This document shows positions 1-64,000 of a DNA stretch of 64,000 nt, piece by piece. The stretch covers positions 3,328,689 to 3,392,688 of the forward strand of contig CBDEUD010000003.1 of NCBI GenBank assembly GCA_965243115.1, written 5' to 3'. The position numbers and the translations under genes were made by a program. This stretch comes from Gammaproteobacteria bacterium. Lineage in GTDB: Bacteria > Pseudomonadota > Gammaproteobacteria > Eutrophobiales > Eutrophobiaceae. Numbering within the stretch: position 1 is the first letter of the stretch; every line of letters starts with the position of its first letter. Under the pieces are notes generated by a model. It worked only from the letters and a program-made list of their open reading frames with translations, did no database searches and was not told the origin of the DNA.

Positions 1-1190
1 GCTGTAATCCAGAACGTCAAACCCTTCGCCACCATCTATCTCGTCAGCCCCCGCGCCACCTGCCAGTATGTCATCCCCGCCTCCACCCAGAAGACTGTCG
101 GCACCCTCACCGCCGCGCAATACGTCATCATCAGCGTCACCGTTCAGTACATCGTCTCCCGCATCACCCACCAGGCTGTCCTCGCCCGAACTCCCCGACA
201 TCACGTCATCGCCAGCTCCGCCCAGAAGACTGTCAGCACCCTCACCACCATCCAGCACATCATCTCCCGCATCACCCACCAGGCTGTCCTCACCAGCGCC
301 ACCGTCCAGTACGTCATCCCCCATATTACCCGCCAGGCTGTCATTACCGCCCCGACCCCACAACCGGTCATCTCCCTCCTGGCCCCATAACCCGTCATCA
401 CCGGCGCCGCCGTCCAACTCATCCGCTCCCCCATCGCCCGCTATCGAATCAGCCCCCGCGCCGCCCGTCAAACGATCCGCAAACGCCGAACCCCACAGGC
501 TCTCCATGTTCGCAACCCGGTCACCCTCCGCATCGCCCCCGGCGCCGGTACCCGCCGCAAGGTCCACCACTACCCCCACCGGCGACCGGCTGTAATCCAG
601 AACGTCAAACCCCTCGCCACCATCTATCTCGTCAGCCCCCGCGCCACCTGCCAGTATGTCATCCCCGCCTCCACCCAGAAGACTGTCGGCACCCTCACCG
701 CCGCGCAGCACATCTTGCCCCGAACCGCCGTCCAGTTCGTCGTCGCCGGCATCGCCCTGCAAACTGTCAGCGTCCAACCCGCCGGCCAGCACGTCGTTAC
801 CCTCCCCACCCTGTAAACTGTCAGCACCGGCGCCGCCCGCCAGTGTGTCGTCTCCCGCATCTCCCAACAGGTTGTCCTCCCCCGGACCGCCGTCCAGTTC
901 ATCGTCCCCTGCATCACCCGTCAGGCTGTCAGCGCCGGCCCGCCCCCACAGCCGGTCATCCCCCTCATGTCCCCACAACCGGTCGTCTCCGCCACCACCG
1001 TCCAACTCGTCCGCTCCCCCATCGCCCGCTATCGAATCAGCCCCCGCGCCGCCCGTCAGACGATCCGCAAACGCCGAGCCCCACAGGCTCTCCATATTCA
1101 GGACCCTGTCCCCTTCAGCATCACCACCCGACGTCTCACCCGTCACAAAATTCACCTGCACCCCCACCGGCGACTGGCTGTAGTCCAGCA
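1..1190. repeat. 588-bp tandem super-repeat inside the RTX gene (units start at 1, 589 and 1177)
   Basis: GCTGTAATCCAGAACGTCAAACCC... at position 1 recurs at 589 with one mismatch over about 118 nt. The unit ends (about 405-588 and 993-1176) are also near-identical. A diverged third unit starts at 1177. Confidence 0.85.
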
Positions 1191-2034
1191 CATCAATACC
1201 GGCGCCACCGTCAATCACGTCGGTCCCGGCCTCACCCGCCAGCATATCGTCCCCCTCGCCACCCCGCAGGCTGTCCATGCCCTCGCCGCCGCGCAGGACA
1301 TCGTCCCCCGAACCGCCGTCCAGGATGTCATCGCCCGCATAGCCGTTCAGATAATTGCCTCCGTCATCTCCCATAAGGATATCTGCAAAAGCCGACCCCC
1401 AGACGTACTCAATGCCGGCGATCTTGTCACCCTGAGCATGCCCCCCGGTAACGATACCATCGAGCAGGCTCACCCTGACGCCGGTGTCCGATTCCCTGTA
1501 ATCCGCTGCGTCCAGGCCATTGCCGCCGTCAAGGACATCGGCCCCGGAACCGCCTGCCAGCGTGTCGTCCCCGGCTTCACCCCGCAGCCTGTCCATACCT
1601 TCACCGCCGCGCAGGCTGTCATCGCCGCCGCCGCCCACCAGGGCATCCGCGCCGGGTCCGCCGATAAGTGTATTCATACCGCCGCCACCGGTCAGGACAT
1701 CGTCAAAGGCAGATCCCCAGATATTCTCCACGCCGGTAATCACGTCCCCTCCGGCATGGCCGCCCAGCGCGGTCCCATCGGCCAGGTTGACCCTGACACC
1801 GGCATCAGAACCGCCATAGTCCAGGGTGTCGATGCCGCCGCTCCCGTCTATCACGTCCGCTCCCGCTCCCCCCCAGATCAGGTTGTCCCCGGGGTCGCCG
1901 ATAAGCGTATCGGCATCCGAACCGCCATACAGATCGTAACCAACATCGACTCCCCTGTTGGTCAACAGTATGAGCACCACCGCCAGGGTAAGCCCCAGGA
2001 TCAGCAAGTCGGTAACGGAGATAAGCGGTTTCAT
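1..2034 (-). CDS. RTX (hemolysin-type Ca-binding repeat) protein, N-terminal part; gene runs off the left window edge
   Basis: My own minus-strand translation from the ATG at comp(2032-2034) gives MKPLISVTDLLILGLTLAVVLILLTNRGVDVGYDLYGGSDADTLIGDPGDNLIWGGAGADVIDG..., followed by dozens of GGxGxD nonapeptides. There is no stop before position 1, so it is absent from the ORF track. The P/S/A-rich + strand ORFs here are wrong frames of this gene. Confidence 0.85.
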   Translation of the reverse strand, partial: MKPLISVTDLLILGLTLAVVLILLTNRGVDVGYDLYGGSDADTLIGDPGDNLIWGGAGADVIDGSGGIDTLDYGGSDAGVRVNLADGTALGGHAGGDVITGVENIWGSAFDDVLTGGGGMNTLIGGPGADALVGGGGDDSLRGGEGMDRLRGEAGDDTLAGGSGADVLDGGNGLDAADYRESDTGVRVSLLDGIVTGGHAQGDKIAGIEYVWGSAFADILMGDDGGNYLNGYAGDDILDGGSGDDVLRGGEGMDSLRGGEGDDMLAGEAGTDVIDGGAGIDVLDYSQSPVGVQVNFVTGETSGGDAEGDRVLNMESLWGSAFADRLTGGAGADSIAGDGGADELDGGGGDDRLWGHEGDDRLWGRAGADSLTGDAGDDELDGGPGEDNLLGDAGDDTLAGGAGADSLQGGEGNDVLAGGLDADSLQGDAGDDELDGGSGQDVLRGGEGADSLLGGGGDDILAGGAGADEIDGGEGFDVLDYSRSPVGVVVDLAAGTGAGGDAEGDRVANMESLWGSAFADRLTGGAGADSIAGDGGADELDGGAGDDGLWGQEGDDRLWGRGGNDSLAGNMGDDVLDGGAGEDSLVGDAGDDVLDGGEGADSLLGGAGDDVMSGSSGEDSLVGDAGDDVLNGDADDDVLRGGEGADSLLGGGGDDILAGGAGADEIDGGEGFDVLDYS

Positions 2035-2076
2035 TATTCAGTTTTCAGTTGTCGCTACAAAAAAGCCGGAACTGTC

Positions 2077-4101
2077 TCAGCCAGCCATATTGTCATGGAT
2101 TTCCAGGCTGAATTCCTTGATGCGCGCTATCTCGTCGCGTATCTCCGCGGCCCGTTCGAATTCCAGGTCGCGGGCATGCCGGTACATCTGCTCTTCCAAC
2201 TGGCTGATTTTCTTCAGCAGCAGGTCCGGGGGCATATCCATATAGCCGGGTTTTTGCTCAGCCACTTTCCCATAACGGCGCGCCTGGCCGCGCTGGTCGC
2301 GGTAAGCCCCTTCAAGGATATCGGTGACTGCCTTGCGGATGCCCTGGGGCGTGATGCCGTGCAGGTCGTTAAATCGCTGTTGTTTATCCCGGCGCCGGTC
2401 GGTTTCCCGCACCGCGCGCTCGATGGAACCGGTTACCGTGTCGGCATACATGATGGCCTTGCCGTTGATGTTGCGGGCGGCGCGTCCTACGGTCTGGATC
2501 AAGGTGGTCTCGGATCGTAAAAAACCTTCCTTGTCGGCGTCCAGGATCGCCACCAGGGATACTTCCGGCATGTCCAGCCCTTCCCGCAGCAGGTTAATCC
2601 CGACCAGCACGTCGAAATTCCCCAGGCGCAGGTCGCGGATGATCTCAACGCGTTCCACCGTGTCGATATCGGAGTGCAGGTAACGCACCTTGACGCCGTG
2701 CTCGGCCAGGTAGTCGGTCAGGTCCTCCGCCATGCGCTTGGTCAGGGTGGTGACCAGCACCCGTTCGTTGCGTTGCTCGCGCAGACGGATTTCCGACAAC
2801 AGGTCGTCCACCTGCGTGGCGACCGGCCGGATTTCCACATCCGGGTCGACCAGGCCCGTGGGACGCACCAGCTGTTCGATAACCTCATCGGACCGGTCAC
2901 GCTCATAAGGACCCGGCGTTGCCGATACGAACACCGTTTGCGGCGCCAGGTATTCAAACTCGTCGAAACGCAGCGGCCGGTTGTCCAGGGCGCAGGGCAG
3001 GCGGAAACCGTATTCCACCAGGTTCTCCTTGCGCGAACGGTCGCCGCGGTACATGGCGCCCAACTGGGGCACGGTGACGTGGCTTTCATCCACCACCAGC
3101 AAGGCATTGTGGGGCAGATAGTCAAACAGGGTCGGCGGCGGTTCACCGGGCCGCCTGCCGGACAGGTGCCGGGAATAGTTCTCAATGCCCGTGCAGTAAC
3201 CGATTTCCATCATCATCTCCAGGTCAAACCGGGTACGTTGCTCCAGGCGTTGAAATTCGACCAGCTTGTTGGCCTGGCGTAATTGCTCCAGGCGTTCCGC
3301 CAGTTCCTCCCTGATGGCTTCTATGGCGTCCAGGATAATCTGGCGTTCGGTGACGTAATGGGTCTTGGGGTGAATGGTGATGCGCGGCACCTGTTTGTGT
3401 ATCTCACCGGTCAGCGGATCAAAGATCGAAATCGATTCGATCTCATCGTCGAACAACTCGACCCGGATCCCCTCGCGTTCCGACTCGGCCGGATAGACGT
3501 CGATAATGTCGCCTCGCACGCGGTACGTGGCGCGGTGCAGTTCCACCTCGTTACGGGTATATTGCATCTCGGCAAGCCGGCGCAGGATAAAGCGCTGGTC
3601 CATGCGCTCGCCCCGGTCCAGGTGCAACACCATCTTCAGGTAGGCCTGGGGATCGCCCAGGCCGTATATGGCGGAAACGGTGGCAACGATGATGGTGTCC
3701 GGACGCTCCAGCAACGCCTTGGTGGCGGACAGGCGCATCTGTTCGATGTGCTCATTGATGGATGCGTCCTTCTCGATGTACGTGTCCGTGGAAGGGACGT
3801 AAGCCTCCGGCTGGTAATAATCGTAGTAAGACACGAAGTACTCCACGGCGTTGCCCGGGAAGAACTCCCGCATTTCGCCGTATAACTGCGCGGCCAGGGT
3901 CTTGTTCGGCGCCAGGATCAGCGTGGGACGCTGTATCTTCTCGACCAGGTTGGCGATGGTAAAGGTCTTGCCGGAACCCGTCACGCCCAGCAGCGTCTGC
4001 TGTGCAATCCCGGACCCGATTGAATGGTATAATGCTTTGATAGCCTCGGGTTGATCGCCCGCAGGAGAAAAGTCAGCCTGTAATTTGAATTTCTTTGTCA
4101 T
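2077..4101 (-). CDS. uvrB: Excinuclease ABC subunit B
   Basis: The 706-aa ORF carries [10 protein letters not shown] (Walker A), helicase motifs and a C-terminal UVR motif ([13 protein letters not shown]). I place the start at the internal ATG ([18 protein letters not shown]...), which matches normal UvrB N-termini. Confidence 0.95.
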
Positions 4102-4250
4102 AGCCTGGTTGAACCGCATTATAATACAGGAATAGGTGTCCCGAAGCAGAACACGGCGGCAGACGTTATCCGGCGTTTTTGTAATCAACCTGAACAAATA
4201 TCAGACAGACTGTTATCGCCCGGCACATTACTTGCAAAGAGGATACCCAC

Positions 4251-5435
4251 TTGGAAATCAGAGTTGCCCATCGCGCCGCGAGCATCAAGCCTTCCCCTAC
4301 CCTCGCCGTCACCGCCAAGGCTGCGGAATTAAAAGCCGCCGGCCGCGACATCATCGCCCTGAGCGCGGGCGAGCCCGATTTCGATACGCCGCAACATATC
4401 AAGGAGGCCGCAACCAGGGCCATCCGCGACGGCAAGACTAAATACACCGCGGCCGGCGGCATGCCGGAACTCAAACAGGCTGTTGCCGACAAGTTCCGGC
4501 GTGAGAACGACCTGGTGTACGACCCGCAGCAGATCCTCGTTTCCTGCGGGGCAAAACACAGCATCTACAACCTGATGCAGGCCCTGCTCAACCCGGGAGA
4601 TGAAGTGATCATCCCCGCGCCGTACTGGGTTTCCTATCCGGACATGGCGAAACTGGCAGGGGCGGAACCCGTAGCGATCCGGGCCGGAATTGAACAGCGT
4701 TTCAAAATCACCGGCAAGCAACTGGCCAGGTACATTACCGACAAGACCCGCCTGCTCATGCTCAACAGCCCGTCAAACCCCACCGGGGTCAGTTATTCCG
4801 GGACGGAACTGGAGGATATCGCAGCGGTGCTCCTGGAGCATCCGGACATCATCATCCTGACGGATGACATCTACGAGCATATCCTGTGGGGGCAGGACAG
4901 CTTTAAAAACATCGTCAACGTGTGTCCGGAACTGTTTCACAGGACGGTGGTGGTCAACGGGTTATCCAAGGCCTACTCCATGACCGGCTGGCGCATCGGT
5001 TTCCTGGGTGGTCCACCGTCCCTGGTCAGGGCGGCGCAGAAGATCCAGTCGCAAAGCACCTCCAACCCATCCTCCGTCTCGCAATACGCCGCCGTGGCCG
5101 CGCTGAACGGCGACCAGACCTATATCCGCGAGAGCACGGCGATCTTCAGACAGCGCCACGATTTCGTCCACGCGGGCCTGAACGGCATCGACGGCGTCGA
5201 CTGCACCGCGTGCGACGGCACGTTCTACAGCTTCCCCAACATGCAGGGCGTCATCGACCGGCTGGACGGCGTCAACAACGATGTCGAACTGGGTGAATAT
5301 CTGCTGGAACAGGCGGAGGTTGCCCTGGTGCCCGGCTCGGCCTTCGGGGCGAAGGGCTACATGCGCCTGTCCTACGCCACCAGCATGGAAAACCTGGAGA
5401 CGGCGATAGCAAGGTTGAGGGATGCGCTGGGTTGA
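4251..5435 (+). CDS. Aspartate/aromatic aminotransferase (class I PLP enzyme)
   Basis: Motifs seen: SAGEPDFDTPQHIKEAA, NSPSNPTG and SKAYSMTGWRIG (PLP-lysine motif). TTG start. Divergent from uvrB. Confidence 0.9.
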   Translation: MEIRVAHRAASIKPSPTLAVTAKAAELKAAGRDIIALSAGEPDFDTPQHIKEAATRAIRDGKTKYTAAGGMPELKQAVADKFRRENDLVYDPQQILVSCGAKHSIYNLMQALLNPGDEVIIPAPYWVSYPDMAKLAGAEPVAIRAGIEQRFKITGKQLARYITDKTRLLMLNSPSNPTGVSYSGTELEDIAAVLLEHPDIIILTDDIYEHILWGQDSFKNIVNVCPELFHRTVVVNGLSKAYSMTGWRIGFLGGPPSLVRAAQKIQSQSTSNPSSVSQYAAVAALNGDQTYIRESTAIFRQRHDFVHAGLNGIDGVDCTACDGTFYSFPNMQGVIDRLDGVNNDVELGEYLLEQAEVALVPGSAFGAKGYMRLSYATSMENLETAIARLRDALG

Positions 5436-5469
5436 AATTCTATGTATAATCCGCGTCCCAGCCAACTAT

Positions 5470-5545
5470 TCCCCGGTAGCTCAGTCGGTAGAGCGGGTGA
5501 CTGTTAATCACTAGGTCGGCGGTTCGAGCCCGTCCCGGGGAGCCA
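5470..5545 (+). tRNA. tRNA-Asn (anticodon GTT)
   Basis: Cloverleaf folded by hand. Acceptor TCCCCGG/CCGGGGA, anticodon loop CTGTTAA, T-loop TTCGAGC, encoded CCA. Confidence 0.9.
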
Positions 5546-5628
5546 GTTTAATCAAAGGAGTTACGTGATTTCAGGAAATGGCGGTAAAACCCCGTGCCAC
5601 CGCTGTGTCGACACCGGAGAGGGGGTGT

Positions 5629-6516
5629 TCATCCCCTCTCGTTCTTTACCAGGTCACCCAGGTACGACCGGAACCCGGCGCCGATGGCCTCGTGCCTGAG
5701 CGCATACTCGACGTTGGCCTGCGCCAGGCCCAGGACTGATCCGCAGTCGTAGCGCGTTCCCCGGAACTCACACAGGTATACGTCTTCCTTTCCCAGCAGC
5801 GCGGCGATGGCGTCGGTCAACTGGATCTCGTTTCCCGCGCCCCTGGGCGTGGTTTCCAGCAACGGCATGATGCCGGGCGTGAGGATGTAGCGCCCGACCA
5901 CTGCCAGGGTTGAGGGCGCCTCATCCGGCGCGGGTTTTTCCACGATGGACTGCATTTTTTCAGCGCCGCCGGCGCCGACATCCGTCTCGACGATCCCGTA
6001 CCGGGAAACCTGGTCGCGGGCCACGTTCTCCACTGCCACTACGCTGGCATTTTTCTCCCGGTACAGCTCCATCATCTGCTGCAGGCAGGTGCGCTGCGGG
6101 TGATGGATCAGGTCATCGGGCAGGATCACGGCAAACGGTTCATCAGCGAGCAGGTGCCGGGCGCAGAGGACCGCATGGCCCAGCCCCAGGGGCACAGGCT
6201 GGATGACGTAGCGGCAATCCGTGCCGGGCGGAGGGATATTCTGCACCAGTTCGAGCAGCTCCTGTTTGCCCCTGCGCGCCAGTTCCTGTTCCAGCATGGC
6301 ATTGGGTTCGAAATGGTCCTGGATGATTGTTTTTGCCGGCGCGGTAACAAAGATGATTTCCCTGATGCCGGCGCTGAGCGCTTCCTCGACGGCATACTGG
6401 ATGATGGGGCGGTCCACCAGGGTCAACATCTCCTTGGCAAGCGCCTTCGTGGCCGGCAACGTGCGCGTGCCCAGGCCCGCAACGGGCAAGACAACCCTGG
6501 TGATGTTGCGCGCCAC
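5629..6516 (-). CDS. galU: UTP--glucose-1-phosphate uridylyltransferase
   Basis: VLPVAGLGTRTLPATKALAKEML (GxGTRxLPxTK) plus full-length GalU-like sequence. Confidence 0.9.
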   Translation of the reverse strand: MARNITRVVLPVAGLGTRTLPATKALAKEMLTLVDRPIIQYAVEEALSAGIREIIFVTAPAKTIIQDHFEPNAMLEQELARRGKQELLELVQNIPPPGTDCRYVIQPVPLGLGHAVLCARHLLADEPFAVILPDDLIHHPQRTCLQQMMELYREKNASVVAVENVARDQVSRYGIVETDVGAGGAEKMQSIVEKPAPDEAPSTLAVVGRYILTPGIMPLLETTPRGAGNEIQLTDAIAALLGKEDVYLCEFRGTRYDCGSVLGLAQANVEYALRHEAIGAGFRSYLGDLVKNERG

Positions 6517-6546
6517 TAGCGCTTGTCCCTGTCCGGGAGATGCGGA

Positions 6547-8430
6547 TCAGGCAACCTTGACGATATCAAGCGGGTCTCCATCTTTGTATTGCGGGACCAG
6601 TTCCGCCAGGATGCGTTTAATTTCGCGCTCGTCGGCAGCTACGAGAGACTGTTCCAGACGGTCAATCACCTGCTTCACCCTGCGCCAGTCAGCCGGGGCG
6701 TGTCTTGCGCGAAACACCTTGTTGTTAGCGGTCGTTTCCTTGATTTCATCCTCATAAAACAACTCTTCATACAGTTTTTCACCGGGGCGCAGGCCCACAT
6801 ACTGGATTTCCATGTCCTCACCGGGTGTTTTGCCGGACAAGCGGATCATCTGTTCGGCCAGGTAGTCGATGCGTACCGGGTCTCCCATGTCGAGTACGTA
6901 AATCCCGCCCTCCTCTTCCACCACGCTGGCCTGCAGGATCAGCTGGCACGCCTCCCTGATGGTCATGAAGTACCGGGTCATATCGGGATGGGTCACGGTC
7001 AACGGGCCGCCTGCCCGTATCTGTTCCCTGAACAGCGGGACCACGCTGCCGTCCGAGCCCAGCACGTTGCCGAACCTGACCGTGATGAAACGCGTGGAGG
7101 AAACCGTATTCATGCCCTCGCAGTAAATCTCGCCGGTACGCTTGGTTGCGCCGAGGATGCTGGTCGGGTTCACCGCCTTGTCGGTGGATATGAAGACGAA
7201 CTTGTCGCAGTTGAACCGGCTTGCCGCTTCCGCCGCGACCCGGGTGCCGGTAATATTATTCTTGACGGCTTCGGCGGGATGCGCCTGCAGGATGGGTACG
7301 TGTTTATATGCGGCGGCATGAAATACCATGTCAGGCCGGTAACGCTGCGTAACTTTCTCCAGCACCTGCCGGTCGCATACGTCGCCCAGGATAGCGACCA
7401 GGTTGAGTTGCGGATAGCGGTTTTCCAGTTCGGTCTGTACCCGGTACAGGTTAAACTCGTTACGCTCGAAAACAACCAGCGCGTCCGGCGCGAAGCCGGC
7501 GACCTGCCGGCACAGTTCCGTGCCGATTGAACCGCCGCCGCCGGTCACCATGATTACCTTGCCGGACAGGCCGGCCCGCATCAGCGCGCGGTCCAGTTCG
7601 ATTTTTTCCCTGCCCAGCAAATCCTCGATAGAGACTTCCTGGATGGAACTGACGGTGACCTGCCCCGAGATCAGGTCCTCCAGCCTGGGCACCGTTTTAA
7701 ACTCTGTACCGGCATCTTCGCAAATGCCGACCAGGCTTTGCATACGGGCGGACGAGAGTGAGGGGATGGCGATGACAACCAGGTCCACGGACTGCTGTTC
7801 CGTTACCACCGGGATATCCTCGAACCCGCCCAGCACCTTGATCCCGTGAATCTCCCGGTTGAGCTTGTCCGGGTCATCGTCGATCATGCCTACGGGAAGG
7901 TATACACCCCGGGCATGCTGCAGCATGTCCCGCACCAGCATCTGGGCGGATTCGCCGGCGCCGATGATCAGTACCCGTTTCCCGCCGCTGACCCGCATGC
8001 GCTGGTCCTTCAGGGCGCGGTATAACGCCCTGTTGCCGCCAAGCAGTATGAACAGCAGGATGATGTACAACGGGATCACCGACCTGGGCACGTGCTCCAT
8101 CCCGGTGATGACAAATATCACCAGGGTTGCAATCAATGCGCCCACGTAAACGGATTTGCCGATACGGATGAAGTCATACAGGGAGGCAAAGCGCCAGATG
8201 CCGCGGTACAGGCCGAATACGACATAACTCAATGACTGGCAAAGAATTACTACCGGCAGCATGAGAGTCGCCACCTGCAGGGAGTTGTCCGGGATCGTCC
8301 CCAGGTTGAACCGCAGCCAGTAGGCCAGGTACCAGGCCGCGGGGATCATCAGGAGATCGTGCAGAAATACGCCCGTGCGGATATACGGGCGCAAGACTGA
8401 TGGGTTTATTTTCAGTTTACTGAGCATCAA
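6547..8430 (-). CDS. Membrane-anchored nucleotide-sugar 4,6-dehydratase/epimerase (WbpM/CapD/PglF family)
   Basis: Four N-terminal hydrophobic segments, two Rossmann motifs (LIIGAGESA, VTGGGGSIG) and a CapD-like C-terminal domain. Confidence 0.85.
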   Translation of the reverse strand: MMLSKLKINPSVLRPYIRTGVFLHDLLMIPAAWYLAYWLRFNLGTIPDNSLQVATLMLPVVILCQSLSYVVFGLYRGIWRFASLYDFIRIGKSVYVGALIATLVIFVITGMEHVPRSVIPLYIILLFILLGGNRALYRALKDQRMRVSGGKRVLIIGAGESAQMLVRDMLQHARGVYLPVGMIDDDPDKLNREIHGIKVLGGFEDIPVVTEQQSVDLVVIAIPSLSSARMQSLVGICEDAGTEFKTVPRLEDLISGQVTVSSIQEVSIEDLLGREKIELDRALMRAGLSGKVIMVTGGGGSIGTELCRQVAGFAPDALVVFERNEFNLYRVQTELENRYPQLNLVAILGDVCDRQVLEKVTQRYRPDMVFHAAAYKHVPILQAHPAEAVKNNITGTRVAAEAASRFNCDKFVFISTDKAVNPTSILGATKRTGEIYCEGMNTVSSTRFITVRFGNVLGSDGSVVPLFREQIRAGGPLTVTHPDMTRYFMTIREACQLILQASVVEEEGGIYVLDMGDPVRIDYLAEQMIRLSGKTPGEDMEIQYVGLRPGEKLYEELFYEDEIKETTANNKVFRARHAPADWRRVKQVIDRLEQSLVAADEREIKRILAELVPQYKDGDPLDIVKVA

Positions 8431-8489
8431 AGCCCTGCATACAGTACTCGTTTATCCGGTTCAGATAACCGTATTCTAGCCCGGATTCA

Positions 8490-9056
8490 TCAACCACCGG
8501 AACTTTTATCGATCCGATCACCGGCGCCCATGCCGAATGCGGTCAATGCAAGGTATTGAAAATACTTGTATATTGAAAAATCACCAATCATCTGTGCATC
8601 CGTCCTGGCAAGCAGTTCCGGCGTAGACATATCTATCTTCCTCAGTTGCGACAAGCCGGTTATCCCGGGCAGCACCTCGAAAACTCCCAGACCGTCCCGG
8701 GCAAGGATCAGCTCAGTCTGGTTGAATAAACACGGCCTGGGACCCACCAGGCTCATCTCTCCCCTGAGCACGTTGACCAGTTGCGGCAACTCGTCGAACT
8801 TGGTTTTCCTCAGCAGCCTGCCGGTTGCCGTCAAGGCGCTTTCACTCACCAGGTGCGTAGCCAGGGAGGGCGTGCCGGATTTCATGGTGCGGAATTTCAA
8901 AAGCACGAACGCTTTTTTTTTGTAACCGACCCTTTCCTGCAAATATACGGGGGAACCCGTCTCGAGCAGGATCAGCATGTAAATCAGCAACAACAAAGGT
9001 GACAGCAGTACAAGAGCGATAATGGATAATACGATGTCAAACAATCTGATCATCAT
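8490..9056 (-). CDS. Initiating undecaprenyl-phosphate sugar-phosphate transferase (small PglC/WbaP C-terminal type)
   Basis: One N-terminal TM segment, then KFRTM...DELPQLVNVLRGEMSLVGPRP, typical of the bacterial sugar transferase family. Confidence 0.85.
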   Translation of the reverse strand: MMIRLFDIVLSIIALVLLSPLLLLIYMLILLETGSPVYLQERVGYKKKAFVLLKFRTMKSGTPSLATHLVSESALTATGRLLRKTKFDELPQLVNVLRGEMSLVGPRPCLFNQTELILARDGLGVFEVLPGITGLSQLRKIDMSTPELLARTDAQMIGDFSIYKYFQYLALTAFGMGAGDRIDKSSGG

Positions 9057-9909
9057 GCAAGGCCTTGCTTATCTCCTGCTCCATTGAATATGGCGGTCGC
9101 CAGGCGAGAGTCTCTATTGTGTGATCGATATCCAGAGTCAAAGAACCGGTCAGTTTGCTCACTGCCTGTGTTTTACCGGCAATCAAACCCGCCAGGTACA
9201 TCAGGGAATAGGGAACAGGGATAATCAAGCCGGTTTTATCCAGACTCTTGTACATCATTTTGATCAGATCCGCCAGCGTTACGGTGATATGGTCGCTTAC
9301 CAGAAACGTCCGGTTATATGAATTCTCATTGGCCAGACAGGTAATGATGAGATCACACAAGTTGTTGACCGAACAAAAAGAACGTTCCGATTTGATTGAA
9401 CCCAGCGGCATGACCGGCAACTTCCTCACTAACCTGGTGAGAGTCCTGAAGCTCCCTTTGGCGCCGGCACCGTAAACCAGTGGCGGTCTTATTATCGTCA
9501 GGTTTACACCGGTATTCTTAAACGCCCGTTTCAACCCTTGTTCCGCTTCCATTTTTGAAACCGAATAAGCATCATAGGGGTTATAAGGACTGTGAGCGTC
9601 AAAAGGAGATGCCCCGGAGAATTCTCCCAGGACCCCTGCGGAACTCACGAAAACGAAGTGTCTTATATTGGAACCGGCGGCTTTTTCGGCAAGGTTCAGG
9701 GTGTAAGAGAGGTTGGTTTTCACGCTCTTTTTCAAATGCACCCTTGCCGCCAGATGGATTATCGCGACAAATTCCTCCCAGTCGGACGGGTAGATGAAGT
9801 CCTCGTCAATTCTTTCCAGGGCCAGGTAATCAAAATCGGCCTCGTCGAGATGTCTGACCAGGTGCGAACCGATGAAGCCGCGCGCTCCGGTTATCGCTAC
9901 CTTGCGCAT
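9037..9909 (-). CDS. NAD-dependent epimerase/dehydratase (SDR)
   Basis: ITGARGFIGSHL Rossmann motif and YSVSK (YxxxK). Noticeably AT-richer than the flanks by eye. Confidence 0.8.
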   Translation of the reverse strand: MRKVAITGARGFIGSHLVRHLDEADFDYLALERIDEDFIYPSDWEEFVAIIHLAARVHLKKSVKTNLSYTLNLAEKAAGSNIRHFVFVSSAGVLGEFSGASPFDAHSPYNPYDAYSVSKMEAEQGLKRAFKNTGVNLTIIRPPLVYGAGAKGSFRTLTRLVRKLPVMPLGSIKSERSFCSVNNLCDLIITCLANENSYNRTFLVSDHITVTLADLIKMMYKSLDKTGLIIPVPYSLMYLAGLIAGKTQAVSKLTGSLTLDIDHTIETLAWRPPYSMEQEISKALHDDQIV

Positions 9910-11130
9910 TCAAACACTGTCCAGAACAGCGCTGAGTTGCCCGGCGAGTACTTTCATATCGTATATTTTTTCGGCATATCGGCGTCCCTTATGTCCCATT
10001 TCCTGCAATTTATCTTCACTCATGCCGGCCATCGAAATGATCGCTTGCGCCAGTGCTTCAGGGGATTCAGGTTCCACACATATCCCGGCCTGCGCTTCAG
10101 CTACCGGGTTATTCACGGCTTCCATCGCCATAATGACGGGGCGCCCCATTGCCAGGTAATCCGGTATCTTGTTCAGGCCAATTCCGTATTTATACAAGGA
10201 CGGCAATTTCCTGCCGCATAGAACGAAAGCATCCGTGTTGCGGGCCGTATCGGCGATTCCGGTTTTGCTGACGGGGGGATGGAAAACCACCCGGTTCATT
10301 CCTCTTGCGCCACAGTAATTCATCAACTCCTGTTTTGCAGGTCCGGCGCCGATAAGGTGGCACTCTATCGACGTAATTCCACGGGAGAGTTCAATAATTT
10401 CCATAGAGCGAACCAGGGTGTACAGGTCATTGGCGGTGCCATGTGCGCCCAGGTAGGTAATCCGGAAAATATTTCCCTTTTGGTAGGGAAGCATATTGCC
10501 TATGTTATCCAGGTCGACGCCGTTGGGAATGCATACCACCTCCGGCGCCCTGATGCTGCGTTCCGACAGATAGTCTGCATACCCCGGAATAATCGAAATC
10601 ACCCTGTCGGCGCACCGGCATAACCATTTTTCAAGCAGGGAAAGGAAAATCGCATACGGGCTGTACCTGTGCATGTAGCCCAGCGCGATATATGATTCCG
10701 GTGAAATGTCGCGTACTTCAAATACGAAAGGGACCCGGTAGCGGCGCGCGAGAATTGCGGCGGCGGCGGCGGCCAACGCATGACCCGATGAACCGATAAT
10801 TACCGAAGGGCGCTCCAGGCCGGCAGTTGTCTTCCTGAGCAGCAGGCGCCAGGTGAACATGACCATGTTGATGATGCGCCCAAACCCGTTATCGCGATAG
10901 TCCGGTGTGTAGATCCAGCGAAAATTGACGTCTGCATAAACTTCAGACCGGTACCGTTCCTGTTTGCCAAGCCTCTGGGTGTGGGTATTCACCTCGACAC
11001 TGGATGCAAAGATCCAGGTTTTCCAACCCCGGCCGAAGATGCACTTTGCCAGATCGAAGTGGCGCGTATGTGACGCCCCGGCCGGTGATGAGGCGTAGTG
11101 GTTGATAATCCATACAGTCCTGCCAGACAT
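9910..11130 (-). CDS. Glycosyltransferase family 4 (WbuB-like)
   Basis: 406-aa GT-B fold pattern. N-terminal IINHYASSP... and a C-terminal GT1/GT4 nucleotide-sugar binding region. Confidence 0.75.
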   Translation of the reverse strand: MSGRTVWIINHYASSPAGASHTRHFDLAKCIFGRGWKTWIFASSVEVNTHTQRLGKQERYRSEVYADVNFRWIYTPDYRDNGFGRIINMVMFTWRLLLRKTTAGLERPSVIIGSSGHALAAAAAAILARRYRVPFVFEVRDISPESYIALGYMHRYSPYAIFLSLLEKWLCRCADRVISIIPGYADYLSERSIRAPEVVCIPNGVDLDNIGNMLPYQKGNIFRITYLGAHGTANDLYTLVRSMEIIELSRGITSIECHLIGAGPAKQELMNYCGARGMNRVVFHPPVSKTGIADTARNTDAFVLCGRKLPSLYKYGIGLNKIPDYLAMGRPVIMAMEAVNNPVAEAQAGICVEPESPEALAQAIISMAGMSEDKLQEMGHKGRRYAEKIYDMKVLAGQLSAVLDSV

Positions 11131-11219
11131 TATTTATAATGTTATCGAAATATTGCTGCCGTGTTCAGTCACAGAAATTAAATTACACGTAACGTCATAT
11201 CTGTGAGAAGCGCTTAATC

Positions 11220-12575
11220 ATGTTAACGGATTACCTGCATAATACCGAACGGGACAAGAAAATCTCGAAGGCCGTCGCGGTTATCGGTTTCTTTTTACTG
11301 TTTCCGGGATTTTTGTTCTACCACCAGTTCCTGGCCATGGGACTCATCCCGCGCTTTGCCGCCGGTTTTTTTGGCTATGTGTCACTGGCCACCCTGCTTG
11401 CATTCCTTGTATTGTTACCCTGGAATACGGACTGGTTGAAAAAAATCACCGGGAATCGTTACGCTCTGTGCGTCGTGGTATTTTTGTTCTATACCTCAGC
11501 CTGGACTCTCGCACACTATATCGTTGTCGAAGGTGATTATATAACAACGGCCAGTGTTCAATCCCTGGAGACCGTTGTTTTCTGGTCCTGCCTGTTTCTC
11601 ATCGGTTTGCTGCTGCCGCTGGAATTCAGGACCCTGCAATGGCCACTACTCATCAGTTTCATTATCATCCTGGCTTTTCTGGTTTATTTTTCCGTCAGTT
11701 CCGATGCAGACTCGTACTTTGCCCGTCGAATTTACGCAGGGACGACAGACGTTGCCAGCTACCAGGGATTTGGCCGTAGCGTACTGTTTACCTTGCTGTT
11801 GCTATTGGCAGTCTTCAACTCGTTCCGCGCCAGGGCTTTTTTCATGCTCTGCGGCGTTTTTGTTCTTTTCATGCTGATCAGCCGCTCTGACTTTTATGCA
11901 TTCCTGGCCGTATCCGCCGTGTTATGCGTCATTTACGGTATCAAACAGCCGAAGTACCTTCTCCTGCTGCTGCTTGTTTCCCTGGAAGTGGTTTTGCTGG
12001 CCGTGCCCGACATAGCGCCCCGCATTGGGATTTTCCGGGAAACCGGCGCCCCGGAAAACGTTGCACCCGCGCCGGCCGCCGTTCAGGCGGAAACGCAGCC
12101 CGCACCCGTCGTAGACGCCGAGCCCCCCCGCCTCAGCCGCCAGTTTGAAGTGCTTGACGTTCCTTCGTCAAAATCCTGGGCAGGCCGGTTGGCCCTGCAG
12201 GGAAAAGCCCTCGGACAAATCGCGGAGAACCCGCTGATGGGGAAATTCGGCGGGCACGTATTGACGGAGGACACCGGCAGATACGCCAGGGGCCACACCG
12301 GGAGATATGCCCATAATGCCTTGTCGGCATGGGTCAGCTACGGTCTTGCGGGTTTTCTCATATACGTCTCCCTGACCTTGTATGGTTTCCTGGTATCCGC
12401 CGGTAACGTCATTCTGAAGCAGCAGCATGAGCCGATCTGGATATTTGCGTTTATGCTGAGTTTCGTTTGTCTGCTGCTGATCATCGTATCCAAATCGGTC
12501 TATTGGCCGTTACCGGCATTGGGCTGGGGCGTCCTGGCCCAGGCATTGTCCACACCAACAGGCAATGGAAATTGA
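11220..12575 (+). CDS. O-antigen polymerase/ligase family membrane protein (Wzy_C-like)
   Basis: At least 10 hydrophobic segments and YAHNALSAWVSYGLAGFLIY, which resembles the Wzy_C HN..L....E.G region. Confidence 0.7.
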   Translation: MLTDYLHNTERDKKISKAVAVIGFFLLFPGFLFYHQFLAMGLIPRFAAGFFGYVSLATLLAFLVLLPWNTDWLKKITGNRYALCVVVFLFYTSAWTLAHYIVVEGDYITTASVQSLETVVFWSCLFLIGLLLPLEFRTLQWPLLISFIIILAFLVYFSVSSDADSYFARRIYAGTTDVASYQGFGRSVLFTLLLLLAVFNSFRARAFFMLCGVFVLFMLISRSDFYAFLAVSAVLCVIYGIKQPKYLLLLLLVSLEVVLLAVPDIAPRIGIFRETGAPENVAPAPAAVQAETQPAPVVDAEPPRLSRQFEVLDVPSSKSWAGRLALQGKALGQIAENPLMGKFGGHVLTEDTGRYARGHTGRYAHNALSAWVSYGLAGFLIYVSLTLYGFLVSAGNVILKQQHEPIWIFAFMLSFVCLLLIIVSKSVYWPLPALGWGVLAQALSTPTGNGN

Positions 12576-13873
12576 ATTCACCGTACGACAGGCATCACAA
12601 ACTGTTCCCAAAAACATGGGTTAAATCGGAATACGTTCGAAACGTACTGACCTTGATGTCGGGAACGACCGTCGCCCAGGCCATCCCGGTAGCCGTCACG
12701 CCGATCCTGACGCGCATCTACACACCAGCCGAATTCGGCCTGTTCGCCATCTATATGGCCTTGATTTCCATCGGGGTCATGATCGCAACCGGACGACTTG
12801 AGATGGCTGTGCTGATTGCCAGAAAAGACAGTGAAGCCCTGCAGCTTGCAGTCATCAGTCTTGTTATCTCGGGCATAATCAGCTTTCTGACCTTGATCGC
12901 CAGCGTCATCTGGGGACGGCAGATTGCAGTCCTGGCGGGACTGCCTGAATTGGAAACCTGGCTTTATATCGTGCCGTTCAGCATTTTTCTGTTTTCCGTC
13001 TACAAAGTGATATTGCACTGGCTGAACAGGAAAAAACAATACGAACTGATGAGCCGCAGCAGGATTACTCAAAGCGGTTCCATCTCGGCCCTGCAGATGA
13101 TTGTCGGACTGGCCGCAAAAATCCCGGCAGGGCTCGCCCTGGCGGACTGTCTGGGCAGGGTCGCGGCGTTGCTGTTTATCTTCAGGCGGGTAAAAGCTAC
13201 CGTCAAACTGCCGGAATTCAACCGGGCCAGGCAATATGCCTTGATCAGGAGATACAGGAAGTTCCCCTTTCTGGGGTCGCCGGCGAGCCTCTTGAACATA
13301 CTGTCCCTGCAGATGCCCTACGTGGTCATTCCGGCAATATTCACCAGCGCCGTCGCCGGCATGTACTTCCTGGTGTTCCGGGTGTTGATGATGCCCATCG
13401 CGTTGCTGGGAGAAGCCATGATGGAAGTGTTCAGGAACAGGGCGCTGGAAGACCTGAAACGGCACGGCACATGCAGACCCATATTCGTTCAAACCCTGTT
13501 GTCCCTGGCCGTCATCGGTGTCTTGCCTGCCTTGCTGCTGGTGTTCTTCGGCCAGGAAATATTCGCATTTGTGTTCGGTGAAGACTGGCGTGAGGCAGGA
13601 CGCTATGCGGCAATACTGGCCCCGATGGCGCTGTTCAGGCTGGTATGCGCGCCCCTGGGCGGCGTGCTGTTCATAAGGGAGAAGTTGAAACTGATCCTGC
13701 TGCTGCAGTCGATCTTTTTCATCCTGGTGGTATTGTCCCTGGTCCTGGGCTGGATGAACCAGGACCCGGTTATACTCGTGAGTTTCCTGTCGGTTTCCGG
13801 GTGCCTGTTTTACCTGTTGCAGGCGCTGAGTTCCTTCCGGTTGAGCACGGCCGCAAACGCACGGGCAGTATGA
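12572..13873 (+). CDS. Oligosaccharide flippase (Wzx / polysaccharide biosynthesis protein family)
   Basis: Multi-TM protein. The flippase-like N-terminus VRNVLTLMSGTTVAQAIPVAVTPILTRIY lies upstream of the first ATG (12656). I therefore propose the TTG at 12572, which overlaps the wzy stop (TTGA). The track start at 12467 is inside wzy and unlikely. Confidence 0.7.
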   Translation: MNSPYDRHHKLFPKTWVKSEYVRNVLTLMSGTTVAQAIPVAVTPILTRIYTPAEFGLFAIYMALISIGVMIATGRLEMAVLIARKDSEALQLAVISLVISGIISFLTLIASVIWGRQIAVLAGLPELETWLYIVPFSIFLFSVYKVILHWLNRKKQYELMSRSRITQSGSISALQMIVGLAAKIPAGLALADCLGRVAALLFIFRRVKATVKLPEFNRARQYALIRRYRKFPFLGSPASLLNILSLQMPYVVIPAIFTSAVAGMYFLVFRVLMMPIALLGEAMMEVFRNRALEDLKRHGTCRPIFVQTLLSLAVIGVLPALLLVFFGQEIFAFVFGEDWREAGRYAAILAPMALFRLVCAPLGGVLFIREKLKLILLLQSIFFILVVLSLVLGWMNQDPVILVSFLSVSGCLFYLLQALSSFRLSTAANARAV

Positions 13874-13885
13874 GCCGCCACTGTT

Positions 13886-15016
13886 ATGGACCGGATAAAA
13901 ATCGCCCATCTGACCAGTGTCCATCCGCGCGCCGATACCCGGATTCGGGTAAGGGAAGTGGGCTCGCTCGCACAAGCCGGACCGGACCCGGTGGTTTTGT
14001 TCGTCCAGGACGGCAACGGCGACGCCATTGAAGCGGGCGGCAAGGTACGCATCATCGACACCGGCCCGCCGCCCGGCGCACGGCTGGCAAGGATGACCCT
14101 GGGAGTCTGGCGTATGGGGCGGGCGGTTCAACGGTTGCGTCCGCAGGTGGTGCACTTTCACGACCCGGAGCTGATGATACCGGGCCTGGTTTTGAAGTGT
14201 CTCGGCTACCGGGTGATCTACGATGTGCATGAGGACCTGCCGCGCCAGGTACTGACGAAATACTGGATACCTGTCCCGGCCAGGCGCCCGGTCGCCTGGA
14301 TGGTATCGGCGATGGAATGGCTTGCCGCGCGCGTATTCGATGCGATTGTACCCGCAGAGCCGAAAATCGCCGGGCGCTTTCCGCCCCACAGGACCGTGCT
14401 GGTACAGAATTTCCCCATCCTGGATGAGCTGGTCATACCGGAGGCGACACCCTACGACAGCAGACCTCCTCACTTTGCTTACATCGGCGGGATCGCCCGA
14501 ATTCGCGGGATCTTCGAAATGACCGCTGCATTGACCCGGTGTGGAACAGAAGCTGTCCGGTTGTGTCTCGCCGGGGTATTTCAACCGCCGGGCCTGAAAA
14601 CGGAAATTGAGGCAGCGCCAGGCTGGCGCCAGGTCGAGTTTTCCGGCTGGGCGGACCGGGCGCAGGTGGCGGACATACTGGGCGGCGTCCGGGCCGGCCT
14701 GGCTATCCTGCACCCAACCCCGAAATACCCGGATGCCTATCCCACCAAGATGTTCGAATACATGTCCGCCGGCCTGCCGGTGATCGTATCCGATTTTCCC
14801 CTGTGGCGGCGTATCGTGGACGATGCGGGATGCGGCCTGCTGGTAGACCCGATGGATCCGCAGGCCATTGCCGGCGCCATGCAATGGATACTGGACCATC
14901 CTGCAGAGGCCGAAGCCATGGGCCGGCGCGGGCGGGCGGCGGTCGAAAAAGACTACAACTGGGAGACCGAAGCGGAAAAACTGGTTACGCTTTACAATAA
15001 ACTGCTTCTTGACTGA
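13886..15016 (+). CDS. Glycosyltransferase group 1 (GT4)
   Basis: GT-B pattern; KMFEYMSAGLPVIVSDFPLWRRIVDDAGCGLLVDP contains the ExxxxxxxE-type region. Confidence 0.8.
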   Translation: MDRIKIAHLTSVHPRADTRIRVREVGSLAQAGPDPVVLFVQDGNGDAIEAGGKVRIIDTGPPPGARLARMTLGVWRMGRAVQRLRPQVVHFHDPELMIPGLVLKCLGYRVIYDVHEDLPRQVLTKYWIPVPARRPVAWMVSAMEWLAARVFDAIVPAEPKIAGRFPPHRTVLVQNFPILDELVIPEATPYDSRPPHFAYIGGIARIRGIFEMTAALTRCGTEAVRLCLAGVFQPPGLKTEIEAAPGWRQVEFSGWADRAQVADILGGVRAGLAILHPTPKYPDAYPTKMFEYMSAGLPVIVSDFPLWRRIVDDAGCGLLVDPMDPQAIAGAMQWILDHPAEAEAMGRRGRAAVEKDYNWETEAEKLVTLYNKLLLD

Positions 15017-15232
15017 ATCCAGGACTCCAATTAAATGTGCGCCTGGCACGCCGACCAGTCTGAAGCAGTCACTAAATTTCCACAACAAGCAGTTATATGT
15101 TTTTTCGCCAGAATGTGGCTTTTCTCACAATTCAGCTAAAGTTCTGCTCCCGAATTCATCTCGACCAATTAAAATGATCGCAACCATATGGAGACAAGCG
15201 CATGAGCGGAGGATAAATTCCATAAAATAACT

Positions 15233-15260
15233 TTGACAAACTAAAGCTTATTGCTATAGT
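15233..15260 (+). promoter_or_regulatory. Sigma70-like promoter for the TA module
   Basis: TTGACA (15233-15238), a 16-nt spacer, then TATAGT (15255-15260), about 20 nt upstream of the GTG start at 15281. ACTAAAGC is repeated on both sides and may be an operator. Confidence 0.5.
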
Positions 15261-15280
15261 TTAGATAACGGACTAAAGCA

Positions 15281-15552
15281 GTGTATCAATTGATAATACG
15301 GAAACAAGCTATCAAGGCATTACAAGGTATGCCAGCCAGGGACTGCGGCCGTATTCGCCATTTGCTGGATAAACTGGCGGAAGATCCTGAGCGACGGGAT
15401 ATCGATGTCAAGCAATTGCGCGGTAACCGGGGCTTCCGGCTGCGGGCAGGCAACCACCGGGTAATCTTCGATCGGAATATGATATTCGCGTGATCGAGAT
15501 ATTACGTATTGGTCCGCGTGGAGATGTTTATAAACAGGGCTATATATTATGA
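15281..15552 (+). pseudogene. RelE/ParE-family toxin gene disrupted by a frameshift near 15473-15475
   Basis: The ORF frame gives MYQLIIRKQAIKAL...GFRLRAGNHRVIFDRNMIFA*. The next frame continues EYDIRVIEILRIGPRGDVYKQGYIL*, the canonical RelE/ParE C-terminus, and ends in an ATGA overlap with the antitoxin start. Confidence 0.65.
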
Positions 15553-15923
15553 CTGGACCACAAATTATTCGCGACATAAAAGGCAACCCTGTTTTCGCTG
15601 TAATCCCGTGGCAGGAATATCAACTTCTGAAGACAGGGAGTGCAGATGCCCTGCCAACCGACCAGGAATTGTATGACGAGGCTAAATCCAGCGCCGAGGA
15701 AAGCTTTCCTATTGAGATAGCAGACCGTCTTCTGGCAGGGGAAAATCCAATAAGGGTATACCGTAACCTCCGAGGCATGACGCAGAACCAGCTCGCGGCA
15801 GCAGTGAACATCAATACGGTTTACCTGTCACAAATCGAAAACGGGAAACGCACCGGTTCTATAAAAACGCTGGCTGCCATAGCCTCAGCCCTGAATGTCG
15901 CCGTAGATGATTTAACACCCTGA
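15549..15923 (+). CDS. XRE-family HTH antitoxin (HigA-like; toxin-first gene order)
   Basis: LRGMTQNQLAAAVNINTVYLSQIENGKRTGSIKTLAAIASALNV is a classic HTH_3 domain. Its start overlaps the toxin stop. Confidence 0.8.
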   Translation: MTGPQIIRDIKGNPVFAVIPWQEYQLLKTGSADALPTDQELYDEAKSSAEESFPIEIADRLLAGENPIRVYRNLRGMTQNQLAAAVNINTVYLSQIENGKRTGSIKTLAAIASALNVAVDDLTP

Positions 15924-15988
15924 AAGAACATTTAACCCGTCCCTCACGCTGCCGGTCCGGCAATTCCACCGGCCCGAGACGGTAACTG

Positions 15989-17104
15989 TTACAACGCTTG
16001 TCGAATAATATTACAAATCCCGCTTTGCGTTTCTTTCTCAAGGTACGGATGCATGGGCAAACTCAGTACCGTTGCGGCAAGCCGTTCGGATACAGATAGA
16101 TCAGGCGCTCCCGGGAAGTCGCTGTACGCAGTCTGCAGGTGCAGGGGTTTGGGATAATAAACTGATGTCGGCACACTGCTTTCTTTCAATCTTTCTGCTA
16201 TCGCATCACGTTCAGTTGATTTTATCGTGTACTGTGCCCACACGGAGGTACACCCTGTACTGGTTGCGGGTACATCGACAGAGTCCTCGAGTTGGGCGCA
16301 ATACCTGTCTGCAACCTGGTTACGCAAGTCGATCTCTTCGGGAAAAACAGCGAGCTTCTCCAGTAGTATCGCCGCCTGGATAGTGTCCAGCCTGCCGTTG
16401 ATACCGATATTCACATTATCGTACTTGTCCGTACCCTTGCCGTGTACCCGCAGGCTTTTCAATCTGCCGGCAAGCTCGTCATCGTCAGTGAACAACGCGC
16501 CCCCGTCACCGTAACAACCAAGGGGTTTTGCCGGGAAAAAACTGGTGGCGGTGACCTCCGCCAGTGTTCCAACTTTGTTGCCGTTCGATTCGGCGCCAAA
16601 ACTTTGTGCGCCGTCACCGATCACAAACAATCCATGTTGCCCGGCAAAGTGGTTGATCTCCATGTAATCGGCCGGCTGCCCGAACAAGTCTACAGGAATG
16701 ATTCCACTGGGATTGAGTCCGTTGCGGGCGGCTGTTGCCAGCGCAGCATCAAGGCCGGCCACGTCCAGCAGAAAACTGTCCGCATCGACATCGACGAAAA
16801 CCGGCGTCGCCCCCAGCAGGGCAACCGCCTCCGCAGTGGCGACAAACGTGAACGAAGGAACTAAAACGGCATCGCCCGGACCCGTACCCTGCGCCATCAA
16901 GGCCATAAGCAGGGCATCCGTGCCGCTGGCACAGGTGATGACGTGCCTGGCCCCGCAAAAACCGGACAGCCTTTCCTCGAGCTCCGCCACCTCCGGACCC
17001 ATGATAAACCGCCCGTGATCCAGTACTTTTTGAATCGCTAATGGAATCCTGTCGCCCAGGCGCCGCTGCTGCGCCTTGAGGTCGATGAATTCTACCTGTC
17101 CCAT
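15989..17104 (-). CDS. wbpE: UDP-2-acetamido-2-deoxy-3-oxo-glucuronate aminotransferase (DegT/DnrJ/EryC1 family, WbpE-like)
   Basis: VEFIDLKAQQRRLGDRI..., SFFPAKPLGCYGDGGALFT and RLDTIQAAILLEKL match WbpE closely as I remember it. Start re-picked at MGQVEFIDL. Confidence 0.85.
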   Translation of the reverse strand: MGQVEFIDLKAQQRRLGDRIPLAIQKVLDHGRFIMGPEVAELEERLSGFCGARHVITCASGTDALLMALMAQGTGPGDAVLVPSFTFVATAEAVALLGATPVFVDVDADSFLLDVAGLDAALATAARNGLNPSGIIPVDLFGQPADYMEINHFAGQHGLFVIGDGAQSFGAESNGNKVGTLAEVTATSFFPAKPLGCYGDGGALFTDDDELAGRLKSLRVHGKGTDKYDNVNIGINGRLDTIQAAILLEKLAVFPEEIDLRNQVADRYCAQLEDSVDVPATSTGCTSVWAQYTIKSTERDAIAERLKESSVPTSVYYPKPLHLQTAYSDFPGAPDLSVSERLAATVLSLPMHPYLEKETQSGICNIIRQAL

Positions 17105-17114
17105 GCCAGGTTCG

Positions 17115-17678
17115 TTATTCCGGCGCAAGCCGTCCGTCTTCCGTCAGGCAGTATCGTCTGCCCGTCTTCGGGCACACCAGGTCATCACCCAGCCGCTCGC
17201 CGTAATGCCCCACCCAGCCCACCTGTGCGGCCGGGCTGCCCGCCATCAGCGCAAAAGGTGTTACGTCCCTGGTCACCACCGCGCCGGCCGCGATAAAACA
17301 GTATTCCCCCAGCTCGATGCCGCACAGGATGGTGGCATTGGCGCCTATGGTCGCGCCCCGCCTGACCCTGGTGTCCGAAAACTGCTCCTTTTTTTCTATT
17401 TCCGCGCGGGGGTTGCTCACGTTGGTAAACACGCAGGACGGTCCGCAGAACACGCCGTCCTCCAGCGTGATGCCTTTGTAGATACTCACGTTATTCTGGA
17501 TCTTGCAGCGGTTGCCGATGATGACGTCGGGACCGACCATGACATTCTGTCCGAGGACACAGTCCTCCCCTATCACGCAATTGGCCAGGATGTGGCTGAA
17601 ATGCCATATGCGCGTACCTCTGCCGATACGGCAATTCCCGTCGACGATTGCGGTCTCATGGATATAACGGTCAGGCAT
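17115..17678 (-). CDS. wbpD: Hexapeptide-repeat N-acetyltransferase (WbpD-like)
   Basis: Left-handed beta-helix repeats ([40 protein letters not shown]). Positioned between the wbpB and wbpE homologues. Confidence 0.8.
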
Positions 17679-17703
17679 GTCGTGTGCCGGCGGATTCGCT
17701 GTG

Positions 17704-18741
17704 TTATTTCTTGTAATTCATATGATAAGCAGCATTCGCGCGGATGTCCCGTTCGGAAGCCTGCAACACCTTCAGCACGCGTATTCCCTCGTTGCCGTCG
17801 GTACGGCAGCCCGTCTGGCCCGCAATACACTCCAGGAAATGGGCCAGCTCCTGCCGTAACGGCTCTGCCCGGGTTACGGCTACGGCCTCGGGCTCGGCCT
17901 TGTCCGGCGTGGGCAGGCTGTCTTTCCAGACTATCCTGTGCCGGTAGACCAGCAGTTTCCGCTCCCACTCCAGGGTATCGTCAAACACCGCCATGCCCTC
18001 GTCGCCCACGACGACGAGCCTCTGCTCCTTGTACGGGTGCAGCCAGGAGACAAACACATGGGCGTTCTCTCCGCCGGGAAAAGACATGTGGGTAGTGGTC
18101 ACATCCGCCACCTGCGAGTGCAGGAAAAAACTGCCGATGGCTGAAACCCGGTCGGGTTCGTCACCGACCAGTGACAGGATCATGGAAACGTCATGGGGCG
18201 CGAAGCTCCAGAGTATGTTCTCCTCGCGCCGGACCTTGCCCAGGTTCAGCCGGTGGGAATAGATATGGCGCAGGCGGCCCAGTTCTCCTTGGACGACCAG
18301 TTCCTTCAACCGCACAAAAGCCGGGTGGTACTGCAACAGGTGGCCCACCATCAGCACCCGCCCTTCCCTTTCCGACAACTCGTTCAACTCCTCGGCGCTG
18401 TCCACGTCCAGGGCGACGGGTTTCTCGACGAACACGTGTTTGCCCGCCGACAACGCCTGCCCGGCCATGGCCGAATGGGTGAGGGCAGGTGTGGCGATGG
18501 CGACCGCGTCGATGCCCGGGTCCCGGAGCACATCTTCGAATGCAGGGGTGCTGACGTCATAGCGCGATCCGAATTGCTGCGCCAGTTCCGGGTCCGTATC
18601 GCAGACCGCGGCCAGCGCGCCCAGGTCGGAAAAGTTGCGCACCAGGTTCCTGCCCCAGTAACCGCAGCCGATGACGGCGACACGTGACGGTAATTGTTCA
18701 ACCATATCAGTCAAGATCCTGTCTTCAGCCGGTATAGGCAC
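17704..18741 (-). CDS. wbpB: Gfo/Idh/MocA oxidoreductase (WbpB-like UDP-GlcNAcA 3-dehydrogenase)
   Basis: [17 protein letters not shown] Rossmann motif, Gfo/Idh/MocA pattern and operon context. Confidence 0.75.
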
Positions 18742-18761
18742 CCGACATACATGAAAGTTCG

Positions 18762-20066
<1,305 letters not shown>

Positions 20067-20095
20067 GCCTGTTCAGCCCCTGCCGGCCCCGGCCG

Positions 20096-21382
20096 TCAAA
20101 GCCTTATCACCCGCACGCCGGCAGGCGCGGCGTCCCGGTCCAGCCTGCCCTTGACGTCGTAGACGATCCCTCCTTGATGCTTGAGCAGGCCGCGCAGCCA
20201 ATCCCAGCCCTTGTCCAGGTAAACACCATGGGGCACGGCGAGTATCACGGCATCAGCGGGCCGCAACGACTGCAGGCCGGCCAGTTCAAGCTGGTATTCG
20301 TTGCGCACCTTGTCCGGGTCCGCGTGCACGTCATTGACCTGTAGCGGTACGTTGAACTGTTTCAGTTCATCGATGATGTCGATCACCCGGGTATTGCGGG
20401 TGTCGCCGACATTCTCCTTGAAGGACAGGCCCAGTACGGTAACCAGGCAGTTTTCCGGTGAGTAACCGGCCTGCAGCAATGCTTTCACGACCTGCGCGGC
20501 GACATAGTTGCCCACGCCGTCGTTGATATTGCGGGCGGTCAGGATCAGGTCCGGGATATAGCCGCTCCGGGCCGCCCGGTAGGCCAGGTAATACGGGTCA
20601 ATGCCGATGCAGTGGCCGCCTACCAGTCCCGGCGAGAAGCGCTGGAAATTCCATTTCGTCGCAGCCGCATCCAGCACGTCGTTGGTATCGATATCCAGCT
20701 TGTCGAATATCAGCGCCAGCTGGTTCATCAAGGCAATATTGACGTCCCGCTGGATGTTCTCGACGACTTTCGTTGCTTCCGCGACCTTGATGGAGGACGC
20801 CTCGTACACACCTGCCGTTACCACGCTCTCGTAGACGTGGCGGATGACGTCCAGCGCGGCGCGGTCCTGTGCGGCTACGATTTTCACGATACTGGTGAAC
20901 GTATGCTCCCGGTCGCCCGGGTTGATGCGCTCCGGGGAATAACCCAGGTGAAAGTCGCGCCCGCAAACCAGGCCCGATTCCCGTTCCAGGATGGGCGCGC
21001 AGATCTCTTCCGTGGCGCCCGGGTAAACGGTGGATTCATAGACGATGATATCGCCCTTGCCGAGCACGCGCCCAAGTAACTCCGAGGCGGCGGTCAGAGG
21101 TCCCATGTCCGGGTTTTTTGCGTCGTTTATGGGGGTGGGCACCGCGACGATATGAAAATCGGCTTGCTCAAGCTGCTTGCTGTCCGTGGTAAAGGCAATC
21201 TGCGCCGCCGCCAGGTCGTCAGGGGCAACCTCGCCGGTGCTTTCACGTCCCTGTTCCAGTTCGGCGATGCGCCGTTCATCGATATCAAAACCGATCACCT
21301 CACCGAGACGGCCGAACGCGACCGCGACCGGCAAACCGACGTAGCCCATGCCGATAACCGATATTTTCCTGTCTTTATTCAT
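20096..21382 (-). CDS. wbpA: UDP-N-acetyl-D-glucosamine 6-dehydrogenase type nucleotide-sugar dehydrogenase (WbpA/TviB-like)
   Basis: ISVIGMGYVGLPVAVAF, YESTVYPGATEE, YSPERINPGD and GLVGGHCIGIDPYYL. Confidence 0.8.
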   Translation of the reverse strand: MNKDRKISVIGMGYVGLPVAVAFGRLGEVIGFDIDERRIAELEQGRESTGEVAPDDLAAAQIAFTTDSKQLEQADFHIVAVPTPINDAKNPDMGPLTAASELLGRVLGKGDIIVYESTVYPGATEEICAPILERESGLVCGRDFHLGYSPERINPGDREHTFTSIVKIVAAQDRAALDVIRHVYESVVTAGVYEASSIKVAEATKVVENIQRDVNIALMNQLALIFDKLDIDTNDVLDAAATKWNFQRFSPGLVGGHCIGIDPYYLAYRAARSGYIPDLILTARNINDGVGNYVAAQVVKALLQAGYSPENCLVTVLGLSFKENVGDTRNTRVIDIIDELKQFNVPLQVNDVHADPDKVRNEYQLELAGLQSLRPADAVILAVPHGVYLDKGWDWLRGLLKHQGGIVYDVKGRLDRDAAPAGVRVIRL

Positions 21383-21414
21383 CTATCATCATGTTGCCCG
21401 CCGTTCCCGCATCA

Positions 21415-21496
21415 AATTTGGGGTCAGAGTAAAAACCTTGAAAATTTCTCCTCCCGGTACTTGTCATCAACAAGGTTTTTACTCTGACCCCAAATT
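21415..21496. repeat. 26-bp perfect inverted repeat with a 30-nt spacer, between two co-directional glycan genes
   Basis: AATTTGGGGTCAGAGTAAAAACCTTG (21415-21440) is the exact reverse complement of 21471-21496. Confidence 0.9.
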
Positions 21497-21503
21497 ATTC
21501 CAG

Positions 21504-22514
21504 TCATACCACCTTATAATACCCCTTATACCATTCAATGAACCGCTTTATCCCCTGTTCAAGCGAAACCCGCGGCACAAAATCGAATTCCTCAACCAGC
21601 CTGGACGAGTCCGATTCGGTATTGAGCACGTCACCGGGTTGCGCCTCCGCAAACTCGAGAACGGCCTTCCTGCCGATCTCCGCCTCCAGCATTTTAATAT
21701 AATCCACGAGGTTGACCGCGTTTTGATTCCCCACGTTGTAAATCCGGCACCTTGCCGCGCCGCTGGCCGGATCGGGCCGGACCGCATCCCAGTCCGCGTC
21801 CCCTGCAGGGGCCCGGTCCGTTATTCTCAGCGTTGCCTCCACCGCGTCGTCGATATAGGTGAAATCCCTCCGGTGGTTTCCCCGGTTGAAAACCTGTATC
21901 GGTTCGCCGCTGGCTATGTTCCCGGCAAACAGGATGGGCGACATGTCCGGCCTGCCCCAGGGGCCGTACACGGTGAAATAGCGCAGGCCGCTCACGGGCA
22001 GGTCATACAGGTGGCTGTAGCTGTGCGCCATCAGTTCGTTGGCGCGCTTGGTGGCGCCGTACAGGGAGACCGGGTGCGCCGCCGGGTCCGATTCCGAAAA
22101 AGGCAGCTTCTCATTGGCGCCGTAAACCGAACTGGACGAGGCGTACACCAGGTGTTCCACCCCGGCGGCGCGGCAGCCTTCCAGGATGTTCAGGAAACCC
22201 GCAATATTCGAACTGATATAGCTGTGGGGATGGCTGATCGAGTAACGCACACCGGCCTGGGCGGCCAGGTGGACCACCCGCCGGGGGTTGATTTCCCCGA
22301 ACAGGTTTTCCATATGCACCCTGTCTGAAATATCCAGTTTCCTGAAGCTGAAATTTGCAAAATCCGCCAGTAACGCCAGCCTGTCATGCTTCAACCCGGG
22401 GTCGTAATAGTCATTCAGGTTGTCGACCCCGATAACTCCGTCACCCCTCTCCAACAAGCGCCGGGATAATGCCGCGCCGATAAACCCGGCGCAACCCGTA
22501 ACAAGGATTTCCAT
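21504..22514 (-). CDS. UDP-glucuronate 4-epimerase type SDR
   Basis: ILVTGCAGFIGAAL, YGATKRANE (YxxxK), and NLNDYYDP typical of GlcA/GalA epimerases. Confidence 0.8.
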   Translation of the reverse strand: MEILVTGCAGFIGAALSRRLLERGDGVIGVDNLNDYYDPGLKHDRLALLADFANFSFRKLDISDRVHMENLFGEINPRRVVHLAAQAGVRYSISHPHSYISSNIAGFLNILEGCRAAGVEHLVYASSSSVYGANEKLPFSESDPAAHPVSLYGATKRANELMAHSYSHLYDLPVSGLRYFTVYGPWGRPDMSPILFAGNIASGEPIQVFNRGNHRRDFTYIDDAVEATLRITDRAPAGDADWDAVRPDPASGAARCRIYNVGNQNAVNLVDYIKMLEAEIGRKAVLEFAEAQPGDVLNTESDSSRLVEEFDFVPRVSLEQGIKRFIEWYKGYYKVV

Positions 22515-22697
22515 GCTGGCTCAAGCAAACAAAATGAAATGATCGACAGGTAGAGGGACATATTACATGAAATCGGGAAACCTGTAGATATACGCTCATC
22601 CCGCATAAATAAAACAGCGCTGAAATTAGTATATTATGGGTTCGGGATTCACTATGAACGTATCCATATGCAAGACACCTGCCAGGGAGAATAAAAC

Positions 22698-24833
22698 GTG
22701 CCGACCATAAGAGAAAACGACGGGGATGCCGCCCCGGATAGTGGAACTCAATATACCGTTACCCCGGGTGATGTTTTTCAGGGATCGCTTGACTCAACCG
22801 ATGACAAGGACTGGGTACGGGTCGAGTTGGCCGCCGGGCCGTTTTACTACGTCACCCTGAACGATGCAGACGCATTTGAAACGCATATTCTCGATCCGCA
22901 AGGGAACGAGGTTACGTTTCTCGACTATGACCCTGCCGAAATAAAGGCCACCTTCATCACGGCTGTCAGCGGCGCCCATTACATCTGCATTTCGAGCAAC
23001 AATGACGGCAGCGTGACCGACTACGAATTTTCGGTCGGCGAGATACCGCCTCCCCCGGAAGGCAGCTACGATGAGATCGCCGATTTCATGACCGATGGAT
23101 TTTCGGGGCGACAGGCTTTTGACGTCGGGACGGGTGGTACGCTGACTGCCGATGTCACCGCCTTGACCATAGACGGACAGCAACTCGTGCGCAAGGCGCT
23201 CGAGGCCTGGACAGGTGTCTCCGGAATTGAATTCGAGTTGGTTGACGATGACAACGCCCACATTGTTTTCTACGATGATGAGGGTGAGCCTGGCGCATAT
23301 GCCATAACCCACTCGACGAATGGCGTCATAATTTCTTCCGAAGTCCACATCCCGGTAACAGGGAGAGGCGGGTCTGATATCTCGCTGGTAGCCAGTGGTT
23401 TGAGGATCATCATACATGAAATCGGTCATGCTCTCGGTCTCGGTCATCCGGGCCCCTACAACGAATCATTTACCATATACGGTGTCGACAATATATTTAT
23501 GAAAGACACCTGGCAGACAACGGTGATGTCATATTTTGCCCAGGACAGGGACTCCCGGATCGAGGCCAGTCTGGCTTATCCCATCACGCCGATGATTGCG
23601 GACATCATTGCGATTCAAAATCTATACGGCGTACCCACTGACATCCGTACCGGTGATACCGTTTACGGTTACCGGTCCAACATCGATGGTTACCTGGGTG
23701 AAGTCTTCGCCAACTGGACCGGCGAGACCGATACCCCCTTCAGGGCGCCGATCGCACTGACACTCTATGACAATGGCGGTACCGATACCCTGGACCTGCG
23801 CACGGACGCTGCAGACCAGCGGGTCGACCTGCGCCCGGAAGGTATCTCGGACGTGTATGGTCTGGTAGGCAACCTGGTGATCGCGCGGGACACCTTGATT
23901 GAGAACTTCATCGCCGGATCCGGGAACGATGAAATTATCGCCAATGCCGCGGCAAACCGCCTGGCAGGGGGTGCGGGTACGGACACGGTGTCCTATACCG
24001 GGTCGGATGCGGGCGTTACCGTGACGCTGCGGGACGGCGCCGGTAGAGGGGGGTACGCCGAAGGTGACGTGCTGACCGGTATTGAACACCTCATCGGGTC
24101 CGGTCATGCCGATATATTCGGCGGTGACAGCCATGGCAACCGGTTATACGGCATGGACGGTGACGACGGCCTCTGGGGCAGTAATGGTGGTGATGTCCTG
24201 GAAGGCGGCGCCGGTGCGGACCGCTTGCATGGTGGCCCCGGTGCAGACACGGCCTCTTATGCGTCTTCCGATGCGGGTGTGGTAGTGCGCCTGCACAGTA
24301 TGGAGGCGCGGGGAGGCCATGCCGGGGGCGATACCTTTATCGGCATGGTCACGGTAGACGGCACGGAAGTCCCCGACATTGAACACCTGCTCGGGTCTTC
24401 TTACGCTGATACACTCGCCGGGGATCTCCGGGACAACACGCTCATGGGCCGCGCCGGCGATGATACGTTGTACGGCGGGCCGGGGGGCGGTGACGATGAC
24501 ATGTACGGTGAGAACGGCAATGACCGGATGTTCGGGGGCAAGGGGGATGATATGCTCAGTGGCGGCGCCGGCAATGATACGCTGAGCGGCGGGCCTGATG
24601 ACGATACCTTTGTTTTTGCCCCCGGTGGCGGCGATGACACCATTACGGATTTTGGTAATGGCGATGACAGGATTGATCTCAGTGCGTTTGCGGATATTAC
24701 TTCTTTCAATGACTTGTCGGTGGAACAACAGGAAGGTGATGTTGTCATTGATTTGTCCGGGCAAGGGGGTGGGACAATCATCATGTCAGGCTTCGATATC
24801 GCCAACCTGGACGCATCGGATTTCATCTTCTGA
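22698..24833 (+). CDS. Serralysin-like (M10B) zinc metalloprotease with RTX beta-roll and a type I secretion-type C-terminus
   Basis: HEIGHALGLGHP (HExxHxxGxxH) at about 23416-23451, a Met-turn TVMSY, GGxGxD repeats, and a C-terminal DASDFIF (acidic residue plus hydrophobics). GTG start behind GGGAGA. Confidence 0.85.
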   Translation: MPTIRENDGDAAPDSGTQYTVTPGDVFQGSLDSTDDKDWVRVELAAGPFYYVTLNDADAFETHILDPQGNEVTFLDYDPAEIKATFITAVSGAHYICISSNNDGSVTDYEFSVGEIPPPPEGSYDEIADFMTDGFSGRQAFDVGTGGTLTADVTALTIDGQQLVRKALEAWTGVSGIEFELVDDDNAHIVFYDDEGEPGAYAITHSTNGVIISSEVHIPVTGRGGSDISLVASGLRIIIHEIGHALGLGHPGPYNESFTIYGVDNIFMKDTWQTTVMSYFAQDRDSRIEASLAYPITPMIADIIAIQNLYGVPTDIRTGDTVYGYRSNIDGYLGEVFANWTGETDTPFRAPIALTLYDNGGTDTLDLRTDAADQRVDLRPEGISDVYGLVGNLVIARDTLIENFIAGSGNDEIIANAAANRLAGGAGTDTVSYTGSDAGVTVTLRDGAGRGGYAEGDVLTGIEHLIGSGHADIFGGDSHGNRLYGMDGDDGLWGSNGGDVLEGGAGADRLHGGPGADTASYASSDAGVVVRLHSMEARGGHAGGDTFIGMVTVDGTEVPDIEHLLGSSYADTLAGDLRDNTLMGRAGDDTLYGGPGGGDDDMYGENGNDRMFGGKGDDMLSGGAGNDTLSGGPDDDTFVFAPGGGDDTITDFGNGDDRIDLSAFADITSFNDLSVEQQEGDVVIDLSGQGGGTIIMSGFDIANLDASDFIF

Positions 24834-24846
24834 TTCTCTGACATCC

Positions 24847-25311
24847 ATGTACCGCAGGCGCCTGATTACGCTTCTCATCCTCGCACTGGCCGCATTCGGC
24901 GCCGGGGCGGACAAGATGCCGCTCCTGATCTCCTGTCATGGCTTGCCGAACACCGATGCAGCCGTAGTCGCGACCCTGTGCGACGCGCTGGTGTCCGAAC
25001 TGGACGAGCGTGAACCGGGCCGCACGATCCGGCGTAGCGCCGCGCCGGACCCACTCCCCAAGCGGGCCTGGGACGTGGTCCTCAAGGTCATTCGCACCGA
25101 AAACTACCACTGGGAAGCACATTTGACATGGAGCAAGGCGAAGCGCAGGAATAACGCCGATCCGACAATCGGGCCGGTCGTAGAGATCTTCGGCATGGAC
25201 GCACCGCTGGGCCCCGGGGCTTACTCACATTTCGTCCGCAGTCTTCTGAAAGTGAGCAAGCCGGCATTCCTGGCGTCCCCTAGGGGAGTCGAACCCCTGT
25301 TGCCGCCGTGA
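24847..25311 (+). CDS. Small exported hypothetical protein (signal peptide), directly downstream of the protease
   Basis: MYRRRLITLLILALAAFGAGA... starts 14 nt after the protease stop. Its 3' end overlaps tRNA-Glu on the other strand. No family recognised. Confidence 0.45.
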   Translation: MYRRRLITLLILALAAFGAGADKMPLLISCHGLPNTDAAVVATLCDALVSELDEREPGRTIRRSAAPDPLPKRAWDVVLKVIRTENYHWEAHLTWSKAKRRNNADPTIGPVVEIFGMDAPLGPGAYSHFVRSLLKVSKPAFLASPRGVEPLLPP

Positions 25312-25346
25312 AAGGGCGGTGTCCTAGGCCTCTAGACGAAGGGGAC
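25271..25346 (-). tRNA. tRNA-Glu (anticodon TTC)
   Basis: The reverse complement reads GTCCCCTTCGTCTAGAGGCCTAGGACACCGCCCTTTCACGGCGGCAACAGGGGTTCGACTCCCCTAGGGGACGCCA. Confidence 0.9.
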
Positions 25347-25367
25347 AGGTGAGATCGTTAAATCAAC

Positions 25368-25443
<76 letters not shown>

Positions 25444-25462
25444 ATAAAGACTCGTAGTTTAT

Positions 25463-25657
25463 TCACTGCGTCTTGCCGGTAACCGATGCCTGAAACAAAT
25501 CCTTCAGCACGTCGATTGATCCCTCCAGTCTTGCCATACGTTCGCGGAGATCGGCTATATCACCGTGAATATCCTTGTGGCTCGACCATATGAACCACGA
25601 CAACGAACCCCAGGCCAACACGATGGTTGTGATGATGGTAATGAGTTCATAGTTCAT
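25463..25657 (-). CDS. Small membrane protein (one TM segment plus a short coiled segment), hypothetical
   Basis: MNYELITIITTIVLAWGSLSWFIWS... lies between gltX and the tRNAs on the same strand. Only ORF-level support. Confidence 0.35.
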   Translation of the reverse strand: MNYELITIITTIVLAWGSLSWFIWSSHKDIHGDIADLRERMARLEGSIDVLKDLFQASVTGKTQ

Positions 25658-25790
25658 GATGCCACCTCCTGTGCGCTACAACGCAAAATCGAGTCTTTAC
25701 AACAGCGGCATCCATTCTACCTTGCGCCTTCACATTGTCAAGCCGGCTGTAAGGAGTGCTATCCATATCCCATTCATTGGAATCACCGAA

Positions 25791-27251
25791 TTATTCCCGG
25801 GATTCAATCCGTCGTTCAATCATCTGCAACGCACGTCCAAGGCGCGCCAGGGTCCGGTCCCGGCCCAGCAACGCCAGGGTGACGTCGATGGAGGGCGAAA
25901 CCGCGCTGCCGGTTACCGCCACCCGCAACGGCTGGGCTATCTTTCCGAATTTCATGGCCTGTCGTTCCGCCACTGTATCGATGGCGGCATGAAGTGTATT
26001 CCTGTCCCAGGCATCCAGTGCGGAAAAGACCCCCCTGACCTGCCGCAATGGCTCATAGACCACGGGACGCAGGTGTTTTTTCGCAGCCGTCTCATCGTAT
26101 TCCGCAAAGTCTTCATAGAAGAACCGGCTCTGTTCGGCCATCTCCGCAATGGTCTTCACCCGCTCCTTCTGTACCCCGGCCACCTGCTTGAGATCGGGCG
26201 GCCCGGATACGTCAACATCGAGCTGGATTAATTTTCTTTTCAGCAGACAGGCAATCCGTTCCGCTTTGCTTTCCCTGAGATAATGCTGGTTCAGCCAGGC
26301 CAGCTTGTCCGGGTTCAGCGCGGCCGCGGCCTTGTTCACCTGGCCGATATCGAACAGCTCAATCATCTCGGCGGTGCTGAATATCTCCTGGTCGCCATGG
26401 GACCAGCCCAGGCGCACCAGGTAGTTCAGCAGCGCCTCCGGCAGGTAACCCCGGTCCCGGTAGTCCAGCACGCTCGCGGCGCCGTGGCGCTTGGACAGTT
26501 TTTTACCGTCACTGTCCAGGATCAGGGGTATGTGGGCATAGGCCGGTACGTCGTAACCCAGGGCGTCGAAAATGTTGACCTGCCTGGGCGTGTTGTTGAG
26601 GTGGTCGTCCCCGCGTATGACGTGGGTGACGCCCATATCCGCATCGTCCACCACCACGGTCAGGTTGTAGGTGGGCGAACCGTCGGACCGGGCAATGATC
26701 AAGTCATCCAGTTCCCGGTTGCTGATCGCCACCCGGCCCTGGATGAGATCGTCGATGACTACGTCACCGTCCAGGGGGTTCCTGAACCGGACCACCGAAG
26801 TTTCACCTGCCGCAGGACGGCGGCCGCGATCCCGCCATTTGCCGTTGTACCGGGGTTTCTCCCCCCGGCTCACGGCCTCCCGGCGCATGGCTTCCAGTTC
26901 TTCCCGGCTGCAGAAACAATGGTACGCCCGCTCCTGGTCCAGCAACCGTTGTATCGCATTATTGTATAGTTGCGTGCGCCTTGACTGGAAAACGATGCCC
27001 TTCTCGTCCATACCAGCCATGTCGTCCCGGTCCGGCCTGTCGTGCTGCAGTTCCAGCCAGGCCATGCCGTCCCGGATGACCTGGAGGGCGGCATCCGTAC
27101 TCCGCTCGCGGTCCGTATCCTCAATTCTCAGGAGGAACTCTCCATTATGGCGCCGGGCGTAGAGCCAGGAAAACAGGGCCGTGCGGATACCGCCGATATG
27201 CAGGAAACCGGTTGGGCTGGGCGCAAAGCGGGTGATCACTTTATCGGTCAT
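25791..27251 (-). CDS. gltX: Glutamate--tRNA ligase
   Basis: RFAPSPTGFLHIGGIRTALF (HIGH motif), KLSKRHG (KMSKS motif) and full-length GluRS pattern. Confidence 0.95.
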   Translation of the reverse strand: MTDKVITRFAPSPTGFLHIGGIRTALFSWLYARRHNGEFLLRIEDTDRERSTDAALQVIRDGMAWLELQHDRPDRDDMAGMDEKGIVFQSRRTQLYNNAIQRLLDQERAYHCFCSREELEAMRREAVSRGEKPRYNGKWRDRGRRPAAGETSVVRFRNPLDGDVVIDDLIQGRVAISNRELDDLIIARSDGSPTYNLTVVVDDADMGVTHVIRGDDHLNNTPRQVNIFDALGYDVPAYAHIPLILDSDGKKLSKRHGAASVLDYRDRGYLPEALLNYLVRLGWSHGDQEIFSTAEMIELFDIGQVNKAAAALNPDKLAWLNQHYLRESKAERIACLLKRKLIQLDVDVSGPPDLKQVAGVQKERVKTIAEMAEQSRFFYEDFAEYDETAAKKHLRPVVYEPLRQVRGVFSALDAWDRNTLHAAIDTVAERQAMKFGKIAQPLRVAVTGSAVSPSIDVTLALLGRDRTLARLGRALQMIERRIESRE

Positions 27252-27260
27252 GGTTACCGG

Positions 27261-28805
27261 TCAGTCGCGTTCCACTTCTTCGGTCAACAGCGATACCCCG
27301 CATTCCACCCGCCTGCGCAGCCAGGGGCTCGGCCGGTAGCGCGGGTCGCCGGTCAGTTTGAACAGGTTATCCAGAATTTCGGCTATTCTTGCTCCCCCGA
27401 TCCGGTCTCCCCATGACAGCGGGCCGTGCGGGTAGCCCAGGCCCAGGGTCACGGCGGCCTCTATGTCGGCCACGCCGGCGATGCGGCGCTGGGCGATGTT
27501 GGCGGCGATGTTCACGATCACGGCCAGGATGCGCTGGCTGATGAACCCTGGGCTGTCGTTGATCACGGTCACGGGGACGCCGCCAGCCGCCAGCAGGCCG
27601 TGCATGCTGTCGCGCACTCCGGGTGCGGTAATCGGCGACAGCATCAGGGTGCGCCGCGTACCCGGGTCGGGCAACGGGTCCACGGCCACCGTGCGGGCGG
27701 GGTCAAGACCCCGTTCGGAACAAGTACGGCTCACGTCGCTGCCCCACGGCTGCACCACGGCCATGGTATCCACTGCCGCAGGGTTGTCCGTTAACTGCGC
27801 GCCGCCGGCCTGCAACTCATGCGCCAGTTGCCGGGAGGTGTTGCTTTCAGCGCCGTCCAGCCACACCTTCGTGAGGCTGACTTGCGGCGCCGGCGCTGCT
27901 TCAGGCTCAATTTTCCGGTTGTCCTCATAACGGTAAAACCCGCGCCCGGTTTTGCGTCCGAACAGACCCGCCGCCATGCGCGGCGGGACCAGCGGCGAAG
28001 GGCGGAACATGGGTTCCTGCAGGAACTGGTCATACACGGACTGCATCACTTTCCCTGACACGTCCAGCCCGGTCAGGTCCAGCAGCTCAAACGGCCCCAT
28101 GCGGAACCCCAGGGCCTCGCGCACGACCCGGTCCACGTCGGCAGGCTGCGCCACCCCCTCTTCCAGGATACGCAACGCTTCGGTGGTAAGACCGCGTCCC
28201 GCATGGTTCACCAGGAAACCGGGCTGGTCGGCCGCGACCACGGCGCGGTGGCCGGTTGAGGTAACCAGGTCCGACAACTCCCGTACCACGGCCGCTTCGG
28301 TCAGCGCGGCCGGCACGACTTCAACCACGCGCATGAGCGGGACCGGGTTGAAGAAATGCAGCCCCGCGACGCGCGCCGGCGCGGCGCAGGCGGAGGCGAT
28401 ATCCGAGACCAGCAGTGAGGAGGTATTGCTCGCCAGGATGGCCTTCCCGGAGACGATTTTTTCCAGTTTCGCAAACAACTGCCGCTTCACGTCAAGCAGT
28501 TCGACGATCGCCTCGATGAGGACCTGGCAACCGGCCAATTGTTCCAGGTCGCCACAGACGGTCAGCCCGGAAAGCATTGTTTGCGCCTCCTCCTCCGAAA
28601 ACCTGCCCTTGTCCACCTGGCGCCCGATCATCCTGCCGATGAATTCGGCGGCGCTGTCGAGCGCGCCGGCCCGGGAGTCATGCAGCCATACCCGGTACCC
28701 GGCCTGCAGCAACAACTGGGCGATCCCCCGCCCCATGACGCCGGCCCCGATAACGCCGATGTTCCTGTCGCGTCCTGCCGCCTGAACGCGTTTATCGTTT
28801 GACAT
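27261..28805 (-). CDS. 3-hydroxyacyl-CoA dehydrogenase (long form with duplicated C-terminal domain)
   Basis: IGVIGAGVMGRGIAQ Rossmann motif, LIEAIVELLDVKRQLF, and a second HCDH C-terminal domain. Confidence 0.8.
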   Translation of the reverse strand: MSNDKRVQAAGRDRNIGVIGAGVMGRGIAQLLLQAGYRVWLHDSRAGALDSAAEFIGRMIGRQVDKGRFSEEEAQTMLSGLTVCGDLEQLAGCQVLIEAIVELLDVKRQLFAKLEKIVSGKAILASNTSSLLVSDIASACAAPARVAGLHFFNPVPLMRVVEVVPAALTEAAVVRELSDLVTSTGHRAVVAADQPGFLVNHAGRGLTTEALRILEEGVAQPADVDRVVREALGFRMGPFELLDLTGLDVSGKVMQSVYDQFLQEPMFRPSPLVPPRMAAGLFGRKTGRGFYRYEDNRKIEPEAAPAPQVSLTKVWLDGAESNTSRQLAHELQAGGAQLTDNPAAVDTMAVVQPWGSDVSRTCSERGLDPARTVAVDPLPDPGTRRTLMLSPITAPGVRDSMHGLLAAGGVPVTVINDSPGFISQRILAVIVNIAANIAQRRIAGVADIEAAVTLGLGYPHGPLSWGDRIGGARIAEILDNLFKLTGDPRYRPSPWLRRRVECGVSLLTEEVERD

Positions 28806-28937
28806 GATTTTCCATTACATGATTAATATACGGAATAGTTTATCAGACTGGGTTCCGGCCCTGCGGTAAAGAATGCCGGCGCTTGCCCCTGAATGCTCCA
28901 GGCATGGCATGCTTGCAAAGAACTACAGGTTACCCGT

Positions 28938-29711
28938 ATGAACAACAAACCAGGCGATGGAATTACACTGCTGCCCGTGCGCGGCATGCCGGAAGTCATG
29001 CCCGGGGATGACCTGGCAGCGCTGTTGCTGCAGCAGTTGCAGGCTTACCCCCTCGCCGGCGGCGATATCCTGGTCATCGCCCAGAAGGTCGTTTCCAAGG
29101 CCGAGGACCGGTACGTGGAACTGGCCGGGATAACGCCATCTGATCATGCCCTGGGACTGGCCCGGGACACGGACAAGGACCCGCGCCTGGTCGAACTGAT
29201 CCTGGCCCAGTCGAAACGGGTGGTCAGGTACCGGGAAGATGTCCTGATCGTCGAACACAAGCTGGGGTTCGTCCATGCCAACGCCGGTATCGACCATTCC
29301 AATATCCCGCAAAACCCCGCATCGGAGCGAGTCCTGCTGCTGCCGGAAAACCCCGATGCCAGCGCCGCGCAAATACACGATCAAATCAAACAGCGCCTGG
29401 GCGTCCATGTGGGCGTCATCATCAACGACAGCGCCGGGCGCGCCTGGCGCAACGGCGTCACCGGCATCGCCATCGGCGCAGCCGGCCTGCCCTGCCTGCT
29501 GGACCTGCGCGGCGAGTCCGACTTGCACGGCAACCCGTTGCGGGTGACCGAGGTGGGCATCGCCGATGAAATCGCCGCCGCCGCCTCGCTGGTCATGGGG
29601 CAGGCGGCACAGGGGATACCCGCGGTACTGGTTCAGGGCCTGGACCTGCGCGGCGCGGCTACGGACGCGTCCGCCCTGGTACGTGACCCGGACAAGGACC
29701 TGTTCAGGTAA
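28938..29711 (+). CDS. cofE: Coenzyme F420-0:L-glutamate ligase (CofE/FbiB N-domain family)
   Basis: LLPVRGMPEVMPGDDL, ILVIAQKVVSKAEDR, GFVHANAGIDHSNIP and VIINDSAGRAWRNG. Start re-picked at MNNKPGDG. Confidence 0.8.
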   Translation: MNNKPGDGITLLPVRGMPEVMPGDDLAALLLQQLQAYPLAGGDILVIAQKVVSKAEDRYVELAGITPSDHALGLARDTDKDPRLVELILAQSKRVVRYREDVLIVEHKLGFVHANAGIDHSNIPQNPASERVLLLPENPDASAAQIHDQIKQRLGVHVGVIINDSAGRAWRNGVTGIAIGAAGLPCLLDLRGESDLHGNPLRVTEVGIADEIAAAASLVMGQAAQGIPAVLVQGLDLRGAATDASALVRDPDKDLFR

Positions 29712-29742
29712 GCCCACCGACCGTCATTCCTGCTCAACCCCG

Positions 29743-29768
29743 TGATTCCTGCTTGCGCGGGAACGGCG
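29743..29768 (+). repeat. REP-like hairpin (GATTCCYGCTTGYGCGGGAAYGRCGG family)
   Basis: GTGATTCCTGCTTGCGCGGGAACGGCGG. The same family occurs at 51488-51513 (inverted) and 51532-51557. Confidence 0.7.
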
Positions 29769-29789
29769 GTGTTGTGCAATAATCCTGCA

Positions 29790-30734
29790 ATGAACAAATC
29801 CATCCTGTCCCTGTGCGGCGGCGTGGGCGGAGCGAAACTGGCGCACGGACTCAGCAAAACAGTCAGCCCGGACGACCTTCTCATCGTGGTCAATACCGGT
29901 GACGACTTTGAACACCTGGGACTGCACATCTCGCCCGACCTGGATACGGTCATGTACACGCTGGCGGGCGTGGCGGACCCGGAGCGGGGCTGGGGCATCG
30001 CCGGCGAGACCTGGAACTTCATGGAGGCGATCGCCGGCTTCGGCGGCCTGGATTGGTTCAGGCTGGGGGACAAGGACCTCGCCACCCACCTGTACCGGAC
30101 CCGGATGCTGGAACAGGGACAGGGACTGGCGCAGGTTACCCGCGCACTGTGCCGTTCCTTCGGCATAGAACACCGAATTGTTCCCATGACCGGCGACCCG
30201 TTGCGCACGCGTGTGGTCACCGACCGGGGGACCCTGCCCTTCCAGGATTATTTCGTGCGCCAGGGTAGCCGGCCCGGGGTGCAGTCAATTGAATTCAGCG
30301 GCGCCGGGCAAGCCCGCGTACACCCGGATTTCGCGGCGATGCTCAACAGCAGTGAGCTGGTCGCAGTCATCCTGTGCCCGTCCAACCCGTTCCTGAGCAT
30401 CGACCCGATCCTGTCCCTTGGAGGCGTGCGTTCAGACCTGCGGTCCGCCGCCGCACCCGTTGTCGCCGTCTCACCCATCGTCGGCGGCAAGGCCCTGAAA
30501 GGCCCCGCGGCCAAGATAATGGACGAACTGGGAATGCCGCCCGGCAACCTGTCAATCGCCGAATATTACCGTGATTTCCTGGATGGGATCGTTATCGACA
30601 CCGGCGACCGGCATGAAACGCAGGCAATCGAGCAACTGGGGATCAGGGTGAAACTCACCAATACCGTTATGCGCTCCCGGCAGGACAGGATAGACCTGGC
30701 TGAAACCTGCCTGGAATTTGCGATCAGTTTTTAG
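29790..30734 (+). CDS. cofD: 2-phospho-L-lactate transferase (CofD/FbiA)
   Basis: LCGGVGGAKLAHGL, VNTGDDFEHLGLHISPDLDTVMYTLAG and CPSNPFLSIDPIL. Start re-picked at MNKSILSL. Confidence 0.85.
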   Translation: MNKSILSLCGGVGGAKLAHGLSKTVSPDDLLIVVNTGDDFEHLGLHISPDLDTVMYTLAGVADPERGWGIAGETWNFMEAIAGFGGLDWFRLGDKDLATHLYRTRMLEQGQGLAQVTRALCRSFGIEHRIVPMTGDPLRTRVVTDRGTLPFQDYFVRQGSRPGVQSIEFSGAGQARVHPDFAAMLNSSELVAVILCPSNPFLSIDPILSLGGVRSDLRSAAAPVVAVSPIVGGKALKGPAAKIMDELGMPPGNLSIAEYYRDFLDGIVIDTGDRHETQAIEQLGIRVKLTNTVMRSRQDRIDLAETCLEFAISF

Positions 30735-30818
30735 TTTCTGGTTTTTAGTGGCTGGACTGATAACTCCTTGAATGCTCCATATCCAATACCCCTTACTAAA
30801 AACCAGAAACTAAAAACT
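30726..30818. repeat. 24-bp perfect inverted repeat (45-nt spacer) whose arms hold the stop codons of both convergent genes
   Basis: AGTTTTTAGTTTCTGGTTTTTAGT (30726-30749) is the reverse complement of 30795-30818. The cofD TAG is at 30732-30734 and the hydroxylase stop is at comp(30817-30819). Confidence 0.9.
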
Positions 30819-31554
30819 AACAACCCCCAAGGCGTTTCTCCCAGGCCACCTGGTTGCGGCGGGCATCCTGGATAAACGGCGAGAGGCGGATCAGCCACAG
30901 AACCATACGGTTGACCAGCGATGCGGGAAATCTCAGCGGCCGCATCACGTCGAGAAACAGCACCACCCGCCTGCCCTGCGTATTGTTCTCCACGCGATGC
31001 TTGTAGGTGTCGTCGAAAACGATGCAGCGGCCCTCTTCCCAGGTACTTGGCTCACCGCCCACTTCTATCCAGCAGTTTTCCTGCGGCTCCGGCACCAGCA
31101 AGGCCAGGTGGCAGCGCAGCAGGCCGCGGTAGGGCCCGCGGTGCAAGGGTATGTGCTTGCCGGGCGCCAGCACGGAAAAAAACGCCGTGTACATGCCCGG
31201 TATCGCCTCGATGATACGCGTCGTTTCCGGGCAAGCCCGGCAGTTGCCCTCCATCTTGTAACCGTAGCCGTAGAGGAACCAGGACTTCCATTTATCGTCC
31301 GTGGTGATGTTGGCCTGGTCGCGCGAGATGTCCTGAAAATTCGGGATGCGCTCCGGGTTCTCCAGCACCCGGTCCAGTTCGGCGCGGATCGACCGCCAGT
31401 TGCCTTCCAGCAGATCCACCCAGGCAAATGCCGCAGGTTCCAGGAACGGCGTGTCGCCGACCGCGGAATACCTGATCAGGAACCGCTCCAGCCGCTTGAT
31501 AATCCACAGTCCCAGCGCCACGCTGGTGCGGTGTTTTTTCTTCCCTGCCGCCAT
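30817..31554 (-). CDS. Aspartyl/asparaginyl beta-hydroxylase family dioxygenase (LpxO-like)
   Basis: APGKHIPLHRGPYRGLLRCHLALLVP and FDDTYKHRVENNT, typical of the Asp/Asn beta-hydroxylase fold. Confidence 0.75.
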   Translation of the reverse strand: MAAGKKKHRTSVALGLWIIKRLERFLIRYSAVGDTPFLEPAAFAWVDLLEGNWRSIRAELDRVLENPERIPNFQDISRDQANITTDDKWKSWFLYGYGYKMEGNCRACPETTRIIEAIPGMYTAFFSVLAPGKHIPLHRGPYRGLLRCHLALLVPEPQENCWIEVGGEPSTWEEGRCIVFDDTYKHRVENNTQGRRVVLFLDVMRPLRFPASLVNRMVLWLIRLSPFIQDARRNQVAWEKRLGGC

Positions 31555-31555
31555 G

Positions 31556-32509
31556 TCAGCGCAGGGCGCCCTGTTTGACCAGCTTCAGGAACACCCTCCA
31601 GCCGAACAACAGGGGATGGCGCCGCAACCTGGGGGTAACCTCAATCTCCACGCCGCTATGGCGGCCTATCTTCCAGGCCGCATAATCGACACTGCCGGTA
31701 AAGGTCAGGACCGCTTTCGCCAGCCGCAGGACGGAAAGGATGCGCCCCAGCACGCGCCGCCGGCGCCAGCGCGACAACGCCGCACGGGCGGTCCCGGCAT
31801 CGCCCAGGGGCAGGTAACTGCCTTCACCTTCCCGGCGCAGGATATCGGCGAGCGCGGGCAGGGCCGCTTCCAGCAGGGCGGTATAACCGGTGAGGTCATG
31901 CCGCACCAGGTCGGCGGCCCTGGATGCGGGCTCCGGCCGGAATTCCGCGCCATAGGACAGGGACAAGGCCCGGGTCCAGACCGTTTCCGCATCGCACGGC
32001 CTGTCCGGCAACGCCGGGATCGTCGTCCTCAGCAGGGTCAGCACGGCCTGCGCCAGGAGCCCGTGCAGCTCGGCGCGCACGGCCTCGTCCCGCGCATGGA
32101 GTATGCGCACCGGTTGCGCGAACCGCCCCCACAGGTAGGAGTGGAACCAGCGCAGGATGCCGCGGGCAAAGTCCGCCCGGCTGATCAAGGCCAGCTTGAC
32201 CCGGATCACGGCGCCGTTGCCGGGGATTTCCCGGTAGAACACGTTCGGGGGCAAACGGGCGTTGAGGTACGCCAGGTGGCGCTTGTCGTAGATATTGCGG
32301 TAGCTGTCGACTATGACGAATACATCGGCAACGCCGTCGTCCATGGCTTCACCCCTGGCGCAGGAACCGTAAAACAGTATGCCCTGCAAGGCCTCGCCGT
32401 AGGCTTCCCCGAGCGCCTCGCTGATCAGCGCACAGGACCCGGCCACGGGACCGGCGCATTGCTGCGCGACGCGCTGCGTCAATGCCCTGGGGATAACTTC
32501 CGCGACCAT
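31556..32509 (-). CDS. Tam41/Mmp37-like nucleotidyltransferase (tentative)
   Basis: ILFYGSCARGEA...DVFVIVDSY...VKLALISRADFARGILRWFHSYLWGRFAQPVRIL resembles, from memory, the mitochondrial-type phosphatidate cytidylyltransferase family. Translationally adjacent to the CDP-alcohol transferase. Confidence 0.45.
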   Translation of the reverse strand: MVAEVIPRALTQRVAQQCAGPVAGSCALISEALGEAYGEALQGILFYGSCARGEAMDDGVADVFVIVDSYRNIYDKRHLAYLNARLPPNVFYREIPGNGAVIRVKLALISRADFARGILRWFHSYLWGRFAQPVRILHARDEAVRAELHGLLAQAVLTLLRTTIPALPDRPCDAETVWTRALSLSYGAEFRPEPASRAADLVRHDLTGYTALLEAALPALADILRREGEGSYLPLGDAGTARAALSRWRRRRVLGRILSVLRLAKAVLTFTGSVDYAAWKIGRHSGVEIEVTPRLRRHPLLFGWRVFLKLVKQGALR

Positions 32510-33670
32510 TCAGGTAAAGATCTTCAGCGCCAGCCTGTTGTGCCGGGTTCCGGGGCCGACCGCCGACAGCCAGCCCACCAGCGGCCCCCGGTCCTGCCGC
32601 GCCTTCCAGGCCATGCCCAGCCTCAGCAGCAGGAACAGGGTGGAGATGACATGCCAGGCGACCACCAGTACCAGGCCCGTGTCCGGCCGCCCCGCCAGCA
32701 GGGCGGCAGTCAGGATCAGCAGGTTGGGATTGCGCCGCGCGGTGATCAGCCTGGTCAGCGAATCGACCGGCTCCCACATGAAAATCGAGAAACCGGCAAG
32801 GTAATGCTGGAACACCCCTTCACAGAGCCGGCCGCCCAGGTACGCGGCGAGCATCAGCGCCATCAACAGCGCCAACGGCGTTGCCCCCGGCGTTGCAACG
32901 GCCAGCCCCACCCCCCAGGCGAGGTACCAGAACGGCGGATGCACCAGGTCCAGGCCGTGGTCCAGCAGGTCGCCGAAACGGCTCGAGGTCAAGGTCACCC
33001 GGGCCAGCTTGCCGTCCACGGTATCCAGGAAGGTCATGAACCAGCCCAGCAACAGGCCGGCGGCGAACTCACCCAGCCAGAAGGCATAGCCGGCCAGGAT
33101 TGCCAGCAGCAGGCTGAACAGGGTCACGTGGTTCGGCTTCAGTTGAAGCCGGGTGCAGGCTTTGGTCGCCCATCTCGCGGGCACGGGCCAGACCCACTTG
33201 GTCACCAGGTCGGTCACGCCCTTGTAGGAACCGCTGAACAACTCCCGTTCCAGCAGCGCCCGGTTGTCGGGCAGAATGCGCCAGACCCTGGCCGGCTCAT
33301 ATTTCTTCAGCCTGTCGTTGTAGGGGTTTACCAGGTCGTCGACGGCCAGCCTCGTCAAACTGTCCGGGTACCGGTCGCGATCGAATATGTCTGCGTCATA
33401 GTCGTGCGTGCGCACCGCAATTGCGCAAGCATCGTCCTGCGCGTGCAGCACGAAGCCGTTGTCCATGGCGGTGACAGCTTGCAACACGCGCACATCGAAC
33501 AGGTAATCGCCGCGCAGGAAGATCACCGGCGCGCCGGGAGGCAACCCGGCCGCGCCGGTAATGACGCGGACGCCGCCGATTCTCGCCAGCATGCGGGCCA
33601 GTCTCGTGCGTCCGGTCATTCCCCAGATTTCCGTCCGGCTGTCACCGATTATCTGAACGTACGAATTCAT
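32510..33670 (-). CDS. CDP-alcohol phosphatidyltransferase with an N-terminal extra domain
   Basis: DTVDGKLARVTLTSSRFGDLLDHGLD matches D(x2)DG(x2)AR...G(x3)D(x3)D, and the C-terminal half is multi-TM. Start re-picked at MNSYVQIIGD. Confidence 0.8.
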   Translation of the reverse strand: MNSYVQIIGDSRTEIWGMTGRTRLARMLARIGGVRVITGAAGLPPGAPVIFLRGDYLFDVRVLQAVTAMDNGFVLHAQDDACAIAVRTHDYDADIFDRDRYPDSLTRLAVDDLVNPYNDRLKKYEPARVWRILPDNRALLERELFSGSYKGVTDLVTKWVWPVPARWATKACTRLQLKPNHVTLFSLLLAILAGYAFWLGEFAAGLLLGWFMTFLDTVDGKLARVTLTSSRFGDLLDHGLDLVHPPFWYLAWGVGLAVATPGATPLALLMALMLAAYLGGRLCEGVFQHYLAGFSIFMWEPVDSLTRLITARRNPNLLILTAALLAGRPDTGLVLVVAWHVISTLFLLLRLGMAWKARQDRGPLVGWLSAVGPGTRHNRLALKIFT

Positions 33671-33742
33671 CGATAGTTGTTCCCGGTTCCCGCTATCTGT
33701 TTGCCGGTTTTTTGTTACTATAAACCGGCGACTGGAAACCAG

Positions 33743-34645
33743 ATGAGTAAAAGCTTGAAAATAGCGCACATTTCCGACCCCCACCTGTCATCGCTTGAGC
33801 GCATCAGGCCGGAAGAACTGCTGAACAAGCGTATTCTCGGTTACCTCTCATGGAGGTTTAAACGGCGCCGGTCCCACAGCAGGGAAATGCTGTCCCGGAC
33901 TCTTGCCGACCTGGCCGGGCGGCAACCCGACCACCTGGTCATCAGCGGGGACTTCACTCACCTGGGCACGGCAAACGAATGCCGGGAGACCGAAACCTGG
34001 TTAAACAGTATTGGCGGGCCTGATTATATCTCAATTGTGCCGGGGAATCATGACCATTACATAGCCGCCGAATTTGCCGAAACCACCGGGCGCTGGCTTG
34101 CCTACATGCGCAGCGACCCGGGTGAGGACGGCAACGCCGGCGGCTTCCCTTACCTGCGGGTGCGCGGCCCCGTCGCGCTCATCGGTCTTTCCAGCGCCGT
34201 CCCCACCGCGCCGTTCCTGGCGTCGGGCAAACTGGGCGACGGGCAGTTGCAGCGGCTGCGCGCCCTGCTCGAAACAACCGCACAACGGGGCCTGTTCCGC
34301 ATCGTGGTACTGCACCACGGTCCCCAATCCTCCAGCTTCCGGCGCGGGCTGACCGATGCGGACCGGCTGCTGTCGATCCTGTCGTCAGCCGGCGCCGAGC
34401 TGCTGCTACATGGGCACGGACATTGCCAGGTACACAGCGCGCTCCAGGCCGGCGCCGACACGATCCCGGTGTTCGGGGTGCCGTCCGCATCGGGCAATTA
34501 CACGGACCCGATCAAAAAAGCCGGCTACAACATCTACCAGGTAGATAAACACGCCGGCGGCTGGCAGGCCCGCGCCGGGTCGTTCATCCTCAACGGGGAA
34601 ACGCAGCAATTCGAGCAGGTGCTGGATAAGGAAATCCGGCCCTAA
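33743..34645 (+). CDS. Calcineurin-like metallophosphoesterase
   Basis: HISDPHL, SGDFTHLG, PGNHDHY, LHHGP and HGHGH motifs. Start re-picked at MSKSLKIAH. Confidence 0.8.
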   Translation: MSKSLKIAHISDPHLSSLERIRPEELLNKRILGYLSWRFKRRRSHSREMLSRTLADLAGRQPDHLVISGDFTHLGTANECRETETWLNSIGGPDYISIVPGNHDHYIAAEFAETTGRWLAYMRSDPGEDGNAGGFPYLRVRGPVALIGLSSAVPTAPFLASGKLGDGQLQRLRALLETTAQRGLFRIVVLHHGPQSSSFRRGLTDADRLLSILSSAGAELLLHGHGHCQVHSALQAGADTIPVFGVPSASGNYTDPIKKAGYNIYQVDKHAGGWQARAGSFILNGETQQFEQVLDKEIRP

Positions 34646-35706
34646 GCCACCCGCTGCAGCCACAGGCTGCCGATCAGCATCAGGAACAGGCCGGGGGCCA
34701 GCGCCACCAGGGCATGGTTCAGGTTCAGCAATAACCCGGCGTTGGAAAAGATCTGGTCGAGCAGGTAGACACAGATCCCCGTAATACCCGCCAGTACCAG
34801 GCGCGTGCCGATACCCGTGCGTATCGATCCGAACACAAAAGGCACCGACAGCAACAGCATGGCAAGCATGATCAGGCCGGCGCCGAACTTTCTCCAGTAG
34901 GCCAGGGATATCTCATCGTGCTGCTGCCCGGTTTTCTTCAGGTACAGGATATGGTGGTATAAATCCGTCGGCGACAGGCTCTCGGCCGGCCGCGTCAGTG
35001 TTGCGACCTGTTCGGAACTCAAGAAAGGAACCCAGTCCATGCGCGCAGCAGCCGTGGTGCTCAACCGGGCGCCGTCGAACTCCTTCACGGTGACGTCGTG
35101 CAGGTTCCACCGGGCATTGCTGATGATGTCCGCACCCTGCGCATGGATATGCCGGTCGAGCAATCCCTGCTCATCCAGCGTGAATATTTCCACGTCCTCC
35201 ACGTAGGCGGCGCGAATCGCCTCGCCAAGCCGCAACACCCGGTTTCCATCGCGCGTCCAGATGCCCAGGTCCTCGCCCAGCTCCGCGCTCTGGTTCAAGG
35301 CTTCCAGCCGGTGGGCGATGGCCTTGCTCTGCGTATACGGCGCGGCAAACTGCTCCAGCAACGCCAGCAGCAGCAACAGGCACAGGCCGACTTTGAATGA
35401 AGCCAGGCTGATTCTTGCAGCAGACAACCCGGCGGCGCGCATCGCGGTGATCTCCGAACTCAGCGCCAGCAGGCCCAGCGCGATCACGTTGCCGATCAGC
35501 GCGATGAACGGCAGCAGCTGGATCAGCCTCCTGGGCAGCAGCAACAGGACGATGTAAAACGCATCCTGCATGCGGTAAAAACCTTCGCCGATATCGTCCA
35601 TCTGGTCGATCAGGTCGAAGAAGCTGAACAGCGGCAACAGCACTGCGGCCGCGATCAGCAACCCCACGCTGATGCGCTGCATCAGGTAATTTTCGACGAT
35701 GATCAT
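34642..35706 (-). CDS. lptG: LPS export ABC transporter permease LptG
   Basis: YjgP/YjgQ permease pattern with LSSEITAMRAAGLS; it follows lptF. Confidence 0.85.
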   Translation of the reverse strand: MIIVENYLMQRISVGLLIAAAVLLPLFSFFDLIDQMDDIGEGFYRMQDAFYIVLLLLPRRLIQLLPFIALIGNVIALGLLALSSEITAMRAAGLSAARISLASFKVGLCLLLLLALLEQFAAPYTQSKAIAHRLEALNQSAELGEDLGIWTRDGNRVLRLGEAIRAAYVEDVEIFTLDEQGLLDRHIHAQGADIISNARWNLHDVTVKEFDGARLSTTAAARMDWVPFLSSEQVATLTRPAESLSPTDLYHHILYLKKTGQQHDEISLAYWRKFGAGLIMLAMLLLSVPFVFGSIRTGIGTRLVLAGITGICVYLLDQIFSNAGLLLNLNHALVALAPGLFLMLIGSLWLQRVA

Positions 35707-35739
35707 GAGCGCTGTCCGCCTCCCGCTGCCGGTCTGCCG

Positions 35740-36819
35740 TCAGCGAAATGCCTGCAGGAGACGCCGGGTAAAGCGCCGGAACAGGGACAGGAAAACCACC
35801 AGTGCCATCAACACGTGCAACCACCAGACACCGGGGATCTCGTCCATTACACCCTGCTCCACCCAGGTCTGGGCAACACCGCTCAGGTTGTAGTAGACGG
35901 CAAATATCAGCGCCGCCATGAATACTCTCTCATTCTTTCCCTGCCGGGGAGACGAACGGCTCAGGGGAATGGCAATCAGCGCGAGCAGGAGCGTGGCAAC
36001 GGGCCTGGACAAGCGCCACTGGACTTCCGCAATGTCCTCCGGACTGCTGGACTTGAGCAAGGCAGGGGTCACAGCAGCCTTGCGCTTGTAGCCGATGCTC
36101 ACCTCCGGGTCTTCATGGTACCTGACCAGCTTTTCATAGCGCACGACCTCATCCTCCTGCGCGGCGCGCTGCAGCCTGTAGACCAGCCCGTTGTTGAGGG
36201 AAACCCGCAAGCGCCCGTCCTCCAGATCCTGGTCCTGCCTGGCGTTAATCGCCGCGGTGACCTCGCTGACATCCCCCTTGCGGGTGTAATAGAACACCTT
36301 CGTCATCTCACCGCTGCCCGCGTCCTTGTCGTCGATAAAAATAACCGTGCCGGAGTCTTCGTTGCCGTAGAACCGGCCCGCTTGAAAGCGGTCGGTATTC
36401 AGGTCGGCCCGGGCCGTGGCATCCAGCAGATAACTGTTCTGGTACGCCCAGGGGCGGCCGTACAGGGACAACGCGCCCACGAGCAGGGCAATGGGTATGG
36501 AGATGACGATAACCGGACCGATGATGCGCTTGGTGCCGGCCCCGGCGGCGCTCAGCGCCACTATCTCGCGGTCCCGGTACAGCCTGCCCAGCCCGATCAC
36601 GACGGACGTATAAAGGGCAATGGGTACCAGCACTTCCAGGGCGATTATCGTCTTGAGCAGGATCAGTTTGACCATGAAATAGACGCCCAGGGTCTCCGTC
36701 ACCGCTTCAGCCAGGTACCGGGCGCCGCTGAAACAGGCAAACAGGGCGACCAGGATGATTAGGACGAAACTGAAAGGCCTGAGAATTTCGCGAATGATGT
36801 AGCGTTCAATATGTGACAT
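35740..36819 (-). CDS. lptF: LPS export ABC transporter permease LptF
   Basis: IERYIIREILRPF N-terminus and REIVALSAAGAG. YjgP/YjgQ family. Confidence 0.85.
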   Translation of the reverse strand: MSHIERYIIREILRPFSFVLIILVALFACFSGARYLAEAVTETLGVYFMVKLILLKTIIALEVLVPIALYTSVVIGLGRLYRDREIVALSAAGAGTKRIIGPVIVISIPIALLVGALSLYGRPWAYQNSYLLDATARADLNTDRFQAGRFYGNEDSGTVIFIDDKDAGSGEMTKVFYYTRKGDVSEVTAAINARQDQDLEDGRLRVSLNNGLVYRLQRAAQEDEVVRYEKLVRYHEDPEVSIGYKRKAAVTPALLKSSSPEDIAEVQWRLSRPVATLLLALIAIPLSRSSPRQGKNERVFMAALIFAVYYNLSGVAQTWVEQGVMDEIPGVWWLHVLMALVVFLSLFRRFTRRLLQAFR

Positions 36820-36964
36820 GCGGCATCGTTTGTTTCCGGACCACCGGCAACCAATAACCGGCGGCCGGCAACCAGTCAGGAACTGCTGATTTGATTGTAT
36901 TATAAATTACTTTAAACTGCTCACCTCTCGTACGGTATTATCCGGTAAGGTAAATCAGAAGTTC

Positions 36965-37693
36965 ATGGTTAACGCGATTATATTGAGCGCGGGTCAGGGC
37001 AAAAGACTGCTGCCCCTGACCGAGGAATGCCCCAAGTGCATGCTGCGCGTGGCAGGCAAAAGCATACTGGAATGGCAGGTGCAGGCATTGCTGGCGGCAC
37101 AAATCGACAAGCTGTTCATCATCACCGGGTTTAATTCGGACCTGGTCGAAGCTCACATACAGGACCGTTTCGGCGCCGAACGGGACCGCATCGACATCGT
37201 CTACAACCCCTTCTACAGCATCTCCGACAACCTGGCGAGTTGCTGGATGGCGCGCCATGCCATGGATGAGGACTTTATCCTGTTGAACGGGGACACGCTG
37301 TTCGAACCGGCGCTGCTGGATACGGTGCTCCGGTCAGAGCCGGCGCCGGTAACCTTGACCGTCGACTTCAAGGACAGCTACGACAACGACGATATGCGCG
37401 TCGAACTGAATGACTTCATGGTGAAATCCGTCAGCAAAACACTGCCGGATGAACATACCAATGCGGAATCCATCGGCCTGCTGTATTTCCGGGGAAAGGG
37501 AACCGCTTTATTCCGCGAGCATCTTGACCGGCAGATGAAGCAGGGAACCGGTTTGCGTTTATGGTTCCTGAGCGTGGTGGATGCGCTGGCCCGGCAATCC
37601 CTGGTGCGGGCTTGCAGCATAAACGGGCACCGGTGGTGTGAGATCGACTTTAAGAGGGATCTGGAGAATGCTGAATCCGTCTTTCTCACTTAA
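36965..37693 (+). CDS. Sugar/alcohol-phosphate nucleotidyl(cytidylyl)transferase (LicC/IspD-like fold)
   Basis: AIILSAGQGKRLLPLT (GxGxRxxPxT-type loop) and ILLNGDTLF. Confidence 0.7.
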   Translation: MVNAIILSAGQGKRLLPLTEECPKCMLRVAGKSILEWQVQALLAAQIDKLFIITGFNSDLVEAHIQDRFGAERDRIDIVYNPFYSISDNLASCWMARHAMDEDFILLNGDTLFEPALLDTVLRSEPAPVTLTVDFKDSYDNDDMRVELNDFMVKSVSKTLPDEHTNAESIGLLYFRGKGTALFREHLDRQMKQGTGLRLWFLSVVDALARQSLVRACSINGHRWCEIDFKRDLENAESVFLT

Positions 37694-37716
37694 GTTGAAT
37701 GTGATAAGCATCGAGC

Positions 37717-37890
37717 AGGGTGGGATGGTATTTTAAGGACCCGCTGTAAATACATCCCTGTACGTTCATTGCGCCCATCCCTGGGCGCAACCCTTCGGGC
37801 GGCTAACGCCGTGCAAATCGGCTGTCCTGCCGATTTGTTACCGTCAGCCATCCCTGGCTGACGATAGTCCTTAAAATACCATCCCACCCT
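37717..37890 (-). ncRNA. Candidate structured RNA E1: a 24-bp outer stem enclosing four hairpins with GGA-containing loops
   Basis: The arms 37717-37740 and 37867-37890 are perfect reverse complements. Minus-strand hairpins are CAGCCA-GGGA-UGGCUG, CAAAUCGGC-AGGACA-GCCGAUUUG, GCGCCCA-GGGA-UGGGCGC and UACA-GGGA-UGUA. The structure is certain; transcription and function are not shown. Confidence 0.45.
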
Positions 37891-37937
37891 CCAGATCGTG
37901 AACAATGCTGACGATTTTGGATAAGCGTCCCGACAGC

Positions 37938-38741
37938 TCAGTCGTAGCGACCTCCCAGAATCTTTTCCGCCAGTTCCAGGTCTGCTGGTGTGTCTACATC
38001 AATGCCTGCATGGGCAAATGGAATTTCGATAAAATCCACCGTGATGCCGGTAGCTTTATTAACAGCCTCCCGGGTCTGCTGCAGGCTCAGGCGGCCGCAG
38101 GCATAGCGCACCAGCGCGGCGAAGCCGAATAAACTGAGGGCCATGCGCCAGGGTTGTTTACGGTGTGCCTGTGCCCGTTGCCACAAGGAGATGATGTCCC
38201 TGGCGCGGGCGCCGTCGAGCGCGTACAGGTTACAACCGCAATATGCGCCTTCGGAAAACTTCAGCACCGTGCGCCGCACCCCGGGGTACGCCGCCTCGAT
38301 CCGGCCGTAATCCACCAGTGCTACGTTGACGTCAGCTTTGTTGTCGACCGCCCTGTCCAGAAAACAATTCAATATCGCATCGTCCAGCAGCGCATGGTCC
38401 GCGGTCGTGATCAGGACGAGCGAGGCGGGATCGATCCTTGCCAGGCCGGCCTGCACACTACCGCTGAGGCTGTCAGAGGCGGGAATCCAGGTGGCAGTGT
38501 CCTGGTTGACGAATGCCTGTAACTGCGGGTAACTCTCAACCGCGTCAGGGCCGGGGCCGCATAGTACGAATGAATCGATGCGAGCGCTCGCCTGCAGCGC
38601 CTCCAGCACGCGGATGATCATCGGTACGCCCGCGAGCGGCGCCAGTGCCTTGCACGGGACGCCGGAAAGCTGCGCGACCTCGTCAACGCCGCCGCGCTCC
38701 CCGGCCAGCAGCAGTGCGGTGATGTTCCGCTTATGCGCCAT
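37938..38741 (-). CDS. MobA-like NTP transferase family protein
   Basis: ALLLAGERGG...CKALAPLAGVPMI and a C-terminal GIDVDTPADLELAE, typical of the NTP_transf_3 fold. Confidence 0.65.
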   Translation of the reverse strand: MAHKRNITALLLAGERGGVDEVAQLSGVPCKALAPLAGVPMIIRVLEALQASARIDSFVLCGPGPDAVESYPQLQAFVNQDTATWIPASDSLSGSVQAGLARIDPASLVLITTADHALLDDAILNCFLDRAVDNKADVNVALVDYGRIEAAYPGVRRTVLKFSEGAYCGCNLYALDGARARDIISLWQRAQAHRKQPWRMALSLFGFAALVRYACGRLSLQQTREAVNKATGITVDFIEIPFAHAGIDVDTPADLELAEKILGGRYD

Positions 38742-38787
38742 GCCGGCGCCGGCGGTTCACTGTGATGAAGGGAGAAAAAGTCATATT

Positions 38788-39960
38788 TTACAAATGCTTC
38801 CGGTAGATCCGGTATGTCTTGTACAGCTTGCTGCCGATGCGCTCCAGGATGCTGCGCATACCCTGGTTGTCGTCCAGGATCCATGACATCTCCACGCCTG
38901 TTATCCCCCTGGCGATGACCGGCTCCCTGAGGTCGTGGATAACCAGCAGCGCCAGGGCGATGCCCAGCGGGGTATTGCGCAATTCCTTCCGGACGCCCAT
39001 CAGCGGTATCCGGCCGGTCGTGATGCGCCGTGCGCGCAACGCCCTGATGATTTTAAACAGGCCGAACGGGAATAAACTGCCGTCCAGTTCGGGCAGTACT
39101 TCATTCAGGTTAGGCAGGATGGCGATAAATGCAACCGGCTCCCCCCGGTATTCCGCAATGCGGATAAAATCATCCGGCACGAACAGCCGCAAGGCGGTGC
39201 CCAGTTCGGCGAATTCCTCCCTGGTGAACGGGACAAACCCCCAGTTGTCCGACCAGGCGTCATTGAAAATAGCGCGTAAGGTCTCCAGTTCCTGCTTGAA
39301 TTTCTTCCGGTTCAATCCCCGCAACCTGACGGAATTGCCGAACCTGTCCACCAGTTTCTGCATGACCCGGGGGATGTCGAAGTCGGGTCTGATCCAGTAG
39401 GCATACAGGTCTTTCGCGGCAGCATAACCCTGTTGTTCCAGCAATTGCGCGTACCATGGATGATTGTGGGGCATCAGTATCGCCGGCGGCGCGTCGAAGC
39501 CGTCCACCAGCAGGCCGCATTCCTGGTTGATGGAAAAATTGAAGGGGCCCGTGACCTCTTCGGTTTCATGCTGCGCCAGCCAGCGCTCGCTTTGCGCCAC
39601 CAGGGCGCGCATCACGTCCGGGTCGTTTTCACACTCGAGGAAGCCGAAATGGCCGGACTTCACGCCACAGTGGCGGCGGTGCAGGTCATCGACCTGGGCG
39701 CTGATCCGGCCCACCGGCCGCTCGCCCCGCCAGGCAATCCAGCCCTGCCAGCGGCCGTGGGCAAAATACGGATTCAGGGAGGAGAAATGCATCCTGCGTT
39801 CCAGCTTCAGGGGCGGCACCCAGTGCGGGTCCTGCGCGTACAGGCTCCAGGGCAGGCGGATAAACGCGGCCAGGTGGCGCCCGTTACTCACCGGCACGAC
39901 CCGGAGCCCGTCATCCGAATTCCGCTCCTGCCCGGAAAAGAGTTTTGATCTAATTTGCAT
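38788..39960 (-). CDS. Large GNAT-fold acyltransferase; candidate bacterial ceramide synthase by context
   Basis: 390-aa protein of a conserved N-acyltransferase family (FNDAWSDNWGFVPFT...), next to the spt/ACP/ligase/SDR genes. The functional call is an inference. Confidence 0.5.
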   Translation of the reverse strand: MQIRSKLFSGQERNSDDGLRVVPVSNGRHLAAFIRLPWSLYAQDPHWVPPLKLERRMHFSSLNPYFAHGRWQGWIAWRGERPVGRISAQVDDLHRRHCGVKSGHFGFLECENDPDVMRALVAQSERWLAQHETEEVTGPFNFSINQECGLLVDGFDAPPAILMPHNHPWYAQLLEQQGYAAAKDLYAYWIRPDFDIPRVMQKLVDRFGNSVRLRGLNRKKFKQELETLRAIFNDAWSDNWGFVPFTREEFAELGTALRLFVPDDFIRIAEYRGEPVAFIAILPNLNEVLPELDGSLFPFGLFKIIRALRARRITTGRIPLMGVRKELRNTPLGIALALLVIHDLREPVIARGITGVEMSWILDDNQGMRSILERIGSKLYKTYRIYRKHL

Positions 39961-40007
39961 TATCGTTTAACATACAAAGACTTATCATCCGATCGGCGAA
40001 ACTGGAT

Positions 40008-40454
40008 ATGTCTTCAAACATCCTGAACGATACGATGTTGAAATTCGGGGCGCCTGATACCACCATCCATACTTACTCCACCTGGTTGGTATTATTGCGC
40101 CCCGCCCAGGTCACGCTGGGTTCCCTGGTGCTGGCCGCGCGCGCGCCGGCAACCGCATTTTCGCAACTGGGCCCGGCCTGTTTCAGCGAACTGGCCCAGG
40201 TTACCCGTGATGTCGACACGGTATTATCGCATCTTTTTCATTATGATAAACTGAACTACCTGATGTTGATGATGGTCGATCCGCACGTCCATTTTCACGT
40301 GATACCCCGCTATTCGGAAATTCGCCGTTATGCGGGGGTGGAATTTTCGGATTCTGCCTGGCCGGGGCCGCCGGATCTGGGGCATAGCAACCCTGTCGAC
40401 AAGAAAGCCTTTAATCAATTACGGGATGAACTGAGGGCGTCGTGGCCGGCATAG
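40008..40454 (+). CDS. HIT (histidine triad) family protein
   Basis: VDPHVHFHVIPRY contains the HxHxHxx triad. Confidence 0.7.
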   Translation: MSSNILNDTMLKFGAPDTTIHTYSTWLVLLRPAQVTLGSLVLAARAPATAFSQLGPACFSELAQVTRDVDTVLSHLFHYDKLNYLMLMMVDPHVHFHVIPRYSEIRRYAGVEFSDSAWPGPPDLGHSNPVDKKAFNQLRDELRASWPA

Positions 40455-40678
40455 GCGGCTTGCATAAAAAAATGTTGGAAGTTTTCCTCATGTTATGTAA
40501 TAGTTGTCGCCTTAGACGCTCTAAATATATACAATGGCCGCATTTTATGTTTATAATTCGTTTGTGGAAATAACATGTTAGGTGTCCTATGCTTACTGGA
40601 GGGCACTGTTTTAGGCCAAAAAAATAAATCTGCCTTTGTCAACTGGCGTACAAAGAACCAGACGGGGGTTTATTCATC

Positions 40679-42430
40679 GTGAATCGAGAAGCGACGACCA
40701 CTGATAATACAGTAGCCCAAAATTTAGCCGAATTCTCCAGTCTGTCTGAAGCGTTGGATTATGCGGCTGCGGGTAGTACCGGGTGCAATTTTTACGACGC
40801 GAAAGGTAAGCTCAGCGTCGTTTTGCCTTATGGCGAATTGCAGCGACAGGCCAGGGTTGCCGCCGGGCGCCTGCTCAGCCTGGATTTGAAACGCGGTGAT
40901 CACATTGCCCTGGTGGCCGATACCCACCCTGACTTCATTATCCTGTTCTTTGCCTGCCAGTACATCGGGCTTGTGCCGTTCGCCATGCCGATACCGCTTA
41001 ATCTCGGCAGCCACGCGATTTACGTCCAGCAACTCAAGGGCCTGCTGACCAGCGGCAAGGCAAAAGTAGCCATCGCGCATAAGGAATTCATCAGCTTTCT
41101 CGAGGAAGCCGCGGCCGACAACGACGACCTCGAATGGCTCGGCACACCGGAACAACTGTCCGATATTGCCCCTTCGGAACGCCCGCTCGAGCCGAGCAGG
41201 CCCGAAGAGCCGGCATACCTGCAGTTTACCTCGGGCAGCACCCGCGCACCGCAGGGCGTAGTCATTACCGGCAAGGCGGTAATGAGCAACCTGCAAGGGA
41301 TCACGAGGACCGGACTGAAAGTACACGAGGGCGACCGCTGCGCATCCTGGCTGCCGTTCTACCACGATATGGGCCTGGTCGGGTTCGTGCTGGGTCCGGT
41401 TGCCTCCCAGTTGTCGGTCGACTACCTGCGCACGCGGGATTTTGCCATACGTCCGCTGCAGTGGCTGCGCCTGATCAGCAGGAACCGCTGCACCATTGCG
41501 TTCTCGCCACCGTTCGGTTACGAACTCTGCGCCCGCAGGATCCGCAGCGCGGACCTGCAACAGCTTGACCTGAGCTGCTGGCGTATCGCCGGCATCGGCG
41601 CGGAGATGCTGCGCTCCAGCACATTCGAAGCGTTTGCCGCAACCATGGCCGAAACCGGTTTCAGCTCCAACGCATTCCTGCCCTGCTACGGCCTGGCGGA
41701 AGCATCGCTTGCCGCGACCTTTTCGGAACTGGACCGCGGCCTGGACGTCATGGCGGTCGACGCCCTGACCATGGCCGAACGCGGTATCGCGGTGCGCGTC
41801 CGGTCGGACAGCCGCAAGGTAAACGAAATCGTCAATTGCGGACGCGCCCTGCCCGATCACGAGATCAGGATCGTCGATAACGAAGGGGAGATCCTGCCCG
41901 ACCTGCGCCTCGGCCGGGTACTGGTAAAAGGCCCCAGCCTGATGCACGGCTACCTCAACGACCAGGAGTCGACAGACCGGGTGATGCTGGAAAACGGCTG
42001 GCTCGACACCGGCGACCTGGGCTACCTGTTCGCGCAGAACCTCTACCTGACCGGACGGCGCAAGGACATCATCATCGTCAACGGCAGGAACATCCGCGCC
42101 CAGGACCTCGAAGAGATCGCCGAAGGCATGGACGGCATCAGGATGGGCGAATCTTCCGCATTCGATATCGAAACCGACGAAGGCGGGCAAATCGTCGTAC
42201 TGGTGGTCGAATGCCGTCTCACGGAGAGCACGGCCAGGCAATCGCTGGTCAAGCACCTGCAGCGCAAAGTCTACGAAGGCTTCGGGATTTACTGCTACGT
42301 AGACCTGGTCGAGCCGCACACCCTGCCGCGCACCTCGTCCGGCAAGCTGTCCCGCGTCGCCGCGCGCAAGGGCTTCACGGACCGGGTAGACCTGGCCCAC
42401 GCCATCACTTCACAAGCTGAAACCGCGTAA
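40679..42430 (+). CDS. Fatty acyl-AMP ligase / acyl-ACP synthetase (adenylate-forming superfamily)
   Basis: LQFTSGSTRAPQGV (AMP motif I), YGLAEA, GDLGY and SSGKLSR. GTG start after a 224-bp AT-rich gap. Confidence 0.85.
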   Translation: MNREATTTDNTVAQNLAEFSSLSEALDYAAAGSTGCNFYDAKGKLSVVLPYGELQRQARVAAGRLLSLDLKRGDHIALVADTHPDFIILFFACQYIGLVPFAMPIPLNLGSHAIYVQQLKGLLTSGKAKVAIAHKEFISFLEEAAADNDDLEWLGTPEQLSDIAPSERPLEPSRPEEPAYLQFTSGSTRAPQGVVITGKAVMSNLQGITRTGLKVHEGDRCASWLPFYHDMGLVGFVLGPVASQLSVDYLRTRDFAIRPLQWLRLISRNRCTIAFSPPFGYELCARRIRSADLQQLDLSCWRIAGIGAEMLRSSTFEAFAATMAETGFSSNAFLPCYGLAEASLAATFSELDRGLDVMAVDALTMAERGIAVRVRSDSRKVNEIVNCGRALPDHEIRIVDNEGEILPDLRLGRVLVKGPSLMHGYLNDQESTDRVMLENGWLDTGDLGYLFAQNLYLTGRRKDIIIVNGRNIRAQDLEEIAEGMDGIRMGESSAFDIETDEGGQIVVLVVECRLTESTARQSLVKHLQRKVYEGFGIYCYVDLVEPHTLPRTSSGKLSRVAARKGFTDRVDLAHAITSQAETA

Positions 42431-42468
42431 CATCAAGCCGGTTACCCGCCCGGGAAATCTGCACTGAA

Positions 42469-43377
42469 ATGACGGAGCAGGTGGCGCTCACCGGCGCCAC
42501 GGGATTTATCGGACAGAACCTCCTGGCCGCACTGGAAAAATCAGGTTACCGCACCCGCGCACTGACCCGCAGGCCGCGTCCCGGTTCCGGACCCGTATCC
42601 TGGATCCACGGCGACCTGGATAACCCGCAAGCCCTGGACAAACTCGTCGACGGATGCACAGCCGTGATCCACTGCGCCGGCACGGTCAGGGGAAACTCAC
42701 TAAATGACTTCCTGGAAATCAACCTGAAGGGAACCGAAAACCTGCTGGAAGCGGCCGCTAAACCGGCCTCCCCGCCCAGGTTCCTGTTACTCTCCTCACT
42801 CGCCGCCAGGTACCCCGACTATTCCTGGTATTCCCGCAGCAAATCCATGGCGGAAGCACTGCTGATGTCGGACAAATACACCGGAATGTCCCGCACCATA
42901 TACCGCCCCAGCGCGGTCTACGGCCCCGGCGACAGGGAAATGCGCCCCCTGTTCCGCCTCATGCGCCGCGGTTACCTGGTCGGACCCCGCATACCCGGCA
43001 ACAGGATCAGCCTCATCCACGTCGACGACCTGGTACGCGCCATCCTGCAATGGCTGCCGGCAAAACAGGCACAAGGCACCTTCGAACTGGACGACGGCGC
43101 CACACAAGGATACACATGGGAAGACATCACGGCCATCGCTTCCGACACCTGGCAGCGCCCCGTAACCCACATCCGGGTCCCGGTCACATTGCTGAGAGGC
43201 ATTGCCCACGTCAACCTGCTCCTGGCCCAGACGTTCCGTTACCGGGCGATGCTCACCCCCGGAAAAGTTAACGAAATCACCCACGAAAACTGGGTATGCG
43301 ATAATACGCCGTTGACGAACTGCCTGGGATGGAAACCGGAAATTAGTCTGTCTGATTCAATCAAGACAGTTATATAA
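42469..43377 (+). CDS. NAD(P)-dependent SDR (epimerase/dehydratase fold; CerR-like by context)
   Basis: LTGATGFIGQNL and YSRSK (YxxxK). Confidence 0.7.
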   Translation: MTEQVALTGATGFIGQNLLAALEKSGYRTRALTRRPRPGSGPVSWIHGDLDNPQALDKLVDGCTAVIHCAGTVRGNSLNDFLEINLKGTENLLEAAAKPASPPRFLLLSSLAARYPDYSWYSRSKSMAEALLMSDKYTGMSRTIYRPSAVYGPGDREMRPLFRLMRRGYLVGPRIPGNRISLIHVDDLVRAILQWLPAKQAQGTFELDDGATQGYTWEDITAIASDTWQRPVTHIRVPVTLLRGIAHVNLLLAQTFRYRAMLTPGKVNEITHENWVCDNTPLTNCLGWKPEISLSDSIKTVI

Positions 43378-43391
43378 TAGCGATAGTGCCA

Positions 43392-43498
43392 GACGGCTTC
43401 ATGTAAGCGATTCAGGACTATCATCCGCAGGGAAAGCGGATGGTAAGCGTACATGGACGTATTTACAGCGGGTCCTGAATCGCTTACATGAAGCCGTC
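43392..43498 (+). ncRNA. Candidate structured RNA E2, a short homologue of E1: a 27-bp outer stem around GGA hairpins
   Basis: GACGGCTTCATGTAAGCGATTCAGGAC (43392-43418) is the reverse complement of 43472-43498. Inner hairpin CAUCCGC-AGGGAAA-GCGGAUG. The 3' core CGTACATGGACGTATTTACAGCGGGTCCT is nearly identical to E1 read on the minus strand. Confidence 0.45.
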
Positions 43499-43526
43499 CC
43501 CCCGGAACCATATTGGAGATCGTTGT

Positions 43527-43781
43527 ATGCCCGCTAGCTATGAGGAAATTCTTGAAAAAGTCACCAGTGAGTTGTCAAAGCTTACTCCGTCCGGGGTAGA
43601 GCTAAGCGAAGATTCCGAACTGGTCACGGAACTAGGCCTGGATTCATTCAAAGTCCTGGACCTGCTCATGGACATCGAAGACGAGTTCGACATCTCCATG
43701 CCGGTCAACCTCCTTGCCGACGTGCACACCGTAAAAGACCTGGCTGACCGGATTCATTCCGTAGTCAATTCATCAACCTAG
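43527..43781 (+). CDS. Acyl carrier protein
   Basis: 84 aa with LGLDSFKVLDLLMDIEDEF (phosphopantetheine Ser in a DS motif). Start re-picked at MPASYEEIL. Confidence 0.85.
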   Translation: MPASYEEILEKVTSELSKLTPSGVELSEDSELVTELGLDSFKVLDLLMDIEDEFDISMPVNLLADVHTVKDLADRIHSVVNSST

Positions 43782-43790
43782 CCACCGGAA

Positions 43791-44972
43791 ATGAGCCTGT
43801 TCGACAAATTTCAACCCCTGGCGCAGGACCGCCACACACTGCTGGGCCAGGGAATCGACCCGTTCGGCGCGCCCATCGAAGAGATCTACTCACCGACGGA
43901 AGCCCTCATAAACGGGCGCCGGACGATCCTGGCCGGCACCAACAACTACCTGGGCCTCACCTTCGATGAACAATGCCTGGACGCCGCCCATGCCGCGCTC
44001 GACGAACAGGGCACCGGGACCACCGGATCCAGGATGGCCAACGGCAGCTTCGCCGGGCACCGCGCACTGGAACAGGAGATCGCCGCGTTTTACGAATGCG
44101 ACAAAGCCATCGTGTTCACCACCGGCTACCAGGCAAACCTGGCGGTGATCTCCGGCCTGGCGAACAATGAAGACACCATCGTCATAGACGCGGACAGCCA
44201 TGCCAGCATCTACGACGGCTGCCGCTTGAGCGGCGCGGATATCGTGCGCTTCCGCCACAATAACCCCGACGACCTGCACAAACGGCTGAAACGCCTGGGC
44301 GAGCGCGCCGCGAACGCACTGGTGATTATCGAAGGCATCTACAGCATGCTCGGCGACAAGGCGCGTATCAGGGAGATAATCGAGGTGAAAAACGCCCATC
44401 GCGCACTGTTGCTGGTGGATGAGGCCCACTCCCTGGGTGTCCTGGGGGAACGGGGCAGGGGCCTGGTCGAGGAGGCCGGGGTCATCAGCGAGGCGGATTT
44501 CATCGTCGGCACCTTCAGTAAAAGCCTGGCCAGTACCGGAGGGTATTGCGTCAGCAACCACCCGCAGCTTGATTTCATACGATACGCCAGCAGGCCCTAC
44601 ATCTTCACCGCATCGCCCTGCCCGTCCGTGATCGCTTCCACGCGCCAGGCGCTGAAGCGGGTGGAAAACGGCGCCGACCTGCGCGCCCGGCTGTGGCGCC
44701 ACGCACACCGCCTGTACCGGCACCTGCTCGATGCGGGCTACGAACTGGGGCCCGAACCCTGCCCGGTGATCGCGGCCCTGCTGGACACCCGGGAACAGGC
44801 CCTGGCGCTATGGCGCGGCCTGCATGAACACGGCATCTACGTGAACCTGATCTTCCCGCCGGCCACGCCCGGAGGCAAATCGCTGGTGCGCATCAGCGTC
44901 AGCGCCGCGCACACCGACGAACAAATCGATACGATTTGCCAGGCTTTCTCGGCATTGTCCACATCTATATAA
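43791..44972 (+). CDS. Alpha-oxoamine synthase, serine palmitoyltransferase-like
   Basis: GTTGSRMANGS, DEAHSLGVLG and GTFSKSLAS (PLP Lys). The Spt call over BioF/Kbl rests on the ACP/ligase/SDR context. Confidence 0.75.
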   Translation: MSLFDKFQPLAQDRHTLLGQGIDPFGAPIEEIYSPTEALINGRRTILAGTNNYLGLTFDEQCLDAAHAALDEQGTGTTGSRMANGSFAGHRALEQEIAAFYECDKAIVFTTGYQANLAVISGLANNEDTIVIDADSHASIYDGCRLSGADIVRFRHNNPDDLHKRLKRLGERAANALVIIEGIYSMLGDKARIREIIEVKNAHRALLLVDEAHSLGVLGERGRGLVEEAGVISEADFIVGTFSKSLASTGGYCVSNHPQLDFIRYASRPYIFTASPCPSVIASTRQALKRVENGADLRARLWRHAHRLYRHLLDAGYELGPEPCPVIAALLDTREQALALWRGLHEHGIYVNLIFPPATPGGKSLVRISVSAAHTDEQIDTICQAFSALSTSI

Positions 44973-45041
44973 TTTCGGGCAGGTTGGGATGGCATATATA
45001 CAGTGCCGGAAATTTCTGAACCCCTCTCAAAGACCAGATTA

Positions 45042-46343
45042 ATGGCGGACGACGGCCTGTTCCGCCGGGTTTTCATGAACTCCGCCATGCTCACCGCGGG
45101 CAAGATGTATACCGCCCTGGCCGGCCTGCTCTACCTTGCCCTTGCCACCCGCGCCCTGGGTGCGCATGATTTCGGCGTACTCATCCTCATCCATGCCTAC
45201 GCGGTCGCAGTACGGGATTTTGTCACGCTGAAAACCTCGCAGTGCGTGGTAAGGTACGGCGCCATCTGCCTGGACAACAATGCACGGGCTGATTTTCAGA
45301 AACTGGTCAAATTTACCACGCTGCTCGACCTCGGCTTCTGTGCCGCAGGCACGCTAGTGGGCATGCTGGTCGTCCCCGTAGTCGGGCCGCACTTCGGCGT
45401 CACACCGGAACTGGTTCCTGTCGCAACCATCTACTGCTTCATGATCCTGTTCAACTTCAAGGCAACCTCCCTGGGCCTGCTGCGCCTGTTCAACCGCTTC
45501 GACCTGGTGGCCCTCATGCTCATGGTGGTTCCGACGATCCGCGTGGCCGGCGCCTGTGCCGCGTATTTCTTCTACCAGCACATCAGCGCATTCCTCCTGT
45601 TCTGGTTTCTCGCCGGCGCGGTCCAGTGCCTGGCTACCGTTTACTTCGGCTGGCGCGAATTCAGGCGCCAGGGCTTCAGCAGGGATATGGACCTCGGGCT
45701 CGATAACCTGACCCGGCCGCACGAGGGGATCTGGCCTTTTATCTGGTCTTCACACGTTCACAGGACCCTGCATGTTTCGACCATACACGTCGCAACACTC
45801 GTCGTCGGCTTCCTGCTGGGGCCGGTAGGCGCCGGCCTGTTCAAGATTGCCCAGGAATTCTCGAGCGTATTGCTCAAGCCTGCGCAACTGTTCAACGAGA
45901 CGGTTTACCCGGAAATGGCAAAGATCGCGGTCAGCAGAAACTATACGCGCCTTTGGGGCGTCATCACCCGCACGGCGCTGGTGGCAGGCGCCATTGCCGC
46001 CGTTATCCTGTTGCTGATTTTCCTGTTCGGCCAGTCCCTGTTGGGCCTGTTCTTCGGCGCAGAGTACGGCAACGCCTACGAGGTAATGGTGCTGCTCATG
46101 ATCGCGGCTGCCGTCACCATGGCCACGTTCGCCCTGGACCCGGCGCTGTACTCCATAGGCCGCCCCGATATCTCCATGTATATCCGGATCTTCACCAGCA
46201 CCCTGCATATCGCGGCCATGTTCCTGCTGCTGCCGAACATCGGCCTGGCCGGCGCCGGCATCGCCGCCATTGCCGGCAGCGTGTCAACGGCCCTGCTGCT
46301 GCTGTTCTTTACCCACTCACTGGTAAGAAATAAATCCGCGTGA
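45042..46343 (+). CDS. Wzx/MOP-superfamily flippase-like membrane protein
   Basis: 12-14 hydrophobic segments. N-terminus FRRVFMNSAMLTAGKMYTALAGLLYLALATRALG is typical of polysaccharide/lipid flippases. Confidence 0.7.
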   Translation: MADDGLFRRVFMNSAMLTAGKMYTALAGLLYLALATRALGAHDFGVLILIHAYAVAVRDFVTLKTSQCVVRYGAICLDNNARADFQKLVKFTTLLDLGFCAAGTLVGMLVVPVVGPHFGVTPELVPVATIYCFMILFNFKATSLGLLRLFNRFDLVALMLMVVPTIRVAGACAAYFFYQHISAFLLFWFLAGAVQCLATVYFGWREFRRQGFSRDMDLGLDNLTRPHEGIWPFIWSSHVHRTLHVSTIHVATLVVGFLLGPVGAGLFKIAQEFSSVLLKPAQLFNETVYPEMAKIAVSRNYTRLWGVITRTALVAGAIAAVILLLIFLFGQSLLGLFFGAEYGNAYEVMVLLMIAAAVTMATFALDPALYSIGRPDISMYIRIFTSTLHIAAMFLLLPNIGLAGAGIAAIAGSVSTALLLLFFTHSLVRNKSA

Positions 46344-46357
46344 TTCATCCGCGCACC

Positions 46358-46381
46358 GGGGACGGACTTAAGTCCGTCCCC
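46358..46381. terminator. Perfect 24-nt palindrome between convergent genes (likely bidirectional terminator hairpin)
   Basis: GGGGACGGACTTAAGTCCGTCCCC lies 14 nt after the flippase stop and 1 nt before the xdhC-C stop. No clear U-tract. Confidence 0.5.
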
Positions 46382-46382
46382 T

Positions 46383-47072
46383 CTATGAATTTCTACGCAA
46401 GGTCGCGGTGATCTCGGCCATGATGGATACGGCGATCTCGGCCGGTGAGCGGGCGCCGATATCCAGTCCCACCGGCGCCTTGAGACGGGCAATCTCGGCC
46501 TCTTCGAACCCGGCCTGCTGCAGGCGTTCGATCCTGGCCGCCTGGGTCTTCCTGCTGCCCAGGGCGCCGATATAAAACGCCGGGGAACGCAGGGCCACCT
46601 GCAGGGCCGGATCATCCAGTTTCGGATCATGGGTCAGGGTAACCAGCGCGCTGCGCGCATCCAGCGCGATGTTCTCCAGGGCGAAATCAGGCCATTCCGT
46701 GTTCAGCGCCACCCCGGGGAAGCGGGCCTCGCTGGCGAACGCCTGCCTGGGGTCCACCACGACCACGTCATAACCACAGGCCAGCGCGTTGCCCGCGAGA
46801 TGCTGGCCGATATGGACGGCGCCGACAATGACCAGGCGCAAGGGCGCGTTGAACGGCTGGATAAAACAGTCCTGCCCGTACAGGTCGGCCCGCAGGCATC
46901 GATCGGTACTCAGGGCGTTCATGGCAAGCTCATGCAACTCCGCTTCCTGCTCATCCACGTGCAGGCCGGGTTCCAGCACGAAGCTGTCACCGGAATCCAG
47001 GTACCTGATCAACACGCAGGGCCTGTTCGCCGCGCGGTTGGCGTTGACCTGTTGCAGTAACCCCCTGCGCAC
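46383..47072 (-). CDS. XdhC/CoxI family accessory protein, Rossmann (C-terminal) half
   Basis: LVIVGAVHIGQHLA and KTQAARIERLQQAGF..IARLKAPVGLDIGA. Confidence 0.75.
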   Translation of the reverse strand: MRRGLLQQVNANRAANRPCVLIRYLDSGDSFVLEPGLHVDEQEAELHELAMNALSTDRCLRADLYGQDCFIQPFNAPLRLVIVGAVHIGQHLAGNALACGYDVVVVDPRQAFASEARFPGVALNTEWPDFALENIALDARSALVTLTHDPKLDDPALQVALRSPAFYIGALGSRKTQAARIERLQQAGFEEAEIARLKAPVGLDIGARSPAEIAVSIMAEITATLRRNS

Positions 47073-47076
47073 GCGC

Positions 47077-47400
47077 CTAGTCCCGGCTTACCGCCTCGAC
47101 GTAGACCTTGATGCGTCCTCCGCAGGCCAGGCCGACCTCCCAGGCCATCTCGTTGGTCACGCCGTATTCCAGCAGGCGCGGCCGGCCGGTCCGGATCACC
47201 TCCTGCGCCTCGCCGATGACGGCGGTTTCCACGCATCCCCCGGAAACCGAACCGATGAAGTTGGTGTGCGCATCCACCACCAACTGGCTGCCGCTGGGAA
47301 CCGGCGCCGAACCCCAGGTTTCAACCACGGTGGCAAGGGCGATATCCCGGCCCTCGTCGAGCCAGTGCTGTGCAGTATTGAGAATGTCCTGGTCCGCCAT
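47077..47400 (-). CDS. XdhC/CoxI family accessory protein, N-terminal half (separate ORF)
   Basis: ALATVVETWGSAPVPSGSQLVV...GSVSGGCVE. Confidence 0.75.
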   Translation of the reverse strand: MADQDILNTAQHWLDEGRDIALATVVETWGSAPVPSGSQLVVDAHTNFIGSVSGGCVETAVIGEAQEVIRTGRPRLLEYGVTNEMAWEVGLACGGRIKVYVEAVSRD

Positions 47401-47408
47401 GATTGTAT

Positions 47409-47579
47409 AGGGGCTGGGGGTTAGGGGCTAGGGGTTAGGGATTGAAATGATGAGACGAATGTTATAGCTTGTCAAGACTTCAGCACTTGCAAAACCTACA
47501 ATAGGACATTCAAACATCCAGGATGCATCCGGTACTAATCCCTGGCCCCTGGCCCCTGGCCCCTGACCCCTGACCCCTG
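47409..47579. repeat. Inverted blocks of G-tract heptads flanking the xdhC-metY divergent spacer
   Basis: Left block 47409-47443 is AGGGGCTGGGGGTTAGGGGCTAGGGGTTAGGGATT. Right block 47537-47579 is AATCCCTGGCCCCTGGCCCCTGGCCCCTGACCCCTGACCCCTGA. Confidence 0.9.
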
Positions 47580-47585
47580 ATTCTC

Positions 47586-64000: not shown

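Follow-up and report, generated by a model that had tools for sequence, protein, structure and literature searches.

The palindromic repeats named YPAL, or RU-2, have been known from Yersinia since 2006 (De Gregorio et al. 2006; Delihas 2007). According to the literature, YPAL elements are about 168 bp long, with a variant (YPAL*) of 130-136 bp, and occur in Y. pestis in 30-100 copies per genome, at intergenic positions near stop codons, where they are co-transcribed and form stable hairpins. The literature also describes target duplications of variable length (3-26 bp), at or near dyad symmetry or terminators, as well as sites that are filled in some strains and empty in others. Because of their many copies, these repeats, which Rfam models as Ysr224 (RF02770), have been ranked among the most abundant "sRNAs". 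The processing of NEMIS elements by RNase III and of ERIC elements by RNase E provides a precedent for RNA-level effects such as the one we propose below, and many catalogued REP families are confined to one species or genus. RNAs that act as sponges for the Csr/Rsm regulators constitute a second point of reference. The validated sponge RsmV carries, within 192 nt, four stem-loops presenting CANGGAYG, the binding consensus reported in the literature for RsmA/RsmF.

Here we analyze a 174-nt element, E1, located in a 64-kb stretch of gammaproteobacterial DNA (hereafter, the window), which an initial annotation had put forward as a candidate for a new class of Rsm/Csr sponge. Judged on its sequence, E1 is a divergent palindromic repeat of the YPAL/RU-2 type, a new variant of a kind that is already known, and its conserved CANGGAYG loops are the feature that deserves experiment. 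Homologues were searched for through exact-word scans of genome and metagenome collections, and the syntenic loci of relatives were fetched via the neighbouring 267-aa protein (70-87% identity). A covariance model (R1) was built from an alignment (A1) of 15 short-form marine copies, with no enterobacterial sequence. E1, its parts and its surroundings are listed below in order of position, the GGA sense being the minus strand.

36965-37693, plus strand: convergent gene, sugar-phosphate nucleotidyltransferase; read-through from it would yield E1 in the opposite, UCCC-loop sense.
37717-37890, minus strand (GGA sense): E1, long-form palindromic repeat copy, 174 nt; R1 67.7 bits, E 8e-13.
37717-37740, minus strand: 3' arm of the E1 outer stem, opening with the conserved GUCC.
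37741-37750, minus strand: conserved single-stranded tail between HP2 and the outer stem, UUUACAGCGG.
37751-37763, minus strand: HP2, GUACAGGGAUGUA, pairing as GUACA-GGGA-UGUA and fitting both CANGGAYG and RUACARGGAUGU.
37765-37837, minus strand: long-form module, 73 nt, containing HP-A, two small hairpins without GGA, and HP-D.
37769-37790, minus strand: HP-D in the module, UUGCGCCC-AGGGA-UGGGCGCAA, with loop CAGGGAUG.
37791-37799, minus strand: second small hairpin without GGA in the module, CCCGAAGGG.
37800-37811, minus strand: small hairpin without GGA in the module, CGGCGUUAGCCG.
37814-37837, minus strand: HP-A in the module, CAAAUCGGC-AGGACA-GCCGAUUUG.
37842-37863, minus strand: HP1, CGUCAGCC-AGGGA-UGGCUGACG, with loop CAGGGAUG.
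37867-37890, minus strand: 5' arm of the E1 outer stem, terminating in the conserved GGAC.
37913-37928, minus strand: 16-nt remnant (ACGCTTATCCAAAATC) of the distal arm of E0, a further copy that is otherwise deleted in the window.
37938-38741, minus strand: upstream gene, nucleotidyltransferase (PF12804); read-through from it would yield E1 in the GGA sense.

The structure drawn by the initial annotation is borne out in its essentials. Positions 37717-37740 (AGGGTGGGATGGTATTTTAAGGAC) are the exact reverse complement of 37867-37890, forming a perfect 24-bp stem, and none of 100 shuffles gave any match. The four GGA-loop hairpins that had been read on the minus strand are all present, and two further hairpins that lack GGA (37800-37811 and 37791-37799) bring the inner hairpins to six. 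Three of the four GGA loops are CAGGGAUG, and all of these fit CANGGAYG. HP2 is the best-conserved hairpin of the element, and the 12/12 match of GUACAGGGAUGU to the CsrA consensus RUACARGGAUGU holds up, the consensus string itself being confirmed in the literature. Within the 64-kb window, CAGGGATG occurs three times, always inside E1 and always on the minus strand. The minus strand of E1 folds at -108.2 kcal/mol (z = -14.5) and the plus strand almost equally well, at -101.8 kcal/mol (z = -12.5), so folding energy does not discriminate between them.

The immediate context of E1 also agrees with what had been claimed: its distance to the stop codon of the upstream gene (37938-38741) is 47 nt, its GGA-sense strand is the sense strand of that gene, and it has neither a U-tract after the stem nor an adjacent terminator-like site. 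On the other side, 23 nt separate E1 from the stop of the convergent gene. A scan of 37400-38200 identified no promoter-like (sigma-70-like) site, and the only terminator-like site in that interval (38036-38053) lies inside the upstream gene, with none adjoining E1. A motif scan for csrA detected no such gene in the 64-kb window, and an exact look-up of the neighbouring protein matched no record. Without its own promoter or terminator, E1 would be transcribed by read-through from the convergent genes, and the element is probably co-transcribed as a 3'-UTR hairpin.

At the gathering score, the Rfam scan of the whole window yielded four tRNAs only. The Csr/Rsm families singled out by the initial annotation (CsrB, CsrC, RsmX, RsmY, RsmZ), together with others, gave no match at the gathering score over the whole window, nor at E values up to 10 over 37500-38100. 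A permissive scan of E1 and E2, the second copy in the window, returned a weak Ysr224 match to E1, as well as spurious matches to microRNA precursors attributable to the long stem. The Ysr224 match is the sole meaningful Rfam signal; it scores 20.3 bits (E 0.047), below the RF02770 gathering score of 70, and lies on the strand opposite to the GGA sense, which is the strand that Rfam adopts for Ysr224. The permissive scan gave no Ysr224 match to E2, and the copies at L003, L012 and L018 gave none at E up to 1. Scored with the same model, enterobacterial copies reach 133.9, 72.4, 39.5 and 38.9 bits, and this gradation down to the 20.3 bits of E1 points to a distant YPAL/RU-2 relative that sits beyond the Rfam family boundary.

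In the reciprocal comparison, R1 finds the repeat on a Yersinia similis plasmid (47.8 bits, E 2e-9), in Enterobacter (59.6 and 45.9 bits), in Pantoea (38.7 bits) and on an E. coli plasmid (37.5 bits). The Yersinia match falls within positions ~3945-4110 of L024, a segment near-exact to the published 168-nt RU-2/YPAL of Y. pestis CO92, from which it differs at few positions. The Ysr224 consensus itself finds plasmid copies in Yersinia, Pantoea, Klebsiella, Citrobacter, Enterobacter and E. coli, and the enterobacterial copies inspected are flanked by duplicated terminator hairpins. A BLAST search with E1 against E. coli genomes and plasmids produced no match, and neither did a 21-mer scan of viral contigs. 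In the library searched, no literature linking YPAL or Ysr224 to CsrA was found.

Further copies of the core, which the initial annotation had suggested looking for, exist already within the window, where GTATTTACAGCGGGTCC has an exact second copy at 43459-43475 on the plus strand. This copy belongs to a second element, 5.5 kb from E1 and on the opposite strand:

43392-43498, plus strand (GGA sense): E2, short-form paralogue of 107 nt whose perfect outer stem spans 27 bp; R1 103.3 bits.

E2 lies inside a same-strand operon, between an epimerase gene (ending at 43377) and an acyl-carrier-protein gene (starting at 43527). It lacks the 73-nt internal module of E1, and its outer stem has a different sequence. 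The two elements nonetheless share a common layout, GGAC-UAUC-(HP1, GGA loop)-GGUAA...GUACANGGAYGUA-UUUACAGCGG-GUCC. According to R1, E1 and E2 are the two copies present in the 64-kb window; in relatives, three copies occur within 6 kb, and in Halomonas four copies were found in 240 kb sampled from a 1.83-Mb replicon.

Beyond the window, exact-word scans identified true homologues in Marinobacter (L003, L005, L016), a Cellvibrionaceae MAG (L012), unclassified Gammaproteobacteria (L011, L015, L017) and ocean metagenome contigs (L018, L019). All of these display the common core within an outer stem of 21-31 bp that is locus-specific in sequence and mostly perfect. R1 revealed additional copies, some of them degenerate, truncated or nested. 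Short forms measure 101-114 nt; in relatives the short and long forms are ~106 and ~178 nt long, and E1 measures 174 nt. The distance from a stop codon to the copy is 11-47 nt (47 and 23 nt for E1, 14 nt for E2, 11 nt for E0, 18 nt for L003c and 29-43 nt in Halomonas). In the genome collection, 10 of the 15 loci containing the exact 17-mer were chance matches. An estimate of low copy number, based on one exact 17-mer per genome, was dropped: relatives bear GTATTCACAGCGG variants, which are invisible to exact matching.

Both orientations are represented among the copies of Marinobacter, Halomonas, Cellvibrionaceae and unclassified marine Gammaproteobacteria. Copies lying between same-strand genes divide into about three in the GGA sense (E2 and two in Halomonas) and about four in antisense (L011, L028-E3, one in Halomonas and the E. 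coli plasmid copy). Head-to-head doublets, frequently placed between convergent genes, are formed by E0 and E1, by L003c and L003b, by 856-961 with 1145-1258 in L018, and by 1262-1356 with 1485-1576 in L027; in the first three of these, the copy that each convergent gene encounters first is the reverse-sense one. The initial annotation had itself raised the alternative that E1 might be one of hundreds of orientation-random REP/MITE copies. The character and the orientation of the copies are essentially those of such a repeat, and their number would by extrapolation be in the tens per genome.

At orthologous sites the repeat turns over rapidly. E0, a reverse-oriented copy positioned 11 nt past the gene stop, is found in five relatives (L020, L021, L022, L023, L028), in three of which (L020-L022) it sits between the gene stop and E1; it is absent from L029 and, save for its 16-nt remnant, from the window. 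E1 is absent at the orthologous site in L023 and L029, the latter having merely 27 nt between the two genes, and L029 is also devoid of E2. The forms are exchanged as well: E1 is long in the window and short, lacking the 73-nt module, in L020-L022, and the E2 copies of the window, L022 and L028 are short, those of L020 and L021 long, with the 73-nt module. In L021, E0 is a long form within which a reverse-oriented hairpin is nested. L028 has a 49-nt unit, composed of half an element and spacer, repeated five times in tandem, a second locus of L028 (3685-3759) carries an E1-type copy with an E1-type 3' arm, and mosaics of GGA-hairpin modules occupy other intergenic sites in L030. Such changes are what one expects of an unstable dispersed repeat rather than of a conserved sRNA gene.

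Taken together, the second copy in the window, the dispersed homologues, the link to Ysr224, the turnover at orthologous sites, the placement past stop codons and the lack of sRNA-gene signals identify E1, with high confidence, as a long-form representative of a small palindromic insertion element, non-coding and of the MITE/REP-like kind. On the opposing side, the Ysr224 score of E1 is far below the gathering score, two copies are seen in the 64 kb, no transposase is known for this repeat family, and no target-site duplication was found beside the arms of 12 marine copies. The possibility that the outer arms are themselves inverted target duplications was ruled out, given that the arms of E0 and E2 are homologous over their full 27 nt; the recurrence of the E1-type 3' arm elsewhere (L028 3685-3759) also argues against it.

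The comparison of copies separates what the element conserves from what it lets vary. In A1, 97.4% of the cells are paired and 21 of the 31 pairs have changed on both sides, including 16 of 20 in the outer stem and 5 of 7 in HP1. None of 500 shuffles did as well, and sliding the partner by 1-3 columns reduces pairing to 32-38%. In the core, HP1 and HP2 are joined by a linker and followed by UUUAC(A/G)GCG, the loop of HP1 being CANGGAYG-type and that of HP2 CANGGAYG; the core is enclosed by long inverted arms whose sequence varies by locus and lineage while their base pairing is kept. Compensated changes are evident among orthologues, both at arm position 13 of E1 (U-A in the window, U.G in L022, C-G in L020 and L021) and at arm position 6 of E2 (C-G, U-A or G-C). 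The HP2 stem likewise covaries in distant members (UAC/GUA, UCC/GGA, GCC/GGC, GUC/GAC, CCC/GGG). Family-wide, the loops read CA-N-GGA-Y-G, with an invariant GGA, any base (G, U, C or A) at N and U or C at Y, a consensus that Yersinia shares with Halomonas, Marinobacter and Cellvibrionaceae over freely varying stems. An orthologous pair of Marinobacter copies illustrates the contrast: 2 of 66 core positions differ, both at N, with the third codon positions of the neighbouring gene 63% identical and the middles of the arms unrelated.

We consider that the whole of these observations is best explained, with moderate confidence, by placing E1 in a YPAL/RU-2 superfamily and regarding it as a read-through hairpin with CsrA-type loops. 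On the transcript of 37938-38741, E1 would fold into a multi-branched hairpin of great stability. The examples of YPAL, ERIC and NEMIS suggest that this hairpin could cap the 3' end against exonucleases or provide a substrate for a double-stranded RNase (RNase III). On that same transcript it would also show four sites of the CsrA/RsmA type and could tether or titrate CsrA. The transcript of 36965-37693 would form the complementary hairpin from the same DNA, without GGA loops. We deem an RNA-hairpin effect of E1 on its flanking mRNAs reasonably probable.

The involvement of CsrA is a separate matter. A pattern of constant loops on variable stems is what would be expected from a conserved trans-acting factor that recognizes the presented loop, with CsrA/RsmA as the obvious candidate, and the retention of CANGGAYG while the stems covary makes binding plausible for those copies that are transcribed in the GGA sense. 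The orientation, doublet and mismatch tests turned out neutral or negative, the last showing no strand asymmetry of wobble pairs (7 G.U versus ~6 A.C on the GGA-sense strand), so CsrA binding remains inferential. The strand on which Rfam annotates Ysr224, opposite to the GGA sense, also speaks against it. Real binding of CsrA/RsmA by repeats of the E1 type is thus a tentative prediction, which we hold to be somewhat less probable than its opposite. Less probable still, and in our estimation unlikely, is the broader proposal that the YPAL superfamily, from Yersinia to the marine hosts, would be a mobile cassette of CsrA/RsmA sites whose core has been kept for that reason. Were it true, an insertion in the GGA sense past a gene would put the mRNA under CsrA control, the transcribed copies would add up to a distributed, mRNA-borne CsrA sponge, and E1, through its long-form module, would double the number of sites.

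The strongest competitor of the preferred reading is a purely DNA-level selfish repeat, in which the hairpins would be single-stranded DNA sites for a putative transposase or recombinase, as in REP/RAYT systems, the resemblance to CsrA sites would be coincidental and any RNA effect incidental. Several of the results above speak for it: the orientation of copies is random relative to transcription, G.U and A.C mismatches lack strand asymmetry, convergent genes have head-to-head doublets between them, in the manner of REP/BIME families, and the copies undergo deletion, tandem amplification, nesting and mosaic formation. The outer arms weigh on the same side. They remain perfectly complementary yet diverge faster than third codon positions, which suggests arm-to-arm copying at the DNA level; templated arm-to-arm correction is one idea that would account for such arms. 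We nevertheless regard this alternative as rather doubtful, on account of the loops. From Yersinia to Cellvibrionaceae all eight CANGGAYG positions are kept, with variation just at N and Y, whereas the catalogued REP families are told apart largely by differences in stem and loop, many of them being limited to a species or genus. An unsystematic look at the neighbourhoods, moreover, showed no transposase gene beside any copy.

A dedicated gene for a Csr/Rsm sponge sRNA of a new class, with its own promoter and a stable RNA of ~170 nt, is the reading that the initial annotation had advanced, and one part of it survives. The GGA-in-loop architecture is real, is conserved across several orders of Gammaproteobacteria and has loops that fit CANGGAYG. 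The resemblance to RsmV, which likewise has four CANGGAYG stem-loops in 192 nt, the three CAGGGAUG loops among the four GGA hairpins of E1, the 12/12 agreement of one with RUACARGGAUGU and the strong conservation of the core can all be adduced in its support. The stand-alone gene is the part that fails: E1 has no promoter-like site, no adjacent terminator and no match to an Rfam Csr/Rsm covariance model even at E up to 10, three relatives have at the orthologous site a short form with two hairpins and two have no copy there, paralogues are found in either orientation, within operons as well as antisense to genes, and a known multi-copy repeat has a core homologous to that of E1. The apparent GacA box in the arms of E2 (TGTAAG...CTTACA) was likewise discarded, its halves being ~65 nt apart and merely part of the inverted arms. 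We therefore judge a dedicated sponge gene to be highly improbable. A retron non-coding RNA (no reverse transcriptase gene among the annotated neighbours), an integron attC site (no array and no extrahelical bases) and a small ribozyme (no Rfam match) were rejected.

If the classification of E1 as a YPAL/RU-2 relative holds, what had looked like a new class of sRNA turns out to be a so far uncharacterised marine branch of a repeat family described in 2006 in Yersinia, and the range of the YPAL family extends to at least four orders of Gammaproteobacteria, as well as to plasmids. Of wider interest is a mobile repeat that bears two to four hairpins with the CsrA/RsmA consensus, in which the positions of protein contact are invariant and the rest is variable. 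The spread of such a repeat may offer a route through which a global post-transcriptional regulator gains targets or is titrated. A note of caution also follows for sRNA catalogues, which may list repeat copies, as with Ysr224 among the "most abundant sRNAs".

Among known systems, the Correia/NEMIS and ERIC MITEs resemble the repeat described here: they too are long hairpins, co-transcribed with neighbouring mRNAs whose fate they change. Their sequences are unrelated to it, their terminal inverted repeats are fixed, they have TA duplications, and descriptions of them mention no GGA-loop hairpins. REP/BIME and REPIN elements share with it the location of intergenic hairpins past genes, the head-to-head dimers between convergent genes and the mosaic clusters. 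A REP-like CGTC is even found directly 5' of HP1 in some copies (Yersinia, L003c, L012 and the reverse copy of L018), whereas the copies in the window have TATC before HP1 instead of the REP tags CGTC or GTAG. The unit is also larger, at ~100-180 nt with two unlike hairpins, against a palindrome of 20-40 nt for REP, and its loops are conserved while its stems vary, whereas the catalogued REP families split largely by differences in both.

Csr/Rsm sponges are alike in presenting several hairpins with GGA in a CANGGAYG context, and the number and spacing of sites in E1 resemble those of RsmV. Unlike CsrB, CsrC, RsmX/Y/Z, RsmV and RsmW, however, E1 has no promoter, GacA/UvrY box or terminator of its own, and it is set apart from these sponges by its long enclosing helix, its multiple copies in both orientations and its instability at orthologous sites.

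YPAL is the closest of the known systems, with certain differences. The arms of marine copies span 21-31 bp, are mostly perfect and close with GGAC/GUCC, whereas those of YPAL are ~55 nt long and imperfect. Marine copies, unlike YPAL, have neither a target-site duplication nor a duplicated flanking terminator, and E1 possesses in addition the 73-nt module with two more GGA hairpins. The hosts differ too, being marine Gammaproteobacteria for the branch to which E1 belongs and Enterobacterales for YPAL, which is present in tens of copies, with transcripts detected from multiple copies. There are also similarities. E1, with its 174 nt and its hairpin fold, fits the YPAL-like class of long palindromes (130-170 nt, with variants), and both have a core within long inverted arms, size variants, intergenic positions past stop codons and sites that are filled or empty. 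The YPAL core is homologous to that of E1: HP1 (GCGCCAAGGAUGGCGC), HP2 (UACAUGGAUGUA) and the tail (UUUACGGCG).

Besides the 174-nt palindromic repeat E1 (37717-37890, minus strand), the window holds a second copy of the same element, E2, and the remnant of a third, E0.

Further copies of the E1-type element in the window
43392-43498, plus strand: E2, second copy, short form, with a 27-bp perfect stem unlike the E1 stem in sequence
37913-37928, minus strand: E0, third copy, present as a 16-nt arm remnant (ACGCTTATCCAAAATC)

E2 is located in a lipid-related operon, where it is flanked by genes for an epimerase and an acyl-carrier protein. Five related genomes carry a whole E0; in the window, a deletion has left no more of it than the arm remnant.

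Rearranged forms of the element occur in relatives of the source organism. In one of them (locus L028, 10913-11110), E0 is followed by about five tandem repeats of a 49-nt unit made up of the 3′ half of the GGA-loop hairpin HP1, an arm and a spacer, an array that looks like the product of replication slippage at the element. In another (locus L030), two intergenic stretches (15110-15505 and 16671-16886) are mosaics of GGA-loop hairpin modules, homologous to HP-A, HP-D and HP2, which lie in both orientations and without the usual outer stem.

The window also carries other repeats. Between convergent genes, at 30726-30818, lies an element of 93 nt that is unrelated to E1 and whose arms (AGTTTTTAGTTTCTGGTTTTTAGT) are perfect over 24 bp. 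Its site is unoccupied in L023 and L028, and L022, L029 and L030 have different palindromic elements there; the site appears to be an insertion hotspot. A further inverted repeat (21415-21496), whose perfect arms of 26 bp are separated by a 30-nt spacer, likewise has no sequence relation to E1. Units of about 21 nt (AAATTCAGGACAACCATAAATT), arrayed in both direct and inverted order at 49756-49824 and 50834-50953, probably constitute another small repeat family; similar units (AAATTTGGGACACCCATAAATT) are found in L029 and L030.

In two orthologous Marinobacter copies (L003, 7856-7967; L005, 2628-2737), the cores match at 64 of 66 positions and the mid-arm sequences are unrelated, complementarity nonetheless being kept; the arms have diverged more rapidly than the neighbouring gene has at its third codon positions. 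On a Yersinia similis plasmid (L024), the copy of YPAL, the palindromic repeat (RU-2, Rfam Ysr224) distantly related to E1, is immediately adjoined by a ryfA RNA (3631-3914, minus strand, 179.5 bits).

Follow-up and report, generated by a model that had tools for sequence, protein, structure and literature searches.

A predicted sphingolipid gene cluster of a known proteobacterial type, with its ceramide kinase gene missing, in a gammaproteobacterial MAG

The stretch of DNA analysed here (the window, 64 kb in length) very likely contains a known type of bacterial sphingolipid cluster, the 'Rhodobacteria' (alpha/beta/gamma-proteobacterial) type, with putative functions for making a ceramide backbone, decorating it with a head group, and exporting the product; judging from gene content and order, we place the probability of this reading at about 0.82. 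The locus extends from approximately 30817 to 46343, about double the 38788–46343 span that the original prediction took as a complete set; that span is too short, holding only about half of the locus, with the head-group genes and a hydroxylase located at 30817–38741. We count six head-group genes and the lipid hydroxylase as members, and all of the open reading frames listed previously are present where they had been placed. Purifying selection is seen in all eight of the genes tested (dN/dS 0.05–0.25), four related MAGs keep the whole locus, and L014 keeps most of it. The cluster is intact, and the organism that carries it is represented by a MAG lineage alone.

The corresponding locus of Caulobacter crescentus, CC_1152–CC_1168 (CCNA_01210–01226), includes spt, acpR, aasR, cerR, bcerS, cpgA/B/C, and lptF2/G2 (PMC11324152; PMC9386255; PMC9393093), and 14 of its 17 genes have counterparts in the window. 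For this comparison we used the gene order in S1 Text and S2 Table of PMC11324152, and the Caulobacter sequences are those of MAG loci; tblastn against these finds ten genes in the order CC_1164 to CC_1152, bearing out the earlier claim of a Caulobacter kit with shared synteny. Both loci have modules for the backbone, a phospho head group, Lpt paralogues, a flippase, and a HIT protein, and in both cerS and aasR-cerR-acpR-spt form separate transcription units. The window differs in being without the ceramide kinase (CC_1160), LptC2 (CC_1168), and the CDP-glycerol-type transferase (CC_1167), in having an OlsC/LpxO-like hydroxylase as an extra gene, and in the high divergence of its LptF2/G2 sequences.

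Five genes would contribute to the head group, all with syntenic Caulobacter counterparts. A Tam41/Mmp37-like nucleotidyltransferase (31556–32509, minus strand; CC_1161/cpgC; Tam41_Mmp37 1.7e-6) is 30–31% identical to the Caulobacter gene and 44–48% to the Nitrosomonas and L014 genes. Adjoining it is a CDP-alcohol phosphotransferase with an N-terminal soluble domain (32510–33784, minus strand, likely start 33670; CC_1159/cpgA; CDP-OH_P_transf 4e-8; three hydrophobic segments; 41–43% identity), followed by a metallophosphoesterase (33677–34645, plus strand, likely start 33743; CC_1158; Metallophos 5e-12; 43% identity). The other two are a sugar/alcohol-phosphate nucleotidyltransferase (36965–37693, plus strand; CC_1152; NTP_transferase 5e-14; 45–46% identity), which is similar to the cytidylyltransferase portion of IPCT/DIPPS (NF041135, 1e-16), and a MobA/CofC-like nucleotidyltransferase (37938–38741, minus strand; CC_1153; NTP_transf_3 9e-13; 32–35% identity). 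Together, and possibly with the HIT protein described below, these enzymes would assemble a phospho head group, anionic and akin to that of Caulobacter ceramide (di)phosphoglycerate. The hydroxylase is a member of the OlsC/LpxO family of Fe/2-oxoglutarate enzymes (30817–31554, minus strand; Asp_Arg_Hydrox 2e-52), scoring 253 bits with the OlsC model and 140 bits with LpxO, each under its cut-off; in L004, L006–L008, and nine more distant loci a homologue is encoded no more than 10 kb from cerS, and an acyl chain of the ceramide is probably the substrate that the enzyme would hydroxylate.

In other lineages a gene for ceramide kinase, the enzyme of the first, phosphorylating head-group step, lies between the CDP-alcohol transferase and Tam41-like genes; in this clade it is missing, and in the window these two genes abut, the kinase gene being cleanly gone. 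A tblastn search of the 64 kb window for bCerK (bCerK/CpgB) gave nothing better than E > 1, the gene was not found in the relatives L004, L006–L008, and L086, and, starting from the closest kinase sequence available, a search found nothing on contigs the size of the clade's chromosomes. Because no bCerK was found, a CPG/CPG2 product is not to be assumed. It is possible, though in our view doubtful, that the locus makes exactly the CPG and CPG2 of Caulobacter, using either a kinase whose gene is at another site in the 3.95-Mb genome or a YegS- or DgkA-type lipid kinase that is not orthologous: counterparts of five of the six CPG/CPG2 genes are in the locus, and in L084, a more distant relative, the expected position is still taken by a DAGK_cat gene. 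Weighing against this are the clean loss between abutting genes and the empty searches of chromosome-sized contigs, as well as the loss of the CDP-OH transferase too in L008 and L086, which points to a head-group pathway undergoing remodelling.

The lptFG genes had been regarded as mere context, which appears to be wrong, as they are very likely locus-linked paralogues of the LptF2/LptG2 type (lptF2, 35740–36819, minus strand, CC_1156 position, LptF_LptG 3e-66; lptG2, 34642–35706, minus strand, CC_1155 position, LptF_LptG 3e-63). Caulobacter LptF2/G2 bind LptB and are needed for sphingolipid transport, and such genes have been reported in gammaproteobacterial loci (preprint 10.64898/2026.04.12.717747). 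When the window proteins were compared with Caulobacter LptF2/G2 by tblastn no alignment at E <= 1e-3 exceeded 150 residues in length, and the proposed link to the Caulobacter type is drawn from synteny and from the copies in the E. coli B locus. An alternative is that these are housekeeping LPS permeases, that the hydroxylase, nucleotidyltransferases, and phosphoesterase modify LPS or lipid A, and that only 38788–46343 is ceramide-related, as had originally been supposed. The hydroxylase is indeed akin to LpxO, an O-antigen cluster is located 10 kb upstream, and the NCBIfam equivalog cut-offs for LptF and LptG are both passed, but the same models also name the E. coli B copies LptF and LptG, and those copies are about twice as similar to the window proteins as the canonical ones are (LptF2, 182 bits against 77 bits for canonical E. 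coli LptF; LptG2, 181 against 115 bits). Moreover, pepA, which adjoins canonical E. coli lptFG, is not adjacent here, whereas in Caulobacter, Nitrosomonas, P. luteola, and Desulfobulbaceae this set of genes borders cerS with its order unchanged. We therefore regard the housekeeping role as improbable. As part of a sphingolipid cluster, LptF2/LptG2, presumably driven by the housekeeping LptB, would pass the lipid to the Lpt bridge and on to the outer membrane, after it had been flipped over the inner membrane by a candidate MOP-type flippase of 446 aa (45003–46343, plus strand), which is CC_1166-like and E. coli YghQ-like. The MOP assignment derives from weak family scores (NF007773, 1.6e-5); this is a polytopic membrane protein whose hydrophobic segments number at least 10, it shares 30% identity with its MOP-type counterpart in the E. 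coli B locus, and it is kept in L004 and L006–L008.

The backbone genes aasR, cerR, acpR, and spt, all on the plus strand, correspond to CC_1165 through CC_1162. The roles given below to their products and to bCerS are assigned by homology, from functions demonstrated in Caulobacter and E. coli B. The aasR gene (40679–42430) codes for a 583-aa acyl-ACP synthetase of the fatty acyl-AMP ligase type, which scores 797 bits with NF006624 (cut-off 600) and shares 47% identity with the ligase of the E. coli BL21 locus; dN/dS relative to L007 is 0.08. The enzyme would adenylate a free fatty acid and then load the dedicated carrier AcpR (84 aa, 43527–43781; PP-binding 5e-11), which has its phosphopantetheine serine in LGLDSF (DSF) and shares 50% identity with the AcpR of E. 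coli B. The acpR gene ends 9 nt from spt (43791–44972), encoding a putative serine palmitoyltransferase of 393 aa that would condense L-serine with acyl-AcpR to form 3-oxosphinganine, by homology to Caulobacter and to E. coli B, the Spt of which prefers acyl-AcpR (PMC9386255). Comparison with Spt, BioF, Kbl, and cysteate acyltransferase, as originally proposed, groups the synthase with Spt. It scores 617 bits with the NCBI curated equivalog NF047599 (cut-off 500) and falls short of the cut-offs of the BioF (332 against 426) and Kbl (307 against 460) models; the best-fitting NCBIfam Spt model is the betaproteobacterial one. Among solved structures the top match is S. wittichii SPT (2x8u, 446 bits), with other SPTs at 402 and 286 bits, Kbl at 227, cysteate acyltransferase at 191, and BioF at about 169. 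The motifs HASIYDG, DEAHS, and GTFSKS and the C-terminal Arg are kept. That the alpha-oxoamine synthase is not Spt, and the operon is for capnine/sulfonolipid, a CAI-1-like ketone, or a biotin/threonine-pathway product, is scarcely credible, as the fold and PLP lysine motif are common to all these enzymes and weaker matches to each occur, but only Spt models have their NCBIfam cut-offs passed, Kbl, cysteate acyltransferase, BioF, and CqsA trail by 200–320 bits, and the synthase is found together with bCerS, CerR, AcpR, and AasR.

The remaining backbone steps would be N-acylation and reduction of the 3-keto group, the order of which is debated in the literature. The predicted reductase CerR (42469–43377; 302 aa) is an extended SDR (Pfam Epimerase 2e-28) with visible GATGFIG and YSRSK motifs, sharing 40% identity with the SDR of E. 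coli B and 32–34% with the syntenic Caulobacter gene, and its activity would lead to dihydroceramide. The N-acyl chain would be attached by the 390-aa product of bcerS/yghO (38788–39960, minus strand; CC_1154), for which Pfam and NCBIfam searches gave no match. By sequence and predicted structure this tandem-GNAT protein is orthologous to the bCerS of Caulobacter and the YghO of E. coli, in agreement with the comparison to characterised ceramide synthases that had been suggested: across 380 aa it is 43% identical to the gene that occupies the CC_1154 position in Caulobacter MAG loci, its identity to YghO is 47%, and an AlphaFold model built with 30 homologues (pLDDT 79, pTM 0.77) resembles tandem-GNAT structures (7q3a, E 2e-14). 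The HIT-family gene (40008–40454, plus strand; CC_1157; Pfam HIT 7e-5; triad motif HVHFHVI) is 41–42% identical to its syntenic Caulobacter gene; both it and the GNAT gene had been described as divergent from the ligase operon, which is true of the GNAT gene, but the HIT gene shares the operon's strand. Between the HIT and ligase genes is a 224-bp AT-rich region (40455–40678, plus strand), whose size and composition agree with the earlier description (38% G+C, versus 59% in the window). It contains a promoter-like TATACA-18-TATAAT at 40528–40557 (10 of 12 positions match) and, probably, a 5′ leader some 115 nt long. The intergenic sequence is conserved, with 77% identity to L007 against a dS of 0.6–0.9 in the flanking genes, and an Rfam search matched no family.

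A cofE-cofD pair adjoins the locus (28893–30734, plus strand; TIGR01916 279 against a cut-off of 181, TIGR01819 300 against 257), but its membership is doubtful. Adjacency persists down to 61% CofD identity, as it does for housekeeping neighbours, and homologues at 57% identity lie within a canonical F420 operon; inherited gene order is probably the reason for its position.

The five genes of the backbone kit are reported to be conserved across alpha-, beta-, and gammaproteobacteria (PMC9386255, PMC11324152), and literature from 2022–2026 describes the kit in beta- and gammaproteobacteria, so the view that its presence in a gammaproteobacterium is notable is outdated. Contiguous gammaproteobacterial clusters occur in Pseudomonas luteola (FOB45_16280–16340) and Azotobacter vinelandii (Avin_44240–44370; PMC11324152, Fig 7 and S2 Table). 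Compared through that paper's tables, they have the same order, spt-acpR-cerR-aasR-HIT | cerS-1153-1152-lptF2-lptG2-1159-(kinase)-1161, but they retain the kinase that the window is missing, and are reportedly without counterparts of CC_1158 and CC_1166, whereas both the MOP flippase and a phosphoesterase of the CC_1158 type are present in the window. The yghO-spt locus of E. coli BL21(DE3) (NC_012971, 2989282–2999842) shares the core layout of the window, with yghO divergent from ligase-SDR-ACP-spt, and it too has a MOP-type protein and lptG-lptF as a second pair; its proteins are 30–54% identical to those of the window (Spt 54%, LptF2/G2 35%). It has YtfJ and YghR/S/T-type genes in place of the Tam41-like, CDP-OH transferase, nucleotidyltransferase, phosphoesterase, and HIT genes of the window. 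We note that its RefSeq annotation already names spt. Nitrosomonas eutropha (Neut_0458–0461 and Neut_1100–1106) has the nearest named relatives outside the clade of cerS (59%), lptF2/G2 (52%), and the head-group genes, although there the genes, with that of the kinase among them, are spread across three regions.

The original call of a locus for a ceramide-like lipid is thus supported by a synthase that groups with Spt and a 390-aa protein orthologous to bCerS/YghO. It is a correct call but no surprise, as this kind of cluster has already been described in Caulobacter, E. coli B, Pseudomonas luteola, and Nitrosomonas, and the missing ceramide kinase is the one real oddity of the locus. The locus contains the Caulobacter kit of spt, ACP, acyl-ACP synthetase, CerR, and bCerS, and should yield a ceramide-type lipid.

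The annotation of this locus as a ceramide cluster is correct, and its sole unusual feature is a head-group module without a kinase; the locus is otherwise ordinary, with a key enzyme that would already be named by the NCBI annotation pipeline. All of the reading frames named in the original prediction lie where it had placed them, and its labels agree with our family searches. The aasR gene (40679–42430) encodes a fatty acyl-AMP ligase of the FAAL type (NCBIfam NF006624, 797 bits against a cut-off of 600) that is 47% identical to its E. coli B counterpart; it shares an operon with acpR and spt, and from sequence its product is assigned as a putative acyl-ACP synthetase acting on AcpR. The cerR gene (42469–43377) encodes an extended SDR (Pfam Epimerase, 2e-28) with a GATGFIG Rossmann motif and YSRSK as its YxxxK, and is orthologous by position to genes of the E. 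coli B and Caulobacter loci, with 32–40% identity. An 84-residue acyl carrier protein (acpR, 43527–43781; PP-binding, 5e-11), with its phosphopantetheine serine in LGLDSF and 50% identity to E. coli B AcpR, is encoded directly 5′ of spt, 9 nt separating the two genes. The gene at 45003–46343 encodes a polytopic membrane protein, with 10 or more hydrophobic segments, that matches MOP flippases weakly. We note also that XdhC at 46383–47400 is represented by two adjoining reading frames 4 nt apart (XdhC_CoxI, 107 aa, and an XdhC_C Rossmann domain, 229 aa), a split that is natural or else due to a frameshift.

The alpha-oxoamine synthase encoded by spt (43791–44972), which contains the GTFSKS motif, scores 617 bits against NF047599 (cut-off 500), the NCBIfam equivalog for 'serine palmitoyltransferase' of the betaproteobacterial type, and falls below the cut-offs of the BioF (332 versus 426) and Kbl (307 versus 460) models. 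Its best matches among solved structures are all serine palmitoyltransferases, namely those of Sphingomonas wittichii (2x8u, 446 bits), S. paucimobilis (402) and Sphingobacterium (286); in the alignment with 2x8u the HASIYDG, DEAHS and GTFSKS segments and the C-terminal arginine (LxR motif) all align, and the PLP lysine and the His/Asp/His/Arg residues of the active site are kept. Assignment as Kbl, a cysteate-C-fatty acyltransferase or BioF can be rejected, as solved members of these families score 227, 191 and ~169 bits respectively, against 446 for the serine palmitoyltransferase. The synthase thus groups with Spt by both model cut-offs and solved structures; this was the comparison by which the original prediction proposed that its claim be challenged, and the claim survives. 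An exact-sequence look-up found no identical Spt sequence on record.

The 390-residue protein encoded at 38788–39960 on the minus strand matches no Pfam or NCBIfam model. Its family is very large, with 7086 representatives (50% clustering, E ≤ 1e-3), and NCBI names members of it 'N-acetyltransferase'; in a scan of one genome per species, 567 loci encode a relative. Because sequence and profile searches against the PDB gave only marginal GNAT matches (E 0.01–0.04), a fold comparison was needed. An AlphaFold model from the single sequence has a pLDDT of 32, and one built from 30 homologues a pLDDT of 79 and a pTM of 0.77; the latter matches the tandem-GNAT protein MAB_4324 (7q3a, E 2e-14), as well as glucosamine N-acetyltransferase, MshD, N-myristoyltransferase and FemX. 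The earlier label of a GNAT-fold acyltransferase is therefore right, and can be made more exact as a tandem GNAT. In three Caulobacter MAG loci its match (43% identity over 380 residues, E ~1e-90) lies exactly at the position of CC_1154, the C. crescentus bCerS gene, with counterparts of CC_1153 and CC_1152 on one side and of CC_1157, 1158, 1159, 1161, 1162, 1163 and 1164 on the other, which is the published order (PMC11324152 S1 Text, S2 Table). The protein is also 47% identical to E. coli YghO over its full length. Its closest relative outside the MAG clade is in Nitrosomonas (59%), followed by those of other gammaproteobacterial MAGs, then Luteibacter, Rhodanobacter and Lysobacterales (~50%), and Caulobacter (43%). 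This gene, bcerS, is on the divergent strand, as had been described, and in a transcription unit separate from the ligase operon; the HIT protein gene (40008–40454; HVHFHVI), which had been described as divergent too, is in fact co-directional with the ligase operon.

The genes first reported all belong to the locus, but its extent had been underestimated, as further genes continue beyond bcerS down to position 30817. These encode a MobA/CofC-like nucleotidyltransferase (37938–38741), an NTP_transferase protein (36965–37693), LptF (35740–36819), LptG (34642–35706), a metallophosphoesterase (33677–34645), a CDP-alcohol phosphotransferase (32510–33784), a Tam41-like protein (31556–32509) and an OlsC/LpxO-family hydroxylase (30817–31554). 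Counterparts of CC_1153 (the MobA/CofC-like gene), CC_1152 (NTP_transferase), CC_1158 (phosphoesterase), CC_1159 (cpgA, the CDP-alcohol transferase) and CC_1161 (cpgC, the Tam41-like gene) are recognized by their Pfam domains and by syntenic tblastn matches with 30–46% identity to the Caulobacter loci, and 14 of the 17 genes of the C. crescentus locus CC_1152–CC_1168 have counterparts in the window. The gene order tabulated for Pseudomonas luteola (FOB45_16280–16340) equals that of the window, apart from the window's extra genes and its missing kinase. Contiguous clusters have already been described in A. vinelandii and P. luteola, and the novelty claimed for such a locus in a gammaproteobacterium does not hold; candidate sphingolipid producers span 40 phyla (PMC11334938). 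Four related MAGs (L004, L006, L007 and L008) have retained this arrangement in full, and a more distant gammaproteobacterial MAG, L014, has retained most of it. The dN/dS values of 0.05–0.25 for the eight genes tested against L007 indicate that these are maintained by selection.

The lptF and lptG genes had been regarded as mere neighbors of the ceramide genes, but they sit amid the head-group genes and are part of the locus. In E. coli BL21(DE3), yghO is divergent from a ligase-SDR-ACP-spt operon, after which come another lptG-lptF pair and a gene for a MOP-type protein, and it is these locus-linked copies that the window LptF and LptG resemble (182 and 181 bits), rather than the canonical E. 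coli LptF and LptG encoded next to pepA (77 and 115 bits). E. coli K-12 does not have this locus intact. LptF proteins of the Nitrosomonas, L014 and Desulfobulbaceae MAG loci show the same preference for the locus-linked type, with a smaller margin for LptG (183 versus 166 bits in Desulfobulbaceae). The window proteins are not aligned by tblastn over more than 150 residues at E ≤ 1e-3 with the very divergent Caulobacter LptF2 and LptG2; we assign them to the LptF2/G2 type from these similarities, and link them to Caulobacter through gene order and by way of the E. coli B copies. According to a 2026 preprint, Caulobacter LptF2 and LptG2 form a complex, bind the housekeeping LptB and are deletable only in the absence of spt, and lptF2/lptG2 are found in many alpha- and gammaproteobacterial sphingolipid loci (10.64898/2026.04.12.717747).

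By homology to Caulobacter and E. coli B, in which these backbone functions have been demonstrated, we propose that AasR would load a fatty acid onto AcpR and that Spt would condense serine with the acyl-AcpR, which is the preferred acyl donor of E. coli B Spt (PMC9386255). bCerS would then supply the N-acyl chain and CerR the reduction, in an order that is disputed (PMC11087976; PMC11324152). The OlsC/LpxO-family dioxygenase may hydroxylate an acyl chain; L004, L006–L008 and nine more distant loci each have a homologue no more than 10 kb from cerS. The NTP_transferase and CDP-alcohol transferase proteins resemble the two halves of bifunctional IPCT/DIPPS (NF041135 matches both), which is consistent with an alcohol phosphate being activated as a CDP derivative and transferred to the growing head group. 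Export of the product would presumably be by the MOP protein and LptF2/G2.

The 224-bp gap preceding aasR (40455–40678) has a G+C content of 38%, against 59% for the window, and contains a promoter-like site, TATACA-18-TATAAT, at 40528–40557 (10/12 matches); there are five such sites in the 900-bp region scanned versus 1.2 ± 1.1 in shuffles. It is 96%, 80%, 77% and 64% identical in L004, L006, L007 and L008 respectively, and since the synonymous divergence of the flanking genes relative to L007 is 0.6–0.9, this non-coding DNA is constrained. The regulated promoter originally proposed for it is thus reasonable but unproven. Rfam finds no riboswitch or other family in the gap. RNAalifold gives a weak consensus of −12 kcal/mol from four sequences for the presumed leader, for which we claim no RNA structure. 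Terminator-like sites are no commoner than in shuffled sequence. The Shine-Dalgarno region and GTG start of the ligase gene are overlapped by a small hairpin (GGUUUAU/GUGAAUC, 40655–40690), which does not differ among four relatives and offers too little variation to be judged.

Elsewhere in the window there is a large O-antigen/polysaccharide cluster (5629–22514) encoding a Polysacc_synt_2 dehydratase, glycosyltransferases, a Wzy-like ligase/polymerase, a Wzx-like flippase, a DegT aminotransferase, two UDP-sugar dehydrogenases and epimerases. At 22698–24833 and 54384–59174 are genes for two RTX proteins of secreted type that have serralysin C-terminal domains; the second protein is of 1596 aa and has FG-GAP repeats too. 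The first 2000 nt have a very strong negative GC skew (−0.44, −0.30) and 65% G+C; the skew resembles that of the minus-strand RTX gene at 55–57 kb, and a Gly-rich gene may therefore run off the window edge. An AbiEii-family toxin gene (52903–54165) lies just downstream of tRNA-Arg(CCT), and together with a Pol-beta-type nucleotidyltransferase/MarR-like reading frame beyond it (59483–60178) may mark a small integrated island.

The departure from other loci is in the head-group genes. The CDP-alcohol transferase and Tam41-like genes of Caulobacter, Nitrosomonas, L014 and Desulfobulbaceae are separated by a 1-kb space, filled by a DAGK_cat ceramide-kinase homologue; in the window these two genes abut (32509/32510), as they do in L004 and L007. 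Searches by tblastn with the L014 and Caulobacter kinases gave only E > 1 for bCerK/CpgB (CC_1160) across the 64 kb, and no match in L004–L008. A search seeded with the kinase of L084, a more distant relative and the source of the nearest kinase available, listed 120 matches (down to 37% identity), none of them on the chromosome-sized contigs of the clade, whose CerS and CofD proteins are present in the database used. The evidence that the clade (the window, L004, L006–L008 and the close relative L086, as contrasted with L084, L014, L011 and L072) is without bCerK is therefore good but not conclusive. Of the 80 loci examined, 25 have a kinase homologue at most 10 kb from cerS. The L084 kinase reading frame lacks its first ~45 residues and has stop codons upstream, which could reflect decay or a long-read indel. 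Further genes are absent from two members of the clade: L008 (OZ241347.1) has also lost the HIT gene, the CDP-alcohol transferase and both nucleotidyltransferases. L086 is without the kinase and the CDP-alcohol transferase, and no HIT gene is called between its cerS and ligase genes, but both of its nucleotidyltransferases are kept. The genes for the backbone, the Tam41-like protein, the phosphoesterase and the hydroxylase are retained in both relatives, as are lptF2/G2. In this lineage, evolution of the head group is evidently under way, and CPG or CPG2 should not be assumed to be the product of the locus.

Adjoining the hydroxylase gene is a cofE-cofD pair (28893–30734), whose products are a F420-0:glutamate ligase (CofE, 279 bits, cut-off 181) and a 2-phospho-L-lactate transferase (CofD, 300 bits, cut-off 257) by the NCBIfam F420 equivalog models. 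The cofD and hydroxylase genes converge on an AT-rich gap (30726–30818) filled by a perfect inverted repeat of 24 nt, AGTTTTTAGTTTCTGGTTTTTAGT, whose spacer is 45 nt long; this repeat gives spurious miRNA-like Rfam matches on both strands and is possibly a small repeat element or a terminator acting in both directions. A CofD homologue with 57% identity is encoded in a canonical operon (luciferase-like, F420 oxidoreductase, cofE, cofC, fbiC, cofD), and the window pair looks like a cofE-cofC-fbiC-cofD operon minus its middle. The simple reading that CofD substitutes for the missing kinase is rejected, as L084 has cofE-cofD beside a locus that still carries the DAGK_cat kinase. In a more elaborate scheme, which we consider very improbable, CofD, a phospho-lactyl/glyceryl transferase, and CofE, a gamma-glutamyl ligase, were recruited from an F420 operon that had lost cofC and fbiC, and with the CofC-like nucleotidyltransferase would put a phosphoglycerate-type group, possibly glutamylated, directly on ceramide without ceramide-1-phosphate. 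That cofC and fbiC are absent from the 64-kb window, and that the phospho-lactyl link of F420 is chemically like ceramide phosphoglycerate, leaves a small chance of such co-option; if true, the head group would be new among lipids and F420 enzymes would have gained a new use. The pair still adjoins the locus at CofD identities as low as 61% (in L084), and the neighboring 3-hydroxyacyl-CoA dehydrogenase (3HCDH) and gltX genes are syntenic too; with these housekeeping neighbors conserved and the kinase retained in L084, inherited gene order is the simplest explanation.

The window therefore provides a compact and complete example of a locus for backbone synthesis, head-group addition and LptF2/G2 export, and an uncultured gammaproteobacterial lineage likely joins the sphingolipid producers. 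New insight could come from one feature alone: the kinase has been cleanly lost while the remaining head-group machinery is under purifying selection. The order of the enzymes in ceramide phosphoglycerate synthesis is still unsettled (PMC11324152), and the ceramide head group of this clade, once known, would test the model for that synthesis.

Follow-up and report, generated by a model that had tools for sequence, protein, structure and literature searches.

We found that the element E2, together with its relative E1, is best explained as a copy of a dispersed, duplicating intergenic hairpin repeat that behaves like a REPIN, BIME or MITE and is carried by an uncultured gammaproteobacterial lineage. 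Both elements lie in the window, that is, the whole stretch of 64,000 nucleotides that was analysed. That the family is a dispersed repeat and not an operon-specific regulator is in our judgement very probable. The best explanation as a whole, in which the dispersed hairpin repeat presents CsrA-type sites when it is transcribed in the GGA sense, we hold to have about an even chance of being right.

The outer arms of E2 are 27 nt each, 100% complementary and separated by 53 nt, as an earlier note on this DNA had described (Table 1). The sequence TTCAGGAC forms the inner end of the 5' arm and is the best-conserved arm portion across the family. In the related genomes L009, L011, L012 and L013 the arms are orthologous to those of E2, and all of their changes are compensated, apart from the addition of one U.G pair. 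The third pair of hairpin 1 is also a U.G wobble. Folding of E2 gave a predicted energy of -67.8 kcal/mol (z = -12.7) and that of E1 gave -108.2 kcal/mol (z = -14.5), both far beyond chance; by these predictions E2 is a real and very stable hairpin, which leaves the Shine-Dalgarno sequence of the downstream acyl carrier protein (ACP) gene free. The predicted fold of the sense strand is more stable than that of the antisense strand by 0.5-3.7 kcal/mol, and the element folds with high significance as single-stranded DNA (ssDNA) as well (z about -13).

Table 1. Positions of the E2 and E1 elements, their parts and the related remnants in the window.
Feature	Position	Strand	Description
E2 5' arm, outer stem	43392-43418	+	27 nt; perfect complement of 43472-43498
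E2 hairpin 1	43419-43445	+	10-bp stem UAUCAUCCGC/GCGGAUGGUA, loop AGGGAAA; from folding
E2 invariant segment	43446-43471	+	AGC-GUACAUGGACGUAU-UUACAGCGG; hairpin 2 plus single-stranded tail
E2 hairpin 2	43449-43462	+	GGA at 43455-43457; predicted, register provisional
E2 3' arm, outer stem	43472-43498	+	27 nt; from complementarity to the 5' arm
E1, long form	37717-37890	-	24-nt perfect arms, 37867-37890 and 37717-37740
E1 hairpin 1	37839-37866	-	from folding and alignment
E1 module M	37766-37838	-	73 nt; M1 37814-37837, M2 37791-37813, M3 37769-37790
E1 hairpin 2	37750-37763	-	tail at 37741-37749
E1b remnant, third copy	37910-37929	-	one arm-like stretch GACGCTTATCCAAAATCGTC
Degenerate remnant, third site	48878-48920	+	between the Cys/Met-PLP gene and the hydrolase gene

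When E2 on the plus strand was aligned with E1 in its minus-strand reading, the correspondences reported in the earlier note were reproduced: AGGAC-TATC(A/G)TC and GGTAA are common to both, the 30-nt 3' core is identical at 28 of 30 positions, and the hairpin 1 stems CAUCCGC/GCGGAUG (E2) and GUCAGCC/GGCUGAC (E1) pair perfectly round the AGGGA loop. The same note had taken E2 for a second, shorter copy of E1. The shared core bears this out, but E1 is not the basic unit: the comparison of copies indicates that the short form is, and that E1 in the window is a short unit with an additional 73-nt, three-hairpin module (M). The module is missing from the E1 orthologues of L009, L012 and L013, which have the short form, and the L013 orthologue of E2 has the long form; the module shifts from locus to locus. 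Two of its hairpins, M1 and M3, have GGA loops, and their stems covary across six copies of the module. The unit plan is a 24-30-bp outer stem enclosing a core of about 53 nt with two GGA hairpins, plus an optional 73-nt module with two further ones, so that GGA loops stand on two hairpins in the short form and on four in the long form.

To describe the family we collected about 38 copies from 15 related assemblies (roughly 300 kb) with a covariance model (R1) and motif scans, and read core and loop conservation from 30 aligned copies. The earlier note had proposed a structured family with conserved loops and linkers and with compensatory stems, and had called for a statistical test of covariation; this test was decisively passed. 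Across the stems, 94.6% of the cells are paired and both sides have changed in 30 of 39 pairs; none of 500 shuffles matched the observed covariation, and slid controls were paired in only 32-43%. In hairpin 1 of the 30 copies, both-sided changes were found in 7 of 10 pairs while the loop GGA was retained, and RNAalifold independently returned the outer stem and hairpin 1. The A(N)GGA loops are held in all four hairpin types while the stems covary. This pattern of conserved loops on covarying stems holds equally for the complementary strand and for ssDNA.

The core consensus, AGCGUACA-N-GGA-N-GUAUU-Y-ACAGCG, is asymmetric and nearly invariant, and its DNA form, AGCGTACA-N-GGA-N-GTATT-Y-ACAGCG, is essentially constant in the 30 copies. 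Because the hairpin 2 segment never varies, it gives no covariation and its exact register is provisional. The arms drift between copies yet remain perfectly complementary; they differ between loci in the lineage of the window and are conserved within L016. The outer stems of E1 and E2, which the earlier note had called unrelated, are indeed unalike, but the arms of the family group into related subfamilies, E1 resembling copies 3b and 3a, and E2 resembling E1b and the L014 copy. Among the non-Watson-Crick pairs of the outer stem, the GGA strand shows 12 G.U against 3 A.C (p = 0.035); this strand asymmetry is modest, being 16 G.U against 7 A.C as raw cells in a model-fitted alignment. Within the core, hairpin 2 has an invariant G.U pair, and hairpin 1 has U.G in 17 of 30 copies. 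Along with the more stable sense-strand fold, these wobbles are hints in favour of the GGA strand.

The distribution of the copies is that of a repeat. All of the approximately 38 copies are intergenic, they occur on both strands, and they frequently lie just past stop codons or between convergent genes. In L016, 21 kb contain at least 8 copies, five of which form one cluster with the orientations - + - + +; in L007 three copies share one gap, one of them a truncated tandem duplicate; and in L009 copy 3a sits nested within an arm of copy 3b. Filled, empty and remnant states were seen at the E1, E1b, E2 and third sites, indicating insertion polymorphism: the E2 site is vacant in L015, L016 and L019, as is the E1 site in L014 and L015. 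Within the window E1 and E2 are both co-directional with the upstream gene, as the earlier note had observed. It had also named random orientation relative to transcription as the mark of a DNA-level repeat as opposed to an RNA, and this is what the family displays, with 2 sense and 5 antisense sites between co-directional genes. Since orientation is not biased toward sense, many copies would give the UCC strand, not the GGA strand, in read-through mRNA.

We also found that the core can be reversed or exchanged between orthologous arms. The core at the E2 site is reversed in L014 and L020 relative to the other genomes, within the same orthologous arms; that at the E1b site is reversed in L018 and L019 relative to L009, L012 and L013; and that of 3a is reversed in L011 and L015 relative to the same three genomes. 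Each clade has a single core orientation at a given site, and the sampled tree calls for about one flip per site. At the E2 site of L018 a different repeat replaces the core, and the arms there are 71 nt and 100% complementary, forming a 71-bp perfect palindrome. One arm position at the E2 site is C, T or G in close relatives, fully compensated each time and with no intermediate. We infer that, at the DNA level, arm-to-arm copying (template switching or inter-arm recombination) would keep the arms perfectly complementary, and that the same copying would occasionally invert or replace the core. These in-situ flips and the cassette replacement provide a clean natural system for the study of inverted-repeat homogenisation in bacterial chromosomes.

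E2 lies between an SDR/epimerase gene and the ACP gene, which is followed by a serine palmitoyltransferase (spt) gene (617 bits to the NCBIfam equivalog, whose cut-off is 500). The earlier note had read E2 as a dedicated cis-regulatory RNA of this sphingolipid operon, acting by processing, attenuation or CsrA response to control ACP/spt. The local arrangement would suit such a role: E2 is in the mRNA sense in the SDR-ACP gap, the ACP Shine-Dalgarno sequence (GGAG, 43515-43518; ATG at 43527) begins 16 nt beyond the 3' arm, GGA occurs both at this Shine-Dalgarno sequence and just past the 3' arm, within reach of dual-site CsrA, and the sense orientation is kept in the five most closely related genomes (the window, L009, L011, L012 and L013). 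However, the SDR-ACP gap is only 14-39 nt long and free of the element in L015, L016 and L019, the core is antisense in L014 and L020, an unrelated cassette occupies the site in L018, and identical cores are found at parB-atpI, amidohydrolase-esterase and convergent gene ends. No U-tract of the kind seen in terminators follows the 3' arm, so attenuation is not indicated, and the Shine-Dalgarno sequence is not sequestered. As the E2 site is empty, flipped or re-colonised in relatives, E2 is not a conserved ACP/spt regulator; the idea is largely refuted and we consider it very improbable. Any effect on ACP/spt would be incidental to the place where this copy landed. For annotation this is a warning: the repeat shows textbook covariation, yet its copies do not serve as conserved regulators of the genes beside them.

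The earlier note had also suggested CsrA binding, and this idea gained support, as a predicted site, from a hairpin 2 that conforms to the SELEX consensus and from the GGA spacing. The SELEX optimum of CsrA is RUACARGGAUGU (PMC4347634), and a CsrA dimer bridges two sites 10-63 nt apart, with an optimum above 18 (PMC7652899). Hairpin 2, GUACAGGGAUGU, matches the optimum at 12 of 12 positions in E1, E3 and several other copies, at 10 of 12 in E2 and at 10-11 of 12 in the remaining copies, a resemblance recognised after the fact. The ACA and GGA of this hairpin never change among the copies, and its loop is the canonical 6 nt closed by AC/GU. The window contains one exact match to RUACARGGAUGU, and it lies inside E1; a near-consensus site at 24841-24852 was rejected as a second candidate, not being a multi-GGA sRNA. 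In the short form the two GGA motifs are spaced by 24 nt (43431-43433 and 43455-43457 in E2), which fits the dual-site range. A tblastn search of the window and L001-L008 found no csrA.

Judging from these resemblances, we propose tentatively, at somewhat less than an even chance, that the conserved core is a CsrA-binding RNA. If so, read-through from the upstream genes would transcribe E1 and E2 of the window in the GGA sense, and such a transcript would fold autonomously as a long stem presenting two (or four) CsrA/RsmA-type sites of high affinity, spaced by about 24 nt, with one CsrA dimer for each short unit. A sense copy would then bind or titrate CsrA locally, and would probably be an RNase III substrate or a 3'-exonuclease block in its transcript. 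We can go further only speculatively, and think it rather unlikely, that mobile invertible cassettes seed CsrA/RsmA sites transcriptome-wide, as a distributed sponge and a plug-in to the Csr regulon, with inversion of the core toggling single copies from a CsrA-binding (GGA) to a non-binding (UCC) transcript and back, and the arms kept perfect by the same copying. Should CsrA bind the core, the family would be the first case of a dispersed, duplicating DNA repeat that carries sites for a global post-transcriptional regulator; it would tie genome-repeat dynamics directly to the Csr/Rsm network, and could explain how Csr antagonists are provided in lineages with no recognisable CsrB/RsmZ-type sRNA.

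The family was compared with several known systems. Like REPINs and REP-BIMEs (PMC3116915), it consists of strictly extragenic hairpins of about 100 nt in both orientations and tandem clusters, with compensatory hairpin changes, decaying singlet remnants and presence/absence among close relatives. In REPINs, which are mobilised by RAYT transposases, the palindromic ends (REP 16-mers) are invariant and the spacer is less conserved (PMC3116915), whereas our family has this reversed, the arms being variable and the asymmetric, non-palindromic centre invariant, and its consensus has no GTAG/CTAC motif. A RAYT gene was absent from the gene tables of the loci that were fetched and from the scanned ORFs of the window (a minority of its ORFs), the chance of meeting one in about 300 kb being low. 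Among MITEs, the Correia/NEMIS elements of Neisseria and the ERIC/IRU elements of enterobacteria are intergenic, about 100-150 bp long and co-transcribed with their neighbours; their long hairpins are possible RNase III substrates and may alter mRNA stability in an orientation-dependent manner, and their copies have common terminal inverted repeats and target-site duplications. We know of no CsrA-consensus loops in either group. The family resembles MITEs in its intergenic position, its size and its insertion polymorphism between related genomes, and differs from them in having arms that differ between loci and no flanking duplications. Even without CsrA, an architecture of drifting perfect arms round an invariant asymmetric centre is the opposite of that of REPINs and MITEs.

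On the RNA side, the family shares with the Csr/Rsm decoys (CsrB/CsrC, RsmX/Y/Z) repeated short hairpins with A(N)GGA in the loop; one of its hairpins equals the RUACARGGAUGU of the CsrA SELEX ligands, with a 6-nt loop closed by AC/GU (PMC4347634), and, as in Csr/Rsm sRNAs, the spacing suits a CsrA dimer and extra hairpins add sites (PMC7652899). Unlike these sRNAs, it has no dedicated promoter, rho-independent terminator or Rfam match, and it is enclosed in a 24-30-bp perfect stem and occurs as dynamic DNA in many copies and in either orientation. The TwoAYGGAY motif is a candidate RNA with two hairpins and AYGGAY terminal loops. Weinberg et al. 2010 (PMC2864571) list it as a probable RNA from Gammaproteobacteria, Clostridiales and gut metagenomes. 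Unlike our family, the motif is not known to be enclosed by a long stem or to be dispersed as a repeat; no Rfam model, that of TwoAYGGAY included, gave a match at E <= 10. As in invertons, perfect inverted repeats flank the core, which occurs in both orientations within orthologous arms, at three sites. In contrast to invertons, the flips are between lineages only and the segment, at 53 bp, is far below the typical inverton size; no invertase or recombinase gene was seen adjoining any copy, and no internal promoter was evident.

The main rival to the CsrA-type reading is a selfish DNA element whose core hairpins are ssDNA sites for a dimeric HUH/Y1 transposase (RAYT- or IS200/IS605-like), the GGA/CsrA likeness being incidental. 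Dispersal, nesting, clusters, presence/absence, core flips and cassette replacement all fit it, as do the random orientation relative to genes, the significant ssDNA fold, and the coexistence of at least two other REP-like families in these genomes. G.T wobbles are tolerated in ssDNA too, so the strand asymmetry also fits this model. Paired hairpins with one loop motif would suit a dimeric protein, and hairpin 1 has a conserved non-Watson-Crick position, reminiscent of the helix irregularities by which transposases of the IS608 type recognise their hairpins. However, neither the gene tables of the fetched loci nor the scanned window ORFs hold a Y1/RAYT gene near the copies, the sole transposase seen is of IS256 type (in L014, not adjoining a copy), and the GTAG/CTAC motif and target duplication are absent. 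Both directions occur within one 20-kb stretch, against the replication-strand bias of IS200/IS605, although later flips could blur such a bias. The added module hairpins, which have the same GGA loops on different stems, and the agreement with the CsrA optimum at all 12 positions are left unexplained. We give this model a clearly minor, though substantial, share of belief.

A purely structural, REP-like role is improbable in our view. It would need the long stem only, in either orientation, to block 3'-to-5' exonucleases, to cause pausing or termination at gene ends or to bind a DNA-structuring protein, with the core conserved for another reason. The intergenic position of all copies, often after stop codons or between convergent genes, and the very low energy of the stem on both strands agree with it, as does the presence in the window of other long perfect hairpins with unrelated loops; it fails to explain the near-invariant asymmetric core and the GGA loops on covarying stems, and U-tracts are absent. 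Such a role is compatible with the other models. More improbable still are independent, multi-copy Csr/Rsm-decoy sRNA genes (like RsmX1-5 and RsmZ1-7) with their own promoters and trimmed at the long stem. Each gene having its own promoter, orientation relative to neighbours would be irrelevant, so random orientation is expected of them; multiple GGA hairpins on covarying stems (one of them SELEX-perfect), tandem arrays that recall multi-copy rsm genes, and the retention of E3 at one locus in three assemblies also speak for them. Against them, neither a conserved upstream promoter or GacA-type box nor an intrinsic terminator was found, the Rfam Csr/Rsm models are silent even at E <= 10, and the density (at least 8 in 21 kb), nesting, truncations and frequent loss are atypical of bona fide sRNA genes.

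The dispersed hairpin repeat with CsrA-type sites is the reading that we retain, and the database searches were made with the following results. No family in Rfam matched the window, E1, E2 or the L016 cluster at gathering or permissive thresholds, and the CsrB, CsrC, RsmX, RsmY and RsmZ models gave no match even at E <= 10. We found no published description matching the element, blastn gave no match of E2 to plasmids or of E1 to phages, and exact-protein look-ups of the window SDR and P0038 found none. A scan of viral contigs for the invariant core returned a single weak partial match. Public genome and metagenome scans with an over-strict 18-21-mer (GTATTTACAGCGGGTCC...) returned 3 and 5 loci, counts that are too low for the family because most later copies have GTATTCACAGCG. 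Neither promoters nor terminators were detected at E1 or E2, and no conserved ones accompany the copies; a U-tract after the 3' arm was absent in every copy examined, and no target-site duplications were seen flanking the copies.

Several candidates were set aside. The halves of a GacA box, TGTAAG...CTTACA, in the E2 arms were treated as chance because the E2 orthologues do not conserve them. Insertion of the core into pre-existing palindromes beside AGGAC was rejected, no empty E-type hairpin being present in 244 kb. The layout of a conserved centre and variable stems brought integron attC sites, retron msr/msd and self-cleaving ribozymes into consideration, and they were dropped for want of an R'/R'' GTTRRRY motif, a nearby reverse transcriptase gene and an Rfam match.

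Two remnants of the family remain in the window. E1b is a complete copy, antisense to E1, in L009, L012 and L013; in the window 17 of 20 positions of its distal arm are kept, and the other arm and the core are gone. We rejected the view that this single arm is an inverted target duplication made on insertion and favoured deletion, because the copy is complete in L009, L012 and L013, and L009 is the genome with which the window groups. The third-site gap holds one or two copies in L009, L011, L012, L013 and L015; in the window, nothing beyond the arm ends and the module M tail is left there.

The 27-bp arms of E2, a short-form hairpin element (an outer stem around a core with hairpins 1 and 2), proved to be perfect as the earlier note had read them, and E1 is a long-form relative with an additional 73-nt module. 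We compared E1 and E2 and found that AGGAC-TATC(R)TC and GGTAA are common to both, that hairpin 1 carries an AGGGA loop in each on stems that are unlike yet perfectly paired, and that the 30-nt 3' segment is identical at 28 of 30 positions. The comparison bears out the earlier description of a conserved linker, loop and 3' core with swapped but complementary stems. E2 was predicted to fold at -67.8 kcal/mol (z = -12.7) and E1 at -108.2 kcal/mol (z = -14.5), each much more stable than its shuffled controls. The gene context described for E2, between the SDR and ACP/spt genes, was also confirmed: E2 is preceded by the genes for fatty acyl-AMP ligase and then SDR/epimerase, and followed by those for ACP and then serine palmitoyltransferase, the last called by an NCBIfam equivalog at 617 bits (cut-off 500). 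A distance of 16 nt separates the end of the E2 stem from the downstream Shine-Dalgarno sequence of ACP, which is not sequestered by the fold. E1 is found where two genes converge, after an NTP_transf_3 gene, and each element in the window lies in the sense (GGA strand of the core) of its own upstream gene. The lipid cluster, which continues into a Polysacc_synt-type flippase gene, is strictly syntenic in L009-L020, loci fetched from relatives, with SDR identity of 67-92%; the closest named SDR homologues belong to unclassified Gammaproteobacteria MAGs and, at ~52%, to Nitrosomonas/Nitrosospira.

When public collections were scanned with the shared 3' segment, independent copies turned up in metagenome contigs and in further Gammaproteobacteria MAGs (L002/L003/L006, L004, L005 and L007/L008), each with an individual long outer stem and hairpin-1 stem and with unchanged loops and 3' segment; the census pattern was over-strict, so the family is under-counted. 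A covariance model (R1) built from six short copies was used to search the syntenic regions of ten relatives, taken via orthologues of the flanking SDR protein (92-67% identity), and many additional copies were found. In an alignment of 30 copies, weighted towards this one syntenic region, standard pairs filled 94.6% of cells and both sides had changed in 30 of 39 pairs; the observed values were reached by 0 of 500 shuffles, and pairing was 32-43% once partners were slid. RNAalifold independently recovered the outer stem and hairpin 1. Hairpin 2 never varies, and its register is therefore not confirmable by covariation. These results clearly uphold the compensatory covariation between stems claimed earlier.

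E1 and E2 very probably belong to an intergenic hairpin repeat that duplicates and is polymorphic. At least eight copies lie within 21 kb of L016, including a run of five in the orientations - + - + +, and L007 holds three within one 600-nt gap between aminotransferase and antiporter-like genes, one of them inverted. L009, L012 and L013 each have two copies in the E1 gap, L014 and L015 have none there, and a third gap, from a Cys/Met-PLP gene to a hydrolase gene, is filled in five relatives in either orientation; at this third site in L009, copy 3a is nested in an arm of copy 3b, whose hairpin has since decayed. The 73-nt module is present in E1 of the window, the E2 copy of L013, and E1b (a second copy near the E1 site) and 3b of L009, and L012 and L013 carry it in copy 3a, where it lies outside a flipped core, in the 3' arm. 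Between co-directional genes, two sites were sense and five antisense; the orientation is therefore random, and the RNA-type bias drawn from E1 and E2 did not hold. Control of ACP/spt by E2 fared no better, as the SDR-ACP gap is empty, flipped or replaced in several relatives. E2 cannot have a conserved role in regulating ACP/spt, and an operon-specific regulator, as the earlier note proposed, is extremely improbable.

Some details of individual copies were also recorded. In L007, a 14-nt palindromic insertion (UGGGCCGCAUGCGG) interrupts the tail, elsewhere invariant, of copies A and C. Copy C is a 5'-truncated tandem duplicate, in which the sequence flanking copy B on the 3' side occurs again; between A and B the arms share ~65% identity, and pairing is perfect within each copy. 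Several copies from different organisms have the short motif (T)ACAATCAG(R) in the 3' flank, 6-45 nt past the 3' arm, and its TACAAT is -10-like.

The outer stems of E1 and E2, taken earlier to be unrelated, do differ in sequence, but the arms are not truly unrelated: E1, 3b and 3a form one subfamily, and E2, E1b and the copy of L014/L020 form another. The same arms also recur at several loci of L016, and thus the duplicating unit is the whole hairpin. At orthologous sites, arm substitutions were fully compensated without intermediates; one E2-site arm position has three states (C, T, G) among close relatives, always matched by the opposite arm. The core is inverted within clearly orthologous arms at three sites, with orientation constant per clade, and the L018 hairpin at the E2 site is a perfect 71-nt inverted repeat after symmetric colonisation by an L018-specific repeat. 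Arms and core at orthologous sites changed no faster than SDR third-codon positions, and the few core differences recur at the same three positions. We infer an arm-copying process behind the compensated changes, flips and symmetrisation: one arm would be copied onto the other at the DNA level, by intramolecular template switching or recombination between arms, which would keep the arms perfect, permit drift and occasionally flip or replace the centre.

The core sequence AGCGUACA-N-GGA-N-GUAUU-Y-ACAGCG is essentially invariant in all copies, and the hairpin-1 loop is always A(G/U)GGA on a variable stem, as in the two GGA-loop hairpins of the module. We found that GUACAGGGAUGU matches the CsrA/RsmA SELEX consensus RUACARGGAUGU, with its invariant ACA and GGA (PMC4347634), at 12 of 12 positions, a likeness recognised after the fact; the only exact match in the window is within E1. 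The predicted geometry of hairpin 2, with a 6-nt loop and upstream AC paired with downstream GU, is typical of SELEX ligands. The GGA-GGA spacing of 24 nt in the short unit falls inside the 10-63 nt (optimum >18) bridged by one CsrA dimer (PMC7652899). Non-Watson-Crick pairs in the outer stems comprised 12 G.U and 3 A.C (p = 0.035, symmetric scoring, de-duplicated; 16 and 7 in raw cells of the model-fitted alignment), hairpin 2 has an invariant G.U, hairpin 1 has U.G in 17 of 30 copies, and the sense fold is better than the antisense by 0.5-3.7 kcal/mol. The G.U excess, wobbles and fold energies are no more than suggestive that the GGA strand is the one that folds.

We tentatively propose, at somewhat under an even chance and from sequence, that the core is conserved as an insulated module that would bind one CsrA dimer (two in the long form) in GGA-sense transcripts. 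Its long stem would insulate folding and would probably also be an RNase III or exonuclease-blocking feature; E1 and E2 each run in the same sense as the gene upstream, and therefore both would be in the binding state. In the main rival, which we consider rather unlikely, the two hairpins are read as single-stranded DNA by an HUH/Y1 transposase and the CsrA-site likeness is incidental. The fold as single-stranded DNA is also very significant, the strand features fit such a hairpin equally, and repeat dynamics and random orientation are accommodated; however, no candidate enzyme was seen among the genes of the fetched loci and the window ORFs scanned, there is no GTAG motif or orientation bias, and the extra GGA loops on unrelated stems in the optional module are unexplained.

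The remaining explanations are weaker or non-exclusive. A purely structural, REP-like role of the stem is unlikely, and autonomous Rsm-like sRNA genes are very unlikely. Among known systems, REPINs/BIMEs are nearest to the family in behaviour, but their palindromic ends are invariant and their spacer looser (PMC3116915), whereas here the architecture is inverted, with an invariant, asymmetric centre and free arms. Csr/Rsm decoy RNAs are nearest to the core in design, but their Rfam models did not match the element, and neither a dedicated promoter nor a terminator was found for it. No other Rfam family matched, TwoAYGGAY motif included, and a literature search linking CsrA to REP or MITE elements gave nothing relevant. 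The dispersed hairpin repeat is a known kind; the cargo of this family is undescribed and potentially important.

Coordinates of the elements, their sites in relatives and neighbouring features
Feature	Location	Strand	Detail
E2 arms	43392-43418, 43472-43498	+	27 nt each, 100% complementary, 53-nt centre
E1	37717-37890	-	perfect 24-nt arms
Copy remnants	37910-37929; 48878-48920
TGTAAG/CTTACA in E2 arms	43403-43408; 43482-43487		73 nt apart
Near-consensus CsrA site	24841-24852	-	11/12 (GTACATGGATGT)
Lipid cluster	40679-46343
Perfect inverted repeat	21415-21496		26-nt arms, 30-nt spacer, 100%
Perfect inverted repeat	30726-30818		24-nt arms, 45-nt spacer, 100%
Second REP-like family (AATTCAGGACAACCATAAATT)	window 49756-49824, 50834-50953
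Second REP-like family (AATTCAGGACAACCATAAATT)	L009 ~14120-14200; L011 ~9125-9210; L013 ~18700-18770; L015 ~18390-18580
L007 copies	852-965; 1147-1256; ~1315-1390	-; +; +
L018 E2-site hairpin	10918-11102		71-nt arms, 100% complementary, 43-nt centre, E-core replaced
Further L018 sites	1897-2050; 5313-5489
L017 motif	160-260
(T)ACAATCAG(R)	L002 ~3455-3470; L007 ~1283-1295; L016 ~20480-20500, ~20750-20770
SDR-ACP gap (E2 site)	window, L009, L011, L012	sense	short copy
SDR-ACP gap (E2 site)	L013	sense	long copy
SDR-ACP gap (E2 site)	L014, L020	antisense	core in orthologous arms
SDR-ACP gap (E2 site)	L018		other repeat within same arms
SDR-ACP gap (E2 site)	L015, L016, L019		no element, gap 14-39 nt

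The near-consensus CsrA site, which directly follows a gene for a 711-aa Ca-binding metalloprotease-like protein, does not belong to a multi-GGA RNA. TGTAAG and CTTACA in the E2 arms, the halves of the GacA/UvrY box, are probably there by chance, because L011, L014 and L020 do not keep them in their orthologous arms.

The two perfect inverted repeats elsewhere in the window have unique arms and unrelated centres, and may be other cassettes in the same hairpin type; the spacer of 30726-30818 has three GGA motifs on the minus strand (UUGGAUAUGGAGCAUUCAAGGAGUU). The second REP-like family consists of ~21-27-nt units in direct and inverted arrays just past gene ends, whose number differs among relatives (in L015 there are no fewer than six in tandem, spaced at a 27-nt period), and it shares the octamer TTCAGGAC with the inner arm ends of E2, E1b, 3a and E3, a further copy. 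The centre of the L018 hairpin contains a GGAACUCC-UGGGA-GGAGUUCC hairpin, and the sequence added to its arms is that of a third repeat family (GGGGACACAATACTTAATTC), which has 12 copies in the 21 kb of L018 and none in the window or any other locus compared. On L017, an IMG/VR contig, the hairpin-2/tail motif stands alone beside a tRNA gene, enclosed only by GGGA/TCCC and scoring only 19.9 bits with R1, directly after three tandem TGTGGGAGCG units that include GTGGGAGCGGGCCATGCCCGCGAA, which resembles Pseudomonas-type REP sequences.
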